Position numbers and translations under genes: made by a program. This document shows, piece after piece, positions 1-64,000 of a stretch of 64,000 nucleotides of DNA. The stretch is taken from positions 32,001-96,000 of IMG/VR virus record IMGVR_UViG_3300048861_000178. One strand, 5' to 3'. The notes beneath the pieces are model-generated. The model made no database searches, was not told where the DNA came from, and saw only the letters and a program-made list of their open reading frames with translations. Source of the DNA: a virus (Duplodnaviria > Caudoviricetes). How positions within the stretch are numbered: the first letter of the stretch is position 1; every line of letters begins with the position of its first letter.

Positions 1-843
1 ACTGAAGCAGGTCGGGCTGAATCGCTGAGCCAACTGGGCGAGTGGTTCTCCTTCGAAGGCGAGCAGCTGAAGACGGAAGAAGACACCATCAAGGCTTTGC
101 ATTCGACGGCCAAGGTGGCGGGTTTCATTTACGACACCTACGCCAACGAAATCGAAGCTACGGGCCAGCGTCTGGAAACCATCCTTGGCAGCGTGACGCC
201 GCAAAACGTCGACGACGTGTTGCAGAACGTCGTGAAGCAACTCGGCCGTCTGAACTTTGGTGGCCTGCCGATGGCAGTCTCGGAAGGTAATGACAACGGT
301 TACGAAGTCGCGACATGCCAGTCGTTTCTCGGCAATGGCATGCTGATCGGGAAGACCTTCAAGGTCCAGCCGAACATGCCTGCTGCGCAAGCCCTCGACG
401 CGATTCGTCATTCGGGTATCACGCTCGAAAAGGGTGACGCCGATCGCATGACGCACAACGGCTACACGCAAGGCCACCAGGCAATCTTCTACCTGTCGGA
501 TCGCGCGATGTTGCAACAAGCGCTCAAGGGTGCCGAAACGCTGCTGGCGGTGATCGAGAACTTCCACAGCCAACATGCACCGAAGTTGAAGAGCGTGTCG
601 GATCGCCTGAAGGCAGTTTCTGATAAGGCCGTCGCGGCTTTCTCGGGCACGGTGCAAGGTGAAGGCGCAGCGGAAGCTGAGCACGAACTCAAGGCCGCAC
701 TGAACCTGAATGCGATGTTCGCCCGTTGGGCGCAAGTGCCGACCCTGCCGTTCTACAGCTACATCGTCAGTGCTTGCCGGTTCGTGCTGGCCTGGTGTCA
801 GCTGAGCATCGACGGTAAAGTCGTTCTCGGCAAGTCCGCCTAA
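1..843 (+). CDS. phiKZ-like internal head (inner body) protein, 5'-partial
   Basis: Frame is open from base 1 (TEAGRAESLSQ...). C-terminus LNLNAMFARWAQVPTLPFY parallels LDFNSALARWVQQPSVAFY of the next gene. Confidence 0.7.
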   Translation, partial: TEAGRAESLSQLGEWFSFEGEQLKTEEDTIKALHSTAKVAGFIYDTYANEIEATGQRLETILGSVTPQNVDDVLQNVVKQLGRLNFGGLPMAVSEGNDNGYEVATCQSFLGNGMLIGKTFKVQPNMPAAQALDAIRHSGITLEKGDADRMTHNGYTQGHQAIFYLSDRAMLQQALKGAETLLAVIENFHSQHAPKLKSVSDRLKAVSDKAVAAFSGTVQGEGAAEAEHELKAALNLNAMFARWAQVPTLPFYSYIVSACRFVLAWCQLSIDGKVVLGKSA

Positions 844-859
844 CAAGGAGCACGTCAAC

Positions 860-2227
860 ATGCTGCGTAAACACTTTGCTCCGACGCCCCCGTCGGAGGA
901 CGTGCGCTCGACTTTTCGAGTGTCACTCGAGGAACAGATCATCCTCGTGGACCAAGCCAATGAACAAGCGGCCAAGTCTGAAGATCTGCTGTGCGAAACC
1001 GAACGCATGACGGACCTGGCGAAAGCCATCGAAGATCTCGCCGTCATCGCGGATGGAATCGAAAAGCCGAGTGCGACTGAGCTCGACCTGATCGACAACG
1101 TCGCGCAAATGGCCTGTGCCGGTACGGACATGCCGCCCGAACAGTTGCTCGGTGGTCCTGAGCTGGCCGTGGGTCAGCAGATCGCCACGGAGAACTGGCG
1201 GGAAACGGCGGGTAAGCTCTGGGCGGCCATCAAGGCGCTCTGTGCGAAGATCTGGGAAGCGATTGACAAGTTCTTCAAGGTTCACGTGATTCTGCCGACG
1301 ATCTATGCGAAGCTGCAGCTGCTCGTCAAGCAGATGAAGAACCGCACGGGTCAACTGAAGTACGGCGCGAATCCGGCGATGAATGTCGAGCACGGGATGA
1401 ACTACTTCTCGAACGGCATTCGTGTCACGCGTTCGATGCCGGAGTTCACCAAAGAGCTCGAGCGTTTCGTGAGCGCGGTGAACTTCGTCTACGTCGACAA
1501 TCCGCAACGCGTGGTCACGCTGACCGATGCACTGGCGGCTGCCATTGTGAAGTGGACGCCGGAGACGACTGATGACGTCGCTGCTGCAATGCGTCAGGCC
1601 TTGGTGCAGTCGCAAAAGCTGCGCAGTAGCTTCCCGCTGCCGTTCCTGTCGAACGAGGGCGAGTTCACGCTCATGTCCTGCCAGGAAGTGCTCGGCTGTA
1701 CGTACTTCCAGTTCCGTGAGTTCAAGGACAGCGGTAGCGTCGGTAACTTCGAAGCGATCGAACGTCTGCGTCACGGCGGTCTCACCATGCTCGAAGGCGA
1801 AGAGCCGAAGAGCGACGACGTGGTCTTCAAGCACGCGACTGCAGCGGTCTACGAGCATGCGGTCCAGCTCATGAACGATGCGTTGCAGAAGATCGCGCAG
1901 TTCAATGGTTCGCACGGTGGCCTGAAGCAACTCAAGGCAGCACGTGCAAAGCTCGAACAAGCGGCAGATCACGTCGTCATCGAGGCAGGCAAGATGGCCG
2001 AGCAACAACCGGTCGAAGCCGCCATGGTGAAGAGCATGCTCGACTTTAACTCGGCGCTTGCGCGCTGGGTACAACAGCCGAGCGTGGCGTTCTACACCAA
2101 GGTGATTGGCGTCGCTCGTACGCTGATGATGATCATCGCGCATTACAACTCGGTGTACGAAGTGGCTGATCCGAACAAGGAAAAGTCGCTCGTCGGCGAG
2201 CTGCAAGGTCAAGCACAACCGGCCTAA
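860..2227 (+). CDS. phiKZ-like internal head protein paralog
   Basis: AAGGAG RBS; acidic propeptide-like N-region with S-L-E and A-T-E motifs, followed by the amphipathic WAAIKALCAKIWEAIDKFF helix typical of this family. Confidence 0.75.
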   Translation: MLRKHFAPTPPSEDVRSTFRVSLEEQIILVDQANEQAAKSEDLLCETERMTDLAKAIEDLAVIADGIEKPSATELDLIDNVAQMACAGTDMPPEQLLGGPELAVGQQIATENWRETAGKLWAAIKALCAKIWEAIDKFFKVHVILPTIYAKLQLLVKQMKNRTGQLKYGANPAMNVEHGMNYFSNGIRVTRSMPEFTKELERFVSAVNFVYVDNPQRVVTLTDALAAAIVKWTPETTDDVAAAMRQALVQSQKLRSSFPLPFLSNEGEFTLMSCQEVLGCTYFQFREFKDSGSVGNFEAIERLRHGGLTMLEGEEPKSDDVVFKHATAAVYEHAVQLMNDALQKIAQFNGSHGGLKQLKAARAKLEQAADHVVIEAGKMAEQQPVEAAMVKSMLDFNSALARWVQQPSVAFYTKVIGVARTLMMIIAHYNSVYEVADPNKEKSLVGELQGQAQPA

Positions 2228-2235
2228 GCCCCAAG

Positions 2236-2276
2236 GGCATAATGGAGGCAGGACTTCGGTCCTGCCTCTATGACGC
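2236..2276. repeat. UUCG hairpin element GGCATAA..GAGGCAGGAC-TTCG-GTCCTGCCTC-TATGACGC (near copy at 26377)
   Basis: Perfect 10-bp stem at 2245-2268; no + strand U-tract. Confidence 0.75.
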
Positions 2277-2277
2277 C

Positions 2278-2286
2278 GATCCTATG
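2278..2286 (+). promoter_or_regulatory. putative late promoter (GATCCTATG)
   Basis: TATG core as in phiKZ late promoters; CCTATG recurs upstream of the genes at 8403 and 24640. Confidence 0.4.
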
Positions 2287-2311
2287 ATGAAATTATAGCC
2301 GGGGAACAGAA

Positions 2312-3940
2312 ATGCCCAAAATCATGGTGGAGCTTCACGAGACGTACGAGAGCATTACGCGCCCGGTGGTGTACAACATCGTGCGCGATATGATCAAGCG
2401 TACGGGCTTGCCGAAGGACATCCGCATCAACTATCCGGGTGACATTGAGCGCGCCATGCAAGATGGCTCGTCGATTACCTCGACGCATCCCGAAGCGACG
2501 AAGTTTGCGTACACCTCGCAACTGACGATCGAAGTGGATGAGCAGTACCAGGAAGACCGCTTGCTCTCGTCGGCCGTATGGCGGCCGGAGAATCCCTTTA
2601 TCTTTCGTGATGACGCGCTGGGTGTGGGGATCAAGCCGGTGTACGGTTCGTGCGACACCACGGTGACGGTGAAGTTCCGAGCCCGCAGTAAGCAACAGGC
2701 TACGCGCTGGCGCGATGAAATCAAGAACCGCACCGCCCAGGGCCGTGAGCAGTTTGTGCATCAGATCGCCTATCACTACCTGGTGCCCGAAGAGATGTTT
2801 GTGGTGCTCAGCGAGATTCATCGACTGCGTGAGAATGTGGCCGGGTACGATGAGGATTTCGCAACCTACTTTAAGAACCACCGCACCAGTAAGGCGCGCT
2901 TCTTAACCGACCAGGCCGGACGCAATGGTCGCTGGGGGATTGCGGAGTCACAGATCCGTGTGCTGGGTTGGTTTGACTGGGAAGGTCAGCCCGAGCAAGG
3001 CAGCAAGGAAGACGATGGCTCGACCTGGACCATTGGCTTCTCGTACAAGTTCAAGTACGACAAACCGAACGCCTGCGCGATGCAGTATCCGCTGATCGTC
3101 CACAACCAGATGATCAAGTACCATCCGGAGCCACCCGATCAACCGATGTACCAAATCGAAAACCAGCTGCGTCGTTATGCGCTCTCAGCGAAGATGTTTG
3201 CGTATTTCGAGACGGGTGGTCCGATGCACTACATGCAACGGCGTCAAGGCTATCAGGTGCCCTCCTACGACGAGTTTATCCCGTTTAGTGTGGTACCGAA
3301 TACGCTGCGCTTGATGACCGCGCTTGTAAGGATCGATCCGGCAAACCCACGCGCGCTCTTTAACCTCACGGATAATATCGGTGGGGACATCATGATGGAC
3401 CCTGACATCCGGTGCTGTCTGGAAAAAGAGTGGCCGTACATGACGCAGCCGATGCAGTCGATCTTTAACGTGAGCCTCTATACGGGTCAGCTCCTGCAAA
3501 CCCCCGATAAGCTGACGGTCGACGCCGATCTGAATGTGAAGACGACGTTTGACATGGATCTGCGTCAGACCTATCACGTGCGCATCAGTCTGGTGAAGAA
3601 CCTGCGGCTCATTCCACGCGCGGCACTCGATCGCTTGCGTGATTGCGCGCCGTGTCTTATCAAGCTGCTCGATGCGATTGATCCGACGCTCAAGGGTCGA
3701 GGATTGCTGCCGTGTATTGTGGGCGACACCTGGGTCACCTGGCCGTGTCTCGAAAAAGCAATCAACGCGATCAATGGGGCGACGGCGGCGCAGCAGAACG
3801 CACCGACTGGCTGGAACGTGGGCACCCTCTTTATCCAGACGGGTCGGGCTGTGGATGGTGTGAATACCAATGCCGCGACGTGGGGCTATGTGCCGGGCTT
3901 GGCTCCGGCTGATCCGCATGACGACGGCTGCTCTTGCTAA
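2312..3940 (+). CDS. jumbo-phage virion structural protein
   Basis: 542-aa ORF directly after the internal-head genes; role inferred from synteny with phiKZ-like structural blocks. Confidence 0.6.
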   Translation: MPKIMVELHETYESITRPVVYNIVRDMIKRTGLPKDIRINYPGDIERAMQDGSSITSTHPEATKFAYTSQLTIEVDEQYQEDRLLSSAVWRPENPFIFRDDALGVGIKPVYGSCDTTVTVKFRARSKQQATRWRDEIKNRTAQGREQFVHQIAYHYLVPEEMFVVLSEIHRLRENVAGYDEDFATYFKNHRTSKARFLTDQAGRNGRWGIAESQIRVLGWFDWEGQPEQGSKEDDGSTWTIGFSYKFKYDKPNACAMQYPLIVHNQMIKYHPEPPDQPMYQIENQLRRYALSAKMFAYFETGGPMHYMQRRQGYQVPSYDEFIPFSVVPNTLRLMTALVRIDPANPRALFNLTDNIGGDIMMDPDIRCCLEKEWPYMTQPMQSIFNVSLYTGQLLQTPDKLTVDADLNVKTTFDMDLRQTYHVRISLVKNLRLIPRAALDRLRDCAPCLIKLLDAIDPTLKGRGLLPCIVGDTWVTWPCLEKAINAINGATAAQQNAPTGWNVGTLFIQTGRAVDGVNTNAATWGYVPGLAPADPHDDGCSC

Positions 3941-3949
3941 AGGAATACC

Positions 3950-5320
3950 ATGCCTGTTTTTGACGAAGTGCCGAACTCGCCGATTGCGACGCCTGTTCCG
4001 GCTACCATTCAGATCTCTAAACCTGCCTACCGTGGCGTGGTGGTCGACACGACCCTCATCCCGCAGCAATCGCTCTTGACGAACATCGAGGGCATGAGCA
4101 TGACGGTCGATTACTTCTCGCAAGTGATCGATGAGGACAATGCGCTCACCGGCCAGTCGGTCGACAAGGAAGGGATCTATCAGCAGTACCGACGGATTCA
4201 GAACCTTGAACTGAAGGTGATGCAGGATCTGAAGAGCACGCAGGACGGCAACCAAAAGACCATGGCGGTCACTGGTAACGCGAACATGTATCCGTTCGTG
4301 GTGCCCAATGAAGGCGACATGTTCGTGGTCGCGCTGCTCGACGGCCGCGCAGGCATCTGTCAGATTACGCACTCAGAAGAGCGCTCGATCTATAAGGACA
4401 CCTGCTACTACATCGAGTACGTCCTGGTCGATGAAGCGACCAAGGAACGCATGAGCGACCTGGTCAGCAAGACCGTGCAGAATCTGTACTTCCTGCGCGA
4501 CTTTCTGATCCATGGCCAGAACCCCCTGATTCAGGAAGAGGACTGGCATGACCTGAACGAGCTCGGTGATCGTTACCGCGATCTGGTGGCGATGTACTTC
4601 AAGATGTTCTCGTCCAACGAGTACAAGACCCTGGTGTTGCCTGGTCAACCCGAGCCGACGTACGATCACTTTGTCATGAAGGCGGTGATGAAGTTCTTCA
4701 CCACCTGGGACACGTACCTGATCCGTCAGAACCGGATTCTCAACTGTGATGACGACGATGTGATGAAGTCGATCACGATCTGGGATGCGCTGGTCAATCG
4801 CGATGACCACCTGATGAAGTTTGTGAACAAGCGTGCTGGGCTCGTCCCGGCTTGCCTCTTCACGCGCAACGCCATGCTCGAAGGGATTCACTATTCCGGC
4901 ATTCGGCGGGTGGTGTATCCGATCGACCCGGAGCTCACGGTGGACTTTGCAGCCTTGCCTGCGATTAAGAGCGCCGACGGCACGATCGCCTTGAGCCCAG
5001 TGCAGTCGCGTAAGGGTACGCTTAAAGACCTGCTCGATCCGACGCAGGAGCAGGGTCTGCAGATCTACGGCAATGCCCCATTGATCAATCCGGTGTTGTG
5101 TGACGATTACTACGTGTTCTCGGAAGCCTTCTACAACAACTACCCGGACGGTCAGTCCAAGCTGGAACTGTGTGTTCGAGATTTCCTCCAAGGTAAGGCG
5201 ATCAATCGCAAGCTGCTCTTGCAGTTCTGCGACACCTACCATGCCTGGGGTGGGCTCGAGCGTTTTTATTACCTCCCCGTCGTGCTAGTCCTGATCAACG
5301 CAGCGATTCGCGCGGTATAA
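3950..5320 (+). CDS. jumbo-phage virion structural protein
   Basis: 456 aa, AAGGA RBS, operonic with neighbours; function from context only. Confidence 0.6.
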   Translation: MPVFDEVPNSPIATPVPATIQISKPAYRGVVVDTTLIPQQSLLTNIEGMSMTVDYFSQVIDEDNALTGQSVDKEGIYQQYRRIQNLELKVMQDLKSTQDGNQKTMAVTGNANMYPFVVPNEGDMFVVALLDGRAGICQITHSEERSIYKDTCYYIEYVLVDEATKERMSDLVSKTVQNLYFLRDFLIHGQNPLIQEEDWHDLNELGDRYRDLVAMYFKMFSSNEYKTLVLPGQPEPTYDHFVMKAVMKFFTTWDTYLIRQNRILNCDDDDVMKSITIWDALVNRDDHLMKFVNKRAGLVPACLFTRNAMLEGIHYSGIRRVVYPIDPELTVDFAALPAIKSADGTIALSPVQSRKGTLKDLLDPTQEQGLQIYGNAPLINPVLCDDYYVFSEAFYNNYPDGQSKLELCVRDFLQGKAINRKLLLQFCDTYHAWGGLERFYYLPVVLVLINAAIRAV

Positions 5321-5336
5321 TAAGGAAGGCCCCATC

Positions 5337-6023
5337 ATGCCTATTGTTATCAACGAAACCTTTACCACGGACTACTACATCTTTGAAAAGTTGTGGTGGT
5401 GTCGTGTGCCGTTTAACGCCTCGCGCTCCGTCGAGCACATCAAACACTTCGGCACACCCATGTCGGGTGACCCGGATCGAGATCGCGCGACGGCCAATGA
5501 GCTGGTGGATCGGATGCTCACCATTGAACGGATGGTCGAGTACACCAAGACGGGCGTGCATGTCTACGTCAAGAACCGCAACGATTGCAAGGAGATTTAC
5601 GAGGCCATCAGTTTGCATCTGCAAGGCTGGAAGAAGCACCTGGAGTCGAGCCTGAATACGGGTGACGCCCCCTTGCAGGATCTGGTGGATCTGGATCAGT
5701 TTGCCAACCTCGTCTACTCGCACGCCAAGTACCAGTTCACCAACCAGTGGATGGAAGACGTGTTGCAGCGTCACATCTCCAGCTCGTTGCGTGTCTCGCG
5801 GGGCAACATGTTCGTCGCCAAGCCCTCGATCCAGCCGCAGGATACCCGTACCGATGAGGAGAAACTCGCCGAGCAATATCCGGACCGTCAGGACATGTCG
5901 GATGTGTTTGCTCGCCGCCTGCAGGCGGGCTCTTTGAACCGCGGCCTGTTGCCCCAACAGAGGCTGCCGGAAAAGAGTGGCGAGCGTATCCCCGTGCCGG
6001 GCTTAAGCGACAAGTGGAAGTAA
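5337..6023 (+). CDS. hypothetical protein
   Basis: 228 aa, TAAGGAAGG RBS, tight spacing. Confidence 0.7.
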   Translation: MPIVINETFTTDYYIFEKLWWCRVPFNASRSVEHIKHFGTPMSGDPDRDRATANELVDRMLTIERMVEYTKTGVHVYVKNRNDCKEIYEAISLHLQGWKKHLESSLNTGDAPLQDLVDLDQFANLVYSHAKYQFTNQWMEDVLQRHISSSLRVSRGNMFVAKPSIQPQDTRTDEEKLAEQYPDRQDMSDVFARRLQAGSLNRGLLPQQRLPEKSGERIPVPGLSDKWK

Positions 6024-6032
6024 GGAGCCCCT

Positions 6033-7394
6033 ATGGAACTGGAACAGTCGGGATTGTATCAAGAGGTGCAAGCGATCACCGCTGCGCCCAATCCCGTGCA
6101 CTTTGCATGGTCCGCGATCATTCACCTGAATGCGACGGGTGTGGACCTGGTGCCGCTTAAGCTGGTGTCCTATGACATCCAGGCGGACTATGAGCTGAAC
6201 TACGGTGACGTGGTGATGGTGGAGCTCCTGATCCCAGCAGGGAAGTACGCGTATCAGGTCTACCCCAACCAGAGCAATCTGGACATCACGATCATCAAGA
6301 CGCCCTTGAGTGAAACCAGGGACACGACCAACACCGCCCAGCAAGTGCAGCAACAGCGCTTTACAGCCACGCTGGTGGATCGGGGTAACCCGACCTTAAG
6401 TGGTAATGGTCGGAACGTGGTGTCCGAAGACGATCTGGATCGCGTCTCGCTCCTGAACATCAACTTCCAGTTGGTGGATAAGGCCCTCGAGCAATTGCGC
6501 ATGCGCACCTACGGCAACATCTTTCGCTACATGACGCCGCAAGACGTCATCACTGGTGTGCTCACCCAGCAGTCGAGCAACATCATGGTGAATGGCGCGC
6601 AAGCCGTGCAGGGTGTGCAAATGGTGCCAGCGGATAATACCACCAGGCGCGATCATCTGGTAATTCCGCAGGGTACGAAGCTCGTGAACCTGCCGAAGTA
6701 CGTGCAGGAGAAGTGCGGCGGTGTGTACGGTGCAGGGATGGGGTATTACCTGCAAGACGGCTTCTGGCATGTCTATCCGCTTTACGATCCGACTCGCTAC
6801 AGTCAGGCGTTCTCGCAGGCGACGATTATCATCATCCCGGAGAACAAGTATCCGAACCTGGATCGTACTTATCGGCAGGACGGCAGCAACCTCGTCATTC
6901 TGGCAACCGGCACTGTCAAGACCCAGGATAGCTCTGACTCCAAGCAGCTCTCGCAAGGCAACGGCTTGCGCTTTGCGGATGCCAGCAAGATGATGGAGGG
7001 CTTTGTCTACACCCAGGACAATAAGACCCTCGCCGCACGAGGTTCGATCAACAGTGAGTTTGTCTCGACGCAGCGTCCCAATGGCATGAATAATGTGCAG
7101 GTATCGCCTAACCGCATCACTGCCAATCCTTATCTGGAATACTCGGCATTGGCTCAGCGTAATGGCGGCCTGGTGGGGCTTGTGTGGGAACACACCGATC
7201 CTTCGTTGATTGTGCCTGGCATGATGCTGCGTATTCTGTATCTGTCCGATGACTCCATTGAACAGATGTACGGGGTTCTCCTGAAGGCTCACCACTCCGT
7301 GCAAATGGCGGCTCCAGGTTTGACCGTAGCGCGACACGTCACGCGTACTGCGCTTACGATCTTTACGCAAGGCCAGTCTCAGGGGACGTCCTAG
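6033..7394 (+). CDS. virion protein, possibly baseplate hub-like
   Basis: 453 aa, TAAGGAG RBS, beta-rich termini; the hub call is inference from size, pattern and position before the fibre genes. Confidence 0.45.
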   Translation: MELEQSGLYQEVQAITAAPNPVHFAWSAIIHLNATGVDLVPLKLVSYDIQADYELNYGDVVMVELLIPAGKYAYQVYPNQSNLDITIIKTPLSETRDTTNTAQQVQQQRFTATLVDRGNPTLSGNGRNVVSEDDLDRVSLLNINFQLVDKALEQLRMRTYGNIFRYMTPQDVITGVLTQQSSNIMVNGAQAVQGVQMVPADNTTRRDHLVIPQGTKLVNLPKYVQEKCGGVYGAGMGYYLQDGFWHVYPLYDPTRYSQAFSQATIIIIPENKYPNLDRTYRQDGSNLVILATGTVKTQDSSDSKQLSQGNGLRFADASKMMEGFVYTQDNKTLAARGSINSEFVSTQRPNGMNNVQVSPNRITANPYLEYSALAQRNGGLVGLVWEHTDPSLIVPGMMLRILYLSDDSIEQMYGVLLKAHHSVQMAAPGLTVARHVTRTALTIFTQGQSQGTS

Positions 7395-7433
7395 TCGAGC
7401 ACGATAGCGTCGACGTTTTACGAGGGGAGCAAC

Positions 7434-7685
7434 ATGCGTCAGCTACTGGCCCGAGCGCTCGTGATGTCAGCGCTTGTCTATGTGGTGGTTGCCGCAACGG
7501 CTGGCACCATATCCTTTATCACTCCGCTTCTGCCCGAGGCTACGCCGTTGATCCCGGTGGCAGAGTTCGCGCGGTTACTCGTAGCCGATCTCGAACACGG
7601 AGCGATTTTGCAGGTGTGTCAGCCCTTTCGCTGTTTCAAGGAAGACACTCACGGCTATCAAGGGTTGCGTGCTTTAACGCCCTGA
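7434..7685 (+). CDS. small membrane/secreted protein
   Basis: GAGGGGAG RBS, N-terminal hydrophobic helix, followed by a terminator. Confidence 0.55.
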   Translation: MRQLLARALVMSALVYVVVAATAGTISFITPLLPEATPLIPVAEFARLLVADLEHGAILQVCQPFRCFKEDTHGYQGLRALTP

Positions 7686-7691
7686 CCTAGG

Positions 7692-7720
7692 GGGAGAGCT
7701 TCGGCTCTCCCTTTATGCCG
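7692..7720 (+). terminator. UUCG hairpin followed by TTTATGCCG
   Basis: GGGAGAGC-TTCG-GCTCTCCC-TTTATGCCG. Confidence 0.75.
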
Positions 7721-7738
7721 TTGACAGGGCCCAGTAAG

Positions 7739-7758
7739 AAAATATCGTCAATTCTATG
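7739..7758 (+). promoter_or_regulatory. putative late promoter
   Basis: AAAATATCGTCAATTCTATG has the same A-tract-to-TATG spacing as 8333 and 24557. Confidence 0.5.
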
Positions 7759-7787
7759 ATTAATTATTCAATCTCGGGACCAACACC

Positions 7788-8327
7788 ATGGCCACACCTA
7801 AGCCTTACGGTGGATTGAGTAGCGATCGTTTGACCGCTTTGATTAGCGTCTACAATCCTGGTTTGCATCGGGTTGAGCACGTTGATTTTACGTACGGACA
7901 ACCCCAAGAGTACACAGATGCTCAGGGACGGAATACCCAGGTGACGCTCACCCCGGTGGCAGGGACTGACTACGTGGGGCCGGAGGACATCCATTACAGG
8001 CGTCTACCATTAAGCGTACTGTCGTTGCTGCCTGCGGGCTATGTTAAGCCCGTCGTCATCGAGGCGTTTCCGTTTTCTATTCATGCTTCGTTGGATGCGA
8101 TCAACGAAGCGTTGGGCCTTAACCTGACGCCTGACGAAGTTGAAGACACAGTCTACAGCGAAGAACAAAGCACCTACCAGTTGACTGCGATCGGTGCCAA
8201 TTCCCTAGCGTGGCTGGACTCGACTTATGAGTTCCAGGTTCAATTGCCGGGGGCCTTAATTCCCCTCGATTCGGTGATTGTGCGTCCTACGCTGAGTGGT
8301 CTGGTCTACGTCCAGCCCCTTGTGTAA
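7788..8327 (+). CDS. tail-fibre family A paralog (module only)
   Basis: NTQVTL..YVG...YRRLPL, INEALGLNL..EV, ANSLAW, C-terminal arm LDSVIVRPTLSGLVY. Confidence 0.7.
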   Translation: MATPKPYGGLSSDRLTALISVYNPGLHRVEHVDFTYGQPQEYTDAQGRNTQVTLTPVAGTDYVGPEDIHYRRLPLSVLSLLPAGYVKPVVIEAFPFSIHASLDAINEALGLNLTPDEVEDTVYSEEQSTYQLTAIGANSLAWLDSTYEFQVQLPGALIPLDSVIVRPTLSGLVYVQPLV

Positions 8328-8332
8328 GCAAT

Positions 8333-8352
8333 AAAAATTGGCGCATCCTATG
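8333..8352 (+). promoter_or_regulatory. putative late promoter
   Basis: AAAAATTGGCGCATCCTATG shares GCATCCTATGC with 24569. Confidence 0.6.
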
Positions 8353-8402
8353 CGAATGTGTTTTTTCCTTCGACTCCATTAACCTTCCAGAAGGTATCGA
8401 AA

Positions 8403-8933
8403 ATGGCATGGCAACTTGACTTTACCAAAGACCCCGATCAGGTCCTTCTGGATCAGATCAACCACGACAACGCCAGTGCCCTGACGCTCGCGCTCATCTC
8501 CTTCGGCATTCCGACGGCCATGACGGGCACCAATCCGAACCCGGACACGCAGATCACCGTGTCCTCGCAAGCTGGTTCGGGCTATACGGGTAGCGTGGTG
8601 GTGAACTACAACCGCGTCGACCTGTCGACGATTCCGGGCGCGCGCAGCACCGTCTACGCACTGGGCAATGCAGCGAACATTTCGGATATGATTCCGGAAG
8701 TGAACGCTGCGTACCAGATCAACCTGACGGCGGCTGACTACACGGACGGCCCGCTGCCGACCTTCACCGGCGGCATCCCGAACGAAGAGCACAACTTCCA
8801 GATCGCGGCTACGGCGGATTCGGTCGTCTACGAAGGCGTGATGACCCTCACGCTGCGCTCCAACGACATCCCGCTGTCGAGCGTCATTACGTCGCCGACG
8901 CTCACGGGTCTGGTGTACGTCCAACCGTCCTAA
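8403..8933 (+). CDS. tail-fibre family A paralog (module only)
   Basis: GYTGSVVVNYNRVDL, VNAAYQINLTAAD, arm LSSVITSPTLTGLVY; start placed at ATG 8403. Confidence 0.75.
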   Translation: MAWQLDFTKDPDQVLLDQINHDNASALTLALISFGIPTAMTGTNPNPDTQITVSSQAGSGYTGSVVVNYNRVDLSTIPGARSTVYALGNAANISDMIPEVNAAYQINLTAADYTDGPLPTFTGGIPNEEHNFQIAATADSVVYEGVMTLTLRSNDIPLSSVITSPTLTGLVYVQPS

Positions 8934-8961
8934 GTCGTTTTGTTGGCTCAGACCTAAAACG

Positions 8962-8990
8962 AGAGGGGACCTTCGGGTCCCCTCTTTATT
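8962..8990 (+). terminator. intrinsic terminator
   Basis: AGAGGGGACC-TTCG-GGTCCCCTCT then TTATT. Confidence 0.75.
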
Positions 8991-9005
8991 CGTTAAGGGG
9001 TAAGC

Positions 9006-9836
9006 ATGTCTTTTGTGCCAGTCGCTTCCGACCGGCTGTTGGCACTCATCAATCAGGCAAACCCGCACCTTCCGACACCGGTTACCAAGAGTAACCTGTA
9101 TCTGGGTGGCGCGCGCCTGGACCCGAGTGCTTCGGACGGCAAGTCTTCTATCGTCCCGACCACCGGGGTGTTGGGGACCGTGTATCACGGGTATCAAGAT
9201 TTCAAGTATCAGCGCATTAACCTCACGCAAGCTTACGACTATATTCCGGTCATGCGCAGCGTGGGTGCCGATACGTTGTACAACATGCTCGACATTGTCA
9301 ATGCGTATCTGGGGTTGAACTTCACACAGGACGACGTTGTTGACACCAATGTTGCGCGTGTCGATGCAGGTGCCTCAGTCAACATCAATATCATTGCCAA
9401 GCCAACCTCACTCGGTTATACCGGCTCGATGGTATTGGAATTTCAGCGGATCACGCCCGAGCTGTCTTCAGTGATTCGTAGCGTGAGTTTGGACACGCAA
9501 AACTACGACCAGATCGACCCAACGCTGAACAAGCTCGACATTGGCATGCAGATGTGGAATGTCGATATGTCGCCGTTCTTTAGCACCACTGCCTCAGCCA
9601 ATGCCTTGGCCGTCTCAAGCAACGGGACGTGGGCCAACCTGGCGTTGCTGAAGGCTGCGATTCAGAAACAGTTTGGCTACACGGACTGGCCCACGCCAGC
9701 AGCGAACACGGTGACCGATTACGCGACTTCGAAGTATCCTGGCGCGAACACCAACTTCGAACGGGTCGTGGTTCAGAAAAACGTGGTGGGTGGCACCTAC
9801 GTCGGTGCGGCGCTCTTCCACTATAACCAGAGCTAG
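9006..9836 (+). CDS. tail-fibre family A paralog with tip domain
   Basis: YHG...YQRINL, VNAYLGLNFTQDDV, SLGYTGS; ends LFHYNQS. Confidence 0.75.
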   Translation: MSFVPVASDRLLALINQANPHLPTPVTKSNLYLGGARLDPSASDGKSSIVPTTGVLGTVYHGYQDFKYQRINLTQAYDYIPVMRSVGADTLYNMLDIVNAYLGLNFTQDDVVDTNVARVDAGASVNINIIAKPTSLGYTGSMVLEFQRITPELSSVIRSVSLDTQNYDQIDPTLNKLDIGMQMWNVDMSPFFSTTASANALAVSSNGTWANLALLKAAIQKQFGYTDWPTPAANTVTDYATSKYPGANTNFERVVVQKNVVGGTYVGAALFHYNQS

Positions 9837-9844
9837 GATTAGTC

Positions 9845-11389
9845 ATGGCGCAAACGCTTTATCCCGCACCACTGACTGCGATTCTGACTGCGATTGCGGC
9901 TCAGAACAAGGGCGTGACACTCGTCCCCAGTCAGTACACCTTTGGCAATCCTGTCGTCTATCAGGACCCCCAGGGGATTGAAAACACGTCGTTGCTGATT
10001 ACGGTCAATGACGTGAGCGCGCCATACCAAGGTGCACAAACGGTTTACTATCGCCGCCTGAATCTCGCTGATCTGGCGATCCTCTTGCCGCAGCCGATCT
10101 TCGGCAACGGCTGGACCACGGTCGCGGACTTTTGGGCCGTGCTCAATGCGAACTTCGGTCTGAACTTTGTCGCCGGGGACCTCAACGACAGCACGCCGCT
10201 CGTGATCAATCCGGACGGCTCAGGCTCAGTCACGCTGGTGGCACAAGCGAATTCGCTCGGCTGGATTGGTTCGGTAACATTACCGTTCCAAGCGGGTAAC
10301 TACGATCTAGCTACAGTGGCGACCGGCACAACGCTCTCGGGCCTGTTGTATCCGAATACCGACGCAGGCAAGCCCTTCGGTGAGTTGTATTCGTACTTCC
10401 GCGACATGACGCCGTATCAGGCGCATCTGCAGAACTACAACACCTCGAGCAATGATCTCACGCAATTGACGTTGGATCTGAAAGCACTGACCGGTAACAA
10501 CTGGACCAACGTTGCAGCGGCGCAGTACAGTTTGCAAGGCGCCTCGGTGGTGTACAACGGACTGGTGTCGGATTTTGTGCCGCTGGGTGATTCCATCTGC
10601 ACGCCCAATCCGGCTTATCAGTACGTGCTGATTGTCAAGCTAAACAATTCGTACTCGCTGGGTTACTCGGGCTACATGTTCCTGCATTATGGTCTCATCG
10701 ACCCGTATGCAAACACGGATGTGTTGCCACCTGTGAAGACTGCGATGCTGTTGCGCTTTGACGGCATCAATGGCTCGACCATTTTGCACGACCAGGCTTA
10801 TCCGTCGCGAGTGCTGAACGCCAATGCACCGGCTGCGATCTCCACCGCTCGGTCGCTCTGGGGTGGTTCTTCGTTGGCCGCGTTGGCTGCAGGTGCAAAC
10901 GTGACGACGGCGGACTCCGCTGAGCTGCGTCTCACCTCAGACTTCACCATCGAGTTCGATCAGTATCTGCTCGCGAACAACGCCGTCCAGGTGCTGGCCA
11001 TGAAGGCGCCGGATGACGCCAGTTCGGGTGGTCGCATTCAGGTGTATAGCGACGGGACCTTGGTGGTCTATGCGGATCAGGACGCTATTACGCCGGGTAG
11101 CCAGACACTCACGGTGCCTGCTAACAAGCTAGTGCTCAATCAGTGGCAGCACATCGCGCTGGTCAGCAAAGTAGGCGTGTGGACGCTCTATGTGGATGGT
11201 GTACCGCAAGCCACCGCAACGGCAACCGGCAAGACCTGGGGTAACAACGCAGGGATGCTGTCGATTGGTGGCGACCCCTTCGTGACGACTGCGCCTGCGC
11301 AAGCGTACCTCGAGGAATTCCGCATCAGTAATGTCGCCCGGTATTCGGCCCTCTTCACGCCGATCACCGATCAGTTCTATGTTGATTAA
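9845..11389 (+). CDS. tail-fibre family A paralog with tip domain and LamG/ConA-like domain
   Basis: YQGAQTVYYRRLNL, NSLGWIGS, FLHY; LamG-like DFTIEF...WQHIALV...LYVDG...EEFRISNVARY. Confidence 0.8.
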   Translation: MAQTLYPAPLTAILTAIAAQNKGVTLVPSQYTFGNPVVYQDPQGIENTSLLITVNDVSAPYQGAQTVYYRRLNLADLAILLPQPIFGNGWTTVADFWAVLNANFGLNFVAGDLNDSTPLVINPDGSGSVTLVAQANSLGWIGSVTLPFQAGNYDLATVATGTTLSGLLYPNTDAGKPFGELYSYFRDMTPYQAHLQNYNTSSNDLTQLTLDLKALTGNNWTNVAAAQYSLQGASVVYNGLVSDFVPLGDSICTPNPAYQYVLIVKLNNSYSLGYSGYMFLHYGLIDPYANTDVLPPVKTAMLLRFDGINGSTILHDQAYPSRVLNANAPAAISTARSLWGGSSLAALAAGANVTTADSAELRLTSDFTIEFDQYLLANNAVQVLAMKAPDDASSGGRIQVYSDGTLVVYADQDAITPGSQTLTVPANKLVLNQWQHIALVSKVGVWTLYVDGVPQATATATGKTWGNNAGMLSIGGDPFVTTAPAQAYLEEFRISNVARYSALFTPITDQFYVD

Positions 11390-11404
11390 TCCAAGGAGAG
11401 AGTG

Positions 11405-12277
11405 ATGACAGGCATTACGTCACAGCCGACGACTCTCTCCGGAGAGCAGCTGATTATCCTGCTCAATGAGACGTTCACTCCGAATCCGATCTTCTCGGAT
11501 AAGAACCTGATCTTTGGTACGCCGCAAGCTGCGCCCGATGGTGCAGTGGGTTACGATACCACGGTGGACGTCACAGGGGTGCCAGGCCGAGGCTATTACG
11601 GGGACGCGGTGATTCAATACACCCGTGTCCCGCTCTCCAATCTGGCAGGTCGGGTCTCGCTCGCCTCGCTGGATAACTTTACGCTGGCGAGCATTGCGAC
11701 GCTGATGAATGCGTCGTTGGGGACGTTCCTGCAAGAGGAGGATTTTGTTCCGCAGGACATCACCACACCGCCGCTGCTCGGTTCGAGCACAGTGACGTTG
11801 GTGGCAGCCGATGACTCGCTCGGGTGGAAAGGCTCAGTCGACATCACGATCACGCACGATAAGCCGCACCTGAATGTGGTGATCGCGAGTAATCGACTGA
11901 ACACGATGTTTGACGACTATAGCGCCGCCGTGGTGAACCATGTCCCGTATCGACTCAATGGTCGGGATTACCTATGGAACTACGACTTCACGTCGATGCG
12001 TGATGCGCTGGCGATTAAGTACTACGCGCTCAATCAGAACGTCGGCTACAACGGCATTGCGGACTACGCGACGCTTAGCGCAGCCTGTGCGAAAGTCGGG
12101 ATTCCTTACTTTCCAAACGCCCAGTATGGTCGTACCGGCGCAAGCGATTACGCGACCTCGCAGATTGCTGACAGCAACAAGAATTTTGATCGGGTAGTGA
12201 TTCTCGGTACGATTTGGGGCGGTGTCTTCTATGGCAGTGCCTTGTACTTTCACTACAACGTCCTCGAAAATCGTTAG
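11405..12277 (+). CDS. tail-fibre family A paralog with tip domain
   Basis: GYYGDAVIQYTRVPL, DSLGWKGS, ends LYFHYN; AAGGAG RBS favours ATG 11405. Confidence 0.75.
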   Translation: MTGITSQPTTLSGEQLIILLNETFTPNPIFSDKNLIFGTPQAAPDGAVGYDTTVDVTGVPGRGYYGDAVIQYTRVPLSNLAGRVSLASLDNFTLASIATLMNASLGTFLQEEDFVPQDITTPPLLGSSTVTLVAADDSLGWKGSVDITITHDKPHLNVVIASNRLNTMFDDYSAAVVNHVPYRLNGRDYLWNYDFTSMRDALAIKYYALNQNVGYNGIADYATLSAACAKVGIPYFPNAQYGRTGASDYATSQIADSNKNFDRVVILGTIWGGVFYGSALYFHYNVLENR

Positions 12278-12287
12278 GGCTTGAACC

Positions 12288-13259
12288 ATGTCTCTTTATC
12301 CCAAGCAGTCCATGCAGATGCTGGTTGACCTGATCAACCAAGCGAATCCGTCTCTGCCTGTACCGCTGACCACGACGAATGCGCTCTACGGGACGCCGAC
12401 CGCCGTCACCCCCACGGGTGGTAACGTTCAGAATACGTCGATCAAGGTCACCGCACAGGCTGGGACGAAATACGTGGGTAACACCACGTTGCTGTATCGT
12501 CGGTTGGACTTCGGCATTTTGTTTCGCAATCTGCCGATCGTTATTTACAAGTATTCGCCTAATGCCGGGTCGCCGTACAAGATCTCGGATCTGTTGCCCT
12601 CGATCAACGCCAAGTATGGTCTCAGTCTCACGACGGCCGACGTCGTGGATGGCAGCTTACCCACAGGTAACACCAACGCAGTGGCGGCCATCGGTCTAGC
12701 CGCCGGTACGCGCAATAGCTCGATTACGGTCACTGCGCAAACCAGCAGTCCTGGCTTCATCGGAAGCTTTACGCTTTACTGGGTCCAGGCACCGCAGGAC
12801 ATCGGTTCGATGATTTCGGTAACGAGTCTGGAAAACGCGCGCGTGTTCCCTGGCGCGCGTAACGTGGTCGACAACTCGATCTACGTGCCGGATCTGGACT
12901 TCTACTCGATTGACTGGACGAATGCGCTTAACCAGGCCGCGGCGGCGGCGAGCCAGAGTCTGGCTATAGCCATTGGTTTCTTAACTAGTTACGGCTTGGG
13001 TACTCAAACTGGCGCACCCGCGACGGTCCATAGCTCGTTGCTTGCTTCGATCAATGCAGCGATTACCACGCAGTACAACCTGACCAATCCGGTCTCGACC
13101 CCGTACAGTCTGTATGGCATCAAGTTCACGAACGTGATCCTGCCAAGCGCGACCTTGCCGGAAGCAGACAGCAAGTACTTCAACCGTGCGTTGTATATGG
13201 ATCTGCCTGCGGGAGCTTCGTGGGGTGCGGGCCGTATCATCATGCACTACAACGTTTAA
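12288..13259 (+). CDS. tail-fibre family A paralog with tip domain
   Basis: YVGNTTLLYRRLDF, INAKYGLSLTTADV, SPGFIGS, ends IMHYNV. Confidence 0.75.
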   Translation: MSLYPKQSMQMLVDLINQANPSLPVPLTTTNALYGTPTAVTPTGGNVQNTSIKVTAQAGTKYVGNTTLLYRRLDFGILFRNLPIVIYKYSPNAGSPYKISDLLPSINAKYGLSLTTADVVDGSLPTGNTNAVAAIGLAAGTRNSSITVTAQTSSPGFIGSFTLYWVQAPQDIGSMISVTSLENARVFPGARNVVDNSIYVPDLDFYSIDWTNALNQAAAAASQSLAIAIGFLTSYGLGTQTGAPATVHSSLLASINAAITTQYNLTNPVSTPYSLYGIKFTNVILPSATLPEADSKYFNRALYMDLPAGASWGAGRIIMHYNV

Positions 13260-13268
13260 GGGTGAGAT

Positions 13269-14162
13269 ATGTCGACTTTTCAACTCCCATCCTTGACTGA
13301 TTTGCTGAACGCGATCAATGCGGCCAACGCGACGACGTTTACGGCGTCCGATCTGTCGTTCTCGAATCCGAAAGTGGTGTCGGGAACCTGGCAGGGTCTA
13401 TCAAGCGATCGCAATACCGCTGTGAAAGTGACAGCGGCTTCAGCGAATTATCAAGGCTCCCAGGTGATTCTTTACAATCGCCTGGACTTGGCCCAGCTGG
13501 CCAATCTGTCCGGCGTCACGGATTTGGCCGTGAGCAATCCGCAACACACCTGGGATATCTTGCCGCAGCTGGCTTACTACCTGGGTATTCAGTTCGTGCA
13601 GGGTGATTTGCAGAATCTGCCGATCACGCTCAATGGCGACGGCACGGGTCAGGTGCAGCTCTCGGCTGATCCGAATTCGCTCGGCTGGCAAGGTAGTGTG
13701 ATGCTCAATGTGGTGCCGGGCGGTGTATTGCTCGATGCGGCCGCGGCGACTACGCAACTGCCGGGTATTAACTATCCGGTGGCAGATGCGTCAGCACCGC
13801 CTGCGTCGGCCGTGTACGGCCCGGCCTATCTGTATCCGTACGACTTCACCTCCTGGCAGTCGACGTTCCTGTCGTACGCGCCGGGTGCGATGACGCAGAC
13901 TCAGCTCGATGCTGTGTTGGCGGCCATTCAAGCTGTGGATGTGGGTGCAGGTAAGTCGTTGTGGGTGGACACGGGTGCCAACACGACCTGGAATTTGACG
14001 GGGGCAACCATCGTCTCGAACGGCCTGAATGATGCGGTGAATAACCCAACCAATCCGGCCTACAAGTACGTGATGGCTATTCAGTTGGCGGCGAACCAGA
14101 CGACGCCTTCGGGTCTGCTGTATCTGCACTACAACGATCCGTTCGACCCGAACAACTTCTAA
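13269..14162 (+). CDS. tail-fibre family A paralog with tip domain
   Basis: YQGSQVILYNRLDL, NSLGWQGS, LYLHYND. Confidence 0.75.
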   Translation: MSTFQLPSLTDLLNAINAANATTFTASDLSFSNPKVVSGTWQGLSSDRNTAVKVTAASANYQGSQVILYNRLDLAQLANLSGVTDLAVSNPQHTWDILPQLAYYLGIQFVQGDLQNLPITLNGDGTGQVQLSADPNSLGWQGSVMLNVVPGGVLLDAAAATTQLPGINYPVADASAPPASAVYGPAYLYPYDFTSWQSTFLSYAPGAMTQTQLDAVLAAIQAVDVGAGKSLWVDTGANTTWNLTGATIVSNGLNDAVNNPTNPAYKYVMAIQLAANQTTPSGLLYLHYNDPFDPNNF

Positions 14163-14173
14163 GTCGAGAGCAT

Positions 14174-14199
14174 AGGGGAGTGGGTCACCCCCACTCCCT
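14174..14199 (+). other. intergenic hairpin
   Basis: GGGAGTGG..CCACTCCC stem, preceded by GCATA; no U-tract. Confidence 0.5.
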
Positions 14200-14214
14200 G
14201 AAACGAGGTGTTGA

Positions 14215-15099
14215 ATGTACCCATTTCTTGACACGCAGTTGAACACCTTGCTCGGGTTGATTAACACGTCGAATCCCGGTCTGAAGGTGCCTCTGACGAC
14301 CGCGATGCTACGCTCGTTGGTGCCAACTGCAGTAACGCCTGGGTCGGGACAGATCCAGGACACGAGTCTTAGACTGCTCTCAGTGCCGGGTAACCTCGGC
14401 AAGTATATCGGGACGCAGACGCTGTACTACCGGCGAATTAACTTCGCCAATCTTTTCCGCAGCATGACGTTGACGCTGGATAACTATCTCGGCTCAACCA
14501 CCATGACAGCAGCGCAGTTCTGTACGGCGTTCAATACAAAGTACGGCACGGAATTGGTGCCGACGGACTTTAGCAACCCCTCCTTCACCTCTGGGACGTC
14601 CTACACGCTCACTATGGTGTCGACGTCCCTGTGTTACGAAGGGTCGTTCACCTTCAAGTGGACGCAGGGTGTGCCGTACATGAGCCAGGTCATCGCGAGC
14701 CAGGTATTGACGGGTAAGTTGTATCCGGGTGGCAACACCTTCGGCGGGGGTCGTAAGCCCCAAGCGGATGTGTTGAGCTACGCGCTGGACTGCTCGAAGA
14801 TTCGCACGCAGCTTTTGGCGCTGAGCTCGTCCTCGACGCCGACCCCGTCAAACTGGCTCACTGCAGGTAGTGCGCTGGCAGGTATTCTGGCTTTTCTGCA
14901 ACAGAGCCTGCCAAGTCTGAATCTGAGCGGGCAGGATTCGGCCACCGCGGGTGGCTTAGGCAATCTGTTGGTGTCGCGCTATACGCTGCCTTCGGCGTCA
15001 GTGCCGGGCGCGAATAGCAACAAGTTTGCGTCTGTAGTGACGATCACCGCGGTGGCGGGGTCCTGGTTTCAGGGCACCTTCTATCTGCACTTTAACTAA
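14215..15099 (+). CDS. tail-fibre family A paralog with tip domain
   Basis: YIGTQTLYYRRINF, FNTKYGTEL..D, SLCYEGS, ends YLHFN. Confidence 0.75.
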   Translation: MYPFLDTQLNTLLGLINTSNPGLKVPLTTAMLRSLVPTAVTPGSGQIQDTSLRLLSVPGNLGKYIGTQTLYYRRINFANLFRSMTLTLDNYLGSTTMTAAQFCTAFNTKYGTELVPTDFSNPSFTSGTSYTLTMVSTSLCYEGSFTFKWTQGVPYMSQVIASQVLTGKLYPGGNTFGGGRKPQADVLSYALDCSKIRTQLLALSSSSTPTPSNWLTAGSALAGILAFLQQSLPSLNLSGQDSATAGGLGNLLVSRYTLPSASVPGANSNKFASVVTITAVAGSWFQGTFYLHFN

Positions 15100-15111
15100 A
15101 GGGAGGTCGAA

Positions 15112-15612
15112 GTGAGTCTGTATCAAAATTCGAGCGACGACCTCGCTGCGTTAATCAGTGCTGCCGCTGGCGTGACAGTGACATCCAGTCAGTTTACAGT
15201 AGTGGCGTTAAAGCCCACTACGACCGCTGAGCAGGCTGGAGTGGCGAACGGTAAGAACACCAAGGTTCACGTGTCGATGAACGCCGGAGCACCGCTTCGG
15301 GGTGAAATGACGCTGTACTACGACCGACTCGATTTGGGCGCGTGGGCGAACTTTAGTCCAGTGTTGCTGGTGGCCGCGCCCAATAACGACGTCTCGACAG
15401 TATTGAACACGATTCGTGACCAGTACGGTTTTACACTGACCATGAACGACATCGCTGACGTCTCGACGACAGTCGGAGGCGATGGCAATACCCACGTGGC
15501 GTTGACGGCGCTCGCGAGCTCACCCGGCTACATCGGTAGCTTTGATTGTGTATTCGCGCCGCTCCCGAACATCAGCAATCTGTTCTACTCCAGTACGCTG
15601 AGTGGCTTCTAA
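15112..15612 (+). CDS. tail-fibre family A paralog (module only)
   Basis: GGAGG RBS with GTG start; LYYDRLDL, YGFTL..D, SPGYIGS, ends STLSGF. Confidence 0.7.
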   Translation: MSLYQNSSDDLAALISAAAGVTVTSSQFTVVALKPTTTAEQAGVANGKNTKVHVSMNAGAPLRGEMTLYYDRLDLGAWANFSPVLLVAAPNNDVSTVLNTIRDQYGFTLTMNDIADVSTTVGGDGNTHVALTALASSPGYIGSFDCVFAPLPNISNLFYSSTLSGF

Positions 15613-15626
15613 AACAAGGATGTGAG

Positions 15627-15974
15627 ATGGCAACGACTTTTTGGCCGAACTATCTCTTCTTCACAGACTTTTCCAGTGACGGCGACGAGCTGTCCAAAGT
15701 ACCTGTGGGAGTACTCAGTGCGTCGGATGCGACGTTGCTGGCTGCCTCACTGAGCACGCATGACAAGGGTGCGCATGGTGCTAACTGGACGGACAAGGAA
15801 GAAGAGCCTTACACGCTGGCAGGCGCCACTGTGCTCTTTAACGGCGAGAACCACACGCACCTGCCTTCGAACGCGCTGTTCAAGTATGCGTTGATTGTGC
15901 AATTGCCGTGGGCAGAGGGTCCGCACAACCTGCTGGTGCTGCAGTACAACGAAACACCTGCGCCGGTGTTGTAA
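15627..15974 (+). CDS. stand-alone family A tip domain
   Basis: AAGGA RBS before ATG 15627; YTLAGATVLFNG..FKYALIVQL..LQYN matches the tip domains of 9845 and 13269. Confidence 0.7.
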   Translation: MATTFWPNYLFFTDFSSDGDELSKVPVGVLSASDATLLAASLSTHDKGAHGANWTDKEEEPYTLAGATVLFNGENHTHLPSNALFKYALIVQLPWAEGPHNLLVLQYNETPAPVL

Positions 15975-16045
15975 TGCCGATTCTGGGAAAGCTTCCCAGA
16001 GGCTTTCCTGGCATACGCATTTCGATTTACTCCTAAGAGGCAATC

Positions 16046-17752
16046 ATGACGCTTCGCGCATTAATCTCGTTTGATCATGTTCCGCTCAATACCAATTTCA
16101 CCTTGCCTGTTGGGACCACGTACGCTTCGAATACCCTGAACACTCAGTACGGTATGCCAGGTGGTGTGATGACTGGCTTAAATGCTGCGGCGGCGGCGAT
16201 TTATACGCCCACCAATGCGATCGCGCTTGGGCCCTCCCCTAATTCTGGCTATAACGCCGGATACGTCGTTTCTCTGGCTGACCTGGGGTGGTTGCAAAAC
16301 GGCGCGACCCAGGGTTGGATGGGTTTTCGCACCTATGCGTCTTCGAGCGGTTCGACGACCGCTTCAGTGGCGGGTTTTCTCACTGCGCTATCGGGATTGA
16401 CCAATTCCGGGTCCGGTATTGCCTCGGTGCTCACGGAAGCTCAGCTGGCACGACCGGGTTACGGGGCGACAGCGTTGCAATATGTCGAAGTCTTTGTCGA
16501 CATGACAGCCCTGACGTATCAGACATATGTCAACGGTATCCAGACGGCTTCCGGTTCACTGCCCTCAGGATGCCAGTATGTCGTGTTTGGGGGTACGTAC
16601 TACACGGCAGCGGGTGGCGGCATGCAGGCCTATCGGGATTTCTACTTCCTCGATGTGGATGCGACTAAGCCCAATGGTCGACTGGGTCCGATTACCAGCA
16701 CGGCGCTCGCACCGAGCGTGAGTACCAGCCAGCTGGCGAACTACGGGAACTTTTCCTTTGCCCTGAATGGCAGCGCTACGGTCTCCAATGCGCAAGCCAA
16801 GTTCGGTACTGCGTCGCTCTACCCGACCCCATCCACCAATGGCGCGGTGGTCATCACAGATGCGCCCCAGTACCGTGCGGTGACTGGCGACATGACCTAC
16901 GAATGCTGGGCCATGTGCACGAATGCGAGTCAGTCAGCGGGTTTTCTGTGTAAGGATTCCGGCGCAGCCCCATGGGCACGATTGCAGTACGTCTCAGGTG
17001 TGTGGCAGTTGCTGACTGACCAGGCCTCGGGTACGCCTGCGCTCAGCGCTACAGGTAACCCAACCGTGAATCAGTGGTTCCATCTGGCCTTGGTGCGGTA
17101 TCAAGGTACCTGGACCATTTACCAGAACGGCGTCGCAATCGGTAGCGTCGCTGGCGGCACCTTTGGTAACAATACAGCCAATCTGGTGCTCGGCAATAAT
17201 AACAATCTGTCCAGCGTGTGGACTGGCTATATTGACGAGTTCCGGGTGTCGAACATCGCACGTTACACGGCGAACTTCACTCCGTCAACGCAGCCATTTG
17301 CAACCGACGCGAACACCATGTTGTTGATGCATTTTGATTCGGTGGTCGGTGCGTCAGTCGCGGACTACAGTAACAATGAGCCGTCGGCATTTCAGACTGC
17401 TTATGGCGCTACCCCGACGATGACACCTCTGGTGCAAAACGGCGCAGACAATCAACCGATTGCGCTGAACTTCGCCCCCAGCGTGCCAGCCGGTCAGAAG
17501 GTTGTCGCGATGCAGTACAAGCTCGCGGCTCAAGTGCCGTTTGCGATGAACTTGCTCGCCTCCATGCAAGAAGGTCAGACCACCAAGACGTTGGCGACGT
17601 ATCAATTCCGTGACACGACCGCTCAGTATGCGCGTGATCTCGCCGGAATTCAGGTGACTGCACCGGACGGCAATGGCTGGACGAGTACCAATATTGCGGC
17701 GACTAACCTCGTGTTGCAACCGCAGTCGACCACAGCGGCGAATACCAACTAA
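16046..17752 (+). CDS. family B lectin-like virion protein with inserted LamG domain
   Basis: MTLRALISFD, YVEVFVD, RDFYFLD..RLGPI, APDGNGWT; LamG insert at about 16760-17341. Confidence 0.75.
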   Translation: MTLRALISFDHVPLNTNFTLPVGTTYASNTLNTQYGMPGGVMTGLNAAAAAIYTPTNAIALGPSPNSGYNAGYVVSLADLGWLQNGATQGWMGFRTYASSSGSTTASVAGFLTALSGLTNSGSGIASVLTEAQLARPGYGATALQYVEVFVDMTALTYQTYVNGIQTASGSLPSGCQYVVFGGTYYTAAGGGMQAYRDFYFLDVDATKPNGRLGPITSTALAPSVSTSQLANYGNFSFALNGSATVSNAQAKFGTASLYPTPSTNGAVVITDAPQYRAVTGDMTYECWAMCTNASQSAGFLCKDSGAAPWARLQYVSGVWQLLTDQASGTPALSATGNPTVNQWFHLALVRYQGTWTIYQNGVAIGSVAGGTFGNNTANLVLGNNNNLSSVWTGYIDEFRVSNIARYTANFTPSTQPFATDANTMLLMHFDSVVGASVADYSNNEPSAFQTAYGATPTMTPLVQNGADNQPIALNFAPSVPAGQKVVAMQYKLAAQVPFAMNLLASMQEGQTTKTLATYQFRDTTAQYARDLAGIQVTAPDGNGWTSTNIAATNLVLQPQSTTAANTN

Positions 17753-17814
17753 GCATGAGCGGGCACTTGATCTCTTCTCCTTGTGAGGAGAGGGGGTTGG
17801 GTGTCTGCTTATGC
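17753..17814 (+). other. 29-bp uninterrupted RNA hairpin (9 G-U pairs)
   Basis: GCATGAGCGGGCACTTGATCTCTTCTCCT-TGTG-AGGAGAGGGGGTTGGGTGTCTGCTTATGC, paired by hand. Confidence 0.8.
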
Positions 17815-17838
17815 CATCGAATTACATTGGAGTAGGTT

Positions 17839-19515
17839 ATGGCAATCCATGACTTGTGGTCGTTTGATAATGCGCCAGTGGGTACGAGTTTGCTCACCGG
17901 CACGACTGACCTCACCTCAACAACGGGTCCGAGCAACGTTTACAACTACTATACGGGCAATCCCGGTTGCACGTACACCTATACCAGCAGTCCGTTTGCA
18001 GTGGATGCGAACGGCTTTGCTAACTCGACGAATAACTCGAGCGGCAACGGCAGCATGATCTGGTTTAAGCTCGCCCAAGTACTGAATTTCACGACCTCGA
18101 CGAAGTGGGCGATTGGTTTTCGGACCAAGTCCAGTCAGGCAGTAACTGGTTCGACAGCGGGTCGTGTGTTTTGTACCACGGCAGGCTGGGCGACCGCTAT
18201 ATTGCGCACTTGGATCGCCGAAGCCGACCTCGTAGCCCCGGCCAACACGGAGCTGTATGTTGAGCTCGTGGTGGATTCTTCCCTGTTGACCTATTGGCTC
18301 TATATCAACGGCAGTCTCGTGCGCCAGACCGCCTATACGTCGGGGAATTTCCCCTCAACGGGTTATGCTGCTTTTGGCACCGGTAGTACGGTGGGAACTG
18401 CCAACGCCACACGCGGTTATCGGGACTTCTACTTCCTGGATTTTGATAGCACTGACACGACGCGCTTGGGTCCGATCCGTTCCTCGATCGCTTCCCTCTC
18501 GAACATTTCGGGTTCGGAATGGACGCTCAATAGTGCGGCCGACCTGCCGACCGCTTTGAATACCGTGTTGCAAAACCCGCCGATCACCACACCGAGTGCC
18601 TCGGCTCCGGCAGACAATCAGCCGATTACAGCCACCCTCGGGACAAGCCTGGCGGCGAATGTATCCATCATTGCAGTGCAGCCCATGATCTCCTTTATTG
18701 GGGATAGCGCACTGAATACGCTTGATCTGACGCTGACACAAAATGCTCAAGCGCTGGATCTCGGTAAGCTCGCGCCGCCCGTGTCTGCTAACCAGTTTAA
18801 TCAAAAGTGGGCGATTAGTCGTAAAGCTCCCGATGGCGGGATTTGGACCCCTACCAAGCTGGGTCAGACGTCGGCGTCCTTGACACCTGCGGCTCAGCGT
18901 ACTGTTGTCTTGCTGCACATGGAGAATACTACGGACGCCGCCGTATCGCGCACGTGGACACTCAATGGCACTGCAGCTATCTCTACGGCGCAAACAAAGT
19001 TCGGTTCTTCTTCGCTCACTTCGGGCAGCTCAGGCTATCTAAGCGCCCCCGTAGATGCGACCGAGGTCTTTGGTTCAACCTTCACGTTTGAATGCTGGGC
19101 GTATCGTAACTCCGGATTTGGTGATACCAATATCCTGAGCATGTCGACGCAGAACGATTCGACGCACCAAACCGGTATCGGTCAGCAGTCGAATATGGGT
19201 CTGGCGATTTACTTGACCGATGGTAAAGCCTGGCAGTCCTTGGCACCAACCTCGGCATTTCCGCTGAATCAGTGGAATCACGTCGCAGTGGTGTATAACA
19301 ACGGAGTCTACACAGGTTACATCAACGGCGTGGCACAGGGTAGCATTACCTCGGCTTCCACCTTCGGTTTGGCGGGTGCAACCTGTACGATTGGCGGAAT
19401 CCGCTACAACAGCGTTTCGCAGTTCCCTGGCTATCTCGACGAGGTCCGACTCAGTAATGTGGCGCGCTACACCGCTAACTTTACACCCCCGACTGCGGCC
19501 TTCGTGCTGGACTAA
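17839..19515 (+). CDS. family B lectin-like virion protein with C-terminal LamG domain
   Basis: MAIHDLWSFD, YVELVVD, RDFYFLD..RLGPI, APDGGIWT; DEVRLSNVARYTANFTPP. Confidence 0.75.
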   Translation: MAIHDLWSFDNAPVGTSLLTGTTDLTSTTGPSNVYNYYTGNPGCTYTYTSSPFAVDANGFANSTNNSSGNGSMIWFKLAQVLNFTTSTKWAIGFRTKSSQAVTGSTAGRVFCTTAGWATAILRTWIAEADLVAPANTELYVELVVDSSLLTYWLYINGSLVRQTAYTSGNFPSTGYAAFGTGSTVGTANATRGYRDFYFLDFDSTDTTRLGPIRSSIASLSNISGSEWTLNSAADLPTALNTVLQNPPITTPSASAPADNQPITATLGTSLAANVSIIAVQPMISFIGDSALNTLDLTLTQNAQALDLGKLAPPVSANQFNQKWAISRKAPDGGIWTPTKLGQTSASLTPAAQRTVVLLHMENTTDAAVSRTWTLNGTAAISTAQTKFGSSSLTSGSSGYLSAPVDATEVFGSTFTFECWAYRNSGFGDTNILSMSTQNDSTHQTGIGQQSNMGLAIYLTDGKAWQSLAPTSAFPLNQWNHVAVVYNNGVYTGYINGVAQGSITSASTFGLAGATCTIGGIRYNSVSQFPGYLDEVRLSNVARYTANFTPPTAAFVLD

Positions 19516-19595
19516 AGCGCGGCTAATGATGTGTATTCTGGCGGTTCTTATTCATCGAGGACCGTCAGTGCTGGGTTATTTTAAGAGGATTGAAC

Positions 19596-20672
19596 ATGAC
19601 TTTGCGAGCCTTGTGGACGTACGATCACATTGCCAACGCATCCGCTATTACCCTGACGTCACTGGCTGCCTATACGCCTAATAACGCGTACAATCTGCTC
19701 ACGGGTAATCCCGGTACGCCGATTCTACGCGCGGGTACAGCCAACGTGGTGATCAATGCGCTGGTGGCGGGTGCAGCACCTGGCGCGTATCGGGGTGGTG
19801 GTATTGGGTTTGGTAACAGCACCTCGCAGGCCCAGGCGCTGGTGGTCGCGCTTGCGGATGTACCGCTGCTGCAGGGCGGAGTGACCAAAGCGTATATCGG
19901 TTTTCGGACCTGGAGCTCGGTCATTCCGGCGCCGGGTACTTCTTCGGTCTTTGGGGTGGCGTCTTCCGCCACGGCTGTGCCGACTGCGCTGGTGAATGAA
20001 ACCCAACTGGCGCGCGTGGTGAATGTGACGCAGTACGTGGAGGTGATGCTCGACATTGCCAATAACCAGTACTCGGCCTGGGTGGATGGGCTTAAGATTG
20101 TCGATAAGGCGGCGCTTGTCGCAGGCTTTACGTATCTGGTGTTTGGCTCCAATGCGGTGACAACGAACTCCTGTAACTTCTCGTTTCAGGATTTCTACTT
20201 TGTCGACGCCGATGCGACGCTGCCCAATACGCGACTCGGTCCGATCCAGTCGGCTTTGGCAACCATTGCTGCGGTCAGTGCGCCGAACTATACTTCCAGT
20301 GACGCAAAGACGCCGCTGGCGGACTTCACCACTGCGTATAGTGCCGCGCCTGCTGCGACGCCAAACATTACCAATGCGGCGACCAATGATCCTGTCACGG
20401 TGAACTTCACTTCACAAGCCCCTGCTGGGGCAGGCATGATTGCGGTGCAGTACAAGATGGCAGCCAGCGTCACAGCAACTGCGCAGATGTCAGCACAGCT
20501 CAAGCAGGCCTCGACCACCAAGAACTTGCCCACCTACACGTTTAGCGACCTCACGATGGACTTTGGTCGTGATTTGTCGGGCGTGCAGACGACGGACCCG
20601 AGCGGCAATGCTTGGAGCGATGCAGGACTGGCGGCCACTGCGCTGATTGTTCAGCCGGTCTCGCTCACCTAA
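19596..20672 (+). CDS. family B lectin-like virion protein
   Basis: MTLRALWTYD, YVEVMLD, QDFYFVD..RLGPI, DPSGNAWS. Confidence 0.7.
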   Translation: MTLRALWTYDHIANASAITLTSLAAYTPNNAYNLLTGNPGTPILRAGTANVVINALVAGAAPGAYRGGGIGFGNSTSQAQALVVALADVPLLQGGVTKAYIGFRTWSSVIPAPGTSSVFGVASSATAVPTALVNETQLARVVNVTQYVEVMLDIANNQYSAWVDGLKIVDKAALVAGFTYLVFGSNAVTTNSCNFSFQDFYFVDADATLPNTRLGPIQSALATIAAVSAPNYTSSDAKTPLADFTTAYSAAPAATPNITNAATNDPVTVNFTSQAPAGAGMIAVQYKMAASVTATAQMSAQLKQASTTKNLPTYTFSDLTMDFGRDLSGVQTTDPSGNAWSDAGLAATALIVQPVSLT

Positions 20673-20677
20673 GCAGC

Positions 20678-20731
20678 GGCATTGAGAGCCCTGTCGCTCT
20701 CCCCAAGGGAGGGTGGCGGGGTTCTTATGTT
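20678..20731 (+). other. 21-bp+ RNA hairpin (6 G-U pairs in the core)
   Basis: TGAGAGCCCTGTCGCTCTCCC-CAA-GGGAGGGTGGCGGGGTTCTTA. Confidence 0.75.
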
Positions 20732-20755
20732 CGTTCTATCAAGAGAGTTAAGAGA

Positions 20756-21805
20756 ATGGCTATTCGAGATTTTTGGGGCTTTGACAATATCCCCCCTTAC
20801 ACGAGCGGTGCCACGGCGCTCAACTACTTACGGCCCGATATTACGGTCTCTAACTATTACCTTAGCTACGGAACCGTGTTGAAGGGTACTGGTAGCTGGG
20901 CGAACTGGCTTGTGTGCACCGGCGGCACTAACCCGTATCCGAACACGAACTACGGGACCTACAATCCGCTCATTTCTGTCCCCTATCAGAACCTCAGCGA
21001 TTTCACCACGACGCGTAGCTTTATGGGGATGCGGTTTCAGATCAATAACAACTCATTCTCTACCCAGGTGCTGTACCTACAGAACACGGCAGGCACCAAA
21101 CAGACGCTGTTGCTCAATACCCAGCTCGCCCTGAACACCTCGCAGTACGTCGAGGTGATGATTGATCGCACTAACACGCAGATTGTGGTATGGGTCGACG
21201 GCGTGCAGGTCTCGAGCACGTTCTTTGACTTCAATGCGTTTGTGTCGGCGGATGGTAATGCGTGGCTGGTATTCGGTTGTAACACTGGTTCTGCGCTTTA
21301 CACCTGGTACATGCGTGATGCGTACTTCCTCGATGACACCCAGGATGCCACGCAATGTAATCGTCTGGGTCCGGTGGATGTGCGCGCTCAAGCGCTCGCT
21401 TCGGTAACTGCACCGAACTGGGTGTCAAGCGACAGTGCAACCGCATTGGCGGATTTGTCGAGTCCCTTTACGACGACCGCTGGCTCACTCACTGCACCGA
21501 CGCTCACGGAACCATCGACGATGGACCCGGTGCAGTTTACGCTTTCCAACGCGAACCTCATCGCAGGCGAGAGCATTCTGGGCGTGAAAGCGGATATCAC
21601 CGGACAGCGCATCGGTGGTTACGCGTACGCGCCTCAGATCTCGATGAAGTGGAATAACCAGACTGTGAACGGCAAGCAAATGAAGTATGCGACCCCGAGC
21701 ACCTGGAACTACAACCAGAATGCTTTCCTGCTGGAAAAAGCGCCTGACGGGACACCCTGGACGCCGCAGGCGGTAGCAGGCGCCGTGGCAATCCTCACCC
21801 CGTAA
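20756..21805 (+). CDS. family B lectin-like virion protein
   Basis: Start moved to MAIRDFWGFD by paralogy; YVEVMID, RDAYFLD..RLGPV, APDGTPWT. Confidence 0.7.
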   Translation: MAIRDFWGFDNIPPYTSGATALNYLRPDITVSNYYLSYGTVLKGTGSWANWLVCTGGTNPYPNTNYGTYNPLISVPYQNLSDFTTTRSFMGMRFQINNNSFSTQVLYLQNTAGTKQTLLLNTQLALNTSQYVEVMIDRTNTQIVVWVDGVQVSSTFFDFNAFVSADGNAWLVFGCNTGSALYTWYMRDAYFLDDTQDATQCNRLGPVDVRAQALASVTAPNWVSSDSATALADLSSPFTTTAGSLTAPTLTEPSTMDPVQFTLSNANLIAGESILGVKADITGQRIGGYAYAPQISMKWNNQTVNGKQMKYATPSTWNYNQNAFLLEKAPDGTPWTPQAVAGAVAILTP

Positions 21806-21820
21806 TCCAAGGGATCGAAC

Positions 21821-22903
21821 ATGGCTCTTCACGATTTATGGCATTTTGAAAATGCCCCGGTTGGCCAGAACTTGGTGTCGACGTTGTGGTCGTCCAGTGT
21901 GGCCTATACCGGAAGCGGCGGGCTCTATAATCAGAACACTGGGTTGCCGGGTATGTTGACCTATCAGGGCACCACGGCCAATACCTGGGCTGTGTCCGCC
22001 GATGGCTTTCTGGTCAATACAGCCAATGCGTCTGGTGCAGCGGGTTCGCTCTTTATTGCGACAGCCTCGGTGATGGATTTCACCACGCCGACGCAGTACT
22101 GGTTTGGCTTTCGCACCAAGCTGGTGGCAGGCACGCCGAGCGCGACGGCGAACTTCTTGATCGTCTCCAATACAGCAGGCTATGGTACCTGGTCTTCACT
22201 CCTGAGCGAGACCCAACTGATCAATGCAGGCTTGGCGGTGATTGGGGTCGAGCATTTTGTTGAATGCTTTATCAATCGCACGGCGCTTACGTTCCAGGTA
22301 TATGTGGATGGCTTGTTGGTGAATTCCGGCTCACTAACCAGTACCACCTTTTCGAGCACTAGCTTCCTGACCTTTGGCGCGGCCAACGGATCAGCCGGTG
22401 CGAATATGGCGCGGGGCTTCCGGGACTTCTACTTCTTGGACGTGGACGCCAGCACTCCTGGACGGTTAGGTTCAATCCGAGCAAAAGCGACGACGACCGC
22501 CGCCGCCAACGGTTCGGAATGGACCCCGAATGGTGCCGCCGATCTCGTCACAGCACTCAATACAGCCAACGCCAATCCCCCGGTGGTGACGCCTTATGTG
22601 CAAGCACCTACGGATAACCAACCACTCGCGCTGACGATGGCGACTAACATCGCTGCGGCGGGCAACAAGATTATTGCCGTGCAACCGTCGCTGTCTTATC
22701 AGTCCAGCGGCGCCGGGGTGGTAAAGGTAAACGCGAGCTTGCAAGATAGCGCCAGTAACACTACAGCGCTTGGTCAGTTTGTTAATGGGGGTGGGTTGCA
22801 GCTTAATCAGCGGCTACCCTTTGCTACCATGGCGCCGGATGGGTCCAGTTGGACACCGGCTAAGATTAACCAGAGTCAGTTTGTGCTGACTCCTACCTCA
22901 TAA
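21821..22903 (+). CDS. family B lectin-like virion protein
   Basis: MALHDLWHFE, FVECFIN, RDFYFLD..RLGSI, APDGSSWT. Confidence 0.7.
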   Translation: MALHDLWHFENAPVGQNLVSTLWSSSVAYTGSGGLYNQNTGLPGMLTYQGTTANTWAVSADGFLVNTANASGAAGSLFIATASVMDFTTPTQYWFGFRTKLVAGTPSATANFLIVSNTAGYGTWSSLLSETQLINAGLAVIGVEHFVECFINRTALTFQVYVDGLLVNSGSLTSTTFSSTSFLTFGAANGSAGANMARGFRDFYFLDVDASTPGRLGSIRAKATTTAAANGSEWTPNGAADLVTALNTANANPPVVTPYVQAPTDNQPLALTMATNIAAAGNKIIAVQPSLSYQSSGAGVVKVNASLQDSASNTTALGQFVNGGGLQLNQRLPFATMAPDGSSWTPAKINQSQFVLTPTS

Positions 22904-22913
22904 GGGGGCGTGA

Positions 22914-24542
22914 ATGACGACAACCGTTCGCTATTTTGCCCCGCTCGTCTGGCAGGGTACAACCAGTTACGCGCAAGTCCGTCAGGCCTCGCCCGTAGCG
23001 TGGTCGCAGCAAAGCGTGAGCGCCTATCTGCGTAATGTGCAAGCGGTGCAGTGGTTTCAAAGCCCGACACCGGTGAATCTGCGCAAGGTGAGTGCGCTGC
23101 AATGGGCTCAGGACGCGTCGCTGGTCAACATGCGTCGTGCCGTGGCGTTGCAGTGGACGCAAGACGTGCTCGGCTTGAAACTGCGTAACGCGCAGGCGGT
23201 GACCTGGACGAAATCGTCTACGCGCGGTGTGTTGCGTCAAGCCTCCGCGTTTACCTTGCAGAAGTCTTCCACGCAAGGGGCATTGCGGCAAATCAGTGCG
23301 TTTACCTTGCAAAAGACCACGGTAGCCACCACCAAGGGCGGTCTCACCGGTTTGTGGGCGCTGATCCAGGCAGATGCGAAACAGACTATTTTGCAGTCAC
23401 AGCTTACAGTCAGTGCCCCGGTTGCGGACACCTCGAAGCTGAACTGCAATACGTACGTGACAGTGGCGCCGACCGGTGCATTGTTGCAGCAGTACTCGGG
23501 CACCACCAAGCTCTACTACAATCGCGTCGACATCAATAACGCTTTTCTGGGCGGCACCAATAACACCTGGAAGCTCGGCACGATAGCTTCAGCCACCACC
23601 ATCCGCGCGCTGATCCCCCAGATCAACACGCAGTATGGCTTGACGCTTGATCCGACCGATGTAGTAGACGGTCCGGTTGCAGCAGGGGCGACCAAGTTGC
23701 AGCTGGTGGCCGACCCGAACAGCTACGTGTTTAATCCGGGTACCTCTTTGTACCTGATGAATGCAACGTCGCTGGCGGCGGCCGTGACGGCAGTGAACTT
23801 GGCTGGTTTTGACAATGCAGCAGGTCAAGGCCCGCTGTCTTACCCGAATGTGGTGTTGAGCGACGCACCTTATGCCTACTACCGTCTGAATGAAACCAGC
23901 GGTACGGTGGCGAAGGATAGCTCAGGCAATGCGCGCAATGGGACGTACACCGGCGCACTGACCTTGGGTAACGCCACGCTGCTCACGCATGATACTGCCA
24001 AGTACCCGCAGTTCCCTGGTTCGGCGACTGCCTATGTGGACGTAACGGCGGCAAAGAACTTCTGTGCGGGTTCGCAATGGACGTTCGAAGCCTGGGTGAA
24101 TGTGACCTCGTATTCGACCAAGGGCGGCTACACAGGTTCGGCCAGCGGTCCAGCCATGCTCACTGACGTGGGCGATACGGGCAGTACGTCACCTGCTACG
24201 GGTCTTGAGCTCTCGTTGCTCGCGCTGGGCAACACGCAGCAAGGGTATTACTACTGGCCTGCGGACAACGTTTCGAGCGCAGCCACGGGCACCCCGATGC
24301 CGGTGGTAGGAACGGCCGTGCATATCGTCTTTACCTACAACGCCGGAACGGTGAGTATGTACAAGAATGGTGCCCTGATCCAGAGCTTCACGGGCGCTAC
24401 AGCGGCGACGATTCGTTCGTTCCTGCGGATCGGTGCAGGTGCATGGGTAGGCGGTCCGATGAACGGCATGATTGGTGAGGTGGCGTTGTACACGAAGGCT
24501 CTTTCAGCAGCCCGCATTCAGGTTCACTACAACAGCAATTAA
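22914..24542 (+). CDS. repeat region + family A module + LamG protein
   Basis: 8x17-aa N-terminal repeat; YSGTTKLYYNRVDI, INTQYGLTLDPTDV; LamG AYYRLNE..WTFEAWV..HIVFTY..GEVALY. Confidence 0.8.
   Translation: MTTTVRYFAPLVWQGTTSYAQVRQASPVAWSQQSVSAYLRNVQAVQWFQSPTPVNLRKVSALQWAQDASLVNMRRAVALQWTQDVLGLKLRNAQAVTWTKSSTRGVLRQASAFTLQKSSTQGALRQISAFTLQKTTVATTKGGLTGLWALIQADAKQTILQSQLTVSAPVADTSKLNCNTYVTVAPTGALLQQYSGTTKLYYNRVDINNAFLGGTNNTWKLGTIASATTIRALIPQINTQYGLTLDPTDVVDGPVAAGATKLQLVADPNSYVFNPGTSLYLMNATSLAAAVTAVNLAGFDNAAGQGPLSYPNVVLSDAPYAYYRLNETSGTVAKDSSGNARNGTYTGALTLGNATLLTHDTAKYPQFPGSATAYVDVTAAKNFCAGSQWTFEAWVNVTSYSTKGGYTGSASGPAMLTDVGDTGSTSPATGLELSLLALGNTQQGYYYWPADNVSSAATGTPMPVVGTAVHIVFTYNAGTVSMYKNGALIQSFTGATAATIRSFLRIGAGAWVGGPMNGMIGEVALYTKALSAARIQVHYNSN
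22926..23333 (+). repeat. eight tandem 51-bp / 17-aa repeats
   Basis: VRYFAPLVWQGTTSYAQ, VRQASPVAWSQQSVSAY, LRNVQAVQWFQSPTPVN, LRKVSALQWAQDASLVN, MRRAVALQWTQDVLGLK, LRNAQAVTWTKSSTRGV, LRQASAFTLQKSSTQGA, LRQISAFTLQKTTVATT. Confidence 0.85.
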
Positions 24543-24556
24543 GTGAGTGAGAGAGT

Positions 24557-24578
24557 AAAAAAATACTTGCATCCTATG
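24557..24578 (+). promoter_or_regulatory. putative late promoter followed by a leader hairpin
   Basis: AAAAAAATACTTGCATCCTATG; hairpin TGCCGGGTCC..GGACCCGGCA at 24577-24605. Confidence 0.6.
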
Positions 24579-24639
24579 CCGGGTCCGTATAAGAAGGACC
24601 CGGCAGTGCAGTAGATCACTTCTCCTTTAAGGAACGGAA

Positions 24640-25182
24640 ATGGCAAAAATCAACGCATCGTTGTCGGCGTTGGACAACCTGCTCGCGCTCGTCAATGCTG
24701 CTAATACCGGCCAAACGATCACGAACACGCAAGTGACTGCAGGTGCGCCCAGCGTCAAATCCGATACGGGTGACGGTCGTAACACCACGGTGGCACTGAC
24801 GGCTGTCGGTGGCCAAGGCTACACGGGTTCGGTCTCCGTCAACTACACGCGCCGGGGTCTGAACGACTCGGTGCTCAGCCCGGTCGATAGCTACACCGCG
24901 ACCACCGGTACCACGGCAGCTGCGCTCGTGACGGCGCTCGCCGCCCAGCTCGGCCTCGTGGAGTCGGAAGTCCACCTCGAAGATCCGGCTGACCCCGGTG
25001 TGGCGCTGTCGGGCGCACAGAGCGGCAATCAGGCCACGCTCGATCTGGTGGCTAACGCAGGTTCGCTGCTGTATGTGGATGGTTCGCTGCAAGCGATCAC
25101 CATGACCTGGCAGGCTCCGCAGGTCGCGCTGTCCACGGCTGTTGCGACGACGGACCTCACGGGTTTCGACGCCGCCAGCTAA
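24640..25182 (+). CDS. tail-fibre family A paralog (module only)
   Basis: TAAGGA RBS; RNTTVAL..GYTGSVSVNYTR; arm LSTAVATTDLTGFD. Confidence 0.75.
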   Translation: MAKINASLSALDNLLALVNAANTGQTITNTQVTAGAPSVKSDTGDGRNTTVALTAVGGQGYTGSVSVNYTRRGLNDSVLSPVDSYTATTGTTAAALVTALAAQLGLVESEVHLEDPADPGVALSGAQSGNQATLDLVANAGSLLYVDGSLQAITMTWQAPQVALSTAVATTDLTGFDAAS

Positions 25183-25200
25183 GCATTTCAGTGCTGAGGA

Positions 25201-25234
25201 AAAGCGGGGCTTCGGCTCCGCTTTTTTATGCCGT
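25201..25234 (+). terminator. intrinsic terminator followed by TTATGCCG
   Basis: AAAAGCGGGGC-TTCG-GCTCCGCTTTT-TTATGCCG. Confidence 0.8.
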
Positions 25235-25283
25235 CAATTTCCACATGGTCATTTTATGACCTTTCCCTATTCTGGCGACAAGT

Positions 25284-26369
25284 ATGCAAATTGATCCGAC
25301 AAAGAGCGCTATCCAGAACCTGCTCGCGCTTGTCGATGGTTCGAACCCATCAGCACCTAATTTACCCAATGAAGTCACAGTGAGTGGCATCACCACAGGA
25401 AGCTTTGCCAACGGGACTGATACGAAAGTCACTTTGACGGGCACGGGCCCGCAGGGTAATTATGCCAACTTTACCGGTAGCGTTGACGTAACGTATAAAC
25501 GTCTCACCCTGGCGACTGAAGCTGCCAGCCCGACAGGCCCAGTCTCGCTGTCGCTCGGTACCAGTAAAGACGCTGCGCTGGCGACGGTGGCCCAATACTT
25601 TGGTTTTATTCCGACGGAGATCAGTGCACCCAGTTTCACGCCACAGGGTGCAGCGGGCAACCAGACAGTGACCTTGCAGGCCAGTGGTTCCTTGATTTAC
25701 GAGGACGGTTCAACCGACATCACGATTAATTGGACGTCGCCGAAGACGGTACTGCTGACTCACTTCGATGGTGCAGTCACGGATACCTCGGTGCCGGATG
25801 TTGCTTCGGGTGGGTCGATTGCCCTCAGTGGTGGAGCAACACTCACGACCACTACCAAGGTGTTTGGTACGGCGGCCTTCCAGGGTAGTGCCAGCAATCC
25901 AGCCTCGTGCGCGAGTGCTGGAGCGAACAACAAGTACATCATGTCGGGCGACTTCACGTTCGAGTGTTTCTTCATCCCGAACGCTGCCGACCTCTCCGGC
26001 GAGAGTATCCTGTTCTCCGAAGGTACGGGTTCTTATATCGATCTCTTCCACAATACGTGGTACGTGTCGCTTGGAACCACAAATGTGCACTTGATCAATG
26101 GCGTAGCTGCGAACCTGGTCGCTGGTACGACCTACCACGTGGCGCTGACACGTCAAGGCACGACCGTGACAATCTGGGTAAACGGGGTTTCGGTTACTAC
26201 GGCCAGTTCGTCATTGCCGTTTGGTGTGTCGGGCGCAAATATGAACATTGGCAATTACAACTCTAATGGCTACGGCGTGAAGGGCGTGCTGGATGAGGCC
26301 CGAATCTCCAATGTTGCTCGCTACACGGCTGCTTTCACCCCGCCGTCTGCACCGTTCACGTTGGACTAA
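25284..26369 (+). CDS. family A module + LamG domain protein
   Basis: FTGSVDVTYKRLTL, GSLIY; DFTFECF..YHVALTR..DEARISNVARYTAAFTPP. Confidence 0.78.
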   Translation: MQIDPTKSAIQNLLALVDGSNPSAPNLPNEVTVSGITTGSFANGTDTKVTLTGTGPQGNYANFTGSVDVTYKRLTLATEAASPTGPVSLSLGTSKDAALATVAQYFGFIPTEISAPSFTPQGAAGNQTVTLQASGSLIYEDGSTDITINWTSPKTVLLTHFDGAVTDTSVPDVASGGSIALSGGATLTTTTKVFGTAAFQGSASNPASCASAGANNKYIMSGDFTFECFFIPNAADLSGESILFSEGTGSYIDLFHNTWYVSLGTTNVHLINGVAANLVAGTTYHVALTRQGTTVTIWVNGVSVTTASSSLPFGVSGANMNIGNYNSNGYGVKGVLDEARISNVARYTAAFTPPSAPFTLD

Positions 26370-26376
26370 GCTCACT

Positions 26377-26418
26377 GCGGCATAAAACGAGGCAGGCTTC
26401 GGCCTGCCTCTATGACGC
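26377..26418. repeat. UUCG hairpin element, near copy of 2236-2276
   Basis: GCGGCATAAAAC-GAGGCAGGC-TTCG-GCCTGCCTC-TATGACGC. Confidence 0.75.
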
Positions 26419-26430
26419 TGATTCTAAAAG

Positions 26431-26451
26431 ATTTCAGCCCTATATAACAAA
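26431..26451 (+). promoter_or_regulatory. putative early phage promoter
   Basis: ATTTCAGCCCTATATAACAAA, 20/21 identical to 58741-58761; resembles the phiKZ early TATATTAC motif. Confidence 0.7.
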
Positions 26452-26519
26452 CCTAGCAATTAGGGAAGTTAAATCATTTCCCTTATTCTTTCCATGAGTT
26501 GATCAATCAGGAGTTCATC

Positions 26520-26798
26520 ATGCAACAAGCACAAGCTGCACGTCTGAAGCACTACATCGTCTTTGGTCCGGTGAACCTCACCGAAGTGACCGAATGCCTG
26601 CAGCTCACGATGGCGCGCGCACAAGAAATCCGTGAACACTTCAATCGGTTGGGTGATGCGATCCCCGAGCAGATGAAGGGTGAGCTCAACCTGCTCAAAG
26701 ACCTGGCCGACCAGGCCCTCGAATACGGCGAACAGATCCTCGCCAATGCAAAGGCATCCTGTGGTGCACAACGTGTACCCTCTGTCACCCTGCATTAA
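26520..26798 (+). CDS. hypothetical helical protein
   Basis: CAGGAG RBS before ATG 26520; first gene after the early promoter. Confidence 0.65.
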   Translation: MQQAQAARLKHYIVFGPVNLTEVTECLQLTMARAQEIREHFNRLGDAIPEQMKGELNLLKDLADQALEYGEQILANAKASCGAQRVPSVTLH

Positions 26799-26809
26799 GG
26801 AGTCTGGCA

Positions 26810-26902
26810 ATGCCGCCACGTTGGAAGAAGTGGGCCATCGAATGGGGCGTCGCTTTGGGCGTGCTCGTCGTGTGGCTCGTCTCAACTCGTTTAAAGATGT
26901 AA
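26810..26902 (+). CDS. 30-aa single-pass membrane peptide (not in ORF track)
   Basis: TAAGGAG RBS; MPPRWKKWAIEWGVALGVLVVWLVSTRLKM. Confidence 0.55.
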   Translation: MPPRWKKWAIEWGVALGVLVVWLVSTRLKM

Positions 26903-26928
26903 TTTGTAGGGGGCGTCACGCGACTTTA

Positions 26929-26981
26929 CCTGGCGGCTGAGGCTTCGGTCTCCCGCCAGGCTCTTTTTCGCTTTTATGCCG
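26929..26981 (+). terminator. terminator followed by TTTTATGCCG
   Basis: CCTGGCGG..TTCG..CCGCCAGG stem, then T-rich tract. Confidence 0.7.
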
Positions 26982-27004
26982 CCCCTTCATTTTCGGAGAA
27001 GGTC

Positions 27005-27319
27005 ATGCCGCGGGCTGAAGATTTTGAAGCGTGTCGTACGCACTATCGCCGCTGCGGTAGTACTTCGACGATTCTGAACGACATCGAGGGCTTGGCAGTG
27101 CAGATTCGCGAGCTCCAACAACAGCATCTGCACAAAGACGGCGAACTGAGTGCGTTTGGCCACGCCCTCAAAGGCAACCCAGTGATCAACAATCGCCTGG
27201 CGCTCTTTACGGGCTTGCTAAAAGCGCACTGCTTTACGGCCGCACGCAGCCAAGCGGTGTTGTTACTCTTTACCTATCGCAAACTGGTGCAGCAGTACAC
27301 CACCCAAAGCGATCAGTAA
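27005..27319 (+). CDS. hypothetical protein
   Basis: GGAGAAGG RBS, 104 aa. Confidence 0.55.
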   Translation: MPRAEDFEACRTHYRRCGSTSTILNDIEGLAVQIRELQQQHLHKDGELSAFGHALKGNPVINNRLALFTGLLKAHCFTAARSQAVLLLFTYRKLVQQYTTQSDQ

Positions 27320-27332
27320 ACGGATTTTTACC

Positions 27333-27349
27333 GAGCTGGTTCATATTAC
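27333..27349 (+). promoter_or_regulatory. putative early promoter
   Basis: GAGCTGGTTCATATTAC; compare GAAGCTGGCGATATATTAC at 30819. Confidence 0.55.
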
Positions 27350-27373
27350 GGTAAACCACATCAAGGACTGGAT

Positions 27374-27568
27374 ATGAAGAAGGATGTCCCTGTACTGGAT
27401 GATCCGCGCGAACGCGCTGCGACTGATCCGTATATTCTCGGTCAGCCCATGGGGTCGGTCGCCGCAGTGATTTTCGTGTGTCTGATGTTTGTTTTTCCTA
27501 TCGGGGCGGCAGTGTATTTCTACTACCACCCGATGACCCATGCTTGCACTCAGGACAAGTGCAAGTAA
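27374..27568 (+). CDS. small single-pass membrane protein
   Basis: AAGGA RBS; hydrophobic stretch VAAVIFVCLMFVFPIGAAVYF. Confidence 0.6.
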   Translation: MKKDVPVLDDPRERAATDPYILGQPMGSVAAVIFVCLMFVFPIGAAVYFYYHPMTHACTQDKCK

Positions 27569-27626
27569 GTTAGACCAAGTCCACTATCGCAACAACCTTT
27601 TACAACGTAAACAAGGAGTAATTAAA

Positions 27627-28187
27627 ATGGGTTTCTGGAGCAAATTTTTGGGTCGTGACGAAATCAACATCGACCAGCTCGAAGTCCTCTTCCACACAGA
27701 AGCCGCGTACTTCGGTGAACATGGCCGCCTCATTGCCAGCAACCGTTCGCTCGGCATCATCGAGAAGGAAGTGATCTTCTGCCTGAAGGGTCACACCAAG
27801 CCGCTGCCGCTGAACCATCGTCTGTTCGCGCACATCTGGAAGGAAGCGCAAGCGCAGGGCTTCATCCCCCTCGAACTCGCCAAGTACGGTTCGGTCATCG
27901 AGTCCGCGGAACCCGATGCCCTGGCTGCACACAAGCGCGTGCTGGCGATCATGGTCGAACACGGTCAGGCTCCGGCACTCGCCGATGGCCGTCAGGTGCT
28001 GCACATGAACCTGGGTGACAAGTCGGCAGCCGAAGCGGAAGCCGCTGTCTCGGGTGCGATGGCTTCGGCCGCTGCAACCAGCGGGCGTGATTACAGCAAT
28101 GTCGAAGTGCCTGCGTATCTGCGCAAGCAACAGGCTGAAGGCGAAGGCTTCCAGACGGCAGGCTTCGCAGCCGCTGCACAAAGCTAA
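27627..28187 (+). CDS. protein with N-terminal amphipathic helix and FtsZ C-terminal-peptide-like motif
   Basis: AAGGAG RBS before MGFWSKFLG; DYSNVEVPAYLRKQQ after an Ala-rich linker. Confidence 0.7.
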   Translation: MGFWSKFLGRDEINIDQLEVLFHTEAAYFGEHGRLIASNRSLGIIEKEVIFCLKGHTKPLPLNHRLFAHIWKEAQAQGFIPLELAKYGSVIESAEPDALAAHKRVLAIMVEHGQAPALADGRQVLHMNLGDKSAAEAEAAVSGAMASAAATSGRDYSNVEVPAYLRKQQAEGEGFQTAGFAAAAQS

Positions 28188-28189
28188 GT

Positions 28190-28247
28190 AAGCCAAGTCG
28201 AGGTGCTTCCTCTGGGGAGCACCTCCGCTGGGCTTCACTTTTTATTT
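28190..28247 (+). terminator. intrinsic terminator
   Basis: GAGGTGCTTCC-TCTG-GGGAGCACCTC core with an extended stem, then a T tract. Confidence 0.65.
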
Positions 28248-28273
28248 CCGTTATTGCAACGAGGAGAATTACC

Positions 28274-28849
28274 ATGTTGAGCAAACAGGTCAAGCAGCGT
28301 ATCGCATACAACAAGACAAAACGACAAGTGCCCGGCTGGAAGCGCGACTTGCGTGCTTTCTTCATCTCGCAGTTGCCCCCCGCCCAATCCATCCTGTCGT
28401 CCAAGCATTTCGTGGTGAAGGTGAGTGTACTGGGCGATGATGTTCTGACCCAAGAGTATCAGAACAAGCAGGCTGATGAAATCTTCAACAAGATCACCAC
28501 CTGGACACGCCATGACTGGCATGCCTACATCCGTTCGGGCGATGAAGCATACGCCCAGTACGTCGATCGTCGTGGTCGCATGCTGTCGGCTTATCGTTAT
28601 CGCCGAGCCGTTGTTCTGCCTGCTGATCCGGAGCAACTGGCTAAGGACTTCGAAGGCGACATGCTCAACGATCTGGCAGCCTGCGAATGCGGTCTCACGA
28701 TCGGCGAGCACAATCTCGGCGTGGTCTGCAAGGCTTGTAATACCGAAGTTCGCCATCCGACCCTTCGTCCGCCGACGCTCGACATCTACGGCCGGGAAAG
28801 CGACTACAAGAAGTTCCCCGACATCGATAAACCCGTGGAAGGAGAATGA
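28274..28849 (+). CDS. hypothetical protein with C-terminal Cys cluster (CEC..CKAC)
   Basis: GAGGAG RBS; possible zinc ribbon. Confidence 0.65.
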   Translation: MLSKQVKQRIAYNKTKRQVPGWKRDLRAFFISQLPPAQSILSSKHFVVKVSVLGDDVLTQEYQNKQADEIFNKITTWTRHDWHAYIRSGDEAYAQYVDRRGRMLSAYRYRRAVVLPADPEQLAKDFEGDMLNDLAACECGLTIGEHNLGVVCKACNTEVRHPTLRPPTLDIYGRESDYKKFPDIDKPVEGE

Positions 28850-29529
28850 ACATGACGCTCAAGTACATGCGGAGCTTTGATAGCTACAGTGTTCGCGTCA
28901 AAGAGTCGCAGCGCCGCTACCGCATGATAGTCGATGAGGTGCTCTTTGCTAACGAGCCCGATCGCATCAAGCTGCGCAATGCGAACTTCACTGCCCGTGA
29001 GAAGCGTCACCGCATCGAGATCGTCTACGGCACGCAGTGCGCCCAGTGGATTCTGGATGAACTGCGCTATGTGGCTCCCAAGCAGCGTGGTCCGATTCAG
29101 GATTGGTTGGATGACTTCGATGTACAGTTGGCTCGGGAGAATCTGACGGGCGCAGTATTGTCATCGAAACATTTGGCTGCTGATCACTTTTCTACCGGTG
29201 CCTATCCGGATCTCGTTCCGATTCGCCACTGGGAGCCGCGTCCGTATCAGAAGGCGGCGATCGACTTCATCAAGAATGATGCGAGGGGAGGTGTGTTGTT
29301 CAACGGTGGTCGACGCCTGCCACGCTATCTTTTCAGCACACCGCAAGTGACGCTGAAGGATCTGGCGGACTTCGATCATCCTTTCGAAAAGAAGGTGCTG
29401 GAATTGACGGAGACGTACCATGAAGTGAAAGCGCGCAGTGTCGGTAATCCGCGCGCCATCACTCAGCTGCCGTTTCTCACGACCCAGGTGCTGGGTCAGT
29501 GGCTGCGTAACAACTCCGTGAGGAAATGA
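28846..29529 (+). CDS. hypothetical protein with a helicase Q-motif-like segment
   Basis: ATGA overlap; EPRPYQKAAIDFI but no Walker A. Confidence 0.6.
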   Translation: MNMTLKYMRSFDSYSVRVKESQRRYRMIVDEVLFANEPDRIKLRNANFTAREKRHRIEIVYGTQCAQWILDELRYVAPKQRGPIQDWLDDFDVQLARENLTGAVLSSKHLAADHFSTGAYPDLVPIRHWEPRPYQKAAIDFIKNDARGGVLFNGGRRLPRYLFSTPQVTLKDLADFDHPFEKKVLELTETYHEVKARSVGNPRAITQLPFLTTQVLGQWLRNNSVRK

Positions 29530-29855
29530 TGCATCTCGTTCTGAGTGAAGCTCGTAAGACCCGCAGCTTTCAGCGTGGTGACGCGCCGTTTCTTCAACCT
29601 GACTTTCATGCGCCCATAGACGAATTTGATGTCATTCGTCTTGAAGGTGTGCTGCGCTTCTATCAGGCGGATCGTGGTTTCTACGTGACGTTTGATACGG
29701 AAGAAAACGCCTGGGCAGCGCACGAGAAGACGGGTTGGTTGCAGGATGAAACGCAACCGCACGTGACCCTCTACACGAGCTTTGACTGGGGCGCAGGTGG
29801 GGCGATCTACATCAATCAGAAAGCTTACATGAACTTCCGTGTGGAGCAACCATAA
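29526..29855 (+). CDS. hypothetical protein
   Basis: ATGA overlap with the previous gene. Confidence 0.6.
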   Translation: MMHLVLSEARKTRSFQRGDAPFLQPDFHAPIDEFDVIRLEGVLRFYQADRGFYVTFDTEENAWAAHEKTGWLQDETQPHVTLYTSFDWGAGGAIYINQKAYMNFRVEQP

Positions 29856-30028
29856 TGGGACTGAAGATCAAGGGTCTGCCCAGTACCCGTCTGAATCAGC
29901 CGCGCCGTGTCGGCTTTGGGCATCTGAAGTACATCACCGAGTGCGACAAGTATTTCGGTTTTGGTGACACACGGCAAGAATCGTTCAAAGCCTGGGAAGA
30001 AGCCAAGCAAAAGGGCGAGCAGCAGTAA
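29855..30028 (+). CDS. 57-aa hypothetical protein (not in ORF track)
   Basis: TAATG coupling, GGAG RBS; MGLKIKGLPSTRLNQPRRVGF... Confidence 0.55.
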   Translation: MGLKIKGLPSTRLNQPRRVGFGHLKYITECDKYFGFGDTRQESFKAWEEAKQKGEQQ

Positions 30029-30068
30029 CTTTCATCAACGCGTAGTTAATTAGAATGAGGTGATCACG

Positions 30069-30431
30069 ATGGACATGATTTTTGATTTGCCTGGTGTAAA
30101 GAAGATCGTCAAGTCGTTTCAATGCGGCTTTGATGACACGCAGGATACGGGCGTTACCGATGACAACATCCCGATGGATCACGCGACCAACTTTCGGGTG
30201 GCGCAATTGCCGCTGTACTTGACGGCGATCCAGCATGCCGGGCTGAACCCGGCGGACTTCGGGATCGCTGATCAGGCGTATGGTAACAACTCCGACACTG
30301 GAGTACGCTGGGCGTGTGATCCGGACGTCTACAAGGGCTTTTACTATGCGTGTGGTGATGACGACATGCAAAAGTTCTACGCCGCGATGGCCGATGTGAT
30401 CAAAGCCCATCCCACCTTCGCTCACGCTTAA
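30069..30431 (+). CDS. hypothetical acidic protein
   Basis: GAGGTG RBS before ATG 30069. Confidence 0.65.
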   Translation: MDMIFDLPGVKKIVKSFQCGFDDTQDTGVTDDNIPMDHATNFRVAQLPLYLTAIQHAGLNPADFGIADQAYGNNSDTGVRWACDPDVYKGFYYACGDDDMQKFYAAMADVIKAHPTFAHA

Positions 30432-30442
30432 AGGAGACGACG

Positions 30443-30760
30443 ATGCTCTTCAAGTTGCTTGACTACCTCGGTTTTCACGATAACTCGGTGCAGCTCGGTG
30501 TCTCCGCACAGATGAGCAAAGACAAGCGCCACGGCGTGGTGCACTACGACACGCAAGAGGGTGTACGCCACATCGGCTTTCTCGCGGACAAGCCCCACCG
30601 CTTGAGCCCGTATGATCGTACGATGAACGATCGACTCTTCCGGCAGCTCGATCGCATGTCGATGCCCGCGACGACGCTTGAAGTCAAGCGCGGGCGCAGT
30701 GCCTTTCTGATCAAACGTCTCTCCGGCAGCCTCGCGGCTGCACGCCTGCGCATCCGGTAA
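30443..30760 (+). CDS. hypothetical basic protein
   Basis: AAGGAG RBS; followed by a terminator. Confidence 0.65.
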   Translation: MLFKLLDYLGFHDNSVQLGVSAQMSKDKRHGVVHYDTQEGVRHIGFLADKPHRLSPYDRTMNDRLFRQLDRMSMPATTLEVKRGRSAFLIKRLSGSLAAARLRIR

Positions 30761-30774
30761 CGGAGGCGTGGGCG

Positions 30775-30804
30775 AAGAGTGTCCTGACCGACACTCTTTT
30801 TTTT
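30775..30804 (+). terminator. intrinsic terminator
   Basis: AAGAGTGTC-CTGACC-GACACTC then T8. Confidence 0.8.
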
Positions 30805-30818
30805 GTCTTATTACAAAA

Positions 30819-30837
30819 GAAGCTGGCGATATATTAC
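30819..30837 (+). promoter_or_regulatory. putative early promoter
   Basis: Contains an exact TATATTAC, just after a terminator. Confidence 0.65.
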
Positions 30838-30860
30838 TACTCTAGCCTTATAACCACCGT

Positions 30861-31712
30861 TTGGGGATTATTGTGTCTTACCTTGAATTGTTAATGCAGG
30901 ACTTTACACCCTTGGTGACTCAGGCCAAGAGTCAGTTGCGTGCGACCGATCTGTACTGGCGCATTGCGTTTATTCTCTACGTGGTCAGTAGCCTGCAATT
31001 TACCAAACGCCAGGTCCGACGTTTGGTGCGTGCCCTGCCGATGCCTGTCCCGCCCAACCCCGAGGATCAGTTCATCAGTGTCACGGCCGAGGAGCTGCGT
31101 TGCTATCGGGATCGCTCCGGCAACTACGATGTGCCACGGGAGTTTCCGCCCACGCTGGAAAAGTACACGACCAAGCCGACCCCGGCAGATTTCGCGCAAT
31201 GGATTCTTGAACTCGGTCACATGGACGAGGCCGCGTTGCTGGATACCAAACGCGCTATAACGGCGTCTGCGGCCTTCCATGACGTACGCATACCCAAGGT
31301 CCTCCGTATGGTGGACAGCCGCACCAAGGCCCTCTGGGTGCGTCTGGGATTCGATATGGCACTGCGGGCTGTGGATGAACACCAAGTCCGTCAGGAAGTG
31401 ACTAACTTACTAGGTAAACGGGAGTGTCCTGATCTGGATGCGCGTACCTATGCGTACCTGATGCCCAGTGTCGGCGCCTTGATTCTCGCGGCAGCCCAAG
31501 CCGATGAATTTCCCTGTCTGTCGGTCTTCTCGAGAAATCTTACCGGCTACCGTGATGTACTGAAGGGTGTCACGTTGCTCAATACCAATGTGATCCAGTC
31601 CCTCGCGACCGCTTACGCTGTGATGTCTGACATCAAGATCCCGGCCTCGTATGTCCGTTGCGATCATCTGACGCTGCAGCTCCTGGAGACCCCAGAACCT
31701 GCGGTGGTTTAA
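30861..31712 (+). CDS. hypothetical protein (start uncertain)
   Basis: 283-aa ORF between a promoter and a terminator. Confidence 0.6.
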   Translation: MGIIVSYLELLMQDFTPLVTQAKSQLRATDLYWRIAFILYVVSSLQFTKRQVRRLVRALPMPVPPNPEDQFISVTAEELRCYRDRSGNYDVPREFPPTLEKYTTKPTPADFAQWILELGHMDEAALLDTKRAITASAAFHDVRIPKVLRMVDSRTKALWVRLGFDMALRAVDEHQVRQEVTNLLGKRECPDLDARTYAYLMPSVGALILAAAQADEFPCLSVFSRNLTGYRDVLKGVTLLNTNVIQSLATAYAVMSDIKIPASYVRCDHLTLQLLETPEPAVV

Positions 31713-31722
31713 CCCGTTTCAT

Positions 31723-31766
31723 GGAGGCGCTTCTAGCACAGGAGTTGGGGTGTCTCCCTTTTTATT
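31723..31766 (+). terminator. G-U-rich terminator hairpin
   Basis: GGAGGCGCTTC..GGGGTGTCTCC then CTTTTTATT. Confidence 0.6.
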
Positions 31767-31784
31767 CTTTTGGTGAAAAAAGCA

Positions 31785-32525
31785 ATGAGTAATACTCGGG
31801 GTATTTGGATCGCGTTTGAAGGACCGGATGGCGCAGGTAAGACCACGTCGTTAAACGCCACGTACGAGCGTTTGAAGAAACAGGGCTACAAAGTCCTGAA
31901 GACACGGGAGCCTGGTGGCACACCCGTGAGCGAAGAGATTCGCGAGATCATCCTGCAGAAGTACTGTGTGCCGCGTTGCGAAATGTTGTTGTTTGCAGCG
32001 GCGCGTGCGCAACACGTCGAGGAGCTGATCAAGCCCGCGTTGGATGCAGGCTACATCGTGCTCTGCGATCGCTTCTCGATGTCGAGCTACGCGTATCAAC
32101 AAGTTGCCCGCGGCCTCGGTCCGGATGTGACGATGCTCGATAACTTCGCCCGTAACGGTGCGTGGCCCGACTTCGTCGCGTATTTCGATGTGGACGTGGA
32201 AGAAGGTATTCGTCGCCTGAATGCGCGCGCAGCAGATAACGGCAAGAGCGACCGGATCGATCAGGAAAGCATCGAATTCAAGAAGCGTGTTAACGCAGGG
32301 TTCAAGCAAGCCTACGACGAGAAGCTCTTCAAGAACGTCTATCGCGTCGACGCGAACATGACGCCGTTCCTGGTCGAGATTCAAGTCTCCCAGTGGCTGG
32401 AGTGGGATGTGCTACCGTGCCACACGGGTGAGAACATGCCGATGTTCGGTTATCCGGACCGGCCTGACCTCTCGCGCTTCGTCAAGGAGTGGATTGAGAA
32501 GAGCGAGAAGAGCACGGTGGTTTAG
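31785..32525 (+). CDS. tmk: thymidylate kinase
   Basis: FEGPDGAGKTT P-loop, TREPGGT, LLFAAAR.QH, LCDRF..SSYAYQ. Confidence 0.95.
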   Translation: MSNTRGIWIAFEGPDGAGKTTSLNATYERLKKQGYKVLKTREPGGTPVSEEIREIILQKYCVPRCEMLLFAAARAQHVEELIKPALDAGYIVLCDRFSMSSYAYQQVARGLGPDVTMLDNFARNGAWPDFVAYFDVDVEEGIRRLNARAADNGKSDRIDQESIEFKKRVNAGFKQAYDEKLFKNVYRVDANMTPFLVEIQVSQWLEWDVLPCHTGENMPMFGYPDRPDLSRFVKEWIEKSEKSTVV

Positions 32526-32552
32526 GCGGGAACAAAAAAAACAAGGAAGAAG

Positions 32553-33305
32553 ATGGGTACCAATTATAATAGCGGGGTCAGTAATCTGAGTCCCGCTCGC
32601 CATCGCCGCCAGAAAGCTCTCGTGGTGGAGCGCACCAATGCTGTCCGTGCCTCTTACGAACGACGGCGTGCCGAACAAGCACAACAAGCACGGGACGCGG
32701 CGTTTGATCGGGCTTTGATCCAAGATACGATCTGCAAAATCAAGACCGCCCTCAACTTCACAGTCTCGGAATGCGAGCGCCCGGTCTGGCCTTCCGGCGA
32801 TCATCGCCATCCCAAGATATTGAAGCAGGCTTTCGTTGATTACGCCATGCGGTACTTCGATCCGGCGCAGAGCGAAGAGTCTTTTCACGAGCAACTTCAG
32901 TATTTCACGGCTTCCTGGCAGATCCAGCAGTGGGTAGGTGCTCGTTACACTCTCGTCGAGCGTATCGAGTTTGATGGGCCGTGGTACCGAACGCCGAATC
33001 GACACGACAAGCAGTATCCGTATTGGGCCGATGTAGCCTACTATCTCGACATGTCACGCATCGAGCTGGTAGTGCCCGAGGAAGACAAGGAGGGTCTGGA
33101 AGAAAGCTCTCACTGGCGCTACCTTAGGCTTAAGCCTGTCTCGTTGTCATGCGCCGCGCCGGTAGATCGCGAGACCATCGATACGGTCTACCAGCAGGTC
33201 TTCAGTCCCGAAGTTCAGTTGGCGATGGCAGATAAGATCCAGGGTTACGTGCCCGGTGAAATGTGGTGGAATCGCCTGTGGCGCTTCCTGACCTTTTGGA
33301 AATAG
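32553..33305 (+). CDS. hypothetical protein
   Basis: AAGGAAG RBS, 250 aa. Confidence 0.65.
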   Translation: MGTNYNSGVSNLSPARHRRQKALVVERTNAVRASYERRRAEQAQQARDAAFDRALIQDTICKIKTALNFTVSECERPVWPSGDHRHPKILKQAFVDYAMRYFDPAQSEESFHEQLQYFTASWQIQQWVGARYTLVERIEFDGPWYRTPNRHDKQYPYWADVAYYLDMSRIELVVPEEDKEGLEESSHWRYLRLKPVSLSCAAPVDRETIDTVYQQVFSPEVQLAMADKIQGYVPGEMWWNRLWRFLTFWK

Positions 33306-33315
33306 GAGAGTAGTC

Positions 33316-34494
33316 GTGTCAGAACAACAACAGGGTCGCATGACCTACGAGGAAGCGAACGCAGCCAAGTCGGTAGGTTACATCTACACATGTCGCACGG
33401 TGCAGAACAATCTTGCCCCCGTGATGATGGAGCATATCGCGCTGGGCACACCGGAAGCCGCCACGGGTACGACAGGGGTCTATCGCGAAGAAGTAGTCAA
33501 TGCACTCAAGGCCCAGATCGCGCACCTGGAAGGATACATCGAAGGCCTGAACACAGCACTTGAAATTCGCAACCAGGCCCTCGCTGAAGCGCGCAATCGC
33601 ACGTTCACCGAACCCGGCTGGTTCCTGCCCAAGGAAATGGTGACGGACAACGTCGGTATCTCGCTGGACCATCTGATCAACAAGGCCAAGCACACTTCGA
33701 TCGTCAATGTCGTGGTCGCGCCAGGTCAACCCTACGAGATCGTCTATGAGGCCGATTGGGTCAAATATCTGCGCAAAGTCGAGCCGTCAGCCATTAAGGA
33801 CGATCAAACCTGGATCGTTAAGCTGGGTTCAGCCGTGGCCAGTTTGCACGAGCCCGTTCTGATCCATCGGCTGACCGTCACCAAGCTCGAGGAGATGGTC
33901 AAACGCATGATGGAACGTTGCGGGCATCCGGAAAGCCGTAGTGTGTACGAGGCGTTCATGCAGTTGGCGAACGAAATCACCTACGGCAGTATTTCGCTGG
34001 AAAGCGCAGTGCAGGAGGCTGCAGGGACGAACGGTAATCCTCACGCCGTGTCTGCTGAGCGCTTGGCAGGCAATGCTTCGGCCCAGTCGGACTGTGCTGA
34101 TCCGAAGAACTGCTGCACACGTAACCGACCGCTCAATGATCAGGACTGCAAACGCAAGCCGTCGATCGTAAATGCGGCTCCGGAGCAAGTCAAGGTCCAC
34201 ACGGATCTCGGCGTACCGGATGTCAGCAGCAGGGAATTCACCTGTGCGGAATGTCCGAACCAAGCCGTGCTGGAAGGCTGCTGCGGACGCAACACGCTCG
34301 TCTATCCGGAGCAAACCAAACCAGTCTACGCTGTCTCAGCATTGACGGACCCGACCACGATCCAGAAGGCCGTGGTCATGGGGATGGTTGGCACCCCGAA
34401 GCAGCAGGAAGAAGCGCGTGAATTCCTCGCGCAGCATATCCAACTGGTCAACGATTATCCCGTGACCATGAGTACGGCGATGCAAAGGCAGTAA
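33316..34494 (+). CDS. hypothetical mosaic protein (coiled coil, Cys-rich C-terminal half)
   Basis: AGGAG RBS with GTG start; CADPKNCCTRN and CAECPN..GCCGRN segments. Confidence 0.65.
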   Translation: MSEQQQGRMTYEEANAAKSVGYIYTCRTVQNNLAPVMMEHIALGTPEAATGTTGVYREEVVNALKAQIAHLEGYIEGLNTALEIRNQALAEARNRTFTEPGWFLPKEMVTDNVGISLDHLINKAKHTSIVNVVVAPGQPYEIVYEADWVKYLRKVEPSAIKDDQTWIVKLGSAVASLHEPVLIHRLTVTKLEEMVKRMMERCGHPESRSVYEAFMQLANEITYGSISLESAVQEAAGTNGNPHAVSAERLAGNASAQSDCADPKNCCTRNRPLNDQDCKRKPSIVNAAPEQVKVHTDLGVPDVSSREFTCAECPNQAVLEGCCGRNTLVYPEQTKPVYAVSALTDPTTIQKAVVMGMVGTPKQQEEAREFLAQHIQLVNDYPVTMSTAMQRQ

Positions 34495-34543
34495 AACGTC
34501 AAGCAGTATGTGTAACCCCATCACGTTAGGAAGTTAATTAGAA

Positions 34544-36298
34544 ATGGAACAAGTGCAAGCTGGTTCGACCGGCACCACAAAGCCGTTCACGCAGTACGAC
34601 GCCGATTACAAGGCGCTCGTGAAGCACATGCAGCGTACGCTCGACCAGCGTCTGTCCGAAGGCCGCTCGTCGCTCTTCCGCACCAAGACGGAAATGAAGC
34701 CGACTCCGCAAATGGTCGAGAACAAGATTTCGGTGGACGTGACGCTCAATCACGTCTATCTGGGCGCACTGACTGAAGACGAGCGCGCCTACCATACCTG
34801 CTCGTGCTGCGCCTCGTTCATGAAGCACTACGCAGGTACTGTCATGATCGACAAGGACGGCAAGACGAAATCCGTCCTGTGGGATTCGACGACGTTCCCG
34901 ACGGATAACTACTACTTCACGCTCGTCGAGCGCATGCAAGAAGTCGTGGAATCGGGTCGCGTGGTTGGTCCCTTCAAGGACAACAAGCAGATCTGGGGCG
35001 CGTACGAAAAGGGCGGCTTCGAGCACTTCGCGATTATGGTGCCCTCGATGCTGCAGCACACCGGTCGTCTCACGCCGCGCCAGCGTCAGGCCCAGCTGCG
35101 TGAAGACTACAAGCTGATGGCGAAGTTCTTCGAGACCGAGAAGGGGTCGGTCGCCACGCTCAAGAAGCTCATGCAGATCATCGAAGCGGAAGTTCTCAGC
35201 GGCGACGAACTGATCGAAGGCTCGGGTCGTTGGCTCTACGAAACGGCCGTCGAACGCGCCGCGGAAAAGAACAGCCGCGCTCGCGAGAACAAGCTCTGGC
35301 GTGCCGTGTCGGCTGCAGCCGCTGGTTGGGCCCACCCGAACAATACCGTGGTCGGTACGGTGCTGGACGATCTGCTCGAAGGCAAGTCGTTCGAGGTGAT
35401 CAAGAAGAAGTTTGGCGCCAAGACGCGGGCTGACGTCTACAACCGTCCGGTTGCAGCACCCACGATGAACCAGCTCCAGATCGCGGAAAAGCGCATCGCC
35501 GAGCTGGGCATGCAGCAGTCGCTGCGTCGTCGCGTGGCCTACCTCGAAGACATCCCGAAGGATGCGTTCCACTGGGATGCGCGTGATCTGCTGAACTTCA
35601 CGCCCGCTGCAGAAGAGCGCCCGGCTGGGGTGTTCGCTCACCTGGCACCGAAGACGAAGGATGTCATCGACACACAGCAAGAAGACCTCAAGCTGCCGCC
35701 GGTGACGATGTCGTGGAACAAGTTCCAGGCTGAAGTCCTCCCCAAGGCGCTGGACATCGAAATCTACATCCCGTGGGCAGCGGACTTCTTCACTGGCATG
35801 GCAACGGCGGCGGATCTGGAAGCACCGCCGATCCTGATGTACGATTTCGACGACTACCGCAACCCGATGTCGATGTACCAGCGTTCGTCGAAGGACTTCC
35901 GCGATCGCCTGATCGGCACCACGCCCGACATCTGGAACCTGACGAACAATCAGTACCACAAGGTGCAGGGGATCGTCAAGGCGCCGCACATGTTTGGCAC
36001 GGCTGTGTTCCCGCAACTGGGTGAGCAGGCGCTTTTCATCATCGAAGGTGCGTACGACAAGCAAAACGAGCGGGGCGATAAGGGCATTGCGCTCTTCCCG
36101 CAACTGCTCAAGCAAGATCTGTACGACATCTCGCGCGTGGTGGAAACGTATTCCAACGAAGCTGTCTTCGAAGGCGACGTGAAGCGTCAAGCGTGTGGCC
36201 TCATGGTTGTGAAGAACGGCAACGCACAACAACACCGCCGTCTGAAGGTGAAGACCGAGTTCGGCGATCGCACGATCATCATCGACCGTTGGGAGTAA
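34544..36298 (+). CDS. large hypothetical phage protein with HxCxCC motif
   Basis: 584 aa, C/G-ending codon bias, YHTCSCCASFM, own terminator. Confidence 0.75.
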   Translation: MEQVQAGSTGTTKPFTQYDADYKALVKHMQRTLDQRLSEGRSSLFRTKTEMKPTPQMVENKISVDVTLNHVYLGALTEDERAYHTCSCCASFMKHYAGTVMIDKDGKTKSVLWDSTTFPTDNYYFTLVERMQEVVESGRVVGPFKDNKQIWGAYEKGGFEHFAIMVPSMLQHTGRLTPRQRQAQLREDYKLMAKFFETEKGSVATLKKLMQIIEAEVLSGDELIEGSGRWLYETAVERAAEKNSRARENKLWRAVSAAAAGWAHPNNTVVGTVLDDLLEGKSFEVIKKKFGAKTRADVYNRPVAAPTMNQLQIAEKRIAELGMQQSLRRRVAYLEDIPKDAFHWDARDLLNFTPAAEERPAGVFAHLAPKTKDVIDTQQEDLKLPPVTMSWNKFQAEVLPKALDIEIYIPWAADFFTGMATAADLEAPPILMYDFDDYRNPMSMYQRSSKDFRDRLIGTTPDIWNLTNNQYHKVQGIVKAPHMFGTAVFPQLGEQALFIIEGAYDKQNERGDKGIALFPQLLKQDLYDISRVVETYSNEAVFEGDVKRQACGLMVVKNGNAQQHRRLKVKTEFGDRTIIIDRWE

Positions 36299-36310
36299 TC
36301 CCTAACTGAG

Positions 36311-36338
36311 GAGAGGGCTTCGGCCCTCTCTTTTATTT
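36311..36338 (+). terminator. intrinsic terminator
   Basis: GAGAGGGC-TTCG-GCCCTCTC-TTTTATTT. Confidence 0.85.
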
Positions 36339-36355
36339 CCTTTTAGGATGCGCTC

Positions 36356-36826
36356 ATGTGGTTTTACGTGGGACTAGGCATGTTTGCAGTGGGTCTTACC
36401 CTTCTGAGTTGTTTTGGGATCACGCAGGAAGAGCACAAGCAAGGCAAGCCGTATACCGCCAGTGACCGCGTGGGTTCTTTCTTGTTTCTGTCGGGCTGTT
36501 GTATTACCGGCGCCACCTTAGTCTGGTGGTTCGCGCAGTTCCTGCTGAGTCTGGCGCAACAACTTTTTTACGGCGTAGAGGCAGCTTATGCCGACACCCC
36601 GCTCGAACGTTGTGCGCTGGTGTCCTTTAGTAGCGCACTTTTCTTTCTGTTGGCGTTACTGTGTTGCTTTCGGGCAGAAGGCCAATTTCGTCAGTATCGT
36701 CGATCCGATCACGCCCGCGCGCGGCGTATCCGGACAAGACATTTTCATTACGCTGGAGTTTTGATCCGCTTCGGACAGCTCGCGCTCTTAAGTAGCGTGC
36801 TGCTCTTCGTGCTCAAACACTTATGA
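36356..36826 (+). CDS. multi-pass membrane protein
   Basis: About four hydrophobic segments. Confidence 0.6.
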   Translation: MWFYVGLGMFAVGLTLLSCFGITQEEHKQGKPYTASDRVGSFLFLSGCCITGATLVWWFAQFLLSLAQQLFYGVEAAYADTPLERCALVSFSSALFFLLALLCCFRAEGQFRQYRRSDHARARRIRTRHFHYAGVLIRFGQLALLSSVLLFVLKHL

Positions 36827-37008
36827 TCTTTTTCCCCCTCTTTTCGATTTTCGTTCTCTCCTTCATCGTGTTCGCTGTGTGCGCCATGCGTGAAGAGAAG
36901 TCCCGGATAGTTTGTCGGGTAGAAACCAGCGCGCTCATGACGACGCTGGTCAGCTTTGCCAGCATCCTCGTTTGGGTGGTGACAGAGTCAATGAACAAAG
37001 TCGGATAA
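36823..37008 (+). CDS. small two-pass membrane protein
   Basis: ATGA overlap, two hydrophobic segments. Confidence 0.55.
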   Translation: MIFFPLFSIFVLSFIVFAVCAMREEKSRIVCRVETSALMTTLVSFASILVWVVTESMNKVG

Positions 37009-37021
37009 CCAAGGATTAGTA

Positions 37022-38902
37022 ATGACTAAGCTTGTCATCATCGCTGCGCGCGACCGTAACAGTGTAATTGGTTTGAACAACCAACTTCCCTGGCACCTGC
37101 CGGAGGACTTGGCGTACTTTAAGCGCATCACGACGGGCAAACCCGTCATCATGGGGCGCAAGACGCACGAGTCCATCGGCTTCGCTTTGCCGGGTCGCGA
37201 GAACATTATCGTGACCACCAAAGCGACCGCGCAGTTTAGAGGGTGTCTGACCGCAGGCTCGCTCGAAGCCGCGATCGAGTACTGTAAGTACCGCGGTGAG
37301 GAAGAGATGTTTCTCATCGGCGGCGCAACCCTCTATGAACAAGCTTTACCCAAAGCCGACAAACTGCTCATCACCGAGATTGATCGAGAGTTTGAAGGTG
37401 ATGCGTTCTTTCCAGCCATTTCTTCGACCAAGTGGGCTGAGACCCGGCGCGAAGATCACACCTCGGGCATTCACGGCATCAAGTACAGTTTCGTCACTTA
37501 CGAGCCTGTCGATGTAGTGCAGGAGCGTGAGCGGGCGGAACAGGCGAAGCGTTTGCTTTCACCCCAAGAGCGCTGGACGAGTGAGTTTCTCGCCCAGATG
37601 CTTTCCCATCGATCGATTCACAAAAACAAAGGAACCACGATGAAGACCTATAAACACCCCGGACACATCCTTGCTATCGACAAGGACTTCACGGACAACT
37701 TGCCTGGCATGGGACTCACGCACGGCCTCACGCGCCTAAGCGCCGAGGAGTACAAGACGTGGCTCTCGATCGTCGGCGCAGAGACGGTCATCCGTCAGCG
37801 CGATGGCTTGGAAGCCAATCCGTTCTATCGTCAGCTGCTGCCGTATTCGCCAGTCGTGTTTCAGGACGACGAAGCTTTCCGCCAGGGCTTGCCGATTAAC
37901 TGGGAAACCGACGAGCTCTCTTCGTATCAGCGCACCAAGAAGGTCGGCGAAGAGCGACTCGGCGGCAAGTTCTCGGTGGGCTACGGTGGGCACGTCGACT
38001 ATCTGGACGTCAAAGTGAACGACCAGTCAGTGCTCGACACCGAAACGACCATCAACACCAACCTGCAACGCGAAGTCGCAGGCGAAGAACTCATTTTTGT
38101 CGACGCCGACGGCCTCACCGCCACCCCGCTCAATACGCCGTCGCTGTTTCGCTTCGAACACCTGGGCTTCATCCGTGACGACAGCGATAACGTCGGCAAG
38201 GTGCACTTGGGTCTCGTGAACCTGATCGTCGTGCCCAAGTCGCTCAAGGCGCGTGTGGCCGAAGAAGAACTGAAGGACGGCCCGCGTGGCACGGTCAAGG
38301 AACTGCTCGCTGCTGGCCTGAAGTTCGAGAACTGGTCGCGCATCGTGCTCGAAGCACTGGCAGGTGTGGAATCGACGGTGCAGCCCGCGCAAGTTCGTCC
38401 GTCGATCTTCGATCCGGTCACCCACCAGTATTACATCGAAGCGAAGGAAGACGACAAGATCACCGAACTGGCGATCGAGTTCCACACCACAGTCGCTCAG
38501 CTGCGCCGAATGAACCTGCATCTGCTGGGTACCGGTCCGATTCCGGCAGGCTTGCGCGTGAACGTGCCGCAGCCGGATGACGAACTGCCGATGGTGTCAG
38601 CCCCGCATGTGACGCTCGAAGCCATCAGCAATGTCACCAACATCGAAGACGCACGCGCGCGCATGACGGTCAAGGTGCTGCAGATGGTGCTGTCGCTCAC
38701 CGGTGACGATCTGGCCGATCACTCGATGCGTTACTACGTGACCGAAGACATGGCCGCTCGCCTGCTCAAGCTCGACGAACGTGTCCAGGCACTGATCGAC
38801 GCGAAGGTGGTGATCGTCGTGGCGGCGGATACGCCGGTGGTGATCAATGGGAACCTGAATATCTCGGGGGACCTCATCGGCGCTGACGAGCCGACGCTGT
38901 AA
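37022..38902 (+). CDS. folA: dihydrofolate reductase fused to Nudix-like phosphoesterase and LysM-like domains
   Basis: DHFR: VIG..NQLPWHLPEDL.YFK..T.GKPVIMGRKT.ES, IGGA, GDAFFP. Nudix-like: RQLLPY, SVGYGGHVD, REVAGEE, VGKVHLG, ENWS. LysM-like at about 38429-38570. Confidence 0.85.
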   Translation: MTKLVIIAARDRNSVIGLNNQLPWHLPEDLAYFKRITTGKPVIMGRKTHESIGFALPGRENIIVTTKATAQFRGCLTAGSLEAAIEYCKYRGEEEMFLIGGATLYEQALPKADKLLITEIDREFEGDAFFPAISSTKWAETRREDHTSGIHGIKYSFVTYEPVDVVQERERAEQAKRLLSPQERWTSEFLAQMLSHRSIHKNKGTTMKTYKHPGHILAIDKDFTDNLPGMGLTHGLTRLSAEEYKTWLSIVGAETVIRQRDGLEANPFYRQLLPYSPVVFQDDEAFRQGLPINWETDELSSYQRTKKVGEERLGGKFSVGYGGHVDYLDVKVNDQSVLDTETTINTNLQREVAGEELIFVDADGLTATPLNTPSLFRFEHLGFIRDDSDNVGKVHLGLVNLIVVPKSLKARVAEEELKDGPRGTVKELLAAGLKFENWSRIVLEALAGVESTVQPAQVRPSIFDPVTHQYYIEAKEDDKITELAIEFHTTVAQLRRMNLHLLGTGPIPAGLRVNVPQPDDELPMVSAPHVTLEAISNVTNIEDARARMTVKVLQMVLSLTGDDLADHSMRYYVTEDMAARLLKLDERVQALIDAKVVIVVAADTPVVINGNLNISGDLIGADEPTL

Positions 38903-38970
38903 CATGCCGGGACACTGTTGTATGTCTATGCAGTGTCCCATCTACCTTAACAGCAAGGATTGTAGTAGCA

Positions 38971-39297
38971 ATGAGCGAAATCATCAAAAACGCTTCTGAC
39001 GCAACGTTCGAAGCAGACGTAGTGCAGTCGTCCAAGCCGGTTCTCGTCGACTTCTGGGCACCCTGGTGCGGTCCGTGCAAGACGCTGGTCCCCACGCTTG
39101 CGGACATCGCGCCCGAGTACGCTGAGAAGCTGCAGATCGTGAAAGTGAACGTCGACGAAAACGATGCGATCCCGACCAAGCTCGGCGTGCGCGGTATTCC
39201 CGCACTCTTCATCTACAAGGACGGCGCCATCGTTGCGCAGAAAGCCGGTGCGCTCTCGAAGCAGGCGTTGAAGGCCTGGCTCGATCAGCACGTCTAA
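38971..39297 (+). CDS. trxA: thioredoxin
   Basis: VLVDFWAPWCGPCK, GVRGIP, 108 aa. Confidence 0.97.
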   Translation: MSEIIKNASDATFEADVVQSSKPVLVDFWAPWCGPCKTLVPTLADIAPEYAEKLQIVKVNVDENDAIPTKLGVRGIPALFIYKDGAIVAQKAGALSKQALKAWLDQHV

Positions 39298-39339
39298 CCC
39301 GACATCGTGGGGACCTCGCTTTGACGGGCGAGGCTTTTC

Positions 39340-39373
39340 GAGACCAGCTTCGGCTGGTCTCTTTTTTATGCCG
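39340..39373 (+). terminator. intrinsic terminator followed by TTATGCCG
   Basis: GAGACCAGC-TTCG-GCTGGTCTC-TTTTTTATGCCG. Confidence 0.85.
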
Positions 39374-39396
39374 TTGCCCCATTGATTGGACTTAGA

Positions 39397-39516
39397 ATGC
39401 CGCTGGTGGCGTTTCCGAATAAGCCCGTCGTAGAAATCGAACCGCTGTTGGTGGCTGCGGAGCCGCCTACATTGCTGCGTACGGTTTTTGCGTTCATTCA
39501 AGATAGCAAGGAGTAA
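39397..39516 (+). CDS. possible 39-aa peptide (not in ORF track)
   Basis: MPLVAFPNKPVVEIEPLL...; fills the gap and stops 3 nt before the next ATG. Confidence 0.35.
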   Translation: MPLVAFPNKPVVEIEPLLVAAEPPTLLRTVFAFIQDSKE

Positions 39517-39519
39517 AGC

Positions 39520-39966
39520 ATGACCGAATTGGTGCGTAAGGAAGATGGTTCGCTCGAAGTGGTGGTGAAGGTACTGGGAGAGCCGGATCAGCTGGGTCGA
39601 GTCTGGAACCCCGAAGCCATGGCCAAAGCCGTGGAGAAGTTCAATGCCCGCGTCGAACGCGGTTGCGCGCATGGGGAGTTGGGTCAACCCGCGCGTTATG
39701 CAGGTCAGTCCCACGAGCAATACAAGGAACGCTGTCAGACCGTGGAGATGGGGAACACCTGCTGTCAAATTACCGGCGTGAAGATCGAAGAGAACAAGGT
39801 GGTTGCCTGCATGAAGCCCGCGGGGCGTTGGAAGGGCTCGCTTGAGCAACTGCTGGAAGATGACGTCCCTGTCACGCTGGGGATTCGCGCAATGTGCGAC
39901 ATTAAAGCGGATGGGGAAGTCAAGGTGAAAGACATCGTCACCTTCGATGTGATCTCACCGACCTGA
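39520..39966 (+). CDS. prohead-protease-like protein, probably inactive
   Basis: AHGELGQP, TLGIRAM and IVTFDVI parallel T4 gp21-type GELNHP, VSSRG and D motifs, with His and Ser replaced. Confidence 0.65.
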   Translation: MTELVRKEDGSLEVVVKVLGEPDQLGRVWNPEAMAKAVEKFNARVERGCAHGELGQPARYAGQSHEQYKERCQTVEMGNTCCQITGVKIEENKVVACMKPAGRWKGSLEQLLEDDVPVTLGIRAMCDIKADGEVKVKDIVTFDVISPT

Positions 39967-39999
39967 ATCAACCCACATTTCTAAAAACGAGGAATCACC

Positions 40000-40887
40000 A
40001 TGTTCTACACAACTGAGGAAATCCGTCAGACGCTGCTGGCTGATCCGCAATCGTACTTCAGTGTCGCGGTTGCGTTTGCCAAAGAAGAACTGGCTAAGGC
40101 AGGTCATCCGGACCATGAGCCGCACGTTCCGCTCACGGAGTGCTGCTACCACTACATGACGACCAACGAGCAAGGTAACCCGATGGTGATGGGTATCCCG
40201 TGCTGGTTGTACGCGATGCGGGAAAGCGAGGGTGAAAAGATGTTGGCCACTTTCGCGGTCTGGACGGATGTGGCGGATGTAAGCGTGGTGATTCCCGAGA
40301 TTGAAGTGGTGGGTTTTTATGCCGAGAACGCTGTCGGCGAACGCGATCACAGCCGCATGCTCTTCTGTAAGCAGGAGGAGTTTGCAGCGATTCGTCAGAT
40401 CCTGCAGATCGTGCCGGTCAACAAGAAGACCAACCATCTGTCGCTCGTGGTGGATAACGTCAATACGGTCGAAGCGCTGGCGGCCTCGCTCACGACGGAT
40501 GAGACCGTAAATCTCTCCGACACATTGACGCTCGACTACGCGAAGCTCATCGAGCAGTTGGAACTGCATGTCTCGACCAACGTGATGCCGTCGGCAAAAA
40601 CGACTCACTATCGTCATCATGGGGCGATTGCCGTGAAGGCGGAAGACGACGGTCACTTCCTGCGGATTTTGCGCGATCGTGCGAAGAGCGGCTTCTACTA
40701 TCGTGACGCTTTGCGGCGTGGCGAAACCTACGCAGTAATCGCGCTGCGTGAGTATGTTTTCATAGTGGGATTGCGGTCACACTTTGCCATCTGGTCGCCA
40801 ATCGCTGGGGATCGCTTTTACGACATGCATGAGCAGACTTTCACCGTGTTGCGTGAGCCGTTCGTGAAGATCCTGCAGTCACTCTAA
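40000..40887 (+). CDS. hypothetical protein
   Basis: GAGGA RBS, 295 aa. Confidence 0.65.
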   Translation: MFYTTEEIRQTLLADPQSYFSVAVAFAKEELAKAGHPDHEPHVPLTECCYHYMTTNEQGNPMVMGIPCWLYAMRESEGEKMLATFAVWTDVADVSVVIPEIEVVGFYAENAVGERDHSRMLFCKQEEFAAIRQILQIVPVNKKTNHLSLVVDNVNTVEALAASLTTDETVNLSDTLTLDYAKLIEQLELHVSTNVMPSAKTTHYRHHGAIAVKAEDDGHFLRILRDRAKSGFYYRDALRRGETYAVIALREYVFIVGLRSHFAIWSPIAGDRFYDMHEQTFTVLREPFVKILQSL

Positions 40888-40902
40888 ACAAGGAAACCCG
40901 GA

Positions 40903-41490
40903 ATGAAGACTCAAGAAGAGTTGCAAGCCATCGTGAACCAGCTTCGCGAAGTCTGCAATTTGCACGGCGTGGTACTGTTGCCCGCGCCGGATCAGGAAGC
41001 AGGGGGTTTTGAGATCCTACTGGTGGAGTCGAAAGACATCGCCCAGCTCGATCCGCACTGCATTTACTTTGGCGGTGAAGTCTCGCCCGAGAAGCTCACC
41101 CTTACCAATAAGGTGCTGGACCACTCGCACCGGGTGGACGGCAGTGACAAATCCCTCGATCGGTTTGCCATCAAGGGTATTGGGGACGTGGCAGGGCACA
41201 CCAAGCCGCGTATCGTGGTGTCGGAGTATCACGAGGGCGACACCGATCTCTTTAAGGGCGCAGTGAACGCGGTGGACGTGGAGTCGCTCAGCGACGTCGA
41301 GGACATCCTGTTTGTCAAGCATGCTCGCCTCGGGATCGGCTTCACGCATTTCAGTATCGAGCTCTCGCACGGTCCCTTCGGTGTGCTGGTCGCCCATTAC
41401 CAGGACAGCAAGCCCCTCACCGTCGGCTTTATCGAAGGGGCTCCGGAGGAAGACCTCAAGAAGCACTGGCCGGAGCAACCCAATGCCTAA
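40903..41490 (+). CDS. hypothetical protein
   Basis: AAGGA RBS, 195 aa. Confidence 0.65.
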   Translation: MKTQEELQAIVNQLREVCNLHGVVLLPAPDQEAGGFEILLVESKDIAQLDPHCIYFGGEVSPEKLTLTNKVLDHSHRVDGSDKSLDRFAIKGIGDVAGHTKPRIVVSEYHEGDTDLFKGAVNAVDVESLSDVEDILFVKHARLGIGFTHFSIELSHGPFGVLVAHYQDSKPLTVGFIEGAPEEDLKKHWPEQPNA

Positions 41491-41896
41491 GATGGTTGAC
41501 GCACTTCTGCCTGAGGGCTTCGATCCCAAACGGTACGTGAAGCATGCGGCTGATACGGAGGCCGTACGCTCTCACGTTCAGCGTTTGCAGACGATGCTGT
41601 TGGAAAAGGATGTCGGCAATAAAGGCTCAGGTCTTGCCTGTGAGCAAGCCATCCTGATCGGCACCCATCAGCATTACAAGGGCGGCATCTATCAGGTGCT
41701 CTTCGAGTGCCCCCATTCGGAGAGCGGTGAAATGCTGGTGGTTCGCAAGCATCTGTGGCCGTACGACTTTTCGATCATGGCGGTGCCGAAGGAGGTCTTC
41801 TTGCAAGACATTGCTCTAGGTGTCCCGCGCTACCGCGTCATCACGGCAGCCGAGAAGGACCACGCCGAAGAGCAACTGAAGAAGAAGTACGCTTAG
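41483..41896 (+). CDS. DUF1653-like protein
   Basis: GTHQHYKGGIYQVL...HSESGEMLVV motif; start at ATG 41483. Confidence 0.75.
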   Translation: MPKMVDALLPEGFDPKRYVKHAADTEAVRSHVQRLQTMLLEKDVGNKGSGLACEQAILIGTHQHYKGGIYQVLFECPHSESGEMLVVRKHLWPYDFSIMAVPKEVFLQDIALGVPRYRVITAAEKDHAEEQLKKKYA

Positions 41897-41897
41897 G

Positions 41898-41935
41898 CGG
41901 CATAAGCGGGGCTTAGACCACCCCGCTTTTCTTTT
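41898..41935 (+). terminator. terminator preceded by CGGCATAA
   Basis: AAGCGGGG..CCCCGCTT then TTCTTTT. Confidence 0.7.
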
Positions 41936-41952
41936 AATGTAGGGGAATAAAA

Positions 41953-43368
41953 ATGAACTACCTCACGAATCTCTGGTTGGCGTTTAACGCTTACTCACAT
42001 TCGAATCCCATGATTGCGGGGGCAGTCTCACTGTGGGGTTTAGGCCTCGTCACCTGGGTCTTTCGCAAGATCCCGATGAAGCTCATCAGCAAGATTCACG
42101 GCCAGATCACCACCACGCTCACCTTCGACAATACGGAGCTGGGCTGGGCACGGGAGAATTATGCAAGCTTCATGGAGTGGTTCATGCGCAACCGCTTCTC
42201 GCACTATTCGCGTAACCTCTCGCTGCAAAGCTACGGCGCACAGTTCTTCGAACGCCATACTGCTCAGGGCGGCGATCGCAATGCGGCCGATTTGGCCATC
42301 GGTGACGGCAACCACTTTTTTTTGTACAAACGACGCCTGTTTCTGATGAATCGGCGCACCGTCGAAAAGCAAGGGCGAGACAACATCATCTATCTCGTCA
42401 CGCTCACGATGTTTGGTCGCAACAAAGCGATCATGCAACAGCTCGTGGATGAGTTTTGCCACAAGTTCCCGGAGAACAAGCTGAAGCTGATGCGCTTTAA
42501 GAGCAATTACTGGGCCGATTATGCGATGCTCGATCGACGGGAACTGAAAACCGTCATCATCGAGAAGACACTGAAGCAGTCGCTGGTGAAAGCCATCGAA
42601 GACTTTCAGAAAAGCGAAGACTGGTATCTCTCACGGGGTCTGCCCTGGAAGAAAACCTTCGTGCTACATGGTAAGCCTGGCACCGGTAAAACCAGCCTTA
42701 TCAAGGCGCTGGCCAGTCACTTCAACCTGAACGTGTGTCGGCTCAATCTGAATTCACTGAGCGACGCCATGCTCGAAGAGGCGCTCGCGAACCTGCCCGG
42801 TAATTCCATTCTGGTGATCGAAGACTTCGATTCGGCAAAAGCTACGCGCATGCGCCATGCCATGAAGAAGAATGAGGCCATGCAGGCTCACACAGTGAAG
42901 CTCGATAGCAGTGGTAAACCCGACTTGGAGTTGACCATCAACGCGATCCCGTCAAGCCGGGATGAACCGGTTGATCCGATGGCGAAGCTCATGGAGAACA
43001 TGGAACCCTTGACGCTCTCGGGGATTCTGAATGCACTCGATGGGATTGCCTCACTGCATGGCACGTTGATCTTCCTCACGACGAATACGCTGCAGGACAT
43101 TGATCCGGCCGTGATTCGTAAAGGTCGCGTGGATCACATCTTCGAGATCAAGCCGCTCGGCCACGCAGAAGTGCTCGACTACATCGCCCTGATGTATCCG
43201 GACGAAGTCGTACCCGACGTGCAGTTTCGCACCATTCTCGGGTGTGACTTGCAGGCGCTTTACTTTGAGCGCCATGAGAGCTTCACGGCGTTCATCGACG
43301 CCATTCCGAAAATCAACGATCTGGAAGACACCATTCGCCAGATCGACACTCTGATTAAAGCTGCTTAA
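41953..43368 (+). CDS. BCS1-like membrane-anchored AAA ATPase
   Basis: N-terminal TM; WY..RGLPWK..LHGKPGTGKTS, VIEDFD, TLSGILNALDG, TTN..IDPAVIRKGRVD. Confidence 0.85.
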   Translation: MNYLTNLWLAFNAYSHSNPMIAGAVSLWGLGLVTWVFRKIPMKLISKIHGQITTTLTFDNTELGWARENYASFMEWFMRNRFSHYSRNLSLQSYGAQFFERHTAQGGDRNAADLAIGDGNHFFLYKRRLFLMNRRTVEKQGRDNIIYLVTLTMFGRNKAIMQQLVDEFCHKFPENKLKLMRFKSNYWADYAMLDRRELKTVIIEKTLKQSLVKAIEDFQKSEDWYLSRGLPWKKTFVLHGKPGTGKTSLIKALASHFNLNVCRLNLNSLSDAMLEEALANLPGNSILVIEDFDSAKATRMRHAMKKNEAMQAHTVKLDSSGKPDLELTINAIPSSRDEPVDPMAKLMENMEPLTLSGILNALDGIASLHGTLIFLTTNTLQDIDPAVIRKGRVDHIFEIKPLGHAEVLDYIALMYPDEVVPDVQFRTILGCDLQALYFERHESFTAFIDAIPKINDLEDTIRQIDTLIKAA

Positions 43369-43390
43369 GAACAACAGGAACAAAAAGAAA

Positions 43391-44155
43391 ATGGATAGTC
43401 GTCCGCGCGTTATTTGTGGTTTCCCTGGCGTGGGTAAAACCACCCTGTTTAACAAACTGCGTCACTCCGGGATTTTGATCCACGACTCCGACAGCAGCCA
43501 GTTCAACAAGGACCAGTTCCCCGAGAACTACATCGCCCATATCCAAGCCTGCCTCGCAGCGGGCGCCTGGGTACTTTGTTCGACGCACACGGTTGTGCGT
43601 GAAGCGCTGGCGAAAGCCGGGATCAGTTACGCCATTGCGGCACCCGCGCACAAGTACTTGAAGGACGAGTACATGGCGCGTTATCGGGAACGTGGCTCCC
43701 CGGAGGGCTTTCTTAAGCTGATGGACGCGAAGTGGGACGAGTTCATGGATGACGTGTGGGTCAATGACAAGCACGGCATGCATATCGGCCTGAGTGAAGG
43801 CGAGTATCTGGAGCTCATTGCCAAGGACATCCTCAAAAGCGATGAAGGCATGCGCTTTAAGGTCTTCCACAACCCGCTGAATTCGAAAGAAGCCTTGCGG
43901 GTGGGGCAGCCGTACTTCACTACCGAAATGCTGAACGGCTTTCAAGCTGGTCTCATCTGGGCCGAGCTGCTCGAAGCCAAAGCACAAGGCTGGATCAACC
44001 CAGCCCAAAGCGCACAGTACTCCGTGCGCGCGGACGCGCATCGGATCTACACGGACATCGCCGCGGCGCTTTCATTGGACCTGGATGTCAAGGTCTCGAT
44101 GAACCCGCAGGCGATCGATCTCACGTTCCGACCCCGTCTGAAGGTGCCAGCATGA
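43391..44155 (+). CDS. P-loop kinase/NTPase-like protein
   Basis: VICGFPGVGKTT Walker A, DSDSS motif. Confidence 0.7.
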   Translation: MDSRPRVICGFPGVGKTTLFNKLRHSGILIHDSDSSQFNKDQFPENYIAHIQACLAAGAWVLCSTHTVVREALAKAGISYAIAAPAHKYLKDEYMARYRERGSPEGFLKLMDAKWDEFMDDVWVNDKHGMHIGLSEGEYLELIAKDILKSDEGMRFKVFHNPLNSKEALRVGQPYFTTEMLNGFQAGLIWAELLEAKAQGWINPAQSAQYSVRADAHRIYTDIAAALSLDLDVKVSMNPQAIDLTFRPRLKVPA

Positions 44156-44535
44156 GGACCGCGTTCTTTGCTCGTATCTTGAACCGCAGTTTCGATCCGG
44201 TGCGTGACTGTGGGGTGTACCGCAATAAAGCCGAAGGCGGCTGCGTGCATGTAGATGGCATGCTCTGCGAGGAATCTTGCTCGATGCGTCAAGAGTACGC
44301 TGACGTGCGAGCCAAAGTGCCGGTACTGGAGGCATCCGGGGATAACCCGATCGTCTATCAGTACCGGCATTATGAAGCAAGTCCATACGTTGCCGAAGCT
44401 AGTCGGGGTTGGCAAGCGTGGAAGACTTGCGATGAACAAGAATTAGTCGACATTCGCACGTATATCTCCCGTGGTCTCAAATATCAGATCCGGATTCTGC
44501 GTGAAAGTCGCGTGGAGGGCTTCAGCCCCTCCTGA
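44152..44535 (+). CDS. Cys-rich hypothetical protein
   Basis: ATGA overlap; DPVRDC..GCVHVDGMLC..C. Confidence 0.6.
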   Translation: MRTAFFARILNRSFDPVRDCGVYRNKAEGGCVHVDGMLCEESCSMRQEYADVRAKVPVLEASGDNPIVYQYRHYEASPYVAEASRGWQAWKTCDEQELVDIRTYISRGLKYQIRILRESRVEGFSPS

Positions 44536-44550
44536 GCATTGGGATTTAAC

Positions 44551-44889
44551 ATGAGTGAGCATAACGCAGTAGTGTATCTGGGCCGGGGTAACCTGAACAT
44601 CCTCCAGCAGACCAACGATGCCGGGACCGATTACACGGACTCGATCGCCAAGCTGGAAGTCGTGGGCGTGAGTGGCGGGCATCAGCCGATCAGCACGGAG
44701 CGCATGACCGCGATGCATTCCACGACCATCATGTTTCGCACTGGCCATCGTCATCGGGGTACGGTGACAGTCGACCACCAGATCGGCGATGTGGTGGTGC
44801 AAGGCGATGACTTGAGTGGGTTGGACGACGTGTGTCTGCATTTGCGCGTCGTGCGTCAGAACCTGAACAAGCGTCGTAAGGCCGCATGA
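44551..44889 (+). CDS. hypothetical protein
   Basis: Operonic ORF, ATG 44551. Confidence 0.55.
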   Translation: MSEHNAVVYLGRGNLNILQQTNDAGTDYTDSIAKLEVVGVSGGHQPISTERMTAMHSTTIMFRTGHRHRGTVTVDHQIGDVVVQGDDLSGLDDVCLHLRVVRQNLNKRRKAA

Positions 44890-45050
44890 AGACCTGCTTC
44901 TCGGTTAACATGCGCGTCAAGCGGCTGCGGCAGGCAGGATCGCGTCGGATTAAGATTGCGATCCGTCAACTCAGCCAAGAGGCGCTCACGGAGGATGAAA
45001 TTGTCCGTGCTGTGAAGCGCCTTCAACAACAGATCAAGAACAGGAAATAG
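44886..45050 (+). CDS. 54-aa basic protein (not in ORF track)
   Basis: ATGA overlap; stop 2 nt before the next ATG. Confidence 0.5.
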   Translation: MKTCFSVNMRVKRLRQAGSRRIKIAIRQLSQEALTEDEIVRAVKRLQQQIKNRK

Positions 45051-45052
45051 CG

Positions 45053-45856
45053 ATGGCAGTAGATGAAAACGTGCTGGCTCACTTGGAAGCCATCAGTCGG
45101 AAATACGACGTGACCATCCTGCATGCGGTGGAAGTAGGTAGCCGTACGTGGGGACTGGCCAACGAGCACAGTGACCACGATATCGGGTTCATCTACGTGC
45201 GTCCTAAACACACGTACTTCCAGATCAACCAGGGTCACCGTGACCCGTCGTTGCTGGAAAACCGTGACACGATCGAATTCAAGGTAGACGGCTTCGGCGA
45301 CCTGAATGGCTTTGACATCGAGAAGGCGACCACCATGGCGTACAACTCGAATCCGGCCATCGTCGATTGGCTCCGTCTGCCCGAGTATTACACGACAGAC
45401 AACATGCCCGAGCTGCGTGAACTGATGTGGAAAGGATTTTCGACGCTCAAGCTGCGTCAGCACAACGTCTCGACCTTGCGTCGCAATTACAAGACCTACG
45501 TCGAACCGCGCCCCACCGTCTCGGTGAAGAAGTACTTGCACACCGTACGGCCGTTGCTGAATGCGATCTGGTTCGAACGCACCGCGAGCCTCGAGCTCGG
45601 TACGGAATGCCCGCCGGTGAATTACCTGGCACTCTGTAATGTGGCGGCGTACAACCACGACCTGCTCGAAGGCTGCATGCAGCTGCTGCACCTGAAGCTT
45701 AAGGGCGAAGAGCGTGTGCAACGTATCTCAGGCATCGACCGTGTGATTGAGAAGATGCTGGAAACCCGCGAGATCCCCCAGGGTCTCACCCGTATAGCCC
45801 CGGACATTGTCCAGTACGATCGTTTCTTTGCGGACGTTGTCCTCCAACAGAACTGA
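45053..45856 (+). CDS. Pol-beta-family nucleotidyltransferase (RlaP/YcgL-like)
   Basis: AVEVGSRTWGLA...SDHDIGFIY, SNP.IVDWL, VKKYLH.VRPLL. Confidence 0.85.
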   Translation: MAVDENVLAHLEAISRKYDVTILHAVEVGSRTWGLANEHSDHDIGFIYVRPKHTYFQINQGHRDPSLLENRDTIEFKVDGFGDLNGFDIEKATTMAYNSNPAIVDWLRLPEYYTTDNMPELRELMWKGFSTLKLRQHNVSTLRRNYKTYVEPRPTVSVKKYLHTVRPLLNAIWFERTASLELGTECPPVNYLALCNVAAYNHDLLEGCMQLLHLKLKGEERVQRISGIDRVIEKMLETREIPQGLTRIAPDIVQYDRFFADVVLQQN

Positions 45857-45858
45857 TC

Positions 45859-46092
45859 ATGAAACTGAGCGAAGCACTAAGCGTCATTCGACGCCATGGA
45901 CGTGGAATCGCCATCTGTCAGAACGGTCGCGATGAGCATCACGTCCAGTATAGCTACGACCGCCATTTGCGGCTTACGTGGCAAGCAGGTAGCACTGCGG
46001 GCGGGCTGGTGACGGGTAGTCTCATCCCGGATATGAATAGCGAGGGCTGGCAAGTGTTTGCTAGTCTGTACTCGCAGACCCAACTATCGTGA
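45859..46092 (+). CDS. hypothetical protein
   Basis: Operonic spacing. Confidence 0.5.
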   Translation: MKLSEALSVIRRHGRGIAICQNGRDEHHVQYSYDRHLRLTWQAGSTAGGLVTGSLIPDMNSEGWQVFASLYSQTQLS

Positions 46093-46101
46093 GGACGCAG
46101 C

Positions 46102-46503
46102 ATGATCAAGATCAACATCGAACATGGCGACGCCGGTGTGGCCGCTGCAATCGCAGGTATCGTCGACAAGGCATTGGCTGAACACGGTTTCACCAATGTG
46201 AAGGGCAGGATAGTGATGGTCCATCAGGAAGTCAAGCGCGGCGCCGCAGGCAATGTCGTGCCCAGCTTCGGTAAGGTCAATCAGCTTTCCCCGCTGGTAG
46301 ATCCTGCTATCGAACTTCGACCGAAGATGTATTCGACCGAACTGATGGAAGCCCGTATTGCCTACGGCTACCCCGTCGTGGTCGACTGGATGAAGGAAGA
46401 TCGTCCCGACGTCTTCGCCTCCCCGGTACTGATCGATACTGGCATCGAACCCACACCGTATCAAGAACAACTGAAAGCCTTCAAGGAAAGCCATGACTGG
46501 TAA
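46102..46503 (+). CDS. hypothetical protein
   Basis: GAGGA RBS. Confidence 0.65.
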   Translation: MIKINIEHGDAGVAAAIAGIVDKALAEHGFTNVKGRIVMVHQEVKRGAAGNVVPSFGKVNQLSPLVDPAIELRPKMYSTELMEARIAYGYPVVVDWMKEDRPDVFASPVLIDTGIEPTPYQEQLKAFKESHDW

Positions 46504-46993
46504 CATGGAAGCAATTGCATCGGTTCAGGGGCTGCGTCCCTGGGTGATGGAGCTCGTGAAGAACGACGAGTGGTTGGACCGGTTTGATGCGGATACGGCG
46601 CGGCTGAACAAGGTGGTGATCCTGACGGCGACCAAGCCCTTCAATGGCGAGAAGGTCGACGTGTTTGGCATCATCCCCAAGGAAGCGCTCAAGCCCTTCG
46701 GATTGCACGAAAGCTTCATCGGCCGTCCGGCGCCCGTCCATCAGCTGGGTGCTGATCAGGCGATGGTGTTGATGGTGCGTTCGGTCGTCATTCCACACAC
46801 GCAAACCGCCTGGACACCGGGCCGAGACCCCAACAGTCGGGAAGTGGATTACTGCGACTTCATTGCGGCAGAACACGGCGTGAAGGACTTCGTGCACCGC
46901 ACGCTCGTGCATCAACGCCATACGGCCAAGTTCGGCGAGCAGATTGCCAACTTCCTGGGCAAGGGTGTGAAGCCGATCATCCTGCTCACATGA
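46493..46993 (+). CDS. hypothetical protein
   Basis: AAGGA RBS, overlaps both neighbours. Confidence 0.65.
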   Translation: MTGNMEAIASVQGLRPWVMELVKNDEWLDRFDADTARLNKVVILTATKPFNGEKVDVFGIIPKEALKPFGLHESFIGRPAPVHQLGADQAMVLMVRSVVIPHTQTAWTPGRDPNSREVDYCDFIAAEHGVKDFVHRTLVHQRHTAKFGEQIANFLGKGVKPIILLT

Positions 46994-47313
46994 GCGCGAA
47001 CCTCGATGCGTTTGCGCAGCAGTGCATGGCGAAGTATCCGGCTGCTCACGTATCGTGGTTTCTGATGTCCTCGTTCATTTACTACTACCACTGCAGTTCC
47101 TTGATTTCGGATGATCTGTTCGAAGGGATCTGCAAGTGGCTGGAACGTAATATCGACACGATCGAGCATCCGCACAAGCACCTCGTGACACCCGACATGT
47201 TTGCGATCGGCAGTGCGTTCGCGCTGAGTTACAAGGACTACCCGTTGCGGGTACGCTCAGCGGCCATGGCATTACTTTTCCAACTCGACGAATTGAATAA
47301 GAAGGAAACATGA
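46990..47313 (+). CDS. stand-alone protein resembling NAD-dependent DNA ligase subdomain Ia
   Basis: SFIYYYHCSSLISDDLFEGIC resembles the YY...P.ISD.EYD motif. Confidence 0.5.
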   Translation: MSANLDAFAQQCMAKYPAAHVSWFLMSSFIYYYHCSSLISDDLFEGICKWLERNIDTIEHPHKHLVTPDMFAIGSAFALSYKDYPLRVRSAAMALLFQLDELNKKET

Positions 47314-47657
47314 TTAACCTGAATAACGCGAATCCAGAGTTCTGCTTTGTCCTCGGCGTGGTGCTTCTGATTGCGATGTTTTACTTCGTCATGCGCGAAG
47401 AACAGGCGAAGAAGATTCGCGAGAGTCGTTACTGGCCCATTGCCTTTATTGGTTGGCCGCTCGCACTGTCGATTCCCGCTAAGTTGATGCTGCCGTTCTT
47501 TGACCAAGTGCCAATCAACGAAGACATTTTCGTGCCGTCATTGTTCGGTGCCGTCATGTTGCTTTGCAGCGGGTTGCTCTTCATTCAGCATCGCCGCATG
47601 AAGAAAGAAGCTGAGCGAGATTTCCAAAACGCCCTCCGACGAGCTCGCCATGGTTGA
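47310..47657 (+). CDS. three-pass membrane protein
   Basis: Three hydrophobic segments, ATGA overlap. Confidence 0.65.
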   Translation: MINLNNANPEFCFVLGVVLLIAMFYFVMREEQAKKIRESRYWPIAFIGWPLALSIPAKLMLPFFDQVPINEDIFVPSLFGAVMLLCSGLLFIQHRRMKKEAERDFQNALRRARHG

Positions 47658-47967
47658 TCCAGACATCCGGGCCGATCCGAACCTCACTAGCTCACTTAAG
47701 TGCAACGTGCTTTTAGTGGCGGATGAAGTTCACTATCGGCTCCAACTCGAAGAGAAGTGGATCGGGCATCTGCGAGAAGGCAAGCTGTACATCCGCAGTA
47801 CCAAGTGGCTGACACGGGAATGGAAGCACTGGCAGGAAAACACTGACATGGCGGTGGCGATCTATTCGTTGCTGCGTGCGGAGCTCTGCTACGAGATTCG
47901 TGATCTGCGGGTGGAGGCCGATCCCGATGCCCCTCACGCCGTCTTCAGCTTTTACGTAGTGACGTAA
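47650..47967 (+). CDS. hypothetical protein
   Basis: Operonic ORF. Confidence 0.55.
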   Translation: MVDPDIRADPNLTSSLKCNVLLVADEVHYRLQLEEKWIGHLREGKLYIRSTKWLTREWKHWQENTDMAVAIYSLLRAELCYEIRDLRVEADPDAPHAVFSFYVVT

Positions 47968-47979
47968 CAAGGATAAACA

Positions 47980-48876
47980 ATGTCTAACATTCTTCGCGCT
48001 GAACAACAATACCTGGACGGCCTACGCCGCATCCATGACGAAGGCGTCGATCTCCCCAATGCTCGTACCGGCATCGTTTGCCGCACGGTGATCAACGTCG
48101 ACCTCACGTACGATGCCACCAGCAACAAGGCGCCGATCGTCACGACGCGTAAAGCACCGACGAAGCTCCCGATCGCTGAACTGCTCGGTTACATCAAGGG
48201 CGTCACGTCGGCGGCTCAGATGCGTGCATTGGGAACCAAGTCTTGGGATGCCAATGCGAACGAAAATGGCTCGTGGCTGAAGAACCCCAATCGTGAAGGT
48301 GAAGACCATCTCGGACTGATCTACGGTGCGGTGGCCAAGAACTGGCCGGTCACTGAATTCTACACGTCGGATGGCGGTGAATCCCACGACACCCTCGACC
48401 TCTTCCGCAAGGTCTACGAGAACCTGAAGAAGGGCGTCGATGATCGGGGCGAAATCATCACGTTCTGGAATCCGGGCATGTTCCACTTGGGCTGCCTGCG
48501 GCCGTGCATGTACGAACATCAGTTCTCGCTGTTGGGTGACGACCTGTATCTGAATTCGACCCAGCGCTCTTCAGACTGGCCGCTCGGCACCGTGGCGAAC
48601 ATGGTGCAGGTCTGGTTGTTCCTGCGACTGATGGCGCAGATCACGGGCAAGAACCCGAAGTACGCGTATCACCGTAATGTGAACTCGCACATCTACGGCA
48701 ACCAGCTGGACTTGGTGCCCGTGCAGTTGAGCCGGTCGATTTTGGCTGAGCCGACGATTGACATCAACCCGGACATCAAGACGCTGGAAGATCTGGAAAC
48801 CTGGGTGACGGTCGACGATTTCAAGGTCACGTATCCGGAATACCATCCGGCGATCAACTATCCGTTTGCGGTGTGA
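47980..48876 (+). CDS. thyA: thymidylate synthase
   Basis: RTG, TTRK, LG.IYG, LRPC, QRSSD..LG...N, HIY.NQ. Confidence 0.95.
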   Translation: MSNILRAEQQYLDGLRRIHDEGVDLPNARTGIVCRTVINVDLTYDATSNKAPIVTTRKAPTKLPIAELLGYIKGVTSAAQMRALGTKSWDANANENGSWLKNPNREGEDHLGLIYGAVAKNWPVTEFYTSDGGESHDTLDLFRKVYENLKKGVDDRGEIITFWNPGMFHLGCLRPCMYEHQFSLLGDDLYLNSTQRSSDWPLGTVANMVQVWLFLRLMAQITGKNPKYAYHRNVNSHIYGNQLDLVPVQLSRSILAEPTIDINPDIKTLEDLETWVTVDDFKVTYPEYHPAINYPFAV

Positions 48877-49145
48877 GCATGTCCGAGAAAAGCCTAGAAG
48901 AAGAACTCGCGTTCTTGCGTGAGCGCGAGATAGAGGTCATCGGTTTGCTGGGGTTCTTGAAGCCCGTCATGCAAGCAAACGTCGATGTCAATTTCACGCT
49001 CAGTCGGGACGAGCATGGATTTGGAAAGCTCTATATGCATCCGCTCGCGGCCTCTGCAGAAGACGCCGGAGATAAGCCTGTCTGGTATGGTTCGGTGGCG
49101 GTGCTTTCACCGAGCTTTCTGAAGACGTTTGTCGATAAGGACTGA
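48873..49145 (+). CDS. hypothetical protein
   Basis: GTGA overlap with thyA. Confidence 0.6.
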   Translation: MSMSEKSLEEELAFLREREIEVIGLLGFLKPVMQANVDVNFTLSRDEHGFGKLYMHPLAASAEDAGDKPVWYGSVAVLSPSFLKTFVDKD

Positions 49146-49146
49146 C

Positions 49147-49392
49147 ATGGCCTACGCAAAAGTGCTCTGGCATCCGGCACAGAACCGCGCGCTCACGGAT
49201 GAGGAAGCCGCTTACGTAGATGCGTGTGCGATGCGGGCTATGGAAGGCTATATCTCCCGTGGTACGAATCTCACGTCAGCAGACATCGCGGACATCTCGT
49301 ACAAAACAGCGTTCATGATGCTAGACGTTCGCCAAGATCGCTACATGAAGATGATCAAGTACGAGGTCAAAGAAGAAACCCGACCGGCTTGA
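49147..49392 (+). CDS. hypothetical protein
   Basis: TAAGGA RBS before ATG 49147. Confidence 0.6.
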   Translation: MAYAKVLWHPAQNRALTDEEAAYVDACAMRAMEGYISRGTNLTSADIADISYKTAFMMLDVRQDRYMKMIKYEVKEETRPA

Positions 49393-49403
49393 AGGATAGA
49401 ATA

Positions 49404-50207
49404 ATGAGAAAGGACAAACTCGGCGATCGCATGAAGCGCTACGAGCTCTCGGACGATCGTCGTCTGATGCCGTTGTTGCCGATTGTCATCCGCATGGACG
49501 GGATCGCTTTCAGTACATTCACACGGGGTTTGAAGCGCCCGTACGACGAGCGGCTATCGACCTGCATGATCGAGACCACCAAGGGTTTGGTCGAGCGCTG
49601 GCACGCTACGTTGGGCTATACGCAAAGCGACGAGATCACGATCTTCCTGAAGAACGACGACCCGATGGCGCTGATGCCGTACGATGGTCGCGTACAGAAG
49701 TTGATCGGCGCGTTTGCCTCGTCGGTCACCGGCAAGTTCATTCGCCAGATGAATCTGCATCTGCCGGAGAAGGTCCACAAAGATCCGGAGTTCGACTGCC
49801 GGGTCTGGCAACTGCCGAACATGGCGGAAGTCTTCAACATGTTCCTGTGGCGAGAATCGGATGCGACCACCAATAGCATCCAGATGGCGGCACAGTCGCA
49901 GTACAGCCACAAGCAGTTGCACAAGAAGGGCTGGTCGGATCTGAACGAGATGCTCTTCCAGAAGGGCATCAACTACAACGACTACCCGGCCTTCTTCAAG
50001 CGCGGTACGTACGCACGTCGTACGGTGGTGCATCGCATCCTGACGGCCGAGGAATTGAACAAGATCCCTGACAAGCATCGTCACTTGCATCAAGGGATCG
50101 TCACGCGCAGTGAACTCATTGCGATCGACATGCCTGCGATCCATTCGATCAAGGGCGGCATGGAAGAACTGCTCGGCTACACGAAGCCGCGCGCATTGTT
50201 GGGGTAA
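49404..50207 (+). CDS. tRNA(His) guanylyltransferase Thg1-like 3'-5' polymerase
   Basis: LGDRMK.YE, IRMDGIAFSTFT, YTQSDEIT, GRVQK, FDCRV, WRESDATTN. Confidence 0.92.
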   Translation: MRKDKLGDRMKRYELSDDRRLMPLLPIVIRMDGIAFSTFTRGLKRPYDERLSTCMIETTKGLVERWHATLGYTQSDEITIFLKNDDPMALMPYDGRVQKLIGAFASSVTGKFIRQMNLHLPEKVHKDPEFDCRVWQLPNMAEVFNMFLWRESDATTNSIQMAAQSQYSHKQLHKKGWSDLNEMLFQKGINYNDYPAFFKRGTYARRTVVHRILTAEELNKIPDKHRHLHQGIVTRSELIAIDMPAIHSIKGGMEELLGYTKPRALLG

Positions 50208-50209
50208 GC

Positions 50210-50917
50210 ATGGGCGCACAATACAAAGAAACTGGCTATCAGCCGGACATTTCCGAGTGGATTAGCAATCAGGTGTACGTACCGCGTAATCTGATCGCGG
50301 CGGTGACGCGGAATGTCTCGACTGACCAGGACAGCGGCGAGCTGTACGCAGGCATGATCAAGGCCGTGCTGGAGCTCCATCCGTACTCGATCGATGGTTT
50401 CTGGACCGGCTTCAATGAAGATGGTTTCTTCGCGCCGGACCCGCGCTTTAAGGTCTGCGAGAAGTACGGCCGTCCAGTCGATCGCCTGCTCACGCACTGG
50501 CGGCGTGATTACAACTGCTACCAGCACACCGCGCATCCGATCCAGGGCAAGGAACGTCCAACCAAGGAACAGTGCACGATCGACGTGATGTTTATCGAAC
50601 CGGACCCCACCTGTACTAAGGTGGTGCAGGCGTGGCACATGTTCCAAATGTTTCCGGAAGAATACGCAGGCCTGCAATCGAAGCGCGATCTGATGCGTGC
50701 TTCGCCGGTGTTTAATTTCCACGGTTTTCGCGTTCATCGACGTGTCAAGGGCTCCGTGTGCGAATTCACGCTCGGTTACGAGTCGTACCAAGAAGGTGAC
50801 GGCGCGATCGAGCAGGCGCAGGAGATCTTGAACGGCATGGTTATTGAAAGCGCTAATCCATTCAAACGACAAGAATTCGTCACCGCTATTGCGGCAGACG
50901 TTAACAGTAAGGAGTAG
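50210..50917 (+). CDS. phiKZ-type tail-tube-like paralog
   Basis: TIDVMFIEPDPTCTKVVQAWHMFQMFP..G..SKRD recalled as the phiKZ-like tail tube motif; paralogous to the next gene. Confidence 0.55.
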   Translation: MGAQYKETGYQPDISEWISNQVYVPRNLIAAVTRNVSTDQDSGELYAGMIKAVLELHPYSIDGFWTGFNEDGFFAPDPRFKVCEKYGRPVDRLLTHWRRDYNCYQHTAHPIQGKERPTKEQCTIDVMFIEPDPTCTKVVQAWHMFQMFPEEYAGLQSKRDLMRASPVFNFHGFRVHRRVKGSVCEFTLGYESYQEGDGAIEQAQEILNGMVIESANPFKRQEFVTAIAADVNSKE

Positions 50918-50921
50918 GAAG

Positions 50922-51980
50922 ATGTCGGCAGGATCACGTAAGAAACACAGCAACGGCCACAAGCAGTATCAAGGCGGCACTCAGGACCATCTGGAAGTCG
51001 AGTCTTTGCTCGCCGGGGCAGGCAATGGTCGGGACATCGAAGAACGTCTGAACGCTGGCTTGAAGGCAACCGAAGTTCTGGACCTGAGCGCAGAGCAACG
51101 TCTGGACAAGGCTATCGACGGCGCCACCAATTTGCCGACCAATGAACAGGGTCAGGTCAATGCCGACGATCTGGTGAAGGCCGGGAACGAGCTGAATGCC
51201 GCGCTGAAGGAAGTGGCTCGGCGTCCGGAAGCAGGTCCGGCACCTGCGGCAGAAGGTGTGGCATGGGTCAAGAAAGACGCACCCGAAGACGGTGTAATGG
51301 GCGGTGTACCGGGTTTCGGTATTGGCAATGAAGGTCCGGTCACTGCAGGCAACGCAGATACCGAGAAGCAACCGGAAGGCCTTACACCCCGGAAAGTCTA
51401 CGAGGGGCGCAACATCGTTGCCGTGGTGGTGCGCGGCGTGCGTGACGCGCTCTTCACCGCGAAGTTCAACGCGGAGCTGAAAGACCTGATCGAATTTCAG
51501 TCGTTTCGTATCAAGGGCTTGCGTACGGGCTTTAAGGTCGGCGACATCTCGAAGACGCAAGTGCGCGTCATTCAAGCTGACTCGCAAGTCCAGCTCAGCT
51601 GGCTCGAGCGCGAAGGGCGCCACATCGACACCCTCATGCATCAGTGGGGGGACCGCTACAACGACTACCTGCTCGACGCTGAGCAAGCAAAAGACAATCG
51701 CGCTTACAAGGCGAAGATCGCGCAGGAAGACGTGACGATCGACGTCGTGTTCTTCGAGCCTGATCCGCAGCACCGTACGGTGCTCGCGGCGTGGAAGGGC
51801 GTGAATCTGTATCCGGCTCTTTATCTCGGACTGGATTCGATGCGCGATACGAACGGCTGTGCATACGGCGACCAGGCTGTTTCGGCGCATTTCGCGGGCA
51901 CCTACGTGCGCGGTAGCAACGTCATGGAAGAAGCGCAGAAGTTGCTGGATGGCATTGCGTGCCCTGTGGCTGAATGCTAA
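50922..51980 (+). CDS. phiKZ-type tail-tube-like paralog with long acidic N-terminal extension
   Basis: TIDVVFFEPDPQHRTVLAAWKGVNLYP..G..SMRD; start at ATG 50922 (TAAGGAG). Confidence 0.55.
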   Translation: MSAGSRKKHSNGHKQYQGGTQDHLEVESLLAGAGNGRDIEERLNAGLKATEVLDLSAEQRLDKAIDGATNLPTNEQGQVNADDLVKAGNELNAALKEVARRPEAGPAPAAEGVAWVKKDAPEDGVMGGVPGFGIGNEGPVTAGNADTEKQPEGLTPRKVYEGRNIVAVVVRGVRDALFTAKFNAELKDLIEFQSFRIKGLRTGFKVGDISKTQVRVIQADSQVQLSWLEREGRHIDTLMHQWGDRYNDYLLDAEQAKDNRAYKAKIAQEDVTIDVVFFEPDPQHRTVLAAWKGVNLYPALYLGLDSMRDTNGCAYGDQAVSAHFAGTYVRGSNVMEEAQKLLDGIACPVAEC

Positions 51981-52114
51981 AGCTCGGCGTCATAAGCGCA
52001 GTGATGGTCCTCGCGGGCCTCACTGCGATCGGTGTAGTAGGGTGGGAGGTGGTCGAAGGTACGGCTCACTTCTTTCGTTTTAGCATGACGGGTCTCGGCT
52101 CGTTGCTGCGGTAG
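51974..52114 (+). CDS. 46-aa membrane peptide (not in ORF track)
   Basis: MLKLGVISAVMVLAGLTAIGVVGW...; overlaps the previous stop. Confidence 0.45.
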   Translation: MLKLGVISAVMVLAGLTAIGVVGWEVVEGTAHFFRFSMTGLGSLLR

Positions 52115-52150
52115 CTATGAGGTGAAACCTTCTTCAAACCAGGAGGGGCA

Positions 52151-52399
52151 ATGTATCAGCATGACGTGTTGGTGCAGATCGGCAGTCTCTGGTTTACGCT
52201 GGTGTTTTTCCTTGTATTGTATTGCCTCTGGCGCTGGTTAGTTTTACGTTCCCGGCGTCTTCAGGGTAGGATCAGCTATCGTCGCTACGAGATGTATATA
52301 CAGCAACTGCACCGACGCAGCCGCTGGGTGCTCGTCGCTTCTTTGCTCGTTGTGACGTTTCTCTACGCAGTGATTACCGAACTCAATTCAAAGGGGTAG
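52151..52399 (+). CDS. two-pass membrane protein
   Basis: AGGAGG RBS; two TM segments around an Arg-rich loop. Confidence 0.65.
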   Translation: MYQHDVLVQIGSLWFTLVFFLVLYCLWRWLVLRSRRLQGRISYRRYEMYIQQLHRRSRWVLVASLLVVTFLYAVITELNSKG

Positions 52400-52401
52400 G
52401 C

Positions 52402-52725
52402 ATGGCATTTGAACAACCGAAGAGCAGCGAGAACCGTGATGGGTTCTGCTTCGACACCCTTCTCGCGCTGGCTAAAGACGGTCCGTGCTGGGATGGGGAT
52501 GTGCCGTCAAAGTCTGGCCGCAATGACCTGATCGAACACGGCATGGCGATCCGGGTGGTCGTCAAGGGTGAAGATGGTTTCACGGCACTCACCTACAAGG
52601 GGCGTGACTTCTTCGTGAAGTACATGGAGTGCGACACCCTCAAGCAGGCACTCGAGAAGCAGCGCCAGAGCTTTATCAAGGGCTGGCGCGAGCGTAACGA
52701 ACTCACGGATATTGCGGTCAATTAA
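52402..52725 (+). CDS. hypothetical phage protein
   Basis: GPCWDGDVPSKSGR..LTYKGR; operonic. Confidence 0.65.
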   Translation: MAFEQPKSSENRDGFCFDTLLALAKDGPCWDGDVPSKSGRNDLIEHGMAIRVVVKGEDGFTALTYKGRDFFVKYMECDTLKQALEKQRQSFIKGWRERNELTDIAVN

Positions 52726-52796
52726 CCTTCCACTCAGATACCACATTCTGTGAGGAACATGCACGGCGTTTGTAGGAGTTCGACAGACGACTGGGC

Positions 52797-52920
52797 TTTT
52801 TAGCGTGAGCAGGGGTTGCCTAGTCAGGCTGCCTCCTGCTTTCGCTAGAAAATCTATTTATGCCGTTGTTCCGTTAGGGAATAGATGAGCCATGTCTAGT
52901 AAATTCTATCCAGACGCGGC
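52797..52920 (+). other. structured intergenic region (long hairpin, TTTATGCCG, further stems)
   Basis: About 24-bp imperfect stem at 52797-52852; GCCATGTCT..AGACGCGGC stem to 52920. Confidence 0.5.
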
Positions 52921-52961
52921 ATTTTGTAGAAGAGTAAGACCCTTATAACCGACAAGAAACC

Positions 52962-53609
52962 ATGGCCGCTAATCACGGGGCACGTAATACGCACGGGATG
53001 TCACGAGACCGACTGTACTGGCGCTGGATGGGGATTCACGCCAAGTGCTACCGTGAAGACAATCAAAGCTACAAGCGCTACGGTGCGAGGGGAATTAGTG
53101 TTGAGTGGGTGTGGCATCGGGATAACAACCTCGGGCTGCAGAACTTCCTCAACTGGCTGAGCGAGAAATTGCAAGAACAGGGTAATCCTGAGAAGTACGC
53201 AGTTGTGCTAGATGATCAGACGAAGAACTTCGGACCAGGCAACTGCTTGGTGCGCAGTCACCAATTCGCTATCCAGCGGCGCGAGCACAATGCGTTCAGT
53301 CCTGCTAAGGTGCTCGAGATGCGCCAGTACAAACGAGCGCAGCCGGAGGCCACACTGGAGCAGATGGCTGAACTATTCGGGGGGTCCGTTTCAAGCGTCT
53401 CACGAGTACTGTCAGGCGTAGATTACGCCAACCTGAATGAGATTGCACCACCCATTGACGTCGACCAAATAAGAAAGGGGATTAAAGCGACGCACGGAAA
53501 ACGCCGTAAGGCGAAGAAGCCTGCCCAAGAAAAGAAACCTGATCCCAACCCACCGACGACCGTTCGCCGTCTATACCGAAGCGGACAACTCCTGGTAGTA
53601 ATTGAATAA
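52962..53609 (+). CDS. degenerate HNH-endonuclease-like protein with C-terminal HTH
   Basis: HGMSR.RLY..W....KCY.....YKRYGARGISV; eroded core LDDQTKNFGPGNC; HTH TLEQMAELFGGSVSSVSRV. Confidence 0.7.
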   Translation: MAANHGARNTHGMSRDRLYWRWMGIHAKCYREDNQSYKRYGARGISVEWVWHRDNNLGLQNFLNWLSEKLQEQGNPEKYAVVLDDQTKNFGPGNCLVRSHQFAIQRREHNAFSPAKVLEMRQYKRAQPEATLEQMAELFGGSVSSVSRVLSGVDYANLNEIAPPIDVDQIRKGIKATHGKRRKAKKPAQEKKPDPNPPTTVRRLYRSGQLLVVIE

Positions 53610-54315
53610 GCATCTTTTCGGGGATAACAAGATGTTTGGCTTCTTTGTGTGGTTTCGTGTAGCAGTAGTAGTTGTAACCGTGTGGATGTTGGTCAGTGCG
53701 CGGGTGTCGCACCCGAGCCACCTCCTCACTTTCTTGGCAGGCATGGCGCTGCTCAGTCTTCTCTCCGATGAGAAGCTCAAGCAGTGGTTCGTTCTACCCG
53801 AACCGCCCCGTGCTGTCAAGGTTCCCGATCATGATGGCGCCTCGCCCGGTCTGGAATGTTTGATTGGTAGTCCGGACGAGTTCAAGGAACATCGCGCGGA
53901 CCCGTACGACGAAGAGCGCATTGTGGGCTCCGCAGTGCTGCACTATGGTACGGGTCAGATCTGGGCAGTCGAGGCACCTGGGCGCCATCATCACGTCCTG
54001 TGGGCCATGGATATGCTGAAGGTCCCGCCAGTGTATCACCGAGACCAGGGCTTTCTCACGAATTGGGGACGTTACGTCGACCGGAAAGAAGCAGCATTGA
54101 TCGCCGCCGCGGCGAATCAGTTGCTCGATAAACAATTTACTCCGCCCGAACTTTATAGCGAAGACGTTTGGGTGACACCCCCGTGGGAGAACAAGCATGA
54201 CGGCAGTAGCGGTACCGAAGGACTACACCAGCCCGCAGTGGGACAGGACGATGGAGCATGGGGACTGGAAGAACTACATCAACGAGGGGCTTCAGAAGGT
54301 CTGGGCGTCGTTTAA
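53602..54315 (+). CDS. membrane-anchored hypothetical protein
   Basis: Two N-terminal hydrophobic segments, then GRHHHV..DQGFLT..GRYVDR.EA..LYSEDVW; start uncertain. Confidence 0.6.
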   Translation: MNKHLFGDNKMFGFFVWFRVAVVVVTVWMLVSARVSHPSHLLTFLAGMALLSLLSDEKLKQWFVLPEPPRAVKVPDHDGASPGLECLIGSPDEFKEHRADPYDEERIVGSAVLHYGTGQIWAVEAPGRHHHVLWAMDMLKVPPVYHRDQGFLTNWGRYVDRKEAALIAAAANQLLDKQFTPPELYSEDVWVTPPWENKHDGSSGTEGLHQPAVGQDDGAWGLEELHQRGASEGLGVV

Positions 54316-54397
54316 CGCTGCGCAACAGATGCTGATCGCTGTGAACGCGCAAGAACAAGCGGACGCCCTCAGCGGCGCGGCATTCAAACGGGGATAA
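54197..54397 (+). CDS. small Trp-rich hypothetical protein
   Basis: GGGAG RBS; PQW..HGDWKNY..W; stop 3 nt before the next gene. Confidence 0.55.
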   Translation: MTAVAVPKDYTSPQWDRTMEHGDWKNYINEGLQKVWASFNAAQQMLIAVNAQEQADALSGAAFKRG

Positions 54398-54400
54398 GAA

Positions 54401-54730
54401 GTGACGAAGCTTTTGAGTAAAGTGCTTTCCCAAGAGGAAGCCGATGCTTTTGCTGAGACGGCGGTGCGCACCAAAGCCCGCGAACTGCTGGAGCTCGCTG
54501 ACGCGCTCGGTCTGAAAGTCACGATCGATCTCGTGCCGAACCAGCCGCTTTCGACCGCGGATGTGAAACCCCGTGTGGAGTTGCGGCGCAAGCGTATCCT
54601 GCTCGATAAGGGTGCGTACCTTTTCACTGATCCGGATGTGATCAAGAAGGTCGTGACCAAAGCGTTCCCGATCGATCAGTTGCAGCACGTCGCCTTCAAG
54701 ACGGAAATGAAGCTGAAGCGCGAGCAATAA
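54401..54730 (+). CDS. hypothetical protein
   Basis: GTG start, followed by a hairpin. Confidence 0.6.
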   Translation: MTKLLSKVLSQEEADAFAETAVRTKARELLELADALGLKVTIDLVPNQPLSTADVKPRVELRRKRILLDKGAYLFTDPDVIKKVVTKAFPIDQLQHVAFKTEMKLKREQ

Positions 54731-54736
54731 CACGTA

Positions 54737-54778
54737 CCCAGGGGCTACGGTCCCTGGGACAAGACCACGACTTTTTTT
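54737..54778 (+). terminator. probable terminator
   Basis: CCCAGGGGC-TACG-GTCCCTGGG, T7 a short distance downstream. Confidence 0.55.
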
Positions 54779-54787
54779 GGCATTACC

Positions 54788-55978
54788 ATGACTTACAGCG
54801 AAATGGTGGGACAACTCAAAAGCACCATCGAAGAAGATGGCCATAGCGCCTCGGCGATGGTGACACTAGAGCTTATCGGGCTTCTGCAAAGCAGCATGAA
54901 GAAACCCGAACCGCAGTTGGAGAGTTTGGCCAAGTCGCTGAATAGCCATATCGTCGCCATGGCACAGCACAAGTGGAGTGTGGCGAAGTACTTCTCGGGG
55001 CGCGGCCCGATTGCCAACAAGCTGCGCGATTATGCCGCCATCAGTCGTCACTTCTCGATGGGCATTTTCAAGCTCGAAGACAAGCTGAAGAAGTTTGACT
55101 TCCAGCCACTGACCGACGATGCGGATCGCGCCAAGGCGTTTCGGGCCTGGCTCGAAGAAGTGGCGATGAACGCGTTCGGCACTTACCACGACATTCAGCT
55201 GCCGCTGCCGTACAACCCCGGTATCGAAGTGGGCCTGCCCTCAGGCATCCACCGTACGAACCCTGAGTCGTACGTAGCCGGAGCGGAGAGCCCGCAGTGG
55301 CTGGTACTGGCTGCTGACCTCGAGAACGGCCTGAAGGCCCGCTACATCGTGCGACGCGACCATCGCGCTGTCTTGTTGTACTGGCACCCGCATGAAGAAG
55401 TTTGGCTGGCCGATGCGGGTGAGGTGATCTTCCCTGGTGTGCTCGAAGCGTTTGCTGCCGAGTGGGAGAAGCTTGCCAACAAGAGCGGCTACACCGCCGA
55501 GAAGCCCGTGGATGTCGAGGCGAACCTCGCTGAGCTGCACACGAAGATGAATCAGCTCTTCGATGCAGAAGAGAAGCTCCCCGATGTCACGCAGCACTAT
55601 GTCCGCAACGACGACGGCATGTCTTCTTTTATCCGGCTCCAGATTGAAGACTACCTGCTCACCTTCATGAACACGAAGGGCCAGTGGGCAAGCCGCAATA
55701 TCTTGCTCTCAGTCGGCGGGGCAGGACCGTACGACATGCGTGTCCAGTGGAGTGATCTGCGTGAATTCACCCGCCAGGAAATCTTCAAGCAAGCGCATCT
55801 GGTGCTCGACGGGCTGATTCAGCAGTACATCAACCTGCCGGAAGAACCCCCGGCTTTGCCTGATGCACCTGAGCAGGCTGACACCGTGGCTGAAGTGCAG
55901 GCGCAGCTCGCCTCAGAAACCCCGGACTACACCCCGGTGTATGTGAAGCTGCGGCGCCAAGCGAAGAAGGAGAAGTAA
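54788..55978 (+). CDS. hypothetical protein
   Basis: 396 aa, TAATG coupling to the next gene. Confidence 0.7.
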   Translation: MTYSEMVGQLKSTIEEDGHSASAMVTLELIGLLQSSMKKPEPQLESLAKSLNSHIVAMAQHKWSVAKYFSGRGPIANKLRDYAAISRHFSMGIFKLEDKLKKFDFQPLTDDADRAKAFRAWLEEVAMNAFGTYHDIQLPLPYNPGIEVGLPSGIHRTNPESYVAGAESPQWLVLAADLENGLKARYIVRRDHRAVLLYWHPHEEVWLADAGEVIFPGVLEAFAAEWEKLANKSGYTAEKPVDVEANLAELHTKMNQLFDAEEKLPDVTQHYVRNDDGMSSFIRLQIEDYLLTFMNTKGQWASRNILLSVGGAGPYDMRVQWSDLREFTRQEIFKQAHLVLDGLIQQYINLPEEPPALPDAPEQADTVAEVQAQLASETPDYTPVYVKLRRQAKKEK

Positions 55979-56328
55979 TGCTCCCCTTCTTCCATCACTC
56001 CGCAGCTACTCTCCTGTACTTGTTGATCTTCGGCCACTTTGTGGCTGACTATCCGCTGCAGGGACCGTACCTCAGTGAAGCGAAGAATCCCGATAGTGCG
56101 TTGGGTCAGAACGGCGTGTGGAAACATGCGCTGTTCGCCCATGCGTACATTCAGTCCGGATTCGTGTTCCTCTTTACCGGCTCGATGCTGTGCGCAGTGA
56201 TTGAGTTGGTGGCACACACGTGGATCGATTACGGCAAGTGCAAGAAGTATATCACCTACAACACCGACCAGGCGCTACACATCGCCTGCAAGGTCCTTTA
56301 CCTCTTTGTGGTGTTTGGTCAGTTATGA
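55978..56328 (+). CDS. DUF3307-like membrane protein
   Basis: GHFVADYPLQ, AHAYI, AHTWIDYGK, DQALH. Confidence 0.85.
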   Translation: MLPFFHHSAATLLYLLIFGHFVADYPLQGPYLSEAKNPDSALGQNGVWKHALFAHAYIQSGFVFLFTGSMLCAVIELVAHTWIDYGKCKKYITYNTDQALHIACKVLYLFVVFGQL

Positions 56329-57044
56329 ACTCCCAACTCAAGGTCTACGATGTCGATCCGGTGTTCGGACGGCATGCGAAAGACAGCAAGATTACTGCCC
56401 CCATGCGGGTCGGTTACACGACCTTTCGTCCCGGTATTGCCGTGACGACGGTGCTCGATGCGGCGGCGCGCCGTTACGAGATGTCGATGGATGCGGATGA
56501 CGCCATTGCGGTGGCAGATAAGATCAGCTTTGAGCGACTGCAAGAGCTCGATGAACTGATCCCGCAAACGGGTCGTGAATTCGTGCCCTACACCTCGTAT
56601 CTGAGCCTGCAGCGTGAGCTCGCTGATTATCAGTTGCAGGTGTTACAGATGCAGCGTGTCCCGGTGCCTTCGTTTCAGCACCGTGTGTGGGAGTGGTTCA
56701 AGTCCTGTTTCGGTCCGGCGGGTATCAAGGACAAACTGCAGCGCTACTTCCGCTTTTACGAGGAGGCCACGGAGCTGGTGCAGGCCGGTGGCATGAGTCG
56801 TCAAGAAGCGCACCGTATGGTCGATAGCGTTTACGACAAAGCACCGGGTAAGGTCTATCAAGAAGTGGGCGGCGTGGCCACCACCTTTGCGATGGTCTGT
56901 AACGCTGAAGGACTCGACCTGGACAATACGGCTGACACTGAGCTCGCGCGTGTGTGGGATAAGCAGGACGAAATCCGCGAAAAGCAAAAGCACAAGCTGC
57001 ATCCGAAGTCGGGACCGACGCCGCGCCTCTACGCGGACGACTAG
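56325..57044 (+). CDS. protein with C-terminal MazG-like (all-alpha NTP pyrophosphatase) domain
   Basis: RFYEEATELVQA..YQEVGGV..ELARVW; start at ATG 56325 (ATGA overlap). Confidence 0.55.
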   Translation: MNSQLKVYDVDPVFGRHAKDSKITAPMRVGYTTFRPGIAVTTVLDAAARRYEMSMDADDAIAVADKISFERLQELDELIPQTGREFVPYTSYLSLQRELADYQLQVLQMQRVPVPSFQHRVWEWFKSCFGPAGIKDKLQRYFRFYEEATELVQAGGMSRQEAHRMVDSVYDKAPGKVYQEVGGVATTFAMVCNAEGLDLDNTADTELARVWDKQDEIREKQKHKLHPKSGPTPRLYADD

Positions 57045-57106
57045 GCAAAGTTCACTCGCGCAACTCATCTCTTGCAGAGTGAAATCAACAATTAAAAACA
57101 AGGACT

Positions 57107-57517
57107 ATGGCCATGGAGTTGGTGTACTTGCGGTTTGGCACGCTGCCCATCGGGGGTAAGAGCTATAACCGGGAAAAGAAGAAACACGAGGCGGGCGTGG
57201 GGGTCTGGGAAGCGATTCAGGAAGGCGGCACGGAAACGAGTCGGCCGCTGTATCGCATCTTGTTGCCGCGTTTGAAGCGCGAGGAATGGCAAGCGGCGAT
57301 GGTGGAGCTGCACGCGTCGCATGGCAAGCCCTGCTTCTTGGTGACAGGCAAGGTCCTGCCGAAACTGGGGAGCTTTGGCGAGACGCTGCTCACTGACGTG
57401 AAGATCGTCGACGAAGTCAATCCGTGCGCTGGTCGTAACTGGCGCGAACTGCTCGATCGTCCGCTGGATGCGGAAGCTGAGTCGGGCGAATACGAGCATG
57501 AAGGAGCAGGCGAGTAA
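57107..57517 (+). CDS. hypothetical protein
   Basis: AAGGA RBS; YLRFG.LP..GKSYN..E.GV.V. Confidence 0.65.
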   Translation: MAMELVYLRFGTLPIGGKSYNREKKKHEAGVGVWEAIQEGGTETSRPLYRILLPRLKREEWQAAMVELHASHGKPCFLVTGKVLPKLGSFGETLLTDVKIVDEVNPCAGRNWRELLDRPLDAEAESGEYEHEGAGE

Positions 57518-57518
57518 C

Positions 57519-58004
57519 ATGGAATTTCACCTCATTCCCAGGTACCGTTCGACCAACGTTATCGAAGCACTGAAGATCAAGGAAGTGCATCACTCTATCA
57601 AAGCCGGAGCGAAGGTCGTGACCATCGTGCCGGAAGACGAACGCTTCAAACCGTTCGACGCCTTGAAGGATTCGTTCGTGTGTGGCAGTTTCGAGCCGGG
57701 TGAATATTGGACGCGCGGCGAGGATGGTCAAATCTCGGCCCTTCCGGCCAGTCTCGTCGAAAAGCACTACCAACCGGCGACTGAGCTCACACCGGAACTG
57801 CTCAAGCGCATGCGTAGCGTCGTCGCGAAGGATCTCGTCTCCGACGAAGAAATCAGCCGTCTGAACCAGATGGTGCTCACCGAACTCCACGAGGAAAACC
57901 GTGGCGTGATCGGTGGTCCGGACGTGATTCACATGCAGCATCCGGCGCGCCTCGCTGAAGCCGTCACCGAGATGGTGCTCAACAAGCTGGCGGCGATGGC
58001 ATGA
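57519..58004 (+). CDS. hypothetical protein
   Basis: ATG 1 nt after the previous stop; PRY....IEALKIK..PGEYW..EDG..ALP..EKHY. Confidence 0.6.
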   Translation: MEFHLIPRYRSTNVIEALKIKEVHHSIKAGAKVVTIVPEDERFKPFDALKDSFVCGSFEPGEYWTRGEDGQISALPASLVEKHYQPATELTPELLKRMRSVVAKDLVSDEEISRLNQMVLTELHEENRGVIGGPDVIHMQHPARLAEAVTEMVLNKLAAMA

Positions 58005-58444
58005 TCGTCTACGAGCGCGCGAACCGCTTGGTCGATACGTTAAACGCGTCCAAGCTACTCGATGGCATGGACGCGCTCTATCCGGACTTCGGCTACTGGT
58101 TCACCAACAAAGTCATGCCGGGCCTACTCGTGGGCAAAGACATTCTGCTGCTGGCCAAGGACAAACACCAAGTGATCGGTGTCGCCTTAGGCAAGCGCAA
58201 TGCCCACGAGACGAAGCTGCGCTGTGTGCGGGTGTTGCCGGAATACCAGAAGCGGGGCACCGGGATTCATCTCGTTGAAAAGATGCTCGTTCAATTGAAC
58301 GACGACAAGCCGAGCTGTACCGTGGCTGAAGAGATGTTTCACCAGTTCTCCCGACCGTTTATCAATCTGTTCGATTTCGATCTGACCAAAGTCGAAAAAG
58401 GCATGTACCGTCCGGGGAAGCTCGAGTACGTGTTTAATCAATAG
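58001..58444 (+). CDS. GNAT-family acetyltransferase
   Basis: VRVLPEYQKRGTGIHL acetyl-CoA-binding motif A. Confidence 0.8.
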   Translation: MIVYERANRLVDTLNASKLLDGMDALYPDFGYWFTNKVMPGLLVGKDILLLAKDKHQVIGVALGKRNAHETKLRCVRVLPEYQKRGTGIHLVEKMLVQLNDDKPSCTVAEEMFHQFSRPFINLFDFDLTKVEKGMYRPGKLEYVFNQ

Positions 58445-58453
58445 GGATGCGTC

Positions 58454-58741
58454 GTGGACACACCGGTCAAGTTGCTGACCATCGGGGACGTGTGTCGCTT
58501 GACCAAAAAGAGCCGGGAGAAGATCGAGCTCTATTTGAGGCGACCAGAGAAGGCACCGGTGCCCTTTCCCCTACCCGTGGTGGTAGAAGGTAAGGAGCGC
58601 TGGTGGGACCGCAAAGCGATTAGGCGTTGGGCAACGTGTTATGCGCAGTATCGGAGCATTGTGAACTTACGCGTGCGGGGCAATACGCGCGTACTGCATA
58701 CACTTCCGAGCGCACGGATCAAAGAGACTGATCCAAAATAA
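58454..58741 (+). CDS. AlpA/excisionase-like HTH protein
   Basis: LLTIGDVCRLTKKSR..FPLPV..RWW...I..W. Confidence 0.7.
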   Translation: MDTPVKLLTIGDVCRLTKKSREKIELYLRRPEKAPVPFPLPVVVEGKERWWDRKAIRRWATCYAQYRSIVNLRVRGNTRVLHTLPSARIKETDPK

Positions 58742-58761
58742 TTTCAGACCTATATAACAAA
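58741..58761 (+). promoter_or_regulatory. putative early phage promoter
   Basis: ATTTCAGACCTATATAACAAA, 20/21 identical to 26431-26451. Confidence 0.7.
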
Positions 58762-58818
58762 GGTGAGTTGGAAACAATACCAGCTTAATCCACTTCACCA
58801 ACGGAAAATACAATTATC

Positions 58819-60858
58819 ATGAAATCGAATTCGATCAAGAAGAATGCCCTCCTCATCGCTTTGCTCGCTTCTGTCTCGGTTGGCGCTTATGCCAACTGCG
58901 GAAACGGCTCCAACGGTAACGGTAACGGCTGCGGCGAAGGTCAAGTCGGCCCGCAAGGTCCGCAAGGCCCCGCAGGTGCCAACGGCAAGGACGGCGCGTC
59001 GGTTACTGGCGTGAACATCAGCGGTTCGACGGTGACGACCACGCTGTCGAACGGCACATCGGTACAAGGTTCCGTTTCGGGTCTGGCCACCTCGGCTCAG
59101 CTGAACAGTACCAACCAGATCGTGTCGCAACTGCAGCAGACCACCCAGCAACAAGGCTCGGCGATCAACAACCTGCAGGTGAACAGCGCCACGCATCAGG
59201 AAGTGACCGACACCGCCGCAGGCACGCTGGCTGCAGCGAACGTGCATACCGACGCTTCGGTGGCGGCGGAAGCAAGCCGTGCCAAAGGCGCGGAAGCCAA
59301 CCTGCAGTCGCAAGTAAATGGTGTGTCGAGCACGGCTAACCAAGCCTTGTCGAACTCGCAAGCCGCGCAAGCAACGGCCGGTCAAGCGAAGTCGATCGCG
59401 CAAGGTGCAGACGCCAAGGCCAATACGGCAATCGGCATTGCCACCGGCGCCGCTATCACGGCAACGGGTGCAGCCATCGTCGCGGGTCACGCTGAAGGTG
59501 TCGCTGAAGGTGCAGCAGCTCTTGCACAATCGGCTACGGCTACGGCAAACACCGCCAATGCGAAGGCCGACGCCAACGCAACGGCGATCAGCAAGGAAAC
59601 CACCCGTGCGACCACCGCAGAAGCAGGTCTGCAAACCGGTGTGAACAAGGCGCAAGCGACGGCAGACGCAGCGGGTAAAGCCGCTTCGCATGCACAAGGT
59701 ACGGCAGATGCCGCCCTGGTCGTCGGTAGTGCAGCACTCGGTCTGGCAGGTAAGGCCGAAGGCGACGCACAGCACGCTCAGTCGACCGCGAACACGGCGC
59801 TGAATCAGTCCAAGCAAAACAGCTCGGCGATCTCGGACCTGCAAGCGAACAGCGCAACCCACGCTGAAGTTGCGACCGCCACGCAAACGGCGATCGACAC
59901 GTCGATGGACTACACCAACAACGTCGCGCACGATTTGCAAGCCCAGCAACAAGCCGGTGATGCGGCTACCCTGAGCGCCGCTAACGCGAACGCAGCAGCA
60001 GGGGATGCGAAGACGCTGAAGTCGGCGAACTCGCACGCAGATGCGGCCGCAGCCGCAGCTTACGTCGGTGCAGTGGCTACGTCGGGTGCTTACACCGACT
60101 ACGTCGCAGGCAAGACGCTTAACTCGGCCAAGGGCTACACCGACAAGCAAGTCGGCGCAGAATCGAGCCGTGCCCAAGCTGCCGAAAGCACGTTGCAGTC
60201 CAACATCAATACGGAGTCGAATCGCGCCCAGACTGCGGAAGCAGGCCTGAACACGAAGATCGACAACGAAACGACGCGGGCAACGACGGCCGAAGCAGGC
60301 CTGCAAAAGCAGATCACGGGCAACACCTCGTCGATCAACAACCTGAGCAACTGGGCCAAGACCGTGAACAACGGTGCAGTCGGCGCAAATGCCCAGGTCT
60401 CGTCGAACAACTCGGTGGCGCTCGGTGCGAACTCGGTGGCTGATCGCGACAACACGGTATCGGTGGGTTCCGCCGGTAACGAACGTCAGATCACCAACGT
60501 GGCGGCTGGTACGGCGCCGACTGACGCAGCGAACGTGGGTCAAGTGAACTACGCGCAGCAACAGTCGTACGCTTACACCGATCGCGCGGTTGCGAACCTG
60601 CAGAACCAGTTCGACAGCTACAAGAAGGACACCTACGGTGGCCTCGCTTCGGTGCTGGCGATTGCTGGTCTGCCGCAACCGACGCAAGCAGGCAAGTCGA
60701 TGATCTCCGCCGCGGTGTCGAACTACCATGGCCAACAAGGCGTGGCAATCGGCGTCTCGACGGTGACGGGCAACAACCGCTGGGTCATCAAGGCAGGCGT
60801 GTCCACCAGCAGCCGCGGCGACGTGGCAGCAGTGGGTTCGGCTGGCTTCCAGTTCTAA
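58819..60858 (+). CDS. YadA-like trimeric autotransporter adhesin
   Basis: Signal peptide ending AYA; collagen-like [15 protein letters not shown]; Ala-rich stalk; [29 protein letters not shown] head/neck; beta-anchor ending GFQF. Confidence 0.92.
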
Positions 60859-60868
60859 GCTGCTTCAT

Positions 60869-60929
60869 GCCCACTACTTCCGGCTTCGGCTGGGGTAGTG
60901 GGTTGAGGGATTTCGATCCCTCTTTTTTT
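60869..60929 (+). terminator. tandem UUCG hairpins / terminator
   Basis: GCCCACTAC..TTCG..GTAGTGGGT, then GAGGGAT-TTCG-ATCCCTC-T7. Confidence 0.85.
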
Positions 60930-60963
60930 GGTTAGAACGAGACAATTAAGTTAGGAGACCGCT

Positions 60964-61305
60964 GTGAATTCATTGGTTCAATTTCTCACCACCGTGTTTA
61001 CGGAAGGCGTGTTTCACGAGGAGCACACGGCTGAGGAACTGTTGGAAAAGTTGAAAGCGCGACCGGACTGTTCGGAAGACACCATCACGTTTCTCAACCA
61101 TGCGGCCAAGACGGGCTTGCTGAATCTGAACGTCTGTGAGCTGCTCTCGGGCAAGCGCAGTGAAGTCAAACGCGCCGCGTTCGGGCTAGACTATCTGCAA
61201 GCGAAGTGCTTGGCGTGGCCGGTCGAAAACCGGGTGGCCCAAGTGATCAAAGAAGCCAAGTGGTGGGATCACCAGCGCACGCAAGCTGGGTACGCCGTCG
61301 CTTAA
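60964..61305 (+). CDS. hypothetical protein
   Basis: TAGGAG RBS with GTG start. Confidence 0.65.
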   Translation: MNSLVQFLTTVFTEGVFHEEHTAEELLEKLKARPDCSEDTITFLNHAAKTGLLNLNVCELLSGKRSEVKRAAFGLDYLQAKCLAWPVENRVAQVIKEAKWWDHQRTQAGYAVA

Positions 61306-61315
61306 AGGAATCCTG

Positions 61316-61435
61316 ATGTACAAGCGTTACTGTCATTACCTGCCGTGCATGTTTAAGGGTTGTATTAACCCGACCATGCTCAACAGCGACTATTGCTATC
61401 TACACTTCGATGTGCAAGGACGTGAAGCCAAGTGA
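61316..61435 (+). CDS. 39-aa Cys/His-rich peptide (not in ORF track)
   Basis: AAGGA RBS; MYKRYCHYLPCMFKGCINPTMLNSDYCYLHFDVQGREAK; GTGA overlap with the next gene. Confidence 0.55.
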   Translation: MYKRYCHYLPCMFKGCINPTMLNSDYCYLHFDVQGREAK

Positions 61436-61797
61436 AGAAGATCGTTAAACTCCCCGTGCATCGACCGATGGTGAAGGACTACGAAGTTGAATTTCCGATC
61501 TATCGCGAACACGACGTGTCGGGCGACCTGGACTCGACGATCATCTACTACCGTGTCGACTTCGTCGGCGGCAAGATGCGTGAGACGAGGGTCAAGGTGA
61601 GCAAGCAGCAATCGTTTCGTCGCGAACTCGTTTATGAGATTCATCTCGATCCGAACTATTACTTTGATCAACGTAGCGAGGCTGATTATACGTTGGGGCA
61701 CGGCGCTTATGCTTCCAGTGCGCAGGCGTTTAACAAAGCCATGGCCGAAGCAATTGCGTTCGCGCAAGGACTGCAAGCACCTTCACTTCAAGCGTAA
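61432..61797 (+). CDS. hypothetical protein
   Basis: Operonic ORF. Confidence 0.6.
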   Translation: MKKIVKLPVHRPMVKDYEVEFPIYREHDVSGDLDSTIIYYRVDFVGGKMRETRVKVSKQQSFRRELVYEIHLDPNYYFDQRSEADYTLGHGAYASSAQAFNKAMAEAIAFAQGLQAPSLQA

Positions 61798-61806
61798 GGA
61801 GTCAAT

Positions 61807-62307
61807 ATGCGGCGATGGGGGAACGTAGTTGCGTTTTACACTCGTCGTGACTTCATGTCTAACCACTACCTCTGTCACTTTAAAGTGAAGGACGTTTCGT
61901 TCTCGTCGCTCGAGCAGTTCATGATGTACTGCAAGGCGATGCTCTTTAAGGATCGAGATGTAGCGGAGCTCATTCTAAAGACGGATAACCCGCAAGCGCA
62001 GAAAGTCTTAGGTCGCAAAGTGCGCGGTTACGTCGATGCAGAGTGGGTGGCCAAGCGAGAGCAGTTCATTCTCATTGGCATGATTGAGAAGTACAGTCAG
62101 AACCCGCAGGAGCGCCAATGGCTGCTGGATACGGGTGATGACATCCTGGTTGAAGCCAGCGAACGCGATACCCTCTACGGAGTGGGTCTGAATGAAGACG
62201 ACCCCCGGATCGGGAATCCCTATGAGTGGAAAGGTGCCAACTTGTGTGGTGTCCTAACCATGAAGGCTCGGGAGCATTTACGGACCCGAGCAGTTCGTGT
62301 GGGGTAA
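61807..62307 (+). CDS. NADAR (YbiA-like) family protein
   Basis: FSS.EQFMMY.KAMLF.D, K.LGRKV, KYSQN, LLDTGD..LVEAS..D..YGVG, G.NLCG..M..R. Confidence 0.93.
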   Translation: MRRWGNVVAFYTRRDFMSNHYLCHFKVKDVSFSSLEQFMMYCKAMLFKDRDVAELILKTDNPQAQKVLGRKVRGYVDAEWVAKREQFILIGMIEKYSQNPQERQWLLDTGDDILVEASERDTLYGVGLNEDDPRIGNPYEWKGANLCGVLTMKAREHLRTRAVRVG

Positions 62308-62323
62308 GGCCAGGAGGGAGGTG

Positions 62324-62731
62324 ATGGCAGAGAAGTGTAGTAACTGCAAGACGGCGCGGGCCTTTGACGCGTCGACTTGCGTAAAGTGCGGTCGTGCTTT
62401 TCCTGCGACTGCGGTATCAGCGGAAAACGCCTACTGGGCGCTCTTGCCTGTCATGCGTGACATGGCGCGACGACTGGGCTGGTGTTTGGCGCTCTATGGA
62501 CCACTGCGTCGGGATCTTGACATGGTGGCGGTACCGTGGAAGGAAGACGCTGTGCCTCACGAACAGCTTCTCGAAGAAATCATTAAGACTTTTGGCGATC
62601 GCTATTCCGACCCGCAACCCGATTCGATCATCGGCCGACAGGGCGTCACCGTGATCTGTCGCAAGCGCATTGTGCGCGAATGTGGCAGCTACATCGACGT
62701 CTCGGTAGTAGACCCTCGCATCCAAGAGTGA
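62324..62731 (+). CDS. zinc ribbon + minimal nucleotidyltransferase-like protein
   Basis: CSNC..CVKC; LYGPLRRDLDMVAVPW (G..DxD); GGAGG RBS. Confidence 0.55.
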   Translation: MAEKCSNCKTARAFDASTCVKCGRAFPATAVSAENAYWALLPVMRDMARRLGWCLALYGPLRRDLDMVAVPWKEDAVPHEQLLEEIIKTFGDRYSDPQPDSIIGRQGVTVICRKRIVRECGSYIDVSVVDPRIQE

Positions 62732-62741
62732 AAAGGAACCT

Positions 62742-63077
62742 ATGCGACTCGTTAATCGTCGTTTGATGTTGCAGATGCCGATCTCCACTGTGTATTCGAT
62801 GTGGATTCCGAATAGTTACGTCGAGCTGTTTGTGTTCACGGGCCTCCGTGGCACAGAAGACTGGGAAGCCATTAAGTTGGTCGACGGTGTGAAAACCGCG
62901 TTCTTCCTCGATCCCGTCTTTGTCAAGTCCGTGCCGCGCTTCACACCCGCACCGGGTGATACGCGCAGCCAACTGTATCTGATCTGGGACGAGGCAGACA
63001 TTCAACGCATGTTGGGCCGCATGCAAGCGGCGCTGGCATCCGTGCCGAATCAGGCACACGTATTCTTAGGGGACTAA
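62742..63077 (+). CDS. hypothetical protein, paralog of 63321
   Basis: MRLVN...LQMP..TVY; YLIWDEADI..M..RM. Confidence 0.65.
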   Translation: MRLVNRRLMLQMPISTVYSMWIPNSYVELFVFTGLRGTEDWEAIKLVDGVKTAFFLDPVFVKSVPRFTPAPGDTRSQLYLIWDEADIQRMLGRMQAALASVPNQAHVFLGD

Positions 63078-63078
63078 A

Positions 63079-63318
63079 ATGAGCTGGTGGGTGAAGATCA
63101 CAGCGAGTGCCTTTGGCTGCTACGCGCTGGGCAGTTGTTTGCTGGCCATGATGATGGTGTTGCACTACGTGGGACATCGTCGCAAACTCGGGCGAGCAGA
63201 ATGGCTGACCGTATTCACGTGTTTGCCAGTGGTCAATGCCGTGCTCATCGCCTACCTGGTCCTCGAAGGTGTCACCAAGATTACGGGCAAGCCGATTAAT
63301 ATCGGCGCCAAGAGGTAG
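63079..63318 (+). CDS. two-pass membrane protein
   Basis: Two hydrophobic segments. Confidence 0.6.
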   Translation: MSWWVKITASAFGCYALGSCLLAMMMVLHYVGHRRKLGRAEWLTVFTCLPVVNAVLIAYLVLEGVTKITGKPINIGAKR

Positions 63319-63320
63319 CG

Positions 63321-63680
63321 ATGAGAATCGTAGGCTTGGAAGAATTCCTCGCTCTGCCGAACGAGACCCTCTTCTGTAAGTATTACAACGAGGCGAGCTG
63401 GGGCGATCTACGCATCAAGACGGGACTGGCTGCTCAAGGCGACTACATGTTCCAGAACGTGTTGGAGGTGAAAGCCGATGACGCCGACCATCGCAGGATG
63501 CTGCAGCGTACCGCGGTAGCCAGTTGCAGTCGCTTCAGTCTGGACTTACGCTGCCCAGCCCGCGATACCTTGGGCCACGCCAATGCGAAGTTCGTGGTAT
63601 TTGAGAAAAGTGATGTTAAAGCCATCATGGAGCGGCTTAGGCCCGTGATGAAAGCATTCGAGGAAAAGAATGGCAGTTGA
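63321..63680 (+). CDS. hypothetical protein, paralog of 62742
   Basis: MRIVG...LALP..TLF; FVVFEKSDV..I..RL. Confidence 0.65.
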   Translation: MRIVGLEEFLALPNETLFCKYYNEASWGDLRIKTGLAAQGDYMFQNVLEVKADDADHRRMLQRTAVASCSRFSLDLRCPARDTLGHANAKFVVFEKSDVKAIMERLRPVMKAFEEKNGS

Positions 63681-63846
63681 TTCGGGTTGCATCGGCGTGT
63701 GTTCCACGCTTTTCGATGCAGTGTGTAAGGGCTGTGGTCGCACTCAAGCAGATGTTGATGGCTGGGTGTTTCTCACGGAAGATGAACAACGTGAAGCAGT
63801 CCGAAACGCAAAGGAACGACTGCAGCAGGCGGAGGCGGAGAAATGA
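63670..63846 (+). CDS. DUF1289-like Cys-rich small protein (not in ORF track)
   Basis: GAGG RBS; SGCIGVCS....CKGCGRT..DV..W..L...E. Confidence 0.75.
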   Translation: MAVDSGCIGVCSTLFDAVCKGCGRTQADVDGWVFLTEDEQREAVRNAKERLQQAEAEK

Positions 63847-64000
63847 AGCAGTTGGCTCAAGGGCTGGATAAGGGGTACACGAACTCGTTCCGCGAGTATT
63901 TCGAGAACTTCCTCTGGGCACGGGAAACCACCCCGGAAGTGAACCTGACGGACATCGGCTTTACGCTGACGCCGAAGGGGGCGATCGACATGCGTCACGG
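63843..64000 (+). CDS. hypothetical protein, 3'-partial
   Basis: GGAG RBS, ATGA overlap, open to the window end (MKQLAQGLDKGY...). Confidence 0.55.
   Translation, partial: MKQLAQGLDKGYTNSFREYFENFLWARETTPEVNLTDIGFTLTPKGAIDMRH

Follow-up and report, generated by a model that had tools for sequence, protein, structure and literature searches.

The fibre cloud of the Chimalliviridae is among the closest described systems to the locus considered here, and DUF7941 is its module, found in Goslar in gp22 and gp23 and in the fused proteins gp86, gp92 and gp161 (10.64898/2026.04.21.720040). The DUF7941 proteins of phiKZ are gp126, gp127 and gp143 (PDB 9xqd, PMC13250141), and head-to-tail polymerisation of the module and its location at the baseplate periphery are known from the preprint on Goslar and from the map of phiKZ (10.64898/2026.04.21.720040; PMC13250141). 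In Goslar gp86, gp92 and gp161 an N-domain and arm are followed by a carbohydrate-binding domain, an order also seen in the 542-aa protein described below. The described DUF7941 proteins are not said to have an N-terminal extension of peptide repeats, nor is a partner lectin family reported for these systems; in the Goslar model the lectin-type domains are fused, not docked.

Branched receptor-binding complexes are a second point of comparison. CBA120 TSP2 and TSP4 reportedly form such a complex by means of T4 gp10-like XD domains, the Klebsiella phages KP32 and K11 are said to have anchor-branch systems, and PhiKp24 is said to carry hyperbranched fibres, a report attributed to Ouyang 2022. 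In these complexes several different binding heads are encoded adjacently with one adaptor gene beside them, and the tips are exchanged on an attachment part that is conserved, both as at the present locus. Their docking sites are folded domains of ~100 aa or conserved anchor peptides at the N-terminus of the docked proteins, whereas the candidate sites here are 17-aa motifs on the adaptor, and no gp10-like domain was detected with Pfam or PHROGs. The logic also recalls, by analogy only, the cellulosome scaffoldin, in which repeated sites recruit paralogous carbohydrate-active modules. Cohesins, however, are Ig-like domains of ~150 aa, and a dockerin is a duplicated segment that binds Ca, compared with units of 17 aa here, and no cohesin or dockerin match was found in the repeat protein or in the five proteins encoded upstream of it. 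Repeats of similar length occur in the triple beta-spiral shafts of adenovirus and reovirus, which are trimers whose repeats, 15-17 aa long, have alternating hydrophobic residues and turn at a Gly or Pro.

The window, that is the whole stretch of 64,000 nucleotides that was analysed, is part of a 315-kb virus record with a phiKZ-like or chimallivirus setting: it encodes a phiKZ internal head protein (PF12699) and head-tail proteins (PF24214/PF24215), and the nearest isolate is the jumbo phage FLC9 (Burkholderia phage). As in the known DUF7941 systems, the phage has internal head proteins of the phiKZ type and encodes many DUF7941 paralogs in a single array. All features given here lie on the + strand. 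Nine paralogs are located at 7788..15612, none with an N-terminal repeat extension, and two more at 24640..26369 (180 aa, and 361 aa with a LamG domain), also free of repeats. A profile built from the 12 DUF7941 paralogs of the window matched phiKZ gp127 (E 6.6e-10). The 315-kb genome has 13 genes for DUF7941 proteins, and of these only the gene of the 542-aa protein (P0001, 22914..24542) has the repeats.

This protein consists, in order, of the repeats, the globular N-terminal domain plus arm of DUF7941 and a LamG domain. The DUF7941 part (23352..23828) covers positions 12-176 of the 276 in the PF25613 profile and was matched at aa 147-305 (E 5.6e-19, 69.1 bits, cutoff 27), with a further match of the protein to phrog_1037 (E 2.4e-18). 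The LamG or ConA-like lectin tip (PF13385, 24024..24521) was matched at aa 371-536 (E 1.8e-20, 74.1 bits, cutoff 27.6). A sequence-only reading had placed what it called a family A module and a LamG domain on the same protein, and the two profile matches bear this out. The complete module of the Goslar gp22 type (N-domain, linker/arm and C-domain) is not present, the DUF7941 C-terminal domain being replaced by LamG. When the full 542-aa sequence was compared with the PDB, only weak matches to LamG-type modules were obtained.

The repeat array occupies aa 2-137 and comprises eight units of 17 aa in register, six of a W-type and a last, similar pair of an L-type, with seven of seven spacings equal to 17. 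The exact period proposed by the sequence-only reading thus holds, and its coordinates (22926-23333) are a few codons off the true ones (22917-23324). The BLOSUM62 autocorrelation of the protein at lag 17 was 1.92 (z = 21 compared with 5000 shuffles, for which the maximum over lags 5-39 was 0.33 and the mean -0.23), with harmonics at lags 34 and 51, and no periodicity was detected by this measure outside the repeats. From 73 units in nine orthologues the consensus xxxhRxxxAhxWxQxxx was obtained, in which Arg stands at position 5 in all 73 units, A, P or G at position 9 in 72 of them, and W (55), L (12) or M (6) at position 12. The strip is rich in R, W and Q and contains 15 K/R compared with 2 D/E, giving a net charge of +13. 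Units at orthologous positions scored 48-78 against each other and most pairs of different units 4-30; judged from these alignments, the eight units are individually differentiated and each keeps its positional identity across orthologues. The period is exact and free of indels in the 8-unit clade, and family members have 2, 3, 4, 8 or 9 units. The repeats and the DUF7941 domain form the conserved part of the protein, and the LamG tip is exchanged among orthologues, which bear differing LamG versions. Protein-level constraint acts on the repeat units.

The last two units had been described as nearly identical at the DNA level and therefore recently duplicated. They share 11/17 amino acids, but only 32/51 nucleotides and 7 identical codons among the 11 common residues, and Tandem Repeats Finder detected no DNA-level repeat in the array, which indicates that the array is old. 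The likeness of the pair is present in every lineage, and since the synonymous sites and codons have diverged in each of them, it is explained by selection and not by recent duplication. A terminal pair kept alike in all lineages fits two sites that may make equivalent contacts.

The repeat gene starts 10 nt past the stop codon of the last of five mutually homologous genes, here called family B, and its Shine-Dalgarno sequence AAGGGGG overlaps that stop codon, so the five genes do lie directly upstream, as had been noted. B1 (16046..17752) has a lectin head and a beta domain with an inserted LamG domain, B2 (17839..19515) has a LamG domain added at the C-terminus, and B3 (19596..20672) probably starts at ATG 19596 and not at TTG 19590. 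B4 (20756..21805) groups with class I B proteins of other phages and probably starts at ATG 20756, because the alignment begins at MAIRDFW. B5 (P0012, 21821..22903) was modelled with confidence by AF2 (pLDDT 86.9) as a lectin head, a ConA-like jelly roll (aa 1-220), and a beta domain (aa 221-360). None of the B proteins carries a DUF7941 module, their net charges are -4 to -7, and the 315-kb genome has no family B genes besides these five. A C-terminal docking domain under special conservation is not supported for this family: the N- and C-domains are equally diverged (mean identity 0.30 vs 0.29), and given that the C-terminal domain is no more conserved than the head, there is no obvious common docking surface.

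Relatives of family B were found in phrog_2448 (B5 E 3.9e-13, B1 1.2e-8, B4 6.5e-7, B3 2.6e-4), which includes Enc34 ORF33-36, AchV4 gp25-27 and the Chi/YSD1 homologues of the Casjensviridae. A B profile matched Enc34 ORF33-35 at 2e-11 to 6e-7, Enc34 ORF34 itself matched phrog_2448 at E 7e-126, and the AchV4 homologues are annotated as virion structural proteins. B5 gave full-length TM scores of 0.58-0.69 against BFVD models and only generic ConA-like folds in a Foldseek search of the PDB (copy to 2026-04-08), and no PDB sequence match to family B was obtained at E <= 10. A sequence kinship to phiKZ gp139, which forms five dimers ending at gp127, was considered and is unsupported by this PDB search. 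In the Casjensviridae three or four phrog_2448 paralogs are followed by a short-repeat protein, phrog_7226 (Enc34 ORF37 = Chi gp36 = YSD1_35). These repeat proteins have 578-668 aa, units of about 18-25 aa with another motif, and no DUF7941; an HMM of the 17-aa unit did not detect the Enc34 ORF37 repeats, and neither ORF37 nor ORF34 of Enc34 had PDB sequence matches. An unrelated-looking repeat protein also follows the phrog_2448 array of the Pseudomonas jumbo phage HRDY3.

The linkage of the two gene types was compared in nine cassettes from seven phage genomes, with B proteins down to about 35-40% identity. In 9/9 cassettes a B array was followed, after a gap of 3-14 nt, by a single repeat-bearing DUF7941 paralog, and the two genomes with two B arrays had two repeat genes, one per cassette. 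Contigs with a repeat gene also bore B genes, and no repeat gene lacking adjoining B genes was found among the examined cassettes; judged by comparison across genomes, the tie between the repeats and family B is strong. Family B was absent from Ralstonia phage FLC1-1B, which is therefore uninformative here, and Vibrio phage VpV262 had a single, weaker B-like gene beside which no repeat gene was evident. A scan of metagenome contigs gave no loci, and no further lineages came from a second scan of viral contigs that used the 4-unit proteins.

The numbers of B genes and units were compared over these nine cassettes, to which the 9-unit genes (P0009, P0075) and the B genes of two further contigs (231 kb and 259 kb) do not belong. 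Five B genes and eight units were present in the window and in L006, six and eight in FLC9, three and four in L009 and L012, two and four as well as three and four in the two cassettes of L010/L011, and two and four as well as two and three in the two cassettes of L014. Unit number had been expected to track B gene number. It does rise loosely with it, but not as one unit per B gene (B/unit pairs 2/3, 2/4, 3/4, 5/8 and 6/8), the sixth B gene of FLC9 having been gained without a ninth unit, and the trend perhaps reflects two or three independent evolutionary events. Cassette 2 of L014, compared with cassette 2 of L010, has one B subclass and exactly one unit fewer, in register.

Our preferred reading, which we propose tentatively and give a little less than an even chance of being correct, is that the repeats act as a basic, multivalent adaptor by which the B lectins are mounted on filaments of DUF7941. 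The 542-aa protein would be a subunit of the DUF7941 fibre cloud at the baseplate periphery of phiKZ-like (Chimalliviridae-type) phages, plugged into the filament network by its N-domain and arm, with the LamG tip as a putative glycan-binding head. The 136-residue extension would form a strongly basic strip of eight differentiated strand-turn-strand motifs of 17 residues, in each of which the invariant Arg is accompanied by a small residue at the turn and by one that is aromatic or hydrophobic. The five anchor-less B lectins encoded directly upstream would be captured by the units, singly or in pairs, so that several differing sugar-binding heads could be mounted on one fibre subunit. Binding between B proteins and repeats, its stoichiometry and the bound B surface are what we infer. 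The proposal is supported by the restriction of both repeats and family B to this locus in the 315-kb genome and by the opposite charges (repeats +13, B proteins -4 to -7). Support is also suggested by the linkage of B arrays and repeat gene over deep divergence, the paired loss of one B subclass and one unit in L014 cassette 2, and the positional identity of the units across orthologues. The B proteins have a lectin-head fold without a DUF7941 module and homologues annotated as structural in AchV4, which would suit docked heads, and the phrog_2448 arrays of Chi-like siphophages, followed by a long repeat-rich protein, are a possible analogue. Against the proposal, unit and B numbers are not matched 1:1, and the conserved gene order could mean co-assembly or co-expression only.

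A cation-pi ladder in a self-contained beta structure would account equally well for the conserved R/W pattern, and it is conceivable, if rather unlikely, that the array is a beta-rich stalk, whether built as a hairpin ribbon, as a solenoid of two strands or as a trimeric beta-spiral of the kind seen in adenovirus and reovirus shafts, that spaces or anchors the subunit at the baseplate periphery; the B genes would then adjoin it merely through assembly into the same structure. DSSP of the AF2 monomer model gave in each unit a strand of 6-8 residues that turns tightly at the A/P/G position into a strand of 3 residues, and stacking of the invariant Arg and conserved Trp, the exact period and the lack of indels in the 8-unit clade would all suit a stalk. 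This model, of the whole 542-aa protein (8 sequences), had a pLDDT of 45.7 and was poor throughout; given that even the LamG part was poor, no conclusion on disorder follows from the low confidence over the repeats. Repeats of 16-17 aa that turn at a small residue or Pro resemble those of the triple beta-spiral, with which the period of 17, the A/P/G turn and the strand-turn-strand pattern are compatible, although the turn residue here is mostly Ala and not Gly/Pro. No known repeat family was found for the region in Pfam even at E = 10, where only a chance-level PilN match appeared, or in PHROGs; an exhaustive HMMER search with the repeats returned orthologues only, and aa 1-140 gave chance-level matches in the ESM Atlas (scores 0.76-0.77, TM <= 0.36). 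The proteins P0010 and P0011, with marginal HMMER matches (E about 5e-4), were rejected as relatives, being other repetitive proteins. Against a stalk, members with 2-3 units are too short for an autonomous solenoid, the stacking of Arg in a partnerless strip of net charge +13 would be unfavourable, the units are differentiated one by one and not homogeneous, and the presence of one repeat gene per B array, duplicates included, is left unexplained. In phiKZ, gp127 lies at the end of the baseplate protein band, and an anchoring extension is therefore plausible (PMC13250141).

Binding of the repeats to a polyanionic host polymer (LPS, capsule or EPS) is improbable. The R/W/Q-rich strip with its excess of K/R over D/E could make Arg-acid contacts and Trp-sugar stacking and so add avidity to the LamG tip, copy number varies as in many cell-wall-binding repeat proteins, and the protein belongs to the host-recognition apparatus (10.64898/2026.04.21.720040). 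However, receptor-contacting parts are usually the most variable, whereas here the repeats are conserved and the LamG tip is swapped; the units show no likeness to known carbohydrate- or cell-wall-binding repeats, and the strict B-array linkage would be left unexplained. There is similarly little chance that the array is a nebulin-like ruler or staple along a DUF7941 filament or B oligomer, with one unit per subunit setting length or branching, since, despite the exact period and the charge of -9 to -12 on the short DUF7941 paralogs, unit number follows B gene count and not DUF7941 gene count (about 9-13 in all genomes), and the units, compared by eye, are unlike the DUF7941 arm motif proposed for subunit contacts (L..VI....L.G, without Arg/Trp and with other spacing), on which ground we also rejected the units as mimics of the N-domain-docking arm.

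If the repeats do act as an adaptor for B lectins, a more specific form of the idea, which we consider unlikely but worth stating, is that each unit or adjacent pair is an address for one lectin paralog, and that the Chi-like and HRDY3 repeat proteins follow the same principle. Grouped by likeness, the eight units form three pairs and two singles, which on this reading would make five sites for the five B genes, and the strip would serve as a genetically programmable socket bar for hanging a defined set of sugar-binding heads on DUF7941 filaments.

Should the repeats be docking sites, they would represent a new way of mounting receptor-binding modules, by short linear peptide motifs as opposed to folded docking domains, and would explain how an anchor-less lectin family reaches the virion. 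The DUF7941 fibre cloud, newly proposed for nucleus-forming jumbo phages, would gain a recruiting element, and the number and identity of the units would be a simple handle with which to read, or in laboratory phages to rewire, the heads that a phage displays. Burkholderia phage FLC9 (gp310 with gp311-316), which is grown on B. glumae, is a cultured relative in which the idea is directly testable. If the parallel with the Chi-like phages is true, a function would be provided for uncharacterised conserved genes in flagellotropic phages, and if the Chi-like and HRDY3 repeat proteins do follow the same principle, the mounting of receptor-binding proteins by short linear repeats would be widespread and so far undescribed.

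The gene of interest (22914-24542, plus strand) encodes a 542-aa protein in which an N-terminal array of 17-aa repeats is followed by a DUF7941 module (PF25613, aa 147-305, only the N-domain and arm being matched) and a LamG domain (PF13385, aa 371-536). It lies in a 315-kb virus record with Burkholderia phage FLC9 as the closest isolate, FLC9 gp310 being the orthologue of the repeat protein. The DUF7941 array is preceded in the window (860-7394) by genes for an internal head protein of phiKZ type (PF12699, 860-2227) and for head-tail joining (PF24214/PF24215, 3950-5320), and the fibre genes therefore adjoin head and neck genes. Twelve DUF7941 paralogs were found in the window and 13 in the genome, and only the repeat protein carries an N-terminal extension. 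The thirteenth paralog is isolated and distant from the main array (G000:C1:208846-209295, minus strand, outside the window, E 2.6e-26).

A profile built from the DUF7941 paralogs of the window matched phiKZ gp127 (PDB 9xqd, E 6.6e-10), which in the phiKZ atlas (PMC13250141) is placed in the outer baseplate, where a band formed by five gp139 dimers ends. DUF7941 has been described as a chimallivirus-specific module, consisting of N-domain, linker and C-domain, that forms head-to-tail filaments (a 'fibre cloud') and in some members has the C-domain swapped for carbohydrate-binding domains (Goslar preprint, 10.64898/2026.04.21.720040). The architecture of these C-domain-replaced members is the same as that of the repeat protein, which belongs to the 'module plus lectin' subtype of DUF7941 proteins, but N-terminal repeats and docked partners are absent from the descriptions in both papers. 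No further relevant paper on DUF7941 was found in the literature searched.

Residues 2-137 consist of eight units of exactly 17 residues each, with the consensus xxxhRxxxAhxWxQxxx (layout from residue 2). The BLOSUM62 autocorrelation of the protein had its maximum (1.92) at lag 17 with harmonics at 34 and 51 (z = 21; best shuffled value <=0.33 in 5000 shuffles, lags 5-39), and no periodicity was seen in the other 405 residues. DNA identity between units is only 30-63%, and Tandem Repeats Finder did not report the array in the window DNA. Arg5 is invariant (73/73 units in the clade with eight or nine units and every unit in the distant clade), A, P or G occupies position 9, and positions 4, 7, 10 and 12 are hydrophobic, position 12 being Trp in units 1-6 and Leu in units 7-8 of the window protein. 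The array contains 15 K/R and 2 D/E (net +13) while the remainder of the protein is neutral; the net charge is -4 to -7 for the B proteins and -9 to -12 for the short DUF7941 paralogs. The 17-aa repeats matched no described family.

The units are individually conserved, since the corresponding unit scores 48-78 across phages and most non-corresponding pairs score 4-30, with the adjacent pairs 4/5 and 7/8 exceptional (between-unit score about 47). The sequence-only reading wrongly had the last two units nearly identical in DNA; they share 32/51 bases and 11/17 residues. The final two units are alike (10-13/17 residues) in every lineage, with F, L or M replacing W. Because identical codons are few among the shared residues (only 2-7 across lineages) and the motif of the pair varies from lineage to lineage, the alignments point to two equivalent sites under constraint at the protein level rather than to recent duplication or gene conversion.

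Directly upstream of the repeat gene lie the five mutually paralogous family B genes (16046-22903), with no further copy found elsewhere in the 315-kb genome. The repeat gene starts 10 nt past the stop codon of B5, which its Shine-Dalgarno sequence overlaps. The TTG starts of the ORFs at 19590-20672 and 20612-21805 are probably wrong, as the paralog alignment indicates ATG 19596 and ATG 20756 as the likely true starts, and the apparent 60-nt gene overlap then disappears.

The B5 model was confident (pLDDT 86.9, pTM 0.86) and predicts a ConA-like jelly roll (residues 1-220) followed by a beta domain (residues 221-360). The jelly roll, the part covered by the VIA and Foldseek searches, matched the lectin domain of sialidase BT_1020 (VIA Z 14.6, 171 aligned residues at rmsd 3.4), and numerous lectins and CBMs ranked lower. 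Full-length structural matches of B5 were virion proteins of Casjensviridae siphophages (TM 0.58-0.69). Sequence comparison shows the relation too: B5 matches phrog_2448 (E 3.9e-13), as does ORF34 of Hafnia phage Enc34 (E 7e-126), and the B HMM matches Enc34 ORF33-35. A conserved C-terminal docking lobe in family B, as earlier proposed, was not borne out because both domains are equally diverged among the paralogs (mean identity 0.30 and 0.29).

The close orthologues P0002-P0008 (55-70% identity) have all eight units and are indel-free over the first 300 residues, whereas the LamG end is lengthened in some and a different LamG in others, so that the tip is exchanged on a constant base of repeats and DUF7941. 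FLC9 gp310 (12001-15231 of its locus, 1076 aa) continues beyond LamG with a Gly-rich low-complexity stretch of about 300 aa and a second LamG-like domain, and P0008 (1079 aa, 326-kb contig) is arranged alike. Two other orthologues (P0009, P0075) contain nine units. The same gene arrangement, with fewer units, recurs on jumbo-phage contigs that are more distant (B identity about 35-40%), and the wider search gave unit numbers of 2, 3, 4, 8 and 9 across the family.

In 9/9 cassettes compared, the last B gene is followed by the repeat-bearing DUF7941 gene after a gap of 3-14 nt, and no other DUF7941 paralog at these loci has the extension. Duplication of the B array was always paired with duplication of the repeat gene, and repeat genes and B genes were on common contigs wherever the contigs could be matched by length. 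The window and L006 cassettes have five B genes and eight units, FLC9 six and eight, L009 and L012 three and four; the first and second cassettes of L010/L011 have two and four, and three and four, and those of L014 two and four, and two and three, respectively. Unit number thus increases with B number, but not 1:1, and few independent events lie behind this phylogenetically thin trend. A one-for-one change fits the contrast between the second cassettes of L014 and L010, the former being short of one B subclass and of exactly one unit, in register; it does not fit FLC9, which has gained a sixth B gene and no ninth unit. In the B tree, the pairs B1/B3 and B2/B5 reflect duplications confined to the 8-unit clade, and B4 clusters with the 'class I' B of the 4-unit clade, where that gene adjoins the repeat gene. 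The consecutive cassettes are on related 245-kb phage contigs (L010/L011 5779-15795; L014 7851-16334), one of them binned in a Sulfuriferula MAG, and their summed content (4-5 B genes, 7-8 units) resembles that of the window's one cassette.

Repeat proteins also occur near B-like genes elsewhere. In Casjensviridae (Chi-like siphophages) 3-4 phrog_2448 genes are directly followed by a repeat protein of 578-668 aa. In Enc34 (NC_019524, 33450-39757) these are ORF33-36 and ORF37, the latter (668 aa, phrog_7226 = Chi gp36 = YSD1_35) consisting largely of short degenerate repeats (lag-25 score 1.7 in the C-terminal part, similar motifs at the N-terminus). In Achromobacter phage AchV4 (MW269554, 7995-12936) a 578-aa repeat protein (lag-25 score 2.0) comes after three B-like genes, of which two are annotated as encoding virion structural proteins. 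No PDB relatives of the phrog_7226-type protein were found; it may be an analogue of the 17-aa repeat strip. Pseudomonas jumbo phage HRDY3 (PQ015379) encodes a 1374-aa protein (2690-6814) with about six 18-aa repeats of the ISQ.PELILKRE type (aa ~730-855), three genes upstream of a B-like gene (9596-10663). No homology of these repeats to the 17-aa units was detectable, and the possible parallel is a lead, not support. A metagenomic protein, P0011 (429 aa), contains about nine repeats of ~17 aa (PRYSQPVNWKGT type), with an R...P/A-V-x-W core in common with the units; it is a marginal HMMER match to the repeat region (E 5.5e-4) and an unrelated protein, the likeness being probably due to chance or convergence.

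The most economical reading, which we favour tentatively, is that the N-terminal repeat strip is an adaptor. This would explain the exclusive and duplicated linkage of the repeat gene and B genes, the variation in unit number, the differentiation of the units with a constrained terminal pair, and the charge complementarity. The main rival seems less likely: here the repeats would form an autonomous beta stalk or an anchor on the baseplate. This rival is compatible with the R/W conservation and with the strand-turn-strand pattern suggested by DSSP (each unit running from a long strand through a turn at positions 8-9 into a short one) in a poor AF2 model of the whole protein (eight sequences, pLDDT 45.7), in which low confidence in the repeats is uninformative because the known LamG fold was also modelled poorly, but it leaves unexplained both the gene linkage and the existence of members that have no more than 2-3 units. 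Two minor alternatives are that the repeats bind acidic host polymers directly, or that they act as a ruler or staple lying along a polymer.

The searchable literature yielded no account of a DUF7941 protein with a peptide-repeat adaptor. Branched receptor-binding-protein complexes are among the closest known in function to the proposed adaptor, and scaffoldins resemble it in logic only; the docking domains of both are folded. As an adaptor, the repeat strip would tether the B lectins, themselves anchor-less, to a DUF7941 subunit, which would connect them onward to the baseplate-peripheral filament system.

Follow-up and report, generated by a model that had tools for sequence, protein, structure and literature searches.

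A candidate mimic of the FtsZ tail in an early protein of a nucleus-forming jumbo phage

Introduction

Phages lambda/Rac, T7, T5 and P1 encode the division inhibitors Kil, Gp0.4, Hdi and Icd, respectively, each of which has FtsZ itself as its target; the first three are helical hairpins, and resistance maps to the core of FtsZ (PMC11897509). FtsA, SlmA and ZipA bind a common region of the FtsZ tail (PMC5832921), which ends in the conserved C-terminal peptide (CCTP or CTC; residues 370-383 in E. coli). Growth of E. coli is inhibited by FtsZ fragments spanning residues 354-383, although the affinity of ZipA for the lone peptide is low, with a KD of 20-35 uM (PMC10769210). Two residues of the same peptide, R379 and K380, are needed for degradation of E. 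coli FtsZ by ClpXP (PMC3983244). In the literature that we searched, mostly papers outside subscription, no phage mimic of the FtsZ tail was found.

The phage protein described here, P0001, was singled out from sequence alone as a candidate FtsZ C-terminal peptide mimic with a membrane-targeting helix, possibly a tethered decoy that titrates the anchors of FtsZ (the original prediction). We have followed up this proposal by computational analysis of the gene, its protein family and the FtsZ proteins of likely hosts.

Results

Gene layout in a nucleus-forming phage

The 64,000-nucleotide stretch of DNA that we analysed (the window) belongs to a 315,190-bp jumbo phage from soil. Among isolates, the nearest to it is Burkholderia phage FLC9, which infects B. 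glumae and B. plantarii and has been grouped with the Chimalliviridae (PMC12388082). Homologs of ChmA, PhuZ, PicA and the non-virion RNA polymerase, with matches to phiKZ gp54 (E = 3e-33), gp39 (7e-25), gp69 (4e-35) and gp55 (4e-80), respectively, mark this genome as that of a nucleus-forming (Chimalliviridae-like) phage. By analogy with FLC9, we infer that the host is a Burkholderiales species. Five Burkholderiales genomes were taken as likely hosts; all five encode FtsA and ZapD, and ZipA_C is found in four. The phage genome lacks an FtsZ of its own (no TIGR00065), its tubulin is the separate protein PhuZ, and Pfam gave no match to a tubulin GTPase domain in P0001.

The locus is composed of the following features, all on the plus strand of the window:

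27342-27349, +: phiKZ-type early promoter core (C-ATATTAC, with ATATTAC starting at 27343), one gene upstream of P0001
27374-27568, +: gene for a 64-aa protein that contains a single hydrophobic segment, probably the first on an early transcript shared with P0001
27584-27618, +: unstructured A/C-rich leader with the Shine-Dalgarno sequence AAGGAG (27613-27618), near-identical in FLC9
27627-28187, +: gene for the 186-aa protein P0001, ortholog of FLC9 gp303, PHROG 19581
27627-27656, +: N-terminal hydrophobic/basic segment, a putative amphipathic membrane helix judged by hydrophobic-moment comparison
27663-27902, +: conserved globular domain (N-domain, residues 13-92), a three-stranded sheet and a helix with an invariant His-Gly
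27903-28088, +: variable Ala-rich linker (residues 93-154) with low conservation and low pLDDT
28089-28133, +: motif like the FtsZ C-terminal peptide (residues 155-169, core 160-166), defined by conservation and profiles
28146-28178, +: second conserved motif, G[FH]x[ST]AGFxAA (residues 174-184), column conservation 0.71
28186-28247, +: long imperfect hairpin followed by a U-run, a probable terminator (-32.8 kcal/mol, z -5.7)

The open reading frame that had drawn attention by its MGFWSKFLG start is a plus-strand gene for 186 residues, as proposed, and the 15 residues likened to FtsZ are residues 155-169. A globular middle and an Ala-rich linker had also been read from the sequence, and both the AlphaFold model and the conservation among 18 close homologs agree with this description. 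Averaged over columns, conservation is 0.79 for the N-domain and 0.31 for the linker, and it reaches 0.81 in the FtsZ-like core and 0.71 in the second motif. AlphaFold places a compact domain at residues 15-90 and gives the tail low confidence, with pLDDT below 50 in stretches; when modelled alone, the N-domain has a pLDDT of 89.5. One element of the original prediction must be amended. The mimicry is well supported by conservation, by profiles built from phage proteins only and by copies of an internal host motif, but the FtsZ-like peptide is not C-terminal, because 17 residues follow it in P0001 and more than 100 in some relatives.

Conservation of the motif and its specificity for FtsZ

When compared with the E. 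coli FtsZ tail, the core of the phage motif is identical at six of nine positions and conservatively changed at the other three, exactly as had been counted. Conservation in homologs had been named beforehand as a test that could refute the proposal, and the motif is kept in all 18 close homologs (46-90% identity), with Pro and Arg invariant, while the linker diverges. Thus, the core consensus (D/E)(I/V)Px(F/Y)LR is present and conserved, and it is carried on a variable, disordered linker. Lys is found in 72% of the phage motifs, and the terminal Ala-Asp of the host peptide is not copied. At the Ile and Phe positions of the host terminal motif, the phage proteins favour Val and, in many cases, Tyr, a preference that we count against a decoy; two of the closest relatives of P0001 carry Phe, the host residue, at the Tyr position, which we count in its favour.

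The strict motif occurs at a single site among the 1,875 ORFs of the phage genome (0.01 expected in shuffles), and the P0001 motif is also the best site in this genome under a host-derived matrix, at 20.6 bits compared with 9.3 for the next. A profile built solely from the 18 phage tails was then run against five whole Burkholderiales genomes in six frames, and its top match was the FtsZ C-terminus in every one (E = 0.001-0.008), an identity that was read out for one genome (G001) and assigned by open-frame length in the other four. The same profile found six matches in the PDB, all six of them FtsZ, and a full-length profile found a single PDB match, to P. aeruginosa FtsZ. These E-values are modest (0.001-0.8) because the motif is short, and it is the rank of the matches that constitutes the evidence.

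Other searches contributed less. A tblastn search of phage genomes with the P0001 tail alone returned no match, and ESM Atlas gave feature matches below 0.9, including an FtsZ-named cluster at 0.84 that we treat as a lead only. The predicted complex of a Paraburkholderia-type FtsA with residues 145-186 scored 0.29 against a mark of 0.32 and was used neither for nor against the proposal. Judged by its sequence, P0001 very probably binds some partner of the FtsZ tail.

A second, internal motif in host FtsZ

Many Burkholderiales FtsZ proteins carry a second motif approximately 22 residues upstream of the terminal one, with the form P[AS]VWR and Asp-Tyr/Phe at positions -7/-6. Examples lie within the last 45 codons of the ftsZ loci L006, L050, L083 and L044, and P. 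aeruginosa FtsZ has a counterpart at residues 351-363. Our host set comprised FtsZ sequences of some 120 genomes, most of them from Burkholderiales. As the search pattern required the terminal motif plus an upstream Trp-Arg, though no other part of the second motif, the set tells us that the double motif occurs widely but not how frequent it is. We found no description of this second motif in the literature searched, again mostly papers outside subscription.

The phage motif fits both registers, in that its left flank follows the internal motif whereas its core follows the terminal one. At p<=0.01, 18 of the 18 close homologs match with the terminal matrix and 16 of 18 with the internal matrix. 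Three distant members (P0105, P0053 and P0049) copy the internal motif almost exactly, and P0053 and P0105 appear to hold the two motifs in tandem, as host FtsZ does. When viral contigs were scanned for the Trp-Arg motif, the matches came mostly from one unrelated family and chance frames and were uninformative.

The motif as an accessory on a conserved domain

A profile search recovered 182 clusters of proteins of 85-428 aa, using a query profile that included the motif and that may inflate the share of carriers somewhat. All 165 family proteins examined pass on the N-domain alone. PHROG 19581 matches P0001 over the N-domain (E = 2e-16), and likewise all 118 aligned members of the family. Of 135 distant members that have a tail, 30 score significantly for the FtsZ-like motif (p<=0.01 versus shuffles with either host matrix; about 3 expected). 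Approximately three quarters of the family lack the FtsZ-like motif, including Ralstonia phages RP12 and FLC1-1B and Burkholderia phage FLC8, even though the hosts of these three phages have the same kind of FtsZ, and this absence also counts against a decoy. On a tree of the N-domain, the motif needs 19 changes, with at least 5 gains or losses forced by strongly supported branches; this is a quick tree of 79 columns, on which repeated gain and repeated loss look the same. Where members have enough flanking DNA, they are located between virion/fibre genes and thymidylate kinase. Because the domain is present in all members and the motif is optional, at the same gene position, we regard the N-domain as the core of the family and the FtsZ-like peptide as accessory. 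The original prediction had taken account neither of this optional status nor of the second conserved motif. The sequences point to a tail module that has been gained or lost on an older domain of about 80 residues. P0113 apparently has a duplicated N-domain ahead of a terminal FtsZ-like motif.

When the complete model and that of the N-domain were used for fold searches, there was no PDB match, and BFVD gave only the RP12 and RSF1 homologs. The best fold match, T7 Gp2, is at background level (Z 3.9, rmsd 3.4, 54 residues aligned). A likeness of the N-terminus to MinE was considered and dropped, as the strand-helix order differs from that of MinE, and the domain is absent from all host genomes examined.

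The N-terminal segment and the second conserved motif

The membrane-targeting helix of the original prediction is supported only as a family trend, and weakly for P0001 itself. The N-terminal hydrophobic moment has a family median of 0.50, versus 0.37 for the other ORF starts of the genome (p about 1e-11, among members that are related to one another), and a combined helix criterion is satisfied by 45 of 165 family members versus 3 of 216 background starts. The moment of P0001, 0.50, lies at the 78th percentile of the ORF starts in its genome, which counts against a decoy. The segment evolves rapidly in sequence, and its binding to membrane is plausible.

The motif G[FH]x[ST]AGFxAA has no counterpart that we could find by searching the host genomes, and the conservation of such an element after an internal FtsZ-like motif likewise speaks against a decoy. 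A form of it, G[FH]x[ST]xGF, recurs in distant members, including P0040, P0055 and P0061, which are without a significant FtsZ-like peptide. Its other genome matches are mostly in non-coding frames, and a scan of viral contigs was dominated by related proteins of approximately 750 aa. A five-residue match to E. coli FtsZ 265-269 was rejected as chance, as Burkholderiales FtsZ differs there.

Transcription unit and flanking genes

P0001 had been described as lying downstream of an early-type promoter, with a strong RBS and its own terminator. The sequence supports the RBS and, as a probable feature, the terminator: AAGGAG ends 8 nt before the ATG, and the hairpin and U-run at the 3' end (z -5.7) have an equivalent 3' of the FLC9 ortholog (z -4.5). 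An early promoter core of the phiKZ type is also present, although at 27343 it precedes the 64-aa gene rather than P0001 directly. This core fits the phiKZ early-promoter consensus (PMC7058600). There are 16 copies of ATATTAC on the plus strand where 4 are expected. Copies lie before ChmA (C1:293268) and shortly upstream of PhuZ (C1:279067), and the core is also found about 90 nt ahead of the RP12 and FLC1-1B homologs. FLC9 gp304, homologous to the 64-aa gene product, precedes the FLC9 ortholog of P0001. By this arrangement of sequences, P0001 appears as the second gene of a two-gene early unit. A sigma-70-like promoter at 27599-27628 was rejected, since it overlaps the start codon and therefore cannot drive P0001.

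The leader at 27584-27618 folds worse than 198 of 200 shuffles. Its 25-nt unstructured A/C-rich portion before the RBS (27584-27612) is almost the same in FLC9, where the proteins are only about 50% identical, and might be a translation enhancer or a protein-binding site.

Two further observations concern neighbouring genes. A 191-aa ORF at 28274-28849 contains a Cys4 zinc-finger-like segment that matches the phiKZ gp55-type RNA polymerase subunit (PHROG 2987, E = 2e-8; phmmer, E = 4e-4); the true gp55-type subunit is encoded at C1:295435, and FLC9 has a 400-aa version in the place of this ORF. Several early proteins end in His (TLH, ATH or STH), including the product of 26499-26798 and FLC9 gp305, as do family members P0019, P0021, P0089, P0100, P0105 and P0115. 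This residue is perhaps part of a docking or degradation tag.

Similar cores in other viral proteins

Viral contigs were also scanned for the core, with at least 119 matches versus 11 for a permuted control. This count is driven by one cluster of large proteins, because 96 of the matches listed fall in it and 3 fall in the P0001 family. The cluster is unrelated to that family, and the genomes that encode it have T4-like genes for replication and packaging. Its core has the same Val/Tyr flavour as the phage tail and sits inside a longer module. The sequence DVPAYLRK is found at L158:3517-5481 (-), L202:1675-3054 (-), L144:1565-3523 (+) and about 90 more viral loci among the matches listed. The module has basic-Gly, Pro-Leu-Thr and Asp elements, and often lies immediately behind Glu-rich sites reminiscent of cuts by prohead protease. 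The L158 locus sits among T4-like genes, and one protein of the cluster matches PHROG 13484, a virion structural protein. These large proteins are possibly virion-delivered mimics of the FtsZ tail, and so the cluster could either broaden the mimicry or point to another partner.

The core was also observed in proteins encoded at L198:4337-4585 (+), L225:7365-7568 (-), L200:3779-4204 (-) and L224:1973-2947 (-). These proteins are small or unrelated, and three have the core at the very C-terminus. The end of the 67-aa L225 protein is identical to a host FtsZ end.

Discussion

On balance we lean towards the hypothesis that P0001 is a membrane-associated decoy for FtsA, ZipA or ZapD that delays septation, with binding, localisation and phenotype all judged from sequence. 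P0001 would be an early, non-virion protein directed at the host divisome by mimicry of a short linear motif. Its N-terminal helix would hold it at the inner membrane, where the peptide could dock in the groove in which FtsA, ZipA and ZapD take the FtsZ tail. Confinement to the membrane, and possibly self-association of the globular domain, would give an avidity that the lone peptide lacks. FtsZ filaments would then lose their anchors, the Z-ring would fail, and no septum would form through the phage nucleus at midcell.

The same evidence for mimicry would fit equally if the peptide were a landmark, one that binds FtsA or ZipA and brings the globular domain and its cargo to midcell while division continues; early vesicles, the nucleus, and capsid-assembly or lysis factors are candidate cargoes. 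An N-domain that is conserved and exists without the tail looks like cargo with an optional address. Moreover, a block of division by SulA mispositioned the phiKZ nucleus (PMC10328376), so that elongation of the cell disturbs its centring, and a phage of this kind would not clearly benefit from filamentation, a point against the decoy. Nevertheless, free FtsZ tail fragments are inhibitory (PMC10769210), and the strong RBS in an early unit suggests production in amounts that titrate anchors. The centring role is also already taken in this genome, which encodes a homolog of PhuZ, the protein established to centre the nucleus of 201phi2-1 and phiKZ. We consider such a landmark function unlikely.

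Convergence offers another explanation, in which the peptide serves to dock some phage protein, or a host protein unrelated to division, and merely resembles FtsZ as another Pro-capped amphipathic helix. The presence of the core in the T4-like cluster, within a longer module, is in keeping with this possibility, and the approximately 750-aa proteins in the second-motif scan illustrate how one folded family can dominate a motif search. However, members of the family mirror both variants of the host tail, the Trp-Arg one included, and FtsZ is the best match in each of the five whole host genomes. Only one protein in the phage genome has the motif, and therefore it is not a tag shared among the proteins of this phage. 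A convergent resemblance of this kind seems to us quite improbable. Least probable of all is that the target is ClpXP (or MinC/SlmA), with the peptide serving as a protease decoy, an adaptor or a timer of its own turnover. The two FtsZ residues required by ClpXP (PMC3983244) correspond to an invariant Arg and a common Lys in the phage motif. Many family tails also have Ala-rich ends, which resemble ClpX tags. Yet the best-kept part of the motif is Val-Pro-x-Tyr/Phe-Leu, the hydrophobic face used by anchors; Lys is far from universal, Ala-Asp is missing, and the P0001 motif lies away from the free C-terminus.

A broader version of the preferred decoy hypothesis is that FtsZ-tail mimicry is a general strategy, used by nucleus-forming Burkholderiales phages and T4-like phages alike to cut FtsZ from its anchors. 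Either host tail motif would be grafted onto an early membrane protein in the former, and the Glu-flanked modules of the latter would be deliverable with the DNA. Both parts of this idea are tentative, and we regard them as doubtful. If the idea is true, betaproteobacterial FtsZ would have a genuine second docking site in its internal Trp-Arg motif.

If P0001 does impersonate FtsZ, this would be a new way to stop cytokinesis, as the phage division inhibitors that we found described attack FtsZ itself, and it would add a bacterial-virus case of short-linear-motif mimicry. It also bears on how nucleus-forming phages keep the septum off a nucleus at midcell. The groove that receives the FtsZ tail has long been pursued as an antibiotic target, and the natural Val, Tyr and Trp variants constitute a ready peptide library for it; they also draw attention to the second motif of betaproteobacterial FtsZ, which has been little noticed. 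The question is testable now, because the motif is present in cultured FLC9 (gp303) and the cultured relatives RP12 and FLC8 are natural controls without it.

Comparison with known systems

The nearest relatives of P0001 are FLC9 gp303, RP12 ORF225, FLC8 gp177 and the RSF1 homolog, which have the same N-domain and the same gene position. All isolate homologs in PHROG 19581 are annotated as hypothetical, and among those read (FLC9, RP12, FLC1-1B and FLC8) only FLC9 has the motif. Like FtsA, MinD, MinE and SepF with their membrane helices, the P0001 family has a short hydrophobic/basic terminal segment, although this is a resemblance only, given that such N-termini are common and the moment of P0001 is modest.

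P0001 would share with Kil, Gp0.4, Hdi and Icd the character of a small phage protein aimed at the Z-ring. It differs in that it would impersonate FtsZ towards its partners, and thus act from the other side of the interface, and its model is a beta-sheet with a helix rather than the helical hairpin of Kil, Gp0.4 and Hdi. No profile match links it to these four proteins, and none of them is listed by the fold searches, which could miss a relation.

The closest parallels are the FtsZ C-terminal peptide and the internal motif of Burkholderiales and P. aeruginosa FtsZ. P0001 resembles the FtsZ tail in its core, D/E-I/V-P-A-F/Y-L-R-K-Q, in the variable, disordered linker that bears this core, and in the hydrophobic residues at positions -6 and -3 relative to Pro. 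In contrast to FtsZ, it has no tubulin domain, its motif is attached to a phage domain that starts with a putative membrane helix, it prefers Val and Tyr, and its motif lies 17 residues from the end and is followed by an unrelated motif. In its internal position, the phage peptide instead corresponds to the second motif of host FtsZ, which is likewise internal.
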